From Chloroflexi bacterium RBG_16_48_8 (lineage in GTDB: Bacteria > Chloroflexota > Anaerolineae > Anaerolineales > E44-bin32), in the NCBI GenBank assembly GCA_001795115.1, contig MGNI01000093.1, positions 7,321-39,058 of the forward strand: a DNA stretch of 31,738 nucleotides. The letters run 5' to 3'. The position numbers and the translations under genes were made by a program. Shown here piece by piece: positions 1 through 31,738 of the stretch. A model generated the notes under the pieces. That model was not told the origin of the DNA. It was given only the letters and a program-made list of their open reading frames with translations, and did no database searches. The stretch's first letter is position 1. Each line of letters begins with the position of its first letter.

Positions 1-228
1 GTCCAAGAGCTGCTCAAAGAACTTGCACCTCGAGATCGAGCAGCCGTTGTGCTCAAGTACTGGTATGAGTTGTCCTATGAGGAGATTGCGGAGATGCTTT
101 CATTGACTGTGAGTGCAGTGAAAAGTCGGTTGCACAGAGCACGTCGTGATATGGCCTTGCACTGGGTGGATCGTCAAAGTCAGCCGATGAGGTTGAAGAG
201 GAGACCAGATGAAGCACCGACTATATGA
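1..228 (+). CDS. ECF (sigma-70 family) RNA polymerase sigma factor, C-terminal region 4 (5'-truncated)
   Basis: Frame 1 is open from base 1: VQELLKELAPRDRAAVVLKYWYELSYEEIAEMLSLTVSAVKSRLHRARR...PTI*, stop TGA 226-228. This matches the region 4.2 HTH pattern (LSYEEIA...VKSRLHRAR) and overlaps the anti-sigma start. Not in the ORF track because it has no start. Confidence 0.9.
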   Translation, partial: VQELLKELAPRDRAAVVLKYWYELSYEEIAEMLSLTVSAVKSRLHRARRDMALHWVDRQSQPMRLKRRPDEAPTI

Positions 229-751
229 GGGTTGGATCATGGCTCGAGATGAGCTCACGCCCGATCAGAGGCGAGATTTGGAAGCGCATGTAAAGGAATG
301 TATGGCGTGTACGCAGCTAGCTGAAACGGGCATGGTGCTGGATAGAGTATTTGCTTCTTCTCAGATGTCTGAACCCATGCCGGGTTTTGCACAACGTTGG
401 AAGATCAGGGTGGGTGAAAGACGGATAAAAACCCATCGTCGTCAAGTATCCATGATTTTGGGTTTATTGTCCTTTGGAGCCACGGCTTTGTTTTTACCGC
501 TCATACTGCAAACCATCCTTATCATGATTTCTCCTGAAGATATTCTCTTCCATCTCGCAGGTGTTCTGGTTGAGTGGTTATCCTTCCTGGGTTTCATAGG
601 TGAACTTGTTGTGACTTTCTTCACCACTCTATATTCGACGATACCGGTCGTATTGTGGCTCATGATCATGGTAGTTCTTGTAGTGATGGGTGTTTTGTGG
701 GGCTATTCATTACAACGGCTTGGATACTTACCAAGTAGAGAAAGGAGTTAG
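209..751 (+). CDS. Zinc-binding (ZAS) transmembrane anti-sigma factor
   Basis: His3 plus HxxxCxxC (HVKECMAC), followed by long hydrophobic helices; overlaps the ECF sigma stop. Confidence 0.8.
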   Translation: MKHRLYEGWIMARDELTPDQRRDLEAHVKECMACTQLAETGMVLDRVFASSQMSEPMPGFAQRWKIRVGERRIKTHRRQVSMILGLLSFGATALFLPLILQTILIMISPEDILFHLAGVLVEWLSFLGFIGELVVTFFTTLYSTIPVVLWLMIMVVLVVMGVLWGYSLQRLGYLPSRERS

Positions 752-753
752 AA

Positions 754-1764
754 ATGAAACGGAAATTCGCTGTTCTGAGTTTTGTCCTCTTGGTTACCTT
801 TGCTTTTCCTTCAACAGCCATGGCCGGAGGATTGTATGATGGGAAGGTCATCTTTGGAACGAACTTCACTTTAGAAAGCGGTGAAACGTTAGATGGTGAG
901 CTGCTTGTCTTTGGTGGAAATGTAATTTTGGAGCCCGAATCTCGAATTACAGGTGATGTAGTTCTCTTCGGAGGGAATATCACCTCAGATGGAGAAATCG
1001 GGGGTGATTTAGCTGTCTTGGGTGGATACGTCCAATTAAATTCTCATGCCGTTGTACAAGGTGACGTCATCCTCCTGGGAGGTGAACTCCAGAAGGAAGA
1101 AGGTGCACGAGTCCTGGGTGAACAAGTTTCGGAGAGAAGCTTTAATGTTCCCTTCGACTTCCAGTGGGTAGGACCCGATTTTCGATGGGCTGGATTTAGC
1201 CCGGTCTCGGTCGCTGGACAGGGCTTATGGTTCCTCTTCAGATGCTTCATGCTGGCTGCGCTGGCGATGTTGGTGGTATTGTTCTTACCTGAACCGACTC
1301 GACGGATTGCATCTGCAGTTGTTGAGCAACCTCTGCTGGCGGGTGGCCTGGGCTTGCTTACAGCCATCTTGACTCCATTTGTGCTGTTTTTTCTTGTGAT
1401 CTTCATCATCACCATCCCGGTAGCACTCCTCTACGTGTTCGTTGTTGTACTGGCTGTGCTTCTAGGATGGATCAGCATTGGTTTGGAGGTTGGTCACCGA
1501 ATGGCTGAGATCTTTAAGTGGGATCTTCATCCTGCAGCATCAGCTGGTTTGGGCACTTTTCTCTTCAGTGTGGTGGTCTTGGGGATCGGCTTCATTCCGT
1601 GTGTGGGTTGGACCGCCCAGGTATTTGTGAGTTTCCTGGCTACAGGTGGTATCCTTCTCACTCGCTTTGGGAGTCAGTCTTACACCTTCAAACCTGCAGG
1701 CGCCTCGACTGGCGCTCTTGAAACCCTGGATGCCTCTGAAGCTGGGGAGAAAGAGGAAGAGTAA
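754..1764 (+). CDS. Membrane protein with signal peptide, bactofilin-like (polymer-forming cytoskeletal) beta-helix repeats and C-terminal TM bundle
   Basis: Signal peptide ending STAMA; four repeats GELLVFGGNV / GDVVLFGGNI / GDLAVLGGYV / GDVILLGGEL; about 5 hydrophobic segments including IPCVGW. Confidence 0.7.
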   Translation: MKRKFAVLSFVLLVTFAFPSTAMAGGLYDGKVIFGTNFTLESGETLDGELLVFGGNVILEPESRITGDVVLFGGNITSDGEIGGDLAVLGGYVQLNSHAVVQGDVILLGGELQKEEGARVLGEQVSERSFNVPFDFQWVGPDFRWAGFSPVSVAGQGLWFLFRCFMLAALAMLVVLFLPEPTRRIASAVVEQPLLAGGLGLLTAILTPFVLFFLVIFIITIPVALLYVFVVVLAVLLGWISIGLEVGHRMAEIFKWDLHPAASAGLGTFLFSVVVLGIGFIPCVGWTAQVFVSFLATGGILLTRFGSQSYTFKPAGASTGALETLDASEAGEKEEE

Positions 1765-1797
1765 TTCTGCGCTATGGCAAAACCTCCGGAGGAAAGT

Positions 1798-2565
1798 ATG
1801 AAGAATGATTTCGGAAAACCTCTCTATAAAATCCTATCTCTTCTGTTAGGTATGATCTTAATGTCAGCCTGCGCCATGAAGATCGGAGACTTCGAGGTTC
1901 AAATCGGGGATCCAGAGATGCTGGAAGTTGGTGAGTTGCAGCGCGAGGTGGAAACCGTTCCTGCTGAGGGCGTGGAAAGAGTTGACGTGGAAGTGCGAAT
2001 GAATGCAGGAACCTTAGCCCTGACAGGTGGCTCAGAGGCTTTGATGGAGGCTGAATTTACTTACAATGTCGATGAATGGCAGCCGGCAGTCTCCTTCGAG
2101 CAGGAGGCTGGAATTGGCACACTCACCGTCAGACAACCTTTGAAGGGGACAATCCAGGCTGCAGATGCACGCAACGAATGGTCACTTCGGTTCAATGAAA
2201 ACATTCCCATGAGGATGTCGGTCAGCCTGGGAGCAGGTGAGGTGGATATCGATCTAAGGGGTCTTAATTTGGAAGATCTGGACATTGAGTTAGGCGCTGG
2301 CCAAGTCACAATCGATCTTTCAGGGGATTGGGATCAGGATTTCAGCGTCAACCTTAAGCGAGGGGTGGGTGAAGCCTCTGTGCTCTTGCCGGCTGACGTG
2401 GGGGTCCGGGTGAATGTTGCCAGTGGTTTGGGATCAGTGGTGTCCCTCGGGCTCAGTCGTCAGGGAGAATACTATGTGAACGAGGCTTATGGTGATTCGG
2501 AAGTAACCATTGAGATTGAAATTCTGGGCGCGATCGGTTCGATCGAGTTGGAGGTTATCGAATAA
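1798..2565 (+). CDS. Lipoprotein with toast-rack / DUF2154 (LiaF-related) adhesin-like beta repeats
   Basis: ATG 1798 follows GGAGGA (preferred over 1774); lipobox-like LMSAC; repeats MNAGTLAL, LGAGEVDIDL, LGAGQVTIDL, RGVGEASVLLP, GAIGSIEL. Confidence 0.65.
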   Translation: MKNDFGKPLYKILSLLLGMILMSACAMKIGDFEVQIGDPEMLEVGELQREVETVPAEGVERVDVEVRMNAGTLALTGGSEALMEAEFTYNVDEWQPAVSFEQEAGIGTLTVRQPLKGTIQAADARNEWSLRFNENIPMRMSVSLGAGEVDIDLRGLNLEDLDIELGAGQVTIDLSGDWDQDFSVNLKRGVGEASVLLPADVGVRVNVASGLGSVVSLGLSRQGEYYVNEAYGDSEVTIEIEILGAIGSIELEVIE

Positions 2566-2609
2566 GCCAAATCAGCTTGGATACTCTATTGAGAGCGGAT
2601 ATTCCATCG

Positions 2610-2650
2610 AACGACCGGGAGCCAGTTTTTGAAAAGGTTTCCCGGTCGTT
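2610..2650 (+). terminator. Stem-loop, probable terminator of the ECF operon
   Basis: Perfect 11-bp inverted repeat AACGACCGGGA (2610-2620) / TCCCGGTCGTT (2640-2650), 45 nt after the stop. The downstream U-tract is weak. Confidence 0.55.
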
Positions 2651-2702
2651 GCATTTATCTGATGATTGTTCAGAATATTTCCCCTATTGCTTTCTTGAAT
2701 TT

Positions 2703-2711
2703 TGCTATATT
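2703..2711 (+). promoter_or_regulatory. Extended -10 promoter (TG-n-TATATT)
   Basis: TGCTATATT at 2703-2711 in AT-rich context; predicted start at about 2717-2718. Confidence 0.5.
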
Positions 2712-2716
2712 CTTTT

Positions 2717-3017
2717 AGGCCACAGGGATTATGGGTAGAGGTCTACTCAATGATTTACTGAGAGGGTAAGTACCTTTGCCATGAAAGGGAACAATAGCCT
2801 TGGAGGTGAGAAGTAGGCCAGAGTTGATGCGCTTGAGATCATTGGTTCTTGATACCTCGTACTGATGGGGAAGAGGATTTGGGTTTAAATACTCGAAACC
2901 ATTTTAAGAGTCCACTGCAAAAAGCTCTTCAAGATAGAAGAGATAGGCGTATGTGGGGGTGCGGGTGGAGCCCGCACCCCCACATACGCCGGTTCCTCTC
3001 GGCTAAGTGGCCTTTTT
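2717..3017 (+). ncRNA. Candidate structured non-coding RNA or long leader (family not recognised)
   Basis: 5' AGGCCAC (2717-2723) pairs with GTGGCCT (3007-3013), followed by a T run; several internal hairpins; perfect 20-bp stem at 2946-2990; no convincing ORF. Confidence 0.4.
2946..2990. repeat. Perfect 20-bp inverted repeat with 5-nt loop
   Basis: GGCGTATGTGGGGGTGCGGG-TGGAG-CCCGCACCCCCACATACGCC. Confidence 0.95.
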
Positions 3018-3179
3018 GAAGGTGAGTCATTACAGGAACCTTAAAACTTTTCCAGAGGAGTGAGGTTTCCTACCATTTAGAGTTAGAATCCTTAGAATAG
3101 GGGTAGTAGATTTTAAGGTTAAGAGTTATTCGAGAGACCTCCTGGGTCAGCGGTGATTATCCCCAAGAGTAGGTTACCA

Positions 3180-6100
3180 ATGTCTTTTGTTCACCTGCAT
3201 GTTCACTCTGAATATTCCCTGCTTGACGGGTTGAGCCGGATACCGAAGCTTGTTGAACGTACCAAAGATTTGGGTATGCCAGCCTTGGCACTCACTGATC
3301 ATGGGGTGCTTTTTGGTGCGATCAAGTTCTATAACGAAGCCAAAAATGCTGGCATTAAACCCATTATTGGGATGGAGGCTTACCTTTCGGCACGTGGCAT
3401 GCAGGACCGGGACCCGCAACTCGACTCCCGAGCTTATCATTTGCTGCTGTTAGCTGAAAATGATACTGGCTATAAGAATTTACTCAAAATAGCTACTGCC
3501 TCTCAATTAGACGGGTTCTACTACCGTCCGCGGATCGACCATGAATTCCTTCAAGCTCATCATCAGGGTTTGATAACAACCACCGGTTGTATCTCTGGCG
3601 AGGTGCCCCGTGCGATTCTTGCAGGACAAGAAAATAAAGCTCTGAAACTCCTGGACTGGTATTATGAGGTCTTTGGCTCAGATCGGTTCTTTATCGAACT
3701 GCAAGAACATGACATCCCTGAACTGAAAGAAGTAAACAGCAAGTTATTCGAACTCGCTGCTCGATATCATGGTCGTTTTGTTGCCACCAATGACGTACAT
3801 TATGTGGATCCTGAGGAGGCTGTCTTACAAGATATCTTGCTATGCGTGCAAACGGGATCAGTGCGCGCTGATCCTAATCGAATGCGAATGACGGATAATT
3901 CCTTCTATTTACGTTCACCTCAGGAAATGCAAGCGATCTTTGGAGAGGTGCCTGGAGCCATTGAGAATACCAACCTCATCGCGGAGCGGTGCGAGGTCGA
4001 TCTGGAATTCAAAGGCTATCATCTCCCGCATTTTGAAGTGCCTCAGGGTGAGACCCCGGAGAGTTACTTGAGGCTCTTATGTGAGAAGGGTCTTTCAAAC
4101 CGGTATGATTCCAGATCAAGTGATCCTGTCGTTCGGCAGCGATTGGATTATGAACTCACGGTCATCCACCAAATGGGTTTCGATACCTATTTCCTGATTG
4201 TTTGGGATTTATGCCGTTACGCCAAGGAACAGGGGATTTGGTATAACGCCCGCGGTTCCGCGGCAGGATCGATTGTCGCCTATAGTCTTGGGATCACCCT
4301 TGTGGATCCCATCGAACATGGCCTGATATTTGAACGCTTTTTGAACCCTGGTCGTGTATCCATGCCGGATATCGACCTCGATTTTCAAGACGATCTCCGT
4401 CAAGAGATGCTTGAGTACACTGCCAATAAGTACGGTCGTGATAAGGTCGCTCAAATTATCACTTTCGGTACATTGGGTGCCAGAGCGGCGATCCGCGATG
4501 TTGGGCGAGTGCTTGATATCCCCCTGCCTGAAGTAGATCGCGTTGCGAAAGTCATCCCTAATATCCCTGGTAAACCTGTCTCTATCCCCGAAGCGCTTGA
4601 GACAGTGACCTTGTTCCGTGAGATCTATGAGACTACACCTTATTTGCGAGAGATGATTGACACGGCTGCTAAATTGGAAGGCGTGGCTCGTAACGCGGGC
4701 ACTCATGCCGCGGGAGTGATCATAACCCCTGATCCGATTGTGGAATATGTCCCTCTCCATCGCCCAACAAAAGGCAGCTTGGAAGACAGCCCCGTCGGTG
4801 CCATCACCCAATTTGAGATGCAGATCCTGGACGATTTGGGATTGTTGAAAGTGGACTTCCTGGGGCTTTCAACCCTTTCCGTGATGGCGCGTGCCTGCGA
4901 AATGATACGCCAGCGGCATGGTGTCGAATTAAATATTGACAACATTCCCCTGGATGATCCAGAAACCTTTGACCTTCTTGGACGAGGGGATGTCTTGGGT
5001 GTCTTCCAGGTGGAAGGTGCAGGGATGCGTCGTAACTTAATGGAGATGAAGCCGACATCCCTGCCTCATGTCATTGCCATGGTAGCCCTTTATCGACCAG
5101 GGCCAATGGATTTCATCCCCCAATATATCAAACGCATGCATGCTGAAGAAGGGGTTACCTACAGACACCCCCTACAGGAGCCCATTCTGAAGGAGACGTA
5201 CGGCATAACGGTTTACCAAGAACAGATTATGTACACGGCGATGAATCTAGCTGGCTATACTGCTTCTGAAGCCGATGACCTACGTAAATCGGTAGCCAAG
5301 AAGAAAGCTGACGCCTTGCAAGATCATCGTGTTACTTTTGTTGAGGGTGCTATCAAGAACAGTATATCCGAGCAAATTGCCAATTTGATCTTTGATGATT
5401 GGGAAGCTTTTGCTCGGTATGGTTTCCCTAAAGGCCATGCTGCTGACTATGCCGTGATCTGTGTGCAGACTGCTTATCTGAAAACACATTACCCCATTGA
5501 ATATATGACAGCTCTTTTGTCCGTATTTAAGCATGATACAGATAAGGTTGCTCTTTATATCGCAGATTGTCGCCGGATGGGAATTGATGTGCTTCCACCA
5601 GATATTAATACATGTGGAATGGACTTCACTATCGAGGAACGTCAAAATGAGCCTCCAGCTATCTGTTTTGGTTTAGCAGCCATCAAGAATGTGGGGGAGA
5701 GCGCTGTTGAAATTTTGCTGGGTGGGCGCGAGAAGCACGGCCCATATGAAAATCTGCAGCAATTCTTGCGGTTGGTTGATTTACGACAGGTAGGAAAGAG
5801 AGCATTGGAGTGTTTGATCCGGGTTGGCGCATTCGACCGATATGCACAAAGAAGCGCTTTGTTGGATTCCATTGATAGGATCGTGAATATCTCAACGGCC
5901 TATTTCCGGGCAAAGGAAGTAGGACAGCTTTCTCTCTTTGGATCGAATACAGGTGTGTTGGATAAGCTGGATCTACCGCCTGCAGCTGTGGAGGTCTCGC
6001 GGCGTCAACAATTGGATTGGGAGCGCGAACTCTTGGGTGTGTATGTCTCTGATCACCCGCTTAATCCATACATAGAAGATCTGACACGAGTGGTTACACA

Positions 6101-7121
6101 TTTCAGCGCCGAACTGAGTGAAACGAATCAGGCGCAGGAAGTTACTGTAGCAGGGGAAATATGCCAGGTACGACCTTATCAAACCCGGAATGGGAAGGCG
6201 ATGGGTTTCGTCACGCTGGAGGATCTGCAAGGCACCATAGAGCTCGTAATTTTCAGTCGGGTTTGGAACCAAGTTGTCGATTGGCTTGAAACAGGGATCA
6301 TCGTTAAGGTAAAAGGAAAGGTTGACCGAGAACGAGGCGACCCTAAAATTCTGGTCGATGAAATCACTCAGGAACTTTCCACTCCCGGTTCAGCTGCGGA
6401 AGCAAGACCTCAAATTCGGGATGAGGAATGGGGAATGCCCCTGATGGATGGATTGGACAATGGAATGGGGGAGATGGATGAAATCCCTGTTCAATCCTCC
6501 CAGGATCCATCTTATGTAGAAAGAATCCCTGCGGATGATTTCAGTGGAACTTTCAGTACCCCCGGTAAAGATCATTGGGATGATCCTTCTGAAGAAACGG
6601 TCAGTGAAGGGTCATTGGTGGGTGAGATGCTGACTGATGAAAGAACCTTTACAACATCAGGGTCCAGAAATGACTTACCCATTGAAACTCAACAGGGATC
6701 TAAGTCTTCCGAAGATAATCCCTTTTTTATAGGAACACCTGAGTCGCTTCCTCAGGTTGGAACCGGTGAAGCTGCTGCACATACGCTCATTCCAGCGAAG
6801 GAACCCATTCCAGCGGAAAAGACTCAACAAATTGTTTCAAACCTCAGATTATCTCCACAGGGTGATCTCAATCTGATAAAAGTATTTTTACGCTCCACCG
6901 GCAACAAGAAAAGAGATACATTACGAATGCGAAGAGTTTATGGTCTGCTTACAACCTACCACGGGGTAGATCGCTTCGCAGTGTTTGTATTCGAAGGATC
7001 CCGACGGTATCATCTGGAATTTCCCAATGACACAACAGGCTATTGTCTCGAATTACACACCCAATTGCGTGACCTTGTGGGTGATGCAAATGTTCAAATA
7101 GAATCCTTACGATTGCAGTAG
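3180..7121 (+). CDS. dnaE: DNA polymerase III alpha subunit
   Basis: PHP motifs HLHVHSEYSLLDG, TDHG, TNDVHY; RGSAAGS; catalytic SMPDIDLDF; KVDFLGL; clamp motif QLSLF; OB fold. Start set at ATG 3180 (MSFVHLH). Confidence 0.97.
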   Translation: MSFVHLHVHSEYSLLDGLSRIPKLVERTKDLGMPALALTDHGVLFGAIKFYNEAKNAGIKPIIGMEAYLSARGMQDRDPQLDSRAYHLLLLAENDTGYKNLLKIATASQLDGFYYRPRIDHEFLQAHHQGLITTTGCISGEVPRAILAGQENKALKLLDWYYEVFGSDRFFIELQEHDIPELKEVNSKLFELAARYHGRFVATNDVHYVDPEEAVLQDILLCVQTGSVRADPNRMRMTDNSFYLRSPQEMQAIFGEVPGAIENTNLIAERCEVDLEFKGYHLPHFEVPQGETPESYLRLLCEKGLSNRYDSRSSDPVVRQRLDYELTVIHQMGFDTYFLIVWDLCRYAKEQGIWYNARGSAAGSIVAYSLGITLVDPIEHGLIFERFLNPGRVSMPDIDLDFQDDLRQEMLEYTANKYGRDKVAQIITFGTLGARAAIRDVGRVLDIPLPEVDRVAKVIPNIPGKPVSIPEALETVTLFREIYETTPYLREMIDTAAKLEGVARNAGTHAAGVIITPDPIVEYVPLHRPTKGSLEDSPVGAITQFEMQILDDLGLLKVDFLGLSTLSVMARACEMIRQRHGVELNIDNIPLDDPETFDLLGRGDVLGVFQVEGAGMRRNLMEMKPTSLPHVIAMVALYRPGPMDFIPQYIKRMHAEEGVTYRHPLQEPILKETYGITVYQEQIMYTAMNLAGYTASEADDLRKSVAKKKADALQDHRVTFVEGAIKNSISEQIANLIFDDWEAFARYGFPKGHAADYAVICVQTAYLKTHYPIEYMTALLSVFKHDTDKVALYIADCRRMGIDVLPPDINTCGMDFTIEERQNEPPAICFGLAAIKNVGESAVEILLGGREKHGPYENLQQFLRLVDLRQVGKRALECLIRVGAFDRYAQRSALLDSIDRIVNISTAYFRAKEVGQLSLFGSNTGVLDKLDLPPAAVEVSRRQQLDWERELLGVYVSDHPLNPYIEDLTRVVTHFSAELSETNQAQEVTVAGEICQVRPYQTRNGKAMGFVTLEDLQGTIELVIFSRVWNQVVDWLETGIIVKVKGKVDRERGDPKILVDEITQELSTPGSAAEARPQIRDEEWGMPLMDGLDNGMGEMDEIPVQSSQDPSYVERIPADDFSGTFSTPGKDHWDDPSEETVSEGSLVGEMLTDERTFTTSGSRNDLPIETQQGSKSSEDNPFFIGTPESLPQVGTGEAAAHTLIPAKEPIPAEKTQQIVSNLRLSPQGDLNLIKVFLRSTGNKKRDTLRMRRVYGLLTTYHGVDRFAVFVFEGSRRYHLEFPNDTTGYCLELHTQLRDLVGDANVQIESLRLQ

Positions 7122-7135
7122 GAGTAGAAAATCCC

Positions 7136-8104
7136 ATGATGCGCCGTATAGCTATTTTATCTTCAGGAGGAGATGCTCCTGGAATTAACCCATGTATTCG
7201 AGCTGCTGTTCGTACCGCTCTCGATATGGGTGTTGAGGTTATTGGTATACAGGAGGGTTTTGATGGTTTGGTACGCGGTGAAATGATCCCTTTGAAGGCC
7301 AGGGATGTCGGGGGAATTTTGCAACGTGGTGGGACATTTCTGCGAACCGCCCGTTGTCCGGAATTTCTTGAGGTAAAAACCCAACGAAAAGCCTTGAGGG
7401 AGTTAAATGAGTCAGATATTGATGGGCTGATTGTAATTGGGGGAGATGGATCCTTACGTGGTGCGCATGCTCTTGCCATTCTTGGTTTTCCAGTCGTAGG
7501 TGCGCCAGCCTCCATCGACAACGATATTTGGGGAACGGACATGAGCATAGGTGTTGATACCGCCATCAATACCATCATGCATGCCATCGACAAGCTGCGC
7601 GATACCGCCTCCTCCCATGAACGTGCATTCTTGATCGAGACCATGGGAAGAAATTGTGGATATTTGGCTTTGAATGCCGGTGTAGTATGTGGTGCAGAAA
7701 TGATCCTCATCCCAGAAAAAGAAGTCTCTATGGAGGAAATCGTTCAAATGGTTGCAGGAGCGTATGATCGAGGCAAATCTCACTGCATCATTGTAGTTGC
7801 GGAGGGGTCATCATTGAAGGTTCACGACGTGGCGGAGTATCTTCGGATCAACGAAGTAGGCTTTGAAACCAGGGTGACCATATTGGGCCACATCCCCCGC
7901 GGAGGCAGCCCATCGGCTTTTGATCGGATGCTAGCCACGCGCATGGGCGTTAAGGCGGTGGAGGTGCTTAAAGCTGGAGAGACGGATTTAATGATAGGGC
8001 TCTCAGGTCGGGATATAATTACGGTGCCTTTGATAGATGTGGTCAAGCAATCCCGTAAACCCAATTTAGAATTATTGGATATGGCCAGAACTTTAGCAAA
8101 ATGA
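7136..8104 (+). CDS. pfkA: ATP-dependent 6-phosphofructokinase
   Basis: SSGGDAPGIN, GGTFLRTAR, GGDGS (Gly at the E. coli 104 position), PASIDND, ETMGR, TILGHIPRGG. Confidence 0.95.
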   Translation: MMRRIAILSSGGDAPGINPCIRAAVRTALDMGVEVIGIQEGFDGLVRGEMIPLKARDVGGILQRGGTFLRTARCPEFLEVKTQRKALRELNESDIDGLIVIGGDGSLRGAHALAILGFPVVGAPASIDNDIWGTDMSIGVDTAINTIMHAIDKLRDTASSHERAFLIETMGRNCGYLALNAGVVCGAEMILIPEKEVSMEEIVQMVAGAYDRGKSHCIIVVAEGSSLKVHDVAEYLRINEVGFETRVTILGHIPRGGSPSAFDRMLATRMGVKAVEVLKAGETDLMIGLSGRDIITVPLIDVVKQSRKPNLELLDMARTLAK

Positions 8105-8153
8105 AATGAAGGTTAAATAATCTGATATCTGAAATGTGAGTGAAGGGAAAGAG

Positions 8154-9302
8154 ATGAAAGTAGCCATTCTCACGGGCGGGGGAGACGTCCCAGGGTTGAA
8201 CGCCTGTATTAAATCTGCTGTTAGTCGTATCAGGGAAGAGGGACATGAGACTGTTGGTATACGCAGGGGTTGGGCTGGACTGCTGGAATGTCAACCTGAT
8301 GATCTAGAATCAGTAGCGAAGCATACCGTTCCGCTGGATCGAAATATCGTTCGAACGATCGATCGCACAGGAGGTACTTTCCTTCATACCTCTAGAACAA
8401 ATCCTACCAAAGTAAGTCCATCAGAGACCCCAGAATTTTTGAAGGATCGAATTGTGGGAGATGGCCTCCAGGATTTCACGGATCATGTCCTATCTGTAAT
8501 CGAGCAACTTGAGATCGATGCCCTTTTGCCGATCGGCGGTGATGACACCTTATCCTACGCTTTTCGGCTTTATCAGGAGGGGGTTCCCGTGGTCTGCATT
8601 CCCAAGACCATGGATAACGACGTTCGCGGCACGGATTATTGCATTGGATTTTCAACAGCAGTGACACGCAGTGTGAATATCATTCATAATTTGCGTACCA
8701 GTGCGGGCTCTCATGAGAGGATCGCTGTTGTCGAACTCTTTGGACGCTATAGTGGTGAAACTTCTCTTGTAGCAGCTTATTTATCGAATGTAGATCGTGC
8801 CATTATCTCCGAAGTCCCGTTCGATCCCCAGAAGCTTGCTAATTTTCTAGTGGAAGACAAACACAGCAATCCCAGCAATTACGCCATGATGACAATATCC
8901 GAGGGCGCCAAACTTATTGGCGGAGACGTTTTGGTTCGGGGCAAGGAAGATGCCTTTGGCCATAAAAAGCTGGGTGGTATCGGAGCAGTGACAGGAGATT
9001 TAATTAAAGAACTGACGGGTCAGAATATCATCTACCAACAACTTGCTTATATGATGCGTTCGGGGTCGCCCGATTCCTTGGATCTAATGGTAGCAATGAA
9101 TTTTGCCGTCATGGCAGCGGATTTGGTTATGACGCGTAGAATGGGACGAATGGTAGGATTGCGAAGTGGAATCTACACCAACGTTCCTATCACTGTCTTA
9201 CGTGAGGGCGCCCGTACTGTGGATGTGGATGAATTATATGATATCGATCAGTACCGTCCTAAGATTTGGCATGTGGATGGGAAACCCATGTTCTTGTATT
9301 AA
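8154..9302 (+). CDS. pfp: Phosphofructokinase, PPi-dependent signature
   Basis: [24 protein letters not shown] (Asp104) and PKTMDND (Lys124), ELFGR. Start is ATG 8154 or GTG 8136. Confidence 0.85.
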
Positions 9303-9320
9303 TCAGAGGATGGGATATTC

Positions 9321-9480
9321 ATCTAGGTGATTGGCTGGAAGTAATTTGACAAACAGCGAACGTATAACCTAGCCAATCACTTAAGCAAACCGCCATTCAG
9401 GCAACTCATTTTATCAAAATACTTTCGGCGGTTTGCCTAGATCAGGGTTGATCGTTCGGGGCAGGCACAGAGCCTGCCCT
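9321..9480. repeat. Cluster of three inverted repeats between convergent genes; the last is a probable bidirectional terminator or REP-like hairpin
   Basis: TAGGTGATTGGCTGG/CTAGCCAATCACTTA (9324-9338/9369-9383); GCAAACCGCC/GGCGGTTTGC (9385-9394/9427-9436); GGGCAGGC-ACAGA-GCCTGCCC (about 9459-9479). Confidence 0.7.
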
Positions 9481-9492
9481 AATTTTTCTGCG

Positions 9493-10409
9493 CTATCGAT
9501 TTCGAGAGTCGAGGCGCTTTAGGCCAACCTTTTCTGCAAGTTTGAGGGCTGCAAGGTATTCCTCACGTTTCAATGGACGATCAAAAGGGGGAAACTTCCT
9601 GGCTCGAAAGGCTGGGCGGTATTGCGGCATTACATTGAGATAGGTATTGGTGGAGATCTCTTCAGCCAGGAAACGGAAAATCTCCTCGGAACCGGCATGC
9701 CCTTCAGGTAGAACCAGGTGCCTTACCAGCAGACCACGTTGAGCAATTCCATTCGTGTCCAAGATCAAGTCTCCAACCTGTCTGTGCATTTCTCGCACAG
9801 CGGCCTTATTAACTTGAGGATAATCCTTGATCCTTGACATTCGCATTGCGATATCTGGATCGCTGTATTTCATGTCAGGCATGTAGATATCTACCACTCC
9901 GTCCAGCAAGGCAAGTGATTCGGGCGAATCATAACCGCCAGTGTTGTACACCAAAGGGAGTTTCAAACCGTACTCCACTGCCACAAGAAGAGCTTCCAGA
10001 ATCTGAGCTACGACATGGGAGGGAGGACCAGGTTGATATTATGACAGCCGACTTTCTGCAGCCAAAGCATGATCGTCGCCAATTCTTTGGGGTCCATCTC
10101 CTCCCCTGCTGGTCGTTGGCTGATGTCATGGTTCTGACAGTATTGACAGCGAAGGTTGCACCAAGAGAAGAATATCGTCCCGGAACCACGCCAACCTCTC
10201 AGTGGATTCTCCTCACCAAAATGTGGGCTATATGAAGCCACGCGCGCATTTACCTTTGTACGGCAAACTCCCACTTGTAGATTGCGGTCAACGCGACAAG
10301 TTCGAGCACAAAGATCGCAGGATCTGAGATGGTGACGAGCTTCTTCAGCACGTTGAATCAATTCGCCGCTAGCATAAAGCTTGAGATAGGCGGGTTGAAA
10401 TTCTTTCAT
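9493..10409 (-). pseudogene. pflX: PflX-like radical SAM protein (pyruvate formate-lyase activating enzyme family), split by a 1-nt frameshift near 10026
   Basis: 5' part has CDLCARTC and CNLRCQYC (CxxxCxxC) and ends NINLV; another frame continues SHVVAQILEALLVAVEYGLKLPLVYNTGGYDS...YMPDMKY...RGLLVRHLVLP. Adding one base gives V(S/T)PSHVV and about 305 aa. Confidence 0.85.
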
Positions 10410-10522
10410 GCTTTCATGAAACCAATGCTAAAAATAGCCAGGGAACCTTCTGGTTTGAAGAATGAAAAATATCTTTCCCAGCTGCTTTTTGCTTGAAGGA
10501 TGCTCTCACGAAATGTTCAGCA

Positions 10523-11287
10523 TCACGGCTGGCAGTAGTCTGGTGGATCGCCCTCATAGGTTGGTGAGATGAGAGAGCCGGTTTGGACGAAGTCTGTCCC
10601 GTCCCAGGAATGTTCTAAATATTGCCTGTTGCATGGACAGCAGTTGGGTTCATCATATAAATAGATTGATTCCTCGAAGGTGATCATATCCCCTAACTTC
10701 TGCCAATCGCCATGGACTCCATCATGGGCATATCCTTCGACCATTTCAGATCCATTCCAGGCGTAAATCTTCAATTCTAGAATCGCCCCCGATCCACTGA
10801 AGCGGATCGGCACGATCACCATATACTGACAATCACCGAAGAGGTAAGGACCAGCCGTATCTTCGATCTGTTGATTCATGGGATCCCCACCTTCCACTCT
10901 CCACACTTCTTCCCAGGCAGCACCAGTCCAATGATCGACAAAGAGGGTTTTACCAGAAGCTCCACCATCCACAAGTCTCACCCGCTGATAGGTGCCATCG
11001 CAATTGAGGCTCAATCCCTCGGGTGGAGGGGTGAAAGTAGAAGTAGGCTCGGGAGTGACGGTGGGATGCTGTGTGCCAGTGGGGATTTCGATGGGAGTTG
11101 GGGGAGTGCCTGTTGGTAAGGGTGCTTCCTGAGTGAGGGTCGCTGAAAAAGCGTCCAGCGTAGCCGCAACTGAAGTCTCTAGTTCTCCAGGTTCACTATC
11201 GCTGATGATCTTATCGAGATTACAGGCCAGGGAAGCCATTAGAAGGATTGAAAAACTTGTCAGAATGATCCGCAACCGTTTCATCAT
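10523..11287 (-). CDS. Lipoprotein with Pro/Thr linker and LppP/LprE-like Cys-rich C-terminal domain
   Basis: MKRLRIIL...MASLAC lipobox; PTGTPPTP...TPEPTSTFTPPP linker; YDEPNCCPCNRQYLEHSWDG resembles the LppP/LprE D-x-x-CCP...W-x-G motif. Confidence 0.65.
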   Translation of the reverse strand: MMKRLRIILTSFSILLMASLACNLDKIISDSEPGELETSVAATLDAFSATLTQEAPLPTGTPPTPIEIPTGTQHPTVTPEPTSTFTPPPEGLSLNCDGTYQRVRLVDGGASGKTLFVDHWTGAAWEEVWRVEGGDPMNQQIEDTAGPYLFGDCQYMVIVPIRFSGSGAILELKIYAWNGSEMVEGYAHDGVHGDWQKLGDMITFEESIYLYDEPNCCPCNRQYLEHSWDGTDFVQTGSLISPTYEGDPPDYCQP

Positions 11288-11375
11288 GGAACTCTTCTCC
11301 AATATCCGAAGCTTGTTTTCTGTTCTTCTGAAATTAGCCCCTATGGTCTAGCTGCAAATTTCCATTCGGAAGGCT

Positions 11376-13061
11376 TTAAATCCAGGTTGGTTCCTCATAA
11401 CCTCCGAAGACCTCCTTCATCACACCAATAATCTCCCCCAAAGTTGCGTAGGCTCTCACCGCTTGCAAGATATGGGGCATGAGATTCTCCGTGCCCTGGC
11501 ATGCGATCCGTAATCGATCTAAACTTTGACCGACCGCGCCGGTGTCACGTGTACGACGGAGTTCTTCTAGTCGTTCGGCTTGGCGTTGATACCCTTTTGG
11601 ATCCATTTCTAACAAGGGTATTGCAAAGTGATCTTCCCCGGCATAGGCGTTGATGCCAATACCAACCCTCACCTCAGAATCCAATTCTCTCTGGTACCGA
11701 TAGGCGGAGTCAGAGATTTCCCTTTGAAAGAACCCCGCAGAAATTGCGGGTAACACTCCACCAAGATTATCGATACGGTCGAAGTATTCACGTGCTTGTT
11801 TTTCGATGCGGTTGGTCATGGCTTCAACGAAGAAGGAACCCCCCAAGGGATCTACGGTGTTTGCTACCCCAGATTCTTCATTGATGATCTGTTGCGTCCG
11901 AAGAGCAATGGTGGCCGCATGCTGGGAGGGGAGAGCAAGAGCCTCATCCATGGAATTGGTATGCAGGGATTGAGTACCGCCGAGGACAGCCGCAAGAGCC
12001 TGCAGGGCGACTCGTACAATATTGTTTTCGGGCTGCTGGGCAGTTAGACTGACGCCAGCTGTCTGGGTATGAAAACGTAAGAGCCAGGAGCGAGGATTTT
12101 CTGCATGGAAGTTGTAGCGCATCTCATGAGCCCAGATACGACGCGCGGCGCGATATTTGGCGATCTCTTCGAAGAAATCGTTATGAGCGTTGAAGAAGAA
12201 GGAAAGTCGAGGGGCGAAGTCGTCGATATGCAGACCTCTTTCGATTGCCCAGCGGACATACTCCATGCCATCCGCCAGTGTGAAGGCAAGCTCCTGTGTG
12301 GCAGTGGATCCAGCTTCCCGTATGTGATAGCCCGATATGGAGATGGTGTTCCATTGAGGGAGGCGTTGTGTGCCATATTCGACGGTGTCCGTGACTAAAC
12401 GCATGGAAGGAGCCGGGGGGAAGATGTATTCCTTCTGAGCGATGTATTCCTTGAGGATGTCATTTTGAATGGTCCCGCGTAACTGCTTGGGCTTGATCCC
12501 CTGCTTTTCAGCTGTCGCAATGTACATGGCCCAAATCACGGCAGCCGGGGAGTTTATCGTCATGCTCGTAGAGACTTTATCCAATGGGATGCCTTCCAGA
12601 AGGATTTCCATGTCCTTGAGGGACGAGATCGCCACACCACATTTCCCAAATTCCCCCAAAGCCTCAGGAGAATCGGTATCGTAACCCATCAAGGTAGGCA
12701 GATCGAACGCAACCGAAAGTCCCGTTTGTCCTTGTTCCAGAAGATACTTGAAGCGTTCATTGGTCTCTTCAGCTGTCCCGAATCCTGCGAACATACGCAT
12801 GGTCCAGGTTTTACCTCGGTACATGGTTGGATGGATGCCGCGCATATAGGGATATTCACCTGGAAAACCTAAGTCTCTTTCAAAATCCATATCGGTGATA
12901 TCAAGGGGTGTGTAAAGTCTATGGATGGGTTCAGAGGAAGTTGTGATGAAGCTTTCTTTGCGTTCCTTCCCGCTGGAAAGGGATGGTTGCAGGGTTGTTT
13001 CCTCCCACTGCTGAAGCTTCTGCCGTAGTTCTTCTAACTTGGATAAACTGAACATCTGCAT
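11376..13061 (-). CDS. B12-dependent acyl-CoA mutase large (substrate-binding) subunit, isobutyryl-CoA mutase-type residues
   Basis: [78 protein letters not shown]. No DxHxxG cobalamin-binding domain. Start 13061 or 13055. Confidence 0.9.
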
Positions 13062-13083
13062 CTCCCACCGGAACTTCGAGGGA

Positions 13084-13094
13084 ATTATAGCATG
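13084..13094 (-). promoter_or_regulatory. Extended -10 promoter for the mutase gene
   Basis: Minus strand CATGCTATAAT (TG-n-TATAAT), about 23 nt upstream of the start. Confidence 0.6.
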
Positions 13095-13235
13095 GGGGCG
13101 ATTTTGGCGATGATCCTTGCCTCAGGTCGAAATTGGAGGATTCATATGGTTCTTATTTACCAAGTATGTAACTAAAAAAATCAATTTTCTGAGAGTGAAA
13201 ACCTGCTGACTGTGGACTCGGGGAGTCGAGGCGTT

Positions 13236-13796
13236 TTATTCTTTTCTCTCAGTTTTCGAGAAGTCATCGTCCTCATAGCTACGAAGACTACGCAGAAATG
13301 CTAGGGTCGCAGCGACGACGACCTGGCCCCCCGCAATTGTGCGGTCGGCGAGTTGCCGAGCGCGGGCGAGACGGATTTGTGGCTCCTGTATTGTGGGCTC
13401 GTAGAGTTCAATCAGGACACCGTGTGTGCTCTGAGGGTGGATGAAAGCAACAAGCTTCCCACCTGCACCGATGACAGGCTCCTCGTTGATGAGTCGCACT
13501 CCCTGACCCTTCAGATGATCCAGATATGTAACGATGTCATCCACTTCGAAGCAGATATGATGCAGTCCAGGTCCATGTTTCTTAAGGAAACGACCCACTC
13601 CCGTTTCTTCGCCCGTCGGTTTAACCAGCTCGATTTCAGCCTCGCCGGCTGGTAAGAATGCCGTAACAGCTTTCTGCTCCTCCAAATCCTCGACATGGGT
13701 AACTTTCATGCCCAACCCATCCCGCCAAAATCGAAGGGCGGGTTCGATATCGTCAACAATAATGGCAACGTGGTTGATTTTTTTCAGTGCTGTCAT
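13236..13796 (-). CDS. mce: Methylmalonyl-CoA epimerase (VOC fold) with ~53-aa C-terminal extension
   Basis: INHVAIIV, IELVKP, GPGLHHICFEVDDI, AFIHPQSTHGVLIELYE; RBS GAGGA upstream. Confidence 0.9.
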   Translation of the reverse strand: MTALKKINHVAIIVDDIEPALRFWRDGLGMKVTHVEDLEEQKAVTAFLPAGEAEIELVKPTGEETGVGRFLKKHGPGLHHICFEVDDIVTYLDHLKGQGVRLINEEPVIGAGGKLVAFIHPQSTHGVLIELYEPTIQEPQIRLARARQLADRTIAGGQVVVAATLAFLRSLRSYEDDDFSKTERKE

Positions 13797-13822
13797 AATT
13801 TCCTCTTAAATAGGGTTCAAGA

Positions 13823-13851
13823 ATTGTAGCGAAGAAGCCACCCATGTCCAA
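13823..13851 (-). promoter_or_regulatory. Sigma-70-type promoter for mce
   Basis: Minus strand TTGGAC (13851-13846), 17-nt spacer, TACAAT (13828-13823). Confidence 0.5.
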
Positions 13852-13866
13852 GGATCAATAAACGAT

Positions 13867-14114
13867 CCAATATGTTGCGGGAATTCTTTGTTTAGATTAT
13901 GGATCCTTTAGATGGAGTCCACCCCAGATGGCATTCTCTATCTGCTCGCTTTCTAATTTGCGTATCTTTTTAAAAGATCCTGTGTAGTCTTCGTCTCAGG
14001 CTTGTTAAGAAAGAACCCTAAGACTCCGTGTAGCAGTCGGAATTGGACCACTGGATCGGGTTTTGGGTCCAGGATTCTATTTGCGATTTCAACAACTTTT
14101 TGTCTTTTGTTCAT
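13867..14114 (-). pseudogene. Decayed 5' fragment of a gene of uncertain family
   Basis: ATG overlaps the upstream stop (ATGA coupling); [33 protein letters not shown]; after a frame change KIRKLESEQIENAIWGGLHLKDP*SKQRIPAT. Confidence 0.5.
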
Positions 14115-14785
14115 GTCACAGAGCGCTGTCTCTCCCTCAACCATCCGACCAAGGGGGGAACCCAGCAGAGGTTGGAGGCTATGGTCTCCAGGGCTGTGAG
14201 CAATTGAGTCGATGGGCTGAATCCCACCGTTCGTGCGAAGAACAACCCCAATGGCACAAGAAAAATAACGGCTACCCCAGCAATCATGACTGGATGTCTG
14301 ATATACTCGGCGAAGGCCTTTTTCCAGGATCCCGATCTTCTTCGGAGATGGATTAAACCCGAGAGGTTGCCCCCAATTTGGTCTGACATGGCGTAAAAAT
14401 AAGGGATATAAAAACCTTCTACTCCATATACATCAACACCAAAGAGTCGACTGCCCCAGTCAATCCACCATGGGATCGTCATCCCAAGAAGTTTGCCCCA
14501 GCCATAGGCCTCAACCATCCCTATTTTGGATTGGCTGAAACGTTTTTTAATGGCATATAATCCCTCCAGGATGCTTTCCCCTTCGCCTGAAAGTGTGCGA
14601 ACCAGCCATTGACCAACCGCACTCGTTTGGAAACCAAAGCTATCCAGACCCAAACCAAGGATCAAACCACCTAGGTAACCTGTGAGGGTATAACGAAGGA
14701 GCTCGCTGAATTCTTCTTGCTCTTCCACCTCGTCTTCTATACGTTCCAATTCATCAGACTCATTGTTATCTTCTTCACCCATCAT
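14111..14785 (-). CDS. Uncharacterised membrane protein with acidic N-terminus
   Basis: Long ORF; likely start [10 protein letters not shown] (14785/14782); several Gly-rich hydrophobic segments; position within the operon. Confidence 0.7.
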
Positions 14786-14832
14786 GGTTTGCCCTTTTTG
14801 GGGTTGTATTGTCATTGGTGGTATTCCCATTT

Positions 14833-15669
14833 CTAAGGATGAACCGTCCCGGTCATCCATTGAAGGGCATATTGGAGAACCTGATCTTTTTCGGGCTCAT
14901 TGTGGATTTCGTGATATTGACCTTCCCAGATTTTCAAGGTGCATCTACCCTCTGCTTTTTGCTGATACTCCCTGCTGGCTTGAGGAGAACATAATCTGTC
15001 ATCACTCCCATGCATGAGTAAGGCTGGAACCCTCAATCTTGAAGCGTTTTCCAACAACCATAAGCCTTCTTCAATCATCTCGATCCCTAAGCGCGCCGAT
15101 ACACGGTCATGCACCATGGGATCGGAATGATAGGCATGAACGACTTGCGGATCGCGTGAAAGACCATCCTGGTCCAGGCCGTTGGACATAGCCATCGTCG
15201 GCCATAGGTTGCGCATCATCCTGCCGAGGGTTAATTTCCATCCCGGGGGATCAAAACCAGGCCGAAGCAACGGTCCTGTGGCAATCACACCACTTATTTG
15301 GGGATGCAACCGTGCGCAGTAACTCAATACCAGGGTGCCGCCCAGACTGTGCCCGTACAAAAAAATGGGAGAGTCAGGGACCCGCTTTTGAGCTTCTTCC
15401 ACTTGCTTGGAGATATCCTCTCGAAGCGCATCCATGCTGGGTGTATGTCCTCGCTGACCTTCCGATTTCCCATGTCCCCGCATGTCGGCCGCGAGGAAAG
15501 CATACCCGCCCGCGCTGAGAAATTCTCCCACGTGGGTATATCGACCGATATGTTCTCCAAGACCGTGAACCAAGCAGACCGTTCCTTTCACAGTACCCTC
15601 AGGTTTCCAGTATCTCGCGTATATATTAAGGTTATCCTTGGAATTCCATTCAAGCTCATTGTAGGTCAT
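14833..15669 (-). CDS. Alpha/beta hydrolase, lysophospholipase / monoacylglycerol lipase family
   Basis: [21 protein letters not shown], nucleophile [19 protein letters not shown]; start ATG 15669 after GGAGG. Confidence 0.9.
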
Positions 15670-15866
15670 TTTTCCCTCCGCTTTTTTGATATGTTGGTTC
15701 AGATTATCCATTTAACCTAGTACTTGGTGTCATTTTGAGTCTACAGCATTGAGAACGATTGAATTCAAGGTCAGATTCGTTGAGAAGTAGAAGGTGAGCA
15801 AGTTCATCCGCCTGGGCTATGGATTAATTAGCATCATTCAACTGTTGATGATTGGCCAGCATCCAT

Positions 15867-16784
15867 TCATTCTACTTTGCGACGCATGAGTTCGCTCGCA
15901 TAGTGTTGACCGAGGGAGTATGCATTTTCTTCCGCCCAAGTCGTTAATTGGGTATGACCCGTGGGTGGCGAATAGACATGAAGCAGGTCGGCCATCAATC
16001 CCTGCACCTCAGGCCAAGTGATCATAACATCCTTCGCAAACTTGCCAATGATCCACCCGGTCAGGAATGCTATTCGTGCTGGCATGGGGATAATCGGTCG
16101 GGATTTGCCGATGATCCTCCCGATTTTATTCACCCATTCTCGGTAAGTGAAGGTTTCTGGGCCTATGGCGTTAACAATGACATTCTCTCCCTTCTGACCA
16201 TGCTCCACAGCCAATTTTGCCAAATCATCTACATAGATGGGCTGAAGTCGATACTTCCCATCACCAAAGAGCCCAAAAATGGGAAATCGGCGTAGGGTCC
16301 AGGCGATGTTGTTGATCAGGATGTCCTCTTTGCCAAATAGAACGGTGGGTCGAAGGATGGCATAGGATATACCTGACTGGATGATCTCCTGTTCCAAGAT
16401 CGCTTTACCGGCGAAGTATTCTAAAGGGGAATCTATGGAAGGATTGGTGATACTGATGTGCACAATTCGTTGGACGCCGGAATCCTTAGCGGCTGATATC
16501 AGCTTTCGTGTATTTTCAACAGCAAGAGTGTGCCCAAAAGCCTTATAGTTGAACCGGATCCAATAGGTGTTGTAAAGGACTTCTACACCCTTCAGAGAAT
16601 TTCTCAGTTTATCGGGTTGGCCATAATTGAAAGGGAAGGCTCTCACGCTTTCGCCAAAGGGATTCTCTCGGTGAAGTGAATTAGTCAATGTGATCACTTC
16701 TTTCCCGGCGAGCAGTAATCGAGTGGCGATGTATTTCCCCGAGTAACCGAAGGCTCCTGTTACTGCGTGAATCTCAGACACCAT
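15867..16784 (-). CDS. NAD(P)-binding atypical SDR (NDUFA9 / epimerase-like)
   Basis: VTGAFGYSGKYIA Rossmann motif; YFAGK, ILRPTVLFG, QPIYVDDLA, GPETFTY. Confidence 0.85.
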   Translation of the reverse strand: MVSEIHAVTGAFGYSGKYIATRLLLAGKEVITLTNSLHRENPFGESVRAFPFNYGQPDKLRNSLKGVEVLYNTYWIRFNYKAFGHTLAVENTRKLISAAKDSGVQRIVHISITNPSIDSPLEYFAGKAILEQEIIQSGISYAILRPTVLFGKEDILINNIAWTLRRFPIFGLFGDGKYRLQPIYVDDLAKLAVEHGQKGENVIVNAIGPETFTYREWVNKIGRIIGKSRPIIPMPARIAFLTGWIIGKFAKDVMITWPEVQGLMADLLHVYSPPTGHTQLTTWAEENAYSLGQHYASELMRRKVE

Positions 16785-16791
16785 TCAAGAC

Positions 16792-18453
16792 CTAAAGGAT
16801 CGGGGGCGCTTCATATTCTCCCCAGATTTCTCGAAGTTGCGTACAAATTTCTCCCAAAGTGAGATGCCCTTCGATACACTCAATAAAACTTGGGATCAGG
16901 TTACCGTCTCCCCTGGCGGTTTCAGTGAGGTTATTGAGAAGTTGTTTGGCCTGATTCTCATTCCGTTGTGAACGAAAAACCATAAGTTGCTCCTTCTGGG
17001 AAGCTTCCACAACCGGATCGACTTTTAGAGGGGTGATGGTGATTTTTTCATCCGTCATGAAGTCATTCACACCTACGACAATTTCCTCGGCATTGTCAAT
17101 CGCCCTCTGCATCTGAAACGCCGATTCAGAAATCTCACGCTGGATAAATCCAATCTCGATGGCAGTTAACGCGCCACCGAGGTGATCAATTCTTTCGATA
17201 TATTCTAGCACGCCCGCCTCAATGGCATCTGTGAGTGATTCGATGGCATAAGACCCTGCCAGGGGGTCGATGGTATCTCCTACGCCCGTTTCGTGGGCGA
17301 TGATCTGCTGGGTGCGTAAAGCGATCCGAACTGCAGTTTCTGTGGGCAAGCCTAAGGCTTCATCCATACTGTTGGTGTGGAGAGATTGCGTGCCGCCGAA
17401 AACAGCAGATAATGCTTGGAGCGCCACACGGATGACATTGTTCTCGGGTTGCTGAGCGGTGAGGCTGGAGCCTGCGGTTTGGGTGTGGAATCGCAACCTC
17501 CAGGATCTCGGATCCTCGGCTCCGAAGCGATTTCGCATGATGTCAGCCCAAAGACGTCTGGCTGCTCGGAACTTTGCGATCTCTTCCAGGAAATTGCGAT
17601 CCGCGCTGAAGAAGAAAGCCAATCGGGGGGCAAAATCATCGATTTTGAGACCAGCCTTCAGTGCTGCTTCCACATAGGCGATGGCATTTGCGAAGGTGAA
17701 GGCGACCTCTTGAATGGCGCTCGCTCCTGCCTCACGAATATGGTAACCGGAGATGGAGATGATGTTCCAATGAGGGAGCTTTTCCTGGCAGTAGTGGAAA
17801 GTGTCGGTTACAAGGCGGATGGAGGGCTTAGGAGGGAAGATGTAGGTGCCTCGTGCGACATATTCCTTCAGAATATCATTTTGGATTGTACCGCGCAGCT
17901 CCTCGAGCTTCACTCCTTGGCGTTTTGCAACCGCGACATACATGGCTAAAAGGATAGCTGCAGGTGCATTGATGGTCATGCTTGTGGATACGCGATCTAA
18001 AGGGATCCCTTCGAAAAGCCGTGCCATGTCCTCGAATGATGAGAGGGACACTCCAACCCTGCCAACCTCGCCTTCAGCAAGGGGATGATCAGGATCTAAC
18101 CCGATTTGTGTGGGTAGGTCAAAAGCCACGGATAAACCTGTTTGCCCTTGCTCTAGAAGGTATCGGAAGCGCCGATTGGTCTCCTCAGCTGTAGCATATC
18201 CTGCATACTGTCGTATGGTCCATAACCGACCGCGATACATGGTCGGCTGGACTCCGCGCGTGAAGGGATACTCTCCCGGGAAGCCAAGTTTGTCGAGATA
18301 ATCAGGATCCGAATCAGTCGGTAGGTAACATCGCTTTATGGGAATCCCTGAGGACGTCTGGAAGGTTTTCTTGCGCTCTGGGAAACGTTTTAATAGATGG
18401 GATAAGGTCTTCTCTTCCCATTCCGCATAGGCATCCCCAATGGATTGTGTCAT
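16792..18453 (-). CDS. mcmA: Methylmalonyl-CoA mutase large (substrate-binding) subunit
   Basis: [63 protein letters not shown]. No B12-binding domain. Start ATG 18453 after GGAGTG. Confidence 0.92.
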
Positions 18454-18458
18454 GCTGT

Positions 18459-19085
18459 TCACTCCGATGAAGAGTCACTCTGAAACCCGTCCTGAAGGCC
18501 CAGATCCTCAGGCACGATCTTTCCAACTTGTGAGAAAGCTTCAAATGTGGCATCCGTAAAGGGTAAATTGATTTTTCTCCTTATCCGTTCAAAGATCCCA
18601 AGGTAAGTAGAGGATAACCGAAGGTCCCATTTTAGATGCAAATCCCTGCAAGCTTGTCGTATGGACTCAATTGAAGGTCCTTCGATTTCTACAAAACTGC
18701 CGTAGGGTACTTCGTCCAGGACGACTTCCACTTGACCAAATTCAAAGGTTTCTCGGTACTTCTCGTAGATAAAGAAGACTTTGTAACCCAAGGCCTCCAG
18801 GAACATTTTTATTTTTTCACTATCGTCAACTTCGAGTTCGATTTCCAATCGTTCCAGAGTTCCTTGGATAGGCCGTTTGTATGTGAGGCGGATGCGACGG
18901 TCCTCCCGAATTCGCAGCACTTCACCACTTGCGGTTAATCTCCCATCGGGTGTGTCGAATCTCCAATTGCGTTCGAGGATGCGTTCATCAGTCAAATTCG
19001 CTCCAAGGGAGCTTAACTTTGTTCGCAATGGCTCCAAGTCACCCAGATAAAACTTAGCTTCAATTTCGATGTTCTTCGTATTCAT
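18459..19085 (-). CDS. CYTH / triphosphate tunnel metalloenzyme (class IV adenylate cyclase-like)
   Basis: EIEAKF (ExExK), [37 protein letters not shown]. Confidence 0.88.
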
Positions 19086-19086
19086 T

Positions 19087-19584
19087 TCAGCCCACGGTCA
19101 GGAGGACTTGGTGATGCTCAACGTTATCCCCCGACTTGACTCTTAGACTTCGAATAATGCCATCCCGTGGGGATTTGAGTTCGTTTTGCATTTTCATTGA
19201 CTCAAGGATGATCATTCGATCCCCCCGGGCGACTTCTTGACCTTCTCTTACGCTTACGGAGATGATGAGACCGGGCATGGGCGATTTCAAATGAAACTCG
19301 CCCCGCTCGGTGAGTTGGGGTCCTGATGTTTGTCGTAATCTGCGTTGTCTTTCATCGTCAACGGATATCAAAAATAGTTGGCCCTGGAGGAGGACTTCTG
19401 AACCCTCCTCAGAGAGCTGAACCAAGGCCTCATAGGAGCGACCATTGATGAGAAGGGAATAGACAGGTTGACCGGCAATAGAACGAAAGTCGATGGCATA
19501 ACGTTCCCCATCTACGATGATTTCGTCTTCTCCGTTGATTTCGATCTCAACTTCCTGACCACCTAAGGAAGCAACATATTTCAT
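19087..19584 (-). CDS. accB: Biotin carboxyl carrier protein with N-terminal extension
   Basis: KSPMPGLII...ILESMKMQNELKSPRDG biotinyl-Lys motif (ESMKM variant of EAMKM). Confidence 0.9.
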   Translation of the reverse strand: MKYVASLGGQEVEIEINGEDEIIVDGERYAIDFRSIAGQPVYSLLINGRSYEALVQLSEEGSEVLLQGQLFLISVDDERQRRLRQTSGPQLTERGEFHLKSPMPGLIISVSVREGQEVARGDRMIILESMKMQNELKSPRDGIIRSLRVKSGDNVEHHQVLLTVG

Positions 19585-19639
19585 AAGAGTCTCCCTGTAT
19601 TAAGCGGAGGTTGTAGGACCCGCAAATCAAATCGAATTT

Positions 19640-21148
19640 TCAGCGGTTCACCCTTTCCCAGCGACCCAACCATTTCCAATTGCTGGTATCCCTTTCGGAT
19701 TTTCGGAAGATTTGGGAGGCCTTTTGATGATGGCGATGTTCAACCAATGTAGCCATGATGGCGGCTATTTTGGCTAATTCTTCTTTTCCTTCTTCGGAAT
19801 TGTTCATGGAAAATCGCTCTTCCACGAAGCGTGTATCAAATTGACCCGCCATAAATCGATGCGATGCAATAATGTTCTGGTGGAAGGGGATGTTGGTTTT
19901 AACACCCAGGATGCGATACTCTTCCAGTGCACGGCGCATACGTAGGATGGCTTCTCCCCGGGTTTCGCCCCAGCAGATCAGCTTTGAGATGAGGGAATCG
20001 TAAAAGGGTGAAATGGCAAAGCCGGCATAAATTCCAGTGTCCACCCGGATGCCCGGTCCAGTGGGAAGGATGCTTTGTGTGATTATCCCTGTGGAGGGAA
20101 GGAAAGAATTGTAGGGATCCTCTGCGTTAATGCGACATTCTATCGCCCATCCTTTCAATCGAATATCCTCTTGGCTGGAACGTAATTTACGACCTCGCGC
20201 AATACGAATCTGTTCTTTCACAATGTCGATCCCGGTAACCATTTCCGTAACGGGATGTTCAACCTGGAGACGAGTATTCATCTCAAGAAAATAAAACTTC
20301 TGATCCTTGTCGACAAGGAATTCAATTGTTCCTGCATTCAAGTAATCGACCGCTTGTGCGGCTTTGCAAGCGACCTCTCCCATCCTTTGTCTTAATTCCT
20401 CGTCCAAGAAGGGAGAGGGGGATTCTTCCAGTAATTTTTGATGTCTGCGTTGGAGAGAGCACTCACGTTCACCTAGATGGATGACGTTACCGTGTTCATC
20501 GGCTAAGATTTGGAACTCAATATGCCTAACATCTAACAGCAGCTTCTCTAAGTAAACATTTCCATCTCCAAAGGCTGCTTCAGCCTCTCGACGTGCGGCT
20601 GAGATGAGGTTGGGGAGTTCCTCAATATTTTGAACCTCCCTCATCCCTTTCCCTCCGCCTCCCGCTGTAGCTTTAATCAACAATGGAAATCCGATTTGAG
20701 GGGCGACAGCGATGATTTCCTCATCTGTGAGGTTTCCTTCGCCTTCGGTGCCTGGGACGACTGGAACACCAGCCGCGGTCACTGTCGCACGGGCGACAGC
20801 TTTATCGCCCATAGCAGTAATCGCGCTGGGTCGAGGCCCAATGAAGATCAAACCAGCTTCTTCTACCTGCAAGGCAAAGTCATCGCGCTCTGCAAGGAAA
20901 CCGTAGCCGGGGTGGATAGCCCCAGCACCGCAGGTTTTTGCGATCTGAATGATTTTGTCGCCTCTCAGGTAGGACTCGCGGGATGGAGAAGGACCTAAAT
21001 AGTAGGCTTCCTCCGCATAACGTACATGCAGGGATTCTCGATCCGCCTCTGAAAAAACGGCCACCGGGATTAAACCAAGCTCGCGGCAGGCGCGGATGAT
21101 CCGGACAGCAATTTCCCCACGATTGGCGATCAGGACTTTATTAAACAT
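19640..21148 (-). CDS. accC: Biotin carboxylase subunit of acyl-CoA carboxylase
   Basis: [70 protein letters not shown]. Confidence 0.95.
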
Positions 21149-21974
21149 TTTCTCTCTCTGATCCAGTTGCCTTCAAGGAAGTCGATGGAGTGAGATTTTC
21201 TTGAAGAAATTGAATCATTCGATGATTGAATTCGTCGGCAATCTCTTGGGGAGGCATGTGACCAACCTCTGGGATGAGCCATAAAAAAGCCTCCCTGATT
21301 CCTTTAGCGATATCCTTGGCATGTTGGGGCGTGGCATGTTCATCTCTTTCCCCTTGAACCACAAAGGTAGGGCAAATCACACTTGCTAATTCCTTTATCA
21401 AATCGAGTGTCTGGGAGCCATGCTCGATCCAGCAATCGAGCCAGGATTGAACCAGGGTTTTTGCCCTTGAGCCATGCTCTCGTTCTAATGCTGTACTGAA
21501 CGGGGGTTCCTGTGAAGCCATCCGGATAAGCCGTAATCCTGTAACCATCTTGGGTTCCACATAGATGTGTGCAGCAATGAGTATTAGGTTTCGTATGAGT
21601 TTCGGGTGCCGTGCGGCCAGGATGATGGCTATCGTGCCTCCATCACTGTGCCCTATCAGTGAGGTCTGTTCGACTCCCAGAGTTCTAAGGAGCGATTCGG
21701 CTTCTTCAGCCTCATGATGGAGGAAATGAGCCTCAAAGGCAGGACGGGGGTCGGAGCGACCGTACCCCCAGCGATCATAGACCACAACATTGTATCCCTG
21801 TTCGACAAGCGTGGGGATCTGTCTCTTCCATGAGCGGATGGATCCGAGCCCGTGGTGCAAGAGTACAACGCTTGGGCCTGCTTCGGGACCGTAGCATTCC
21901 CAATAGTCGTCATGATCGTTAAGATTTGTGTGCCCGGTCAATCTCGGTGAAGGGCAGGTCGTTTTTTTTATCAT
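21141..21974 (-). CDS. Alpha/beta hydrolase (GHSDGG nucleophile elbow)
   Basis: [33 protein letters not shown]. Start uncertain; ATG 21974 lies just after the pccB stop. Confidence 0.85.
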
Positions 21975-21984
21975 GATGTTCTCA

Positions 21985-23535
21985 TCAGAGCGGGATGTTG
22001 CCATGTTTTTTCGCCGGGTTGCGATCACGTTTGTTGGAGAGCATTTCCAAGGCGTTGATCAACCTGGGGCGTGTCAGTCTTGGCTCGATGACATCGTCAA
22101 TATAGCCGCGCGAGGCAGCGATATATGGATTGGCGAATTTCTCTCGGTACTCAGCCACCAATTCCGCTCTTCGTTGATCAGGGTTTGGGGATTCCTCCAA
22201 TTCCTTTCGGAAGATGATGTTGACCGCACCTTCAGGTCCCATCACGGCTAGTTCGGCACTTGGCCAGGCTAAATTGAGATCGCCCCGAATATGCTTCGAG
22301 GACATAACATCGTAGGCACCACCATAGGCTTTGCGTGTGATGATGGTAATCTTGGGCACGGTTGCTTCACAAAATGCGTACAGGAGTTTGGCACCGTGTC
22401 GGATGATCCCATGATGTTCTTGAGATGTGCCCGGGAGGAAACCTGGCACATCCACGAAAGTGATGATGGGAATATTGAATGAGTCGCAAAATCGCACGAA
22501 GCGAGCAGCTTTATCAGAGGAATTGATGTCCAATACCCCGGCTAACACAGCTGGTTGGTTGGCTACAATCCCAACGCTATGCCCGCCCAAGCGTGCAAAC
22601 CCCACAACGATGTTAGGCGCGTAGTGTTCATGAATTTCGAAAAAAGCTCCGTTATCGACGATCATTCGGATGGCATCCCGTATCTCATATGGCTTACTTG
22701 GATCATCCGGCACGATGGTGTCTAACCTTTCTTCTGTTCGCAGCCGATCATCTGTTGTCGCAGCAAAGGGGGGATCCTCGAGATTGTTTTGGGGTAGGTA
22801 AGAGAGGAGGGTGCGGATCATGTACAGGCAGTCTGATTCATTATCCGCTACGTAATGGCATACTCCGGAAGTGCTTCCATGAACATCGGCACCACCCAAC
22901 TCTTCGAAATCCACCTCCTCATGTGTGACCGTTTTCACCACATCTGGTCCGGTGACGAACATATAAGAAGAGTTTCGGACCATGAAGATGAAGTCCGTCA
23001 GGGCTGGGGAATAAACAGCACCGCCTGCACAGGGACCCATCACAGCGCTGATCTGGGGGATAACACCGGAGGCCAAGGTATTGCGGAGGAAGATATCTGC
23101 ATAGGCGCCAAGTGAAACGACCCCCTCTTGAATCCTCGCGCCGCCCGAATCGTTCAAACCGATGATCGGTGCGCCATTTTTAAGGGCCATATCCATGATC
23201 TTGCATACCTTCTCGGCATGAACCTCACCTAAACTCCCACCGAATACAGTGAAATCCTGTGAAAAGACATAGATCAGGCGTCCGTCAATCGTCCCCCAAC
23301 CAGTGACAACACTATCACTGAGGACTTTCCGTTGATCAAGGTTAAAGTCATAGGTGCGATGGGTGACGAACATATCTGTTTCACGAAAAGAACCATTATC
23401 GAGTAATAGATCGATACGCTCCCGAGCTGTCAAGCGGCCGCGTTTGTGCTGGACTTCAATCCTTTCCGGGCCTCCTCCCAACACTGCCTCTTGACGCTTT
23501 TTTTGAAGTTGCTCGATTTTGGAGGAGTCACTCAT
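21985..23535 (-). CDS. pccB: Acyl-CoA (propionyl/methylmalonyl-CoA) carboxyltransferase beta subunit
   Basis: [69 protein letters not shown]. Confidence 0.95.
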
Positions 23536-23939
23536 TTATTTTTCTCCTGGAAGGCTGCTTGCACGTCAGGTTTTCGCTGGCACCAATAAATGACACCCAG
23601 GGCAATCAATGATAGGAAGATCGATGCAGGCCAGGTGATCCGGCCATATTCAGAATGTACAAATTGAAGTCGATCCGCCCAATACCATACCACGAAGCAC
23701 AGACTTCCCCAACGAAGCAAGTGTAAGGCCCAAGAAAAGGTTCGGAATAACGCGTAGCTCAGGATTAAACCACCGAGCCCCCAAATGAGGCCAGTCAAAG
23801 ACATGTACCAGAGGGGAACCTGGATAGGTAAATCGGGCATGCGATAGCTCAAGAATAGACGGATGATGAAAAGGATTGAAAAAATTAACACTCCACATGC
23901 AAGCCAAGTTACGATGTGTGGGCGGGATTTAGATTTCAA
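23532..23939 (-). CDS. Small membrane protein (about 4 TM)
   Basis: Four hydrophobic segments; stop overlaps the pccB ATG and the start overlaps the upstream gene. Confidence 0.7.
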
Positions 23940-24960
23940 GGGTGATTTTTCCTAATTGTTTTCCTGCCGCAAGACGGATGTGGGCTTGAGCAGCCTCTTC
24001 CAGAGGATAATCTCGATCGAGGGCAGGTTTAAGTTTCCCTTCAAAAATCAGAGTCATCACCTCTTTGAAGTCGCGGATGGTGCCCATGGTGGATCCAATG
24101 ATGGTGAGGTGCTTTCCGAAAATGTAGCGATTATCGATCTCAAAAGTCGGTCCTGCTGTATTCCCAACAGTGAGGATGCGACCTCCTTTGCGAGCTGCAC
24201 GCATGCTCAATGGCATTGTGCCAGCTCCCACGTTATCCACAACAACGTCAACCCCTTGTTTTTCGGTCTCTAAATAGACTGTTTTCGACCAATTTTCGCT
24301 CTTAGAGCGGTCAATCAATACATCTGCGCCCAGGGAATCCGCGAATTCAAGTTTTTCTGAATTAGACCCAACAACAATCACCCTGGCGCCCACATGCTTC
24401 GCGATCTGAATGCTGGCATGGTTCACACCTCCGGAAGCCCCAACAACAAGAATAGTCTCATCCGCTTGAAGCCCTCCCCTGGTTATCAAAGAGTGCCATG
24501 CAGTGTGAAAAACCAATCCGGCTGCAGCCGCTGAACGAAAATCGAAGCCATCAGGAAGCTTAAGCAGGTTCCTGGATGGAACCACGACATATTCTGCATA
24601 GGTGCCTCTCTTACTCTCGCCAAGCAGATGCCAGTCTCGACATAGATTGTCCTTTCCGAATTGACATAAAGAACATCGACCACAACCGATGCTAGAGTTG
24701 ATGACAACCCGATCTCCCAGCTTGAATTCCGTTACACCTTCTCCTAGGGCTGAGATCTCTCCAGCGCCATCTGCTCCCAGAATGTGGGGGTATGCGAGTT
24801 TCAAACCCGGCCAGCCCTCTCGTGCCCATAAATCCGAACGATTCAGGGCGGAGGCTCTCAGCCTGACCTGAACTTCATCCGCATTGGGTTCTGGTGTATC
24901 CGTTTCTCCAACCTCGAGGACTTCTGGACCACCATGGGTGTAGAAGTAAACTGCTTTCAC
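23929..24960 (-). CDS. MDR-family oxidoreductase (structural Zn only; quinone/enoyl reductase-like)
   Basis: HGGPEVL, ALNRSD, PHILGADGAG, CGRCSLC...NLC, GASGGV, DVVVDNVG. Confidence 0.88.
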   Translation of the reverse strand: MKAVYFYTHGGPEVLEVGETDTPEPNADEVQVRLRASALNRSDLWAREGWPGLKLAYPHILGADGAGEISALGEGVTEFKLGDRVVINSSIGCGRCSLCQFGKDNLCRDWHLLGESKRGTYAEYVVVPSRNLLKLPDGFDFRSAAAAGLVFHTAWHSLITRGGLQADETILVVGASGGVNHASIQIAKHVGARVIVVGSNSEKLEFADSLGADVLIDRSKSENWSKTVYLETEKQGVDVVVDNVGAGTMPLSMRAARKGGRILTVGNTAGPTFEIDNRYIFGKHLTIIGSTMGTIRDFKEVMTLIFEGKLKPALDRDYPLEEAAQAHIRLAAGKQLGKITLEI

Positions 24961-25196
24961 GGGATCACCCTCATGAGTGAAATGAAATGGACGTGGATGG
25001 AGTTAGTTCCCATAGGTCTTTTTATTCATCAGCTATCAGTATCCATTATAGCTTGAGATGGTGGAATGAAGGAACTCCTGTGGTGCTGCACTGGGCGTCA
25101 AGAATAGCATGCTGACTTCTTAGGATGATGGGGATGAAGTGAATGTCCCTTCAACACCGGAAATGCATCCTTCAACGATTGGCGGAAGGGCATGGT

Positions 25197-27185
25197 TTAA
25201 TCGATCTGGTAGGCAGTGAAGAGGGTTAATATATCTCGTCCTTTTTTCACAACCGTTTTTCCACCAGGATAAGCTTTTTCCACAAGTTCCAATTCAGTCA
25301 ATCTTTCTGGCAGAAAGATATACACCGTAGGCTCATCGAGAATTTCGGTAGGCGGCTCAAGGATGGGCACAAAGACATCGTAACCCGTAACCGACGGCAC
25401 CAAATAGGGAAGGGTGGAGTGCGTATAGTAACCCATCCGGGGTGGACCGTAGAAGTAGACCTTGTGATACGAATCTAGATCCAGCAAGTAATCCGCAATA
25501 GCGTTGGCGGTTTCAGTGTTGTTATCGCTGAATTGGTTATTGCCAGAATAATCAACGAAGTAGAAGTAAAGATCGTATCCCATGGCTAGAAAGAGCAGGA
25601 ATCCTGGAATGAGGATTGGAAGAAGCCTGCGTAACGGTAAAAGGTCTCTCAACCATACGATCATAGCCCTTAATGGTAACACGATAACCAAGGATATAGC
25701 CGGGGCTACAAAGGTTAGGCGTTGAGAAGCGGGAGTGCTCTCGCTCAATGCGCTTATAGTGATGGCGCTGATGATCCACAATACAAGCCAATGGTATCGA
25801 GCATCTTTCATTCTTAGTAAAAGAAGCACAATCCCCAGTAAAAACAACACTGATGGGATCAGAAGAAGCATGGGGTGATTGGGCATATACCAATGGCGTA
25901 AATTGACATGTGTGAAAGCGAGAGCAGCTAATTTAAACTGCGATGTCAAGATAGCTAAAGCTGAATCGCCTGTATAGGCTATTTCTTGCTCAAGCCATGG
26001 ACCTAGAATAGAGACGCGGTTAAAGGGAGCAGTAAATTGATCTGGATACTTGAGGTAGTAGGCTGCAAGAGGAATGATTACAACGATTACGCCGAAAGAC
26101 AAAGAAACGAGCCCTGGGATCCGTTTCCGAAAAGCAGGCCAATCTTGGATAGCCAAAATCGTGATCCAAAGACCGAGCATGGCGAACACAACACGCATAC
26201 TTGTATAGAAGTATTGTCCCAATCCTAAGATAAGACCTGCCAGCAGAAATAAGGCGCTTGAACCATCTTTTTTGGGATGCTCGCTTTTCCATCCCCACCA
26301 AAGGAAACTAAAAAATAGGGTGATGAATAGTCCATCCCAGATGTTATTTAATCCGATACGACTGAAGTGAATGTGGAAATGAAAGGTTGCCATGAAAGCA
26401 CTGGCCATGAATGCGATCTTTCTGTCAAAGGCTATGCGCGCAAAAAAGTACATGGCCGGGATGGTCAAGGCGCCTGCGATCATGGAGGGTAGTCGGAGGG
26501 CGAAAATGGTTTGACCGAAGGAACGGATGGAAAGGGATAGGACAGCGAAGAACATGGCAGGGAAGGAAAACCAGCTTGTCCCGAAAATGTTATTTCTTCT
26601 GCCATCCACGAATTCGACCGCGCTTAAGCCCGCTGATCCCTCATCGCCTGTCAAGACCCAGGGAATTTGATCTAAGAGAATCCCACGTAGTAGGAAGGCA
26701 AAAATGGTGAGGGCAAGAATAATCCTTGTGTCGCCTCGAGACCAGCCTTCTAAGCGAGTTCGCTTGAGATGATCCCGGTGGCTGGAGAGCAGAAACAGGA
26801 TGGATACGATCCATGCAGTAAGGGCAATCGGTACAGATCTCATGAGGTTGCCATCACCGGCAGCTAGCCATGCGCTCAGGCTAAAGATGGGCGCGGACCA
26901 TAAGAGGTGAAAATCCGAAGGTTGCAGATGCAATCGATGACTGATAGCCCGAATTGGTTTATGAAACCAGGCCGGAAAGCCGCCCCGTGTAAAAGAGTGG
27001 GCTGTTAGGAGGAAGAGCATCATCCCCAAGGCGGTAAGCACATAGGCTTGCCACCGATCTTTCTCCAAGAGGATCTGGATTAAGGATTGTCCAAGGAACA
27101 CCAAGAAACCACTGATTAGCAGCAGAACCAGTTGTTCAGAGTTCTTCCCAAAATTTTCTTCTTGTTCTATTTCTTGCACCGACAT
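25197..27185 (-). CDS. GT-C fold membrane glycosyltransferase (GT39 / ArnT / PMT-like)
   Basis: Polytopic membrane protein; DEG motif after an early TM (TGDEGSAG), FALRLPS, HFHIHFSRIGLNN, GLGQYFY. Confidence 0.75.
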   Translation of the reverse strand: MSVQEIEQEENFGKNSEQLVLLLISGFLVFLGQSLIQILLEKDRWQAYVLTALGMMLFLLTAHSFTRGGFPAWFHKPIRAISHRLHLQPSDFHLLWSAPIFSLSAWLAAGDGNLMRSVPIALTAWIVSILFLLSSHRDHLKRTRLEGWSRGDTRIILALTIFAFLLRGILLDQIPWVLTGDEGSAGLSAVEFVDGRRNNIFGTSWFSFPAMFFAVLSLSIRSFGQTIFALRLPSMIAGALTIPAMYFFARIAFDRKIAFMASAFMATFHFHIHFSRIGLNNIWDGLFITLFFSFLWWGWKSEHPKKDGSSALFLLAGLILGLGQYFYTSMRVVFAMLGLWITILAIQDWPAFRKRIPGLVSLSFGVIVVIIPLAAYYLKYPDQFTAPFNRVSILGPWLEQEIAYTGDSALAILTSQFKLAALAFTHVNLRHWYMPNHPMLLLIPSVLFLLGIVLLLLRMKDARYHWLVLWIISAITISALSESTPASQRLTFVAPAISLVIVLPLRAMIVWLRDLLPLRRLLPILIPGFLLFLAMGYDLYFYFVDYSGNNQFSDNNTETANAIADYLLDLDSYHKVYFYGPPRMGYYTHSTLPYLVPSVTGYDVFVPILEPPTEILDEPTVYIFLPERLTELELVEKAYPGGKTVVKKGRDILTLFTAYQID

Positions 27186-27340
27186 GGATTACCTGTCCAA
27201 CAAATATCTATCACCGGCCTTTATACTCGAAGAGTGCAGTAGCGCAAGGGGAAGGTTCCATTGGAAGTCTCTCGAATGGAGCTATTAAATGATGCCCATT
27301 CCACTGCCCGAATAGGCAGAGTTCATCTTTTATTGAGATC

Positions 27341-28528
27341 TCATCGCAAGCCGAGTTCCAAACGTGAAATGACCAAACGCTGAATTTCGCTGGTTCCTTC
27401 GTAGATTTCCGTGATCTTGGCATCCCGGAAATAACGCTCAATCGGAAGTTCCTTGGAGTATCCCATGCCTCCATGGATTTGAACTGCAGCGTGGGCGCAG
27501 AACATAGCCGTTTCTGAAGCGTAGAGTTTGGCCATGGAGGCTTCCAGGGTATAGCGAGCTCCTGTGACTTTGGACTTTTCTTTAGCAAGTGCTGCTTGAT
27601 AAATCAGGAGCCTACTGGCTTCGATACGGGTTTTCATATCGGCTAATTTAAACGAAATTCCCTGGAACTCACCAATTTTTTGACCAAAAGCCTCCCGTTG
27701 GCGTGCGTACTCAATGCTAGCTTCATATGCGGCCTCGGCGATTCCGAGAGCCTGGGAGGCGATTCCAATGCGACCCGCGTCAAGGACAACCATCGCAATT
27801 TTAAAGCCTTGACCCTCATCACTCAATCGGTTCTCCACAGGACATCGATAATTTTCCAGAAGGATCTCGCTTGTTCCAGATGCACGGATACCCAGTTTCG
27901 GCTCGGTCTTGCCTCGGCTGAAACCGGGTTGATCAGTCTCAACGATAAAGGCAGTAATGCCTCGATGCATTTTCTCGGGATCCGTCATCGAGAAGACAAT
28001 AATGTAATCGGCGTAGGGTGCACTGCTGACCCAGGATTTCCGTCCGTTCAGGACATATTCATCCCCTTCCAACACCGCTCGTGAGCGCATTGTAGCAGCA
28101 TCTGAACCGGACATGGGTTCGGTAAGGGAGTAAGCACCTACGCATTTCCCTGAAGCCACTGGGAGAAGGAATTTGGCCTTCTGTTCCTCTGTGCCGAATC
28201 GATAGATGGCATGACAAAAAAGCGAGTTGTTTACCGACATAATGGTGCCGTGAGCTGCATCTGCTTTACAAATCTCCTCAAGGGCGAGGACATAGGAAAG
28301 GGTATCCAGCCCTGCACCACCATATTCTTCAGGAATCTCAATTCCCATGAAACCCATCTCGCCCATTTTCCGTATGCTGTTGATAGGAAAATCCCCGCTC
28401 TCATCGAACTCGGTGGCGATTGGTACGAGTTCGTTTTGTGCGAAATCACGAGCAGCCTGACGGATCATTTCATGTTCGGAGGTGAGAGTGAGGTTGGGGC
28501 CAGCATTGGATCCTTCTGTAATAACCAT
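27341..28528 (-). CDS. Acyl-CoA dehydrogenase (short/branched-chain type)
   Basis: PEEYGGAG, YSLTEPMSGSDA, LNGRKSW, KLGIRAS, LDAGRIGIA, REAFGQKI, HGGMGY, ITEIYEGTSEIQR (catalytic Glu); RBS AGGAGG. Confidence 0.95.
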   Translation of the reverse strand: MVITEGSNAGPNLTLTSEHEMIRQAARDFAQNELVPIATEFDESGDFPINSIRKMGEMGFMGIEIPEEYGGAGLDTLSYVLALEEICKADAAHGTIMSVNNSLFCHAIYRFGTEEQKAKFLLPVASGKCVGAYSLTEPMSGSDAATMRSRAVLEGDEYVLNGRKSWVSSAPYADYIIVFSMTDPEKMHRGITAFIVETDQPGFSRGKTEPKLGIRASGTSEILLENYRCPVENRLSDEGQGFKIAMVVLDAGRIGIASQALGIAEAAYEASIEYARQREAFGQKIGEFQGISFKLADMKTRIEASRLLIYQAALAKEKSKVTGARYTLEASMAKLYASETAMFCAHAAVQIHGGMGYSKELPIERYFRDAKITEIYEGTSEIQRLVISRLELGLR

Positions 28529-28565
28529 GTTTCCCTCCTGTCGCTTCTATCTGAGTGGCGGAGCG

Positions 28566-28576
28566 ATTATAGCATG
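28566..28576 (-). promoter_or_regulatory. Extended -10 promoter for the acyl-CoA dehydrogenase
   Basis: Minus strand CATGCTATAAT, about 38 nt upstream of the ATG. Confidence 0.6.
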
Positions 28577-28718
28577 CAGATAAGCTGGATGCTTATTGGA
28601 GCTATGTTTTTCAATTTTCAGGAGGGGAATTCACCTGACCTTCCGGTAAGATATAAAAATAATGAGAAGGAATTTTCCGGGAAGGTGACAAGTGATGGCC
28701 ACCTTCAGAAGTTCGCCT

Positions 28719-28747
28719 TTGACCCGCTGCTGGTCAAAAGGTAGAAT
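28719..28747 (+). promoter_or_regulatory. Sigma-70 promoter for gatCAB overlapped by an inverted repeat
   Basis: TTGACC (28719-28724), 17 nt, TAGAAT (28742-28747); TTTGACC-N7-GGTCAAA palindrome at 28718-28738. Confidence 0.65.
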
Positions 28748-28783
28748 CATTGTCGATTGCCACCATTCTAAGGAGATAATTCT

Positions 28784-29104
28784 GTGCCGGATGAAATAAC
28801 GCGGGAAATTTTTGATCATCTTGTTGATCTAGCTGCTTTGGAGATGGAGGAAGAAGAAGCCGAATATCTTCGATGCGAGTTGAACAGCCAACTGAATGCC
28901 ATTCATGAATTGGAAGCCATCGAACTCAATCCTGAAATTCCCATTACTTCACATGGTGTGCCTTATACAGATGCTATCAGTGCGCCCCTACGCCAAGACC
29001 AAATTGAGCCCTTCAAAGATGTGGATGCCATTCTAGGGCAGGCTCCAGAGGTCGAAGGTCGCTATATCCTTGTACCAGATATTCCGACCGAGGAATTGGT
29101 ATGA
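28784..29104 (+). CDS. gatC: Asp/Glu-tRNA amidotransferase subunit C
   Basis: FDHLVDLAALEM, LRQD, ILGQAPE, YILVPDI; RBS AAGGAG; overlaps the gatA start. Confidence 0.85.
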   Translation: MPDEITREIFDHLVDLAALEMEEEEAEYLRCELNSQLNAIHELEAIELNPEIPITSHGVPYTDAISAPLRQDQIEPFKDVDAILGQAPEVEGRYILVPDIPTEELV

Positions 29105-30699
29105 GCGAACATTTATGTGACTTACCGGCTTGTGTGATTGCACGAGAAGTGCGCAATGGGGCACTCTCGGCCGTAGATGTCCTTGAGTCAACCTTGGCAC
29201 GAATAGATGCGGTGGAAGGAAAATCACCCTCTTCTGCAAGATATGAGCCTGAACCAGAAGATCTGGAGAAAATTCATGCCTTCATCACAATCACACGGGA
29301 TCGGGCACGTTCCCAAGCTGAAGCTGTTGATAGGACTGTTGAAAAGGGGGAGGATCCTGGCCTTTTAGCAGGGGTGCCAGTTGCCATCAAGGACATTTTC
29401 TGTGTCCAAGGTACACCTTCCACTGCAGGTTCCAGGATTCTTGAGCCTTTTGTTTCTCCCTATAGTGCAACACCTGCAGAAAGATTGGAACAAGCGGGTG
29501 CGGTAACAGTTGGGAAGGTCAATTTGGATGAGTTTACCTTCGGCTCTTCGAATGAATCTTCAGCGTTTCTTCCGCCTGTGGGCAACCCATGGAATCCAGC
29601 GTATGTTCCCGGTGGGTCCTCCGGAGGCAGTGCTGCAGCCGTTGCTGCTGGGGAGGCGGCGATCTCTTTAGGTACGGACACAGCTGGATCGATCCGTCAA
29701 CCAGCTGCGTTCTGCGGTGTGGTAGGTCTCAAACCAACCTATGGTCGAGTCTCCCGCTATGGGTTGATCGCATTTGCTTCTTCCCTGGACTGCCCAGGTC
29801 CGGTCACGAGGAACGTCACGGATGCTGCCCTTGCAATGAATGTGATTGCGGGGCCGGATACCCACGATTCAACAGCGGCGAATATCCTTGTTGCGGATTA
29901 CACAGTACGACTTGAGAGGGGTGTGAAAGGTTTGCGGATCGGACTTTCACCTGATTACTTCCAATTGAAATACCCCGATCCTGATAGTGGTGAATTGCGA
30001 GAACAATCTATCACCAAAGAGATCGCGGATTGTGTTTACCGTGCGGCAGCTCTTTTCTCGGATGCTGGTGCTGAGATTGTTGAGGATATTCCCATGCCAA
30101 ACACGCATTACGGTATTCCCGCCTATTTTGTCATCTCGCGGGTTGAGGCTGCCTCAAATTTACACCGGTACGACGGAGTTAAATATGGCTATCGTTATTC
30201 GGGTGAGGTTAGTGATCTGCGGCAGTCATATCGTGAGACTCGAGCCAGGGGATTTGGCCGTCAGGTTAAACTACGGATTTTGATGGGGATGTATGTATCA
30301 GCCGAGCAATATGAGAAGGGCTATTATGAGCGTGCCCTTCGTGTACGAACGTTAATCCGACAGGATTTTGAAAAAGTATTTGATCCGGACGGGAAGCACA
30401 AATTGGATTGCTTATTGGCAGCAACCACCCCCACAACAGCATTTAAAATTGGCGCTATTTATGGCGATTCGGTTCTGATGCAGTATGCAGATCTTCTCAC
30501 CGTTCCAGCCAATCATGCTGGCGTGCCAGGCCTCTCTATTCCAGTTGGTTTGGATCGACAAGGGCTACCGATCGGGATTCAAATCCTTGGTCCCGACTTT
30601 TCGGAGGAAAGGTTGTTGCAAATTGGACGAGCCTTTGAGATTCTTACCGAAAGCGAATCTTGGCGAGAAGTCAAACCTCAGGTGATGGCAAAATTGTAG
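29101..30699 (+). CDS. gatA: Asp/Glu-tRNA amidotransferase subunit A
   Basis: Amidase signature AIKD...GKVNLDEF...PGGSSGGSAAAVA...SLGTDTAGSIRQPA, GLKPTYGRVSRYG, SNLHRYDG; located between gatC and gatB. Confidence 0.93.
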   Translation: MSEHLCDLPACVIAREVRNGALSAVDVLESTLARIDAVEGKSPSSARYEPEPEDLEKIHAFITITRDRARSQAEAVDRTVEKGEDPGLLAGVPVAIKDIFCVQGTPSTAGSRILEPFVSPYSATPAERLEQAGAVTVGKVNLDEFTFGSSNESSAFLPPVGNPWNPAYVPGGSSGGSAAAVAAGEAAISLGTDTAGSIRQPAAFCGVVGLKPTYGRVSRYGLIAFASSLDCPGPVTRNVTDAALAMNVIAGPDTHDSTAANILVADYTVRLERGVKGLRIGLSPDYFQLKYPDPDSGELREQSITKEIADCVYRAAALFSDAGAEIVEDIPMPNTHYGIPAYFVISRVEAASNLHRYDGVKYGYRYSGEVSDLRQSYRETRARGFGRQVKLRILMGMYVSAEQYEKGYYERALRVRTLIRQDFEKVFDPDGKHKLDCLLAATTPTTAFKIGAIYGDSVLMQYADLLTVPANHAGVPGLSIPVGLDRQGLPIGIQILGPDFSEERLLQIGRAFEILTESESWREVKPQVMAKL

Positions 30700-30788
30700 T
30701 TAAGAGCAAAATCGTTTTCCATGGGGTGGCACTGCTGCCAGTTGCAAAAGGAAGGGAAACCCGAGCGTATCGAAAAAAGGAAAGATGC

Positions 30789-31738
30789 ATGCAAGACTAC
30801 GAGAGCATTATTGGCCTGGAAACGCATATTCAATTGAATACGAAGACGAAGATCTTTTGCGGCTGCAAAGCAGACTCTTGGACGGATCCGCCTAATACCA
30901 ATATCTGTCCCGTTTGTACCGGTCTGCCAGGCGTCCTCCCTGTGCTTAACCAAGCTGTTGTCGAAAAGGCCATATTGCTCTCACTTGCCATGCATGTCGA
31001 TGCAGTCCAAACCGTATCCTACTTCGCTCGCAAGAATTATTTCTATCCAGATCTCCCTAAGGGGTATCAAATCAGCCAGTATAACGAGCCACTGGCCAGA
31101 GGGGGGTATATGGATATCGCCATGCCGGATGGTGCGATTCACCGAATTATCATACACAAGCTGCATATTGAAGAGGATGCTGGAAAGACAGTTTATCAAA
31201 ATAGACAGCGGTTGATCGATTTTAATCGTTGTGGCGTTCCGTTGGTAGAAATGGTTACGGGTCCGGATTTCCGCTCGGCAGATGAGGCTGCACAGTTCCT
31301 GATCCGATTGCGGCAGCTGTTGCGGTGGCTGGGGATCTCTGAGGCGGATATGGAGCGCGGGCAATTGACATGCTATGCAAACGTCTCCGTTCGACCGCTT
31401 GGAGAGCAGGGTCTAAATCCCAAGACGGAGATTAAGAACGTCAACTCGATTGAGAATATACGATCCGCGATCCAAGCTGAGATTGAACGGCAGATTCGTG
31501 AGGTAGAGGATGGGAATGAGATTCACGCCTGGACCCTCGATTGGGACGAAGATAGCCAAACATTGAGCAAAATGCGTTCAAAGGAGACAGAGGCTGATTA
31601 TCGTTATTTCCGAGAGCCCGATCTGTTGCCTATCCGTGTATCAGATGCCTGGCTGGTTGAATTAAAAGCAGAACTCCCCGAACTACCCCTTGAACGTCGA
31701 GAAAGGTTTATTCAGGAATATCATGTACCCATGTATGA
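30789..31738 (+). CDS. gatB: Asp/Glu-tRNA amidotransferase subunit B (3'-truncated by the window edge)
   Basis: Open from ATG 30789 to the end: IGLETHIQL, FCGC, CPVCTGLPG, RKNYFYPDLPKGYQISQ, HIEEDAGK, DFNRCGVPLVE, EIKNVNS, MRSKE, DYRYF. Absent from the ORF track because it has no stop. Confidence 0.93.
   Translation, partial: MQDYESIIGLETHIQLNTKTKIFCGCKADSWTDPPNTNICPVCTGLPGVLPVLNQAVVEKAILLSLAMHVDAVQTVSYFARKNYFYPDLPKGYQISQYNEPLARGGYMDIAMPDGAIHRIIIHKLHIEEDAGKTVYQNRQRLIDFNRCGVPLVEMVTGPDFRSADEAAQFLIRLRQLLRWLGISEADMERGQLTCYANVSVRPLGEQGLNPKTEIKNVNSIENIRSAIQAEIERQIREVEDGNEIHAWTLDWDEDSQTLSKMRSKETEADYRYFREPDLLPIRVSDAWLVELKAELPELPLERRERFIQEYHVPMY

What the first reader, a model, noticed from the sequence alone, without database searches (positions are those of the whole stretch)
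11376..13061. Second B12-mutase large subunit has isobutyryl-CoA mutase specificity residues (Phe/Gln)
Seen: WTMRM-F-AGF (Phe codon 12789-12791) and KEYIA-Q-KE (Gln codon 12435-12437); the paralogue at 16792-18453 has RQ-Y-AG (18205-18207) and KEYVA-R-GT (17851-17853). Known: Tyr89/Arg207 (P. shermanii MCM numbering) bind the methylmalonyl carboxylate, and isobutyryl-CoA mutases (IcmA/IcmF) carry Phe/Gln. Inference: likely to be mis-annotated as MCM; it probably interconverts n-butyryl- and isobutyryl-CoA (or related branched acyl-CoAs), feeding valine- or lipid-derived carbon into fermentation. It has its own extended -10 promoter.
Basis: partly seen in the sequence, partly recalled or inferred. 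Interest (0 to 1): 0.65.

Follow-up and report, generated by a model that had tools for sequence, protein, structure and literature searches.

The report
Mislabelled isobutyryl-CoA-type B12 mutase subunit
This gene, labelled methylmalonyl-CoA mutase in databases, is the catalytic subunit of a vitamin-B12 enzyme whose active site matches isobutyryl-CoA mutase. That is a known enzyme type, and here it appears to share its B12-binding partner and chaperone with the genuine methylmalonyl-CoA mutase encoded nearby.

Summary
The ORF at 11376-13061 (minus strand; the likelier start is 13055) is a 559/561-aa split acyl-CoA mutase large subunit. It has Phe (12789-12791) and Gln (12435-12437) exactly where P. 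shermanii MCM has Tyr89 and Arg207. The paralogue at 16792-18462 keeps Tyr/Arg.

The Phe/Gln protein is not a recent specificity switch. It belongs to an old, widespread Phe/Gln clade found in Chloroflexota, Acidobacteriota, Ignavibacteria, Bathyarchaeia and others. In a tree this clade lies on the same side as curated IcmF sequences and apart from all Tyr/Arg proteins. Sources name it 'methylmalonyl-CoA mutase (family protein)'. The best reading is an IcmA-type isobutyryl-CoA mutase, interconverting butyryl-CoA and isobutyryl-CoA. This is a new member of a known kind and an annotation correction. The scan has noted the same signature on other DNA many times.

One added result concerns partners. 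Of 71 Anaerolineae genomes, 44 carry a Phe/Gln-type large subunit plus at least one more, and 39 of those have a single B12-binding small subunit. Every one of the 63 mutase-bearing genomes has a single MeaB. In relatives one operon reads MCM-large, epimerase, ICM-large, small, MeaB. The two enzymes therefore probably share one cofactor subunit and one chaperone. Activity, sharing and the proposed promoter are untested.

The parts
11376..13061 (-). Phe/Gln-type (IcmA-like) acyl-CoA mutase large subunit. It is 561 aa from ATG 13061 and 559 aa from the likelier ATG 13055.
   Evidence: the AF2 model has pLDDT 93.6.
12789..12791 (-). TTC, Phe91 (Phe89 counted from the 13055 start), at the MCM Tyr89 position.
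12435..12437 (-). CAG, Gln209 (Gln207 counted from the 13055 start), at the MCM Arg207 position.
12429..12434 (-). Lys210-Glu211 (AQKE). These are secondary positions typical of the Phe/Gln clade; Tyr/Arg proteins have G/N then T here.
12690..12692 (-). Leu124 (DLPTLMG), typical of the Phe/Gln clade; Tyr/Arg proteins have Gln or His here.
12324..12329 (-). Tyr245-His246 (GYH), aligned with the SISGYH motif of MCM 1REQ_A; by my recollection these are catalytic Tyr243/His244. They are conserved.
13084..13092 (-). TGCTATAAT, an extended -10-like motif about 20-30 nt upstream of the start codons.
   Evidence: consensus match only.
13062..13069 (-). GGTGGGAG, a ribosome-binding site that favours the ATG at 13055.
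13236..13796 (-). Methylmalonyl-CoA epimerase, the gene immediately upstream.
   Evidence: TIGR03081 at 150 bits, above the 115-bit cut-off.
16792..18462 (-). Tyr/Arg-type (MCM) split large subunit, the paralogue.
19087..23535 (-). BCCP (19087-19584), biotin carboxylase (19640-21148), an alpha/beta hydrolase (21141-22028) and a carboxyltransferase (21985-23535). This is a propionyl-CoA carboxylase-type module of the same minus-strand cluster.
27341..28528 (-). Short-chain acyl-CoA dehydrogenase, preceded by the window's only other TGCTATAAT (28566-28574).

Best explanation
The gene encodes the substrate-binding (large, IcmA-type) subunit of an adenosylcobalamin-dependent isobutyryl-CoA mutase. 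The hydrophobic Phe and neutral Gln replace the Tyr/Arg pair that holds the carboxylate of methylmalonyl-CoA. The enzyme should therefore accept an uncharged C4 acyl-CoA and interconvert n-butyryl-CoA and isobutyryl-CoA by the usual 5'-deoxyadenosyl-radical 1,2-shift. To work it must bind a separate ~140-aa B12-binding subunit (DxHxxG). The genome holds just one, at G000:C37, translationally coupled to its one MeaB GTPase. The same small subunit and chaperone are therefore inferred to serve both this enzyme and the Tyr/Arg (MCM) large subunit 3.7 kb away. Shown here: residue identity and alignment, clade membership, conserved catalytic residues, and copy numbers across genomes. Inferred: substrate, activity, physical sharing of the small subunit, and physiological role (linking valine- or isobutyrate-derived isobutyryl-CoA with butyryl-CoA and beta-oxidation, or supplying iso-branched primers).
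For: - Residues: Phe and Gln align to Tyr89/Arg207 of 1REQ_A and to the Phe/Gln of an IcmF scoring 1812 bits against the NF045497 equivalog cut-off of 1500.
- Other active-site motifs: GYH, TIQND, HTQT and HTNS-DEA are conserved.
- Relatives: all 120 closest database proteins and all 80 related genomic loci (60-76% identity, many phyla) carry Phe/Gln.
- Trees: in a 196-sequence tree all 97 Phe/Gln rows plus one other form one clade (support 98). The paralogue P0002 lies in a separate Tyr/Arg clade. With IcmF added, all Tyr/Arg and other-signature rows but one fall on one side of a branch (support 93), and Phe/Gln plus IcmF fall on the other.
- Clade-typical residues: P0001 also has L124, K210 and E211.
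- Typical ICM operons elsewhere: in other phyla the Phe/Gln gene is followed directly by its own small subunit, often with MeaB and an acyl-CoA dehydrogenase.
- Own genome: 2 large subunits, 1 mutase-type small subunit and 1 MeaB.
- Class survey of 71 Anaerolineae genomes: 63 have large subunits, and the same 63 have a small subunit and exactly one MeaB. 44 have a Phe/Gln-type subunit plus another large subunit, and 39 of these have exactly one small subunit.
- Closed or single-contig genomes show the same 2:1 ratio (G001, G016, G115).
- Operon in an Anaerolinea sp. relative (L044): carboxyltransferase, biotin carboxylase, Tyr/Arg large, epimerase, Phe/Gln large, small, MeaB, with 5-75 nt gaps.
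- Small subunits from Tyr/Arg-only, Phe/Gln-only and two-large genomes are intermixed in a tree and 74-87% identical.
Against: - No biochemical data exist for any member of this split Phe/Gln subclade from Chloroflexota.
- The closest reviewed or solved enzyme is HcmA (49% identity), not an ICM. IcmF is only 33-37% identical.
- The characterised S. cinnamonensis IcmA could not be fetched, so it is missing from the tree.
- The Chloroflexota subclade has Met or Leu instead of Gln just before the Phe (RMF versus RQF), and the effect is unknown.
- The gene lies in a propionyl-CoA/methylmalonyl-CoA cluster right after the epimerase, which on its face suggests MCM-related chemistry.
- Sharing of the small subunit rests on gene counts. 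The genomes are related to each other, and most are incomplete MAGs.
Confidence: 0.78

Rival explanations
1. It is an acyl-CoA mutase for another uncharged substrate, with butyryl/isobutyryl-CoA as a side activity at most. Candidates are isovaleryl/pivalyl-CoA, 3-hydroxybutyryl/2-hydroxyisobutyryl-CoA, or an undescribed branched acyl-CoA.
For: The best PDB and Swiss-Prot match is 2-hydroxyisobutyryl-CoA mutase HcmA (575 bits, 49% identity). The Chloroflexota subclade carries Met/Leu instead of Gln next to the Phe. IcmF, which also has Phe/Gln, also converts pivalyl/isovaleryl-CoA (PMC10481361). The family holds dozens of unexplored signatures.
Against: HcmA's Ile90 and Asp117 are not present; the protein has Phe91 and Ala118 in GLSVAFD. 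The reviewed pivalyl-CoA mutase large subunit A7IQE5 is only 36% identical. Residue 90 alternates with Phe91 on a beta-strand, so it probably points away from the pocket; this is an inference.
Confidence: 0.13
2. The annotation is right: it is a second methylmalonyl-CoA mutase isoenzyme.
For: It is 58% identical to the Tyr/Arg paralogue. It lies in the propionyl-CoA carboxylase/epimerase/MCM cluster. It scores 640 bits on the MCM model NF006944.
Against: That score is below the model's 876-bit cut-off. Both carboxylate-binding residues are replaced in every clade member. Jost et al. 2015, as cited in PMC7238569, treat these two sites as the specificity determinants.
Confidence: 0.04
3. It is a catalytically silent structural partner of the Tyr/Arg large subunit, like MutA in the P. 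shermanii alpha-beta MCM. That would explain why only one small subunit exists.
For: The 2 large: 1 small ratio holds across Anaerolineae, and both large subunits sit in one operon in relatives.
Against: The catalytic and CoA-binding motifs are fully conserved. The same clade occurs alone with its own small subunit in other phyla and as the only large subunit in four Anaerolineae genomes. MutA-type chains are only 20-27% identical.
Confidence: 0.03

Closest known systems
Two-subunit isobutyryl-CoA mutase IcmA/IcmB of Streptomyces cinnamonensis (EC 5.4.99.13)
   Same: It shares the split architecture: a ~560-aa large subunit without a B12 domain plus a ~140-aa DxHxxG small subunit. It also shares Phe/Gln at the MCM Tyr89/Arg207 positions. 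The Phe80/Gln198 numbering for IcmA is from my own knowledge. The two-site rule is cited from Jost et al. 2015 via PMC7238569.
   Different: No dedicated small subunit is apparent. The genome's single small subunit and MeaB are encoded on another contig and are apparently shared with MCM. The subclade has Met instead of Gln before the Phe.
IcmF, the fused isobutyryl-CoA mutase (Cupriavidus metallidurans, Geobacillus kaustophilus; PDB 4XC6)
   Same: The Phe and Gln align. It falls on the same side of the tree as the split Phe/Gln clade. It uses the same AdoCbl radical chemistry and also depends on a MeaB-type G-protein function.
   Different: IcmF is one ~1090-aa chain (B12 domain, G domain, substrate domain) and only 33-37% identical. 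It is rare in this phylum, found in 2 of 201 genomes.
2-hydroxyisobutyryl-CoA mutase HcmA/HcmB (Aquincola tertiaricarbonis; PDB 4R3U)
   Same: It is the best solved and reviewed match (575 bits, 49% identity, TM 0.98). It has the same split architecture and shares the AQKEY motif with Gln at the Arg207 position.
   Different: HcmA has Ile90 and Asp117, whereas this protein has Phe and Ala.
Methylmalonyl-CoA mutase (P. shermanii MutB, human MMUT, and the window's own paralogue at 16792-18462)
   Same: It has the same fold and catalytic residues, is 42-48% identical to reviewed MCMs and 58% to the paralogue, and lies in the same gene cluster.
   Different: Tyr89 is replaced by Phe and Arg207 by Gln, so the carboxylate-binding pair is lost.

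Membership tests
Isobutyryl-CoA mutase (IcmA/IcmB, IcmF) | Phe at the position of MCM Tyr89 | tested here: met
   Alignment to 1REQ_A and to an IcmF equivalog; the codon is TTC at 12789-12791.
Isobutyryl-CoA mutase (IcmA/IcmB, IcmF) | Gln at the position of MCM Arg207 | tested here: met
   the codon is CAG at 12435-12437.
Isobutyryl-CoA mutase (IcmA/IcmB, IcmF) | Conserved mutase catalytic and CoA-binding residues (Tyr243/His244, the Gln197 region, HTQT, HTNS-DEA) | tested here: met
Isobutyryl-CoA mutase (IcmA/IcmB, IcmF) | Groups in a tree with other Phe/Gln mutases, including IcmF, and not with Tyr/Arg proteins | tested here: met
   FastTree gives a clade of 98 rows (97 Phe/Gln) with support 98. 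The IQ-TREE quick tree with IcmF splits Tyr/Arg and nearly all other-signature rows from Phe/Gln plus IcmF with SH-aLRT 93. IcmF sits on a long branch.
Isobutyryl-CoA mutase (IcmA/IcmB, IcmF) | A B12-binding small subunit (DxHxxG) and a MeaB-type chaperone available | tested here: met
   One of each lies at G000:C37. The small-subunit gene is interrupted by an N run in the assembly. Neither is dedicated to this large subunit.
Isobutyryl-CoA mutase (IcmA/IcmB, IcmF) | Orthology to the biochemically characterised S. cinnamonensis IcmA | not testable with these tools
   IcmA is not among the reviewed AFDB entries returned. A Streptomyces genome could not be reached.
Isobutyryl-CoA mutase (IcmA/IcmB, IcmF) | AdoCbl-dependent interconversion of butyryl-CoA and isobutyryl-CoA | not testable with these tools
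   This needs an enzyme assay.
Methylmalonyl-CoA mutase | Tyr89 and Arg207 binding the substrate carboxylate | tested here: not met
   The residues are Phe and Gln. The NF006944 score of 640 bits is below the 876-bit cut-off.
2-hydroxyisobutyryl-CoA mutase (HcmA) | Ile90 and Asp117 (with Gln208) | tested here: not met
   The protein has Phe91 and Ala118 in GLSVAFD; only the Gln is shared.
Pivalyl-CoA mutase (PCM) | Close similarity to the reviewed PCM large subunit and its pocket residues | tested here: inconclusive
   Identity to A7IQE5 is only 36%. The PCM pocket residues could not be checked because the paper is not held.

The most novel reading that the evidence does not exclude
In Anaerolineae a single B12-binding small subunit and a single MeaB chaperone form a common module. 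This module docks onto either of two large subunits with different substrate pockets, MCM-type Tyr/Arg and ICM-type Phe/Gln. One cofactor-loaded subunit would then be partitioned between the propionate/succinate and butyrate/isobutyrate rearrangements. This would explain operons of the form MCM-large, epimerase, ICM-large, small, MeaB.
Probability: 0.55. Interest if true: 0.6.

Novelty: new member of a known kind. Interest (0 to 1): 0.38.

Why it matters
Metabolic reconstructions of Anaerolineae and many other uncultured lineages count this gene as a second methylmalonyl-CoA mutase. Reading it as isobutyryl-CoA mutase adds a butyrate/isobutyrate isomerisation step. That step is relevant to valine and branched-chain fatty acid turnover in soils, sediments and digesters, and it removes a spurious MCM duplicate. 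If the single small subunit and MeaB do serve both large subunits, this would be a simple natural case of one cofactor-carrying subunit shared by two radical enzymes. It would be useful for studying B12 allocation and for engineering split mutases.

Tried and rejected
- **Recent specificity switch:** rejected. The Phe/Gln clade is old and spans many phyla, and P0002 belongs to a separate Tyr/Arg clade.
- **Other discriminating positions:** at strict thresholds only the two defining sites separate the groups. Relaxed thresholds add L124, K210 and E211.
- **Shared operator between the mutase and ACAD upstream regions:** they share only CATGCTATAAT and a loose GAAAATT, which is not enough.
- **B12 riboswitch or other RNA:** Rfam gave no hit in the window.
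- **Anchoring to S. cinnamonensis IcmA:** Swiss-Prot AFDB does not list it, cluster look-ups gave no informative names, and the Streptomyces sp. AV19 genome is not held.
- **Key JBC papers** (Cracan 2010 and 2012, Yaneva 2012, Jost 2015, Vrijbloed 1999) are not held. The residue rule is therefore cited second-hand from PMC7238569.
- **P0210 as a route to an IcmF alignment:** this failed, because P0210 is a Phe/Gln large subunit fused to a B12 domain and is closer to MCM and HcmA chains.
- **Valine-catabolism context in the genome:** only partly found. MMSDH is above its cut-off, HIBADH-like genes are below theirs, and there is no clear 3-hydroxyisobutyryl-CoA hydrolase. The pathway role stays open.

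Full report
**What is in the sequence.** The window is contig C93 of an 86%-complete Anaerolineales MAG. The ORF at 11376-13061 on the minus strand translates to 561 aa containing WTMRMFAGF and KEYIAQKE. The paralogue at 16792-18462 has WTIRQYAGY and KEYVARGT. Both proteins consist only of the MM_CoA_mutase barrel (PF01642; TIGR00641 at about 770 bits) and lack a B12-binding domain, so both are 'split' large subunits. They are 58% identical.

phmmer against PDB chains aligns the Phe with Tyr89 and the Gln with Arg207 of P. shermanii MCM (1REQ_A). The [19 protein letters not shown] and HTNSxDEA motifs are conserved. The RBS GGTGGGAG abuts the first ATG and lies 6 nt before the ATG at 13055, and databases hold a 559-aa form. 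The true start is therefore probably 13055, which makes the residues Phe89/Gln207.

**The promoter claim.** TGCTATAAT is present at 13084-13092. It is a consensus match only: 2 in the window against 0.76 expected, with 18 of 100 shuffles doing as well. There is no matching -35 element. The only other copy sits in the same position upstream of the short-chain acyl-CoA dehydrogenase at 27341-28528. No RNA data set holds this sequence.

**Which family it belongs to.** All 120 closest database proteins (79-100% identity, Anaerolineales metagenomes) carry Phe/Gln. So do all 80 related loci found in species genomes (60-76% identity). These come from Chloroflexota, Acidobacteriota, Ignavibacteria, Bacteroidota, Planctomycetota, Bathyarchaeia and Thermoplasmatota.

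I built a tree of 196 mutase domains drawn from a 50%-identity representative library plus these loci. All 97 Phe/Gln rows, plus one Leu-Ala/Gln row, form one clade with support 98. P0002 lies in a separate Tyr/Arg clade.

Two IcmF proteins from the same phylum pass the curated NF045497 equivalog cut-off (1807 and 1812 bits against 1500). They align their Phe and Gln with those of P0001. In an IQ-TREE quick tree, all Tyr/Arg and nearly all other-signature rows fall on one side of a branch (SH-aLRT 93), and the Phe/Gln rows plus IcmF (with one other-signature row, P0187) on the other. IcmF sits on a long branch, so this placement is moderate evidence only.

At strict thresholds, only the two defining sites separate Phe/Gln from Tyr/Arg proteins. 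Relaxed thresholds add Leu124, Lys210 and Glu211, and P0001 has all three. The Phe/Gln pair is therefore an ancient, lineage-defining feature and not a recent change in a duplicated MCM.

That these two sites determine specificity in acyl-CoA mutases is the conclusion of Jost et al. 2015, as cited in PMC7238569. The S. cinnamonensis numbering Phe80/Gln198 is from my own knowledge.

**What it is not.**
- **MCM:** the carboxylate-binding pair is absent, and the NF006944 score of 640 bits is below the 876-bit cut-off.
- **HCM:** HcmA (4R3U) is the best solved and reviewed match (575 bits, 49% identity, TM 0.98). However, its Ile90 and Asp117 are Phe and Ala here.
- **PCM and ECM:** the reviewed pivalyl-CoA mutase large subunit is 36% identical and ethylmalonyl-CoA mutases are 36-37% identical.
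- **MutA-like silent partner:** unlikely, because the catalytic residues are conserved and the clade works alone elsewhere.

**One lineage peculiarity.** A subclade made up mainly of Chloroflexota has Met or Leu instead of Gln just before the Phe (RMF/RLF versus RQF). In the AF2 model (pLDDT 93.6) residues 87-89 and 91 are strand. Residue 90 should therefore face away from the pocket that Phe91 lines. This is an inference, because no coordinates could be inspected.

**Surroundings.** All the following genes are on the minus strand:
- short-chain acyl-CoA dehydrogenase (27341-28528)
- Zn-ADH/enoyl-reductase-like protein (23929-24960)
- carboxyltransferase (21985-23535)
- alpha/beta hydrolase (21141-22028)
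- biotin carboxylase (19640-21148)
- BCCP (19087-19584)
- CYTH protein (18459-19085)
- Tyr/Arg large subunit (16792-18462)
- NmrA-like protein (15867-16784)
- hydrolase_4 (14833-15711)
- unknown protein (14111-14860)
- methylmalonyl-CoA epimerase (13236-13796)
- Phe/Gln large subunit (11376-13061)

The order Tyr/Arg-large, epimerase, Phe/Gln-large recurs in other Anaerolineae (L019, L028, L031, L044).

**The partner subunit.** The whole genome has only these two PF01642 genes. It has one mutase-type small subunit (TIGR00640, DGHDRG motif, interrupted by an N run) and one MeaB that overlaps its stop. Both are on contig C37.

To test whether this reflects MAG incompleteness, I surveyed 71 Anaerolineae genomes.
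- 63 have large subunits. Exactly these 63 have a small subunit and exactly one MeaB, always adjacent to the small subunit. The other 8 have none of the three.
- 48 genomes have a hit at least 67% identical to P0001. The four of these that have no other large subunit all read Phe/Gln when fetched.
- All 11 sampled second hits (56-63% identity) and all 15 other single-copy hits read Tyr/Arg.
- Of the 44 genomes with a Phe/Gln-type subunit plus at least one more large subunit, 39 have exactly one small subunit.
- In four of the five exceptions the extra small subunit lies on the same contig as a third, more distant Tyr/Arg-type large subunit (47-48% identity), directly beside it in two of them. 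The three extra small subunits that were sampled form their own clade (99*).

Closed or single-contig genomes show the same 2:1 ratio of large to small subunits: G001 (Aggregatilineales SYSU G02658), G016, and G115 of the same order.

In many genomes the small subunit gene follows the Phe/Gln gene directly. In Anaerolinea sp. L044 the genes run carboxyltransferase, biotin carboxylase, Tyr/Arg-large (7851-9494), epimerase (9499-9942), Phe/Gln-large (10001-11680), small (11755-12225) and MeaB (12222-13256).

Small subunits from Tyr/Arg-only, Phe/Gln-only and two-large genomes are intermixed in a tree and 74-87% identical. There is thus no separate 'IcmB-type' and 'McmB-type' partner in this class.

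The simplest reading is that one small subunit and one chaperone serve both large subunits. Three caveats apply. The genomes are related and not independent. Most are MAGs. The four Phe/Gln-only genomes are 90-97% complete. I found no paper describing such sharing in the held library.

**Likely role.** The genome encodes a methylmalonate-semialdehyde dehydrogenase above its cut-off and 3-hydroxyisobutyrate-dehydrogenase-like genes below theirs. No clear 3-hydroxyisobutyryl-CoA hydrolase was found. A full route from isobutyryl-CoA to propionyl-CoA is therefore not established.

Butyrate/isobutyrate isomerisation by a B12 mutase is known in anaerobes (Matthies and Schink 1992, as cited in PMC7764203). 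The papers in the held library that mention both isobutyryl-CoA mutase and Anaerolinea or Chloroflexi, so far as I read them, do not assign the enzyme to this group.

I read the clustering with MCM genes as reflecting the shared small subunit and chaperone at least as much as a shared pathway. This is an inference.

**Verdict.** The gene is a new member of the known isobutyryl-CoA mutase kind, systematically labelled as MCM. The same signature has been noted by this scan on many other genomes. The shared small-subunit/MeaB arrangement is the only part with some novelty, and it needs biochemical proof.

Noticed in passing
window 9493-10409 (-): A radical-SAM-like ORF (CNLRCQYC motif) stops after 133 aa, and the rest of the reading frame continues in another frame (ORF 9493-9984). 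This is either a frameshifted gene or an assembly error.
   Followed up: partly
window 28566-28574 (-): The only other TGCTATAAT in the window lies just upstream of the short-chain acyl-CoA dehydrogenase start. The two upstream regions share CATGCTATAAT.
   Followed up: partly
G000:C37 (L010 1027-2469): The genome's only mutase small-subunit gene is interrupted by a run of N. It overlaps the start of MeaB and is followed by a PRPP synthetase gene.
   Followed up: partly
window 18459-19085 (-); L019 about 6383: A CYTH-domain gene is wedged between BCCP and the Tyr/Arg mutase. It is also present at the same place in at least one relative (L019).
   Followed up: no
proteins P0125-P0274: The representative library holds dozens of other residue pairs at the Tyr89/Arg207 positions (Val/Val, Ile/Glu, Leu/Thr, Val/Gly and more). 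Many acyl-CoA mutase types therefore have unknown substrates.
   Followed up: no
proteins P0170, P0210: These are 887-913-aa Phe/Gln proteins. In P0210 the large subunit is fused to a C-terminal B12-binding domain with no G domain between them, an MCM-like architecture with an ICM-type pocket; P0170 was not examined.
   Followed up: partly
G015:C52, G043:C47, G021:C707, G053:C26, G058: Some Anaerolineae carry a third, more distant Tyr/Arg-type large subunit (YIGRG motif, 47-48% identical to P0001), and these five genomes have a second small subunit.
   Followed up: partly
window 7136-9302 (+): Two phosphofructokinase-family genes lie near the mutase. Earlier notes of the scan report the same Phe/Gln (RMF) mutase next to a PPi-type PFK in other genomes.
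   Followed up: no
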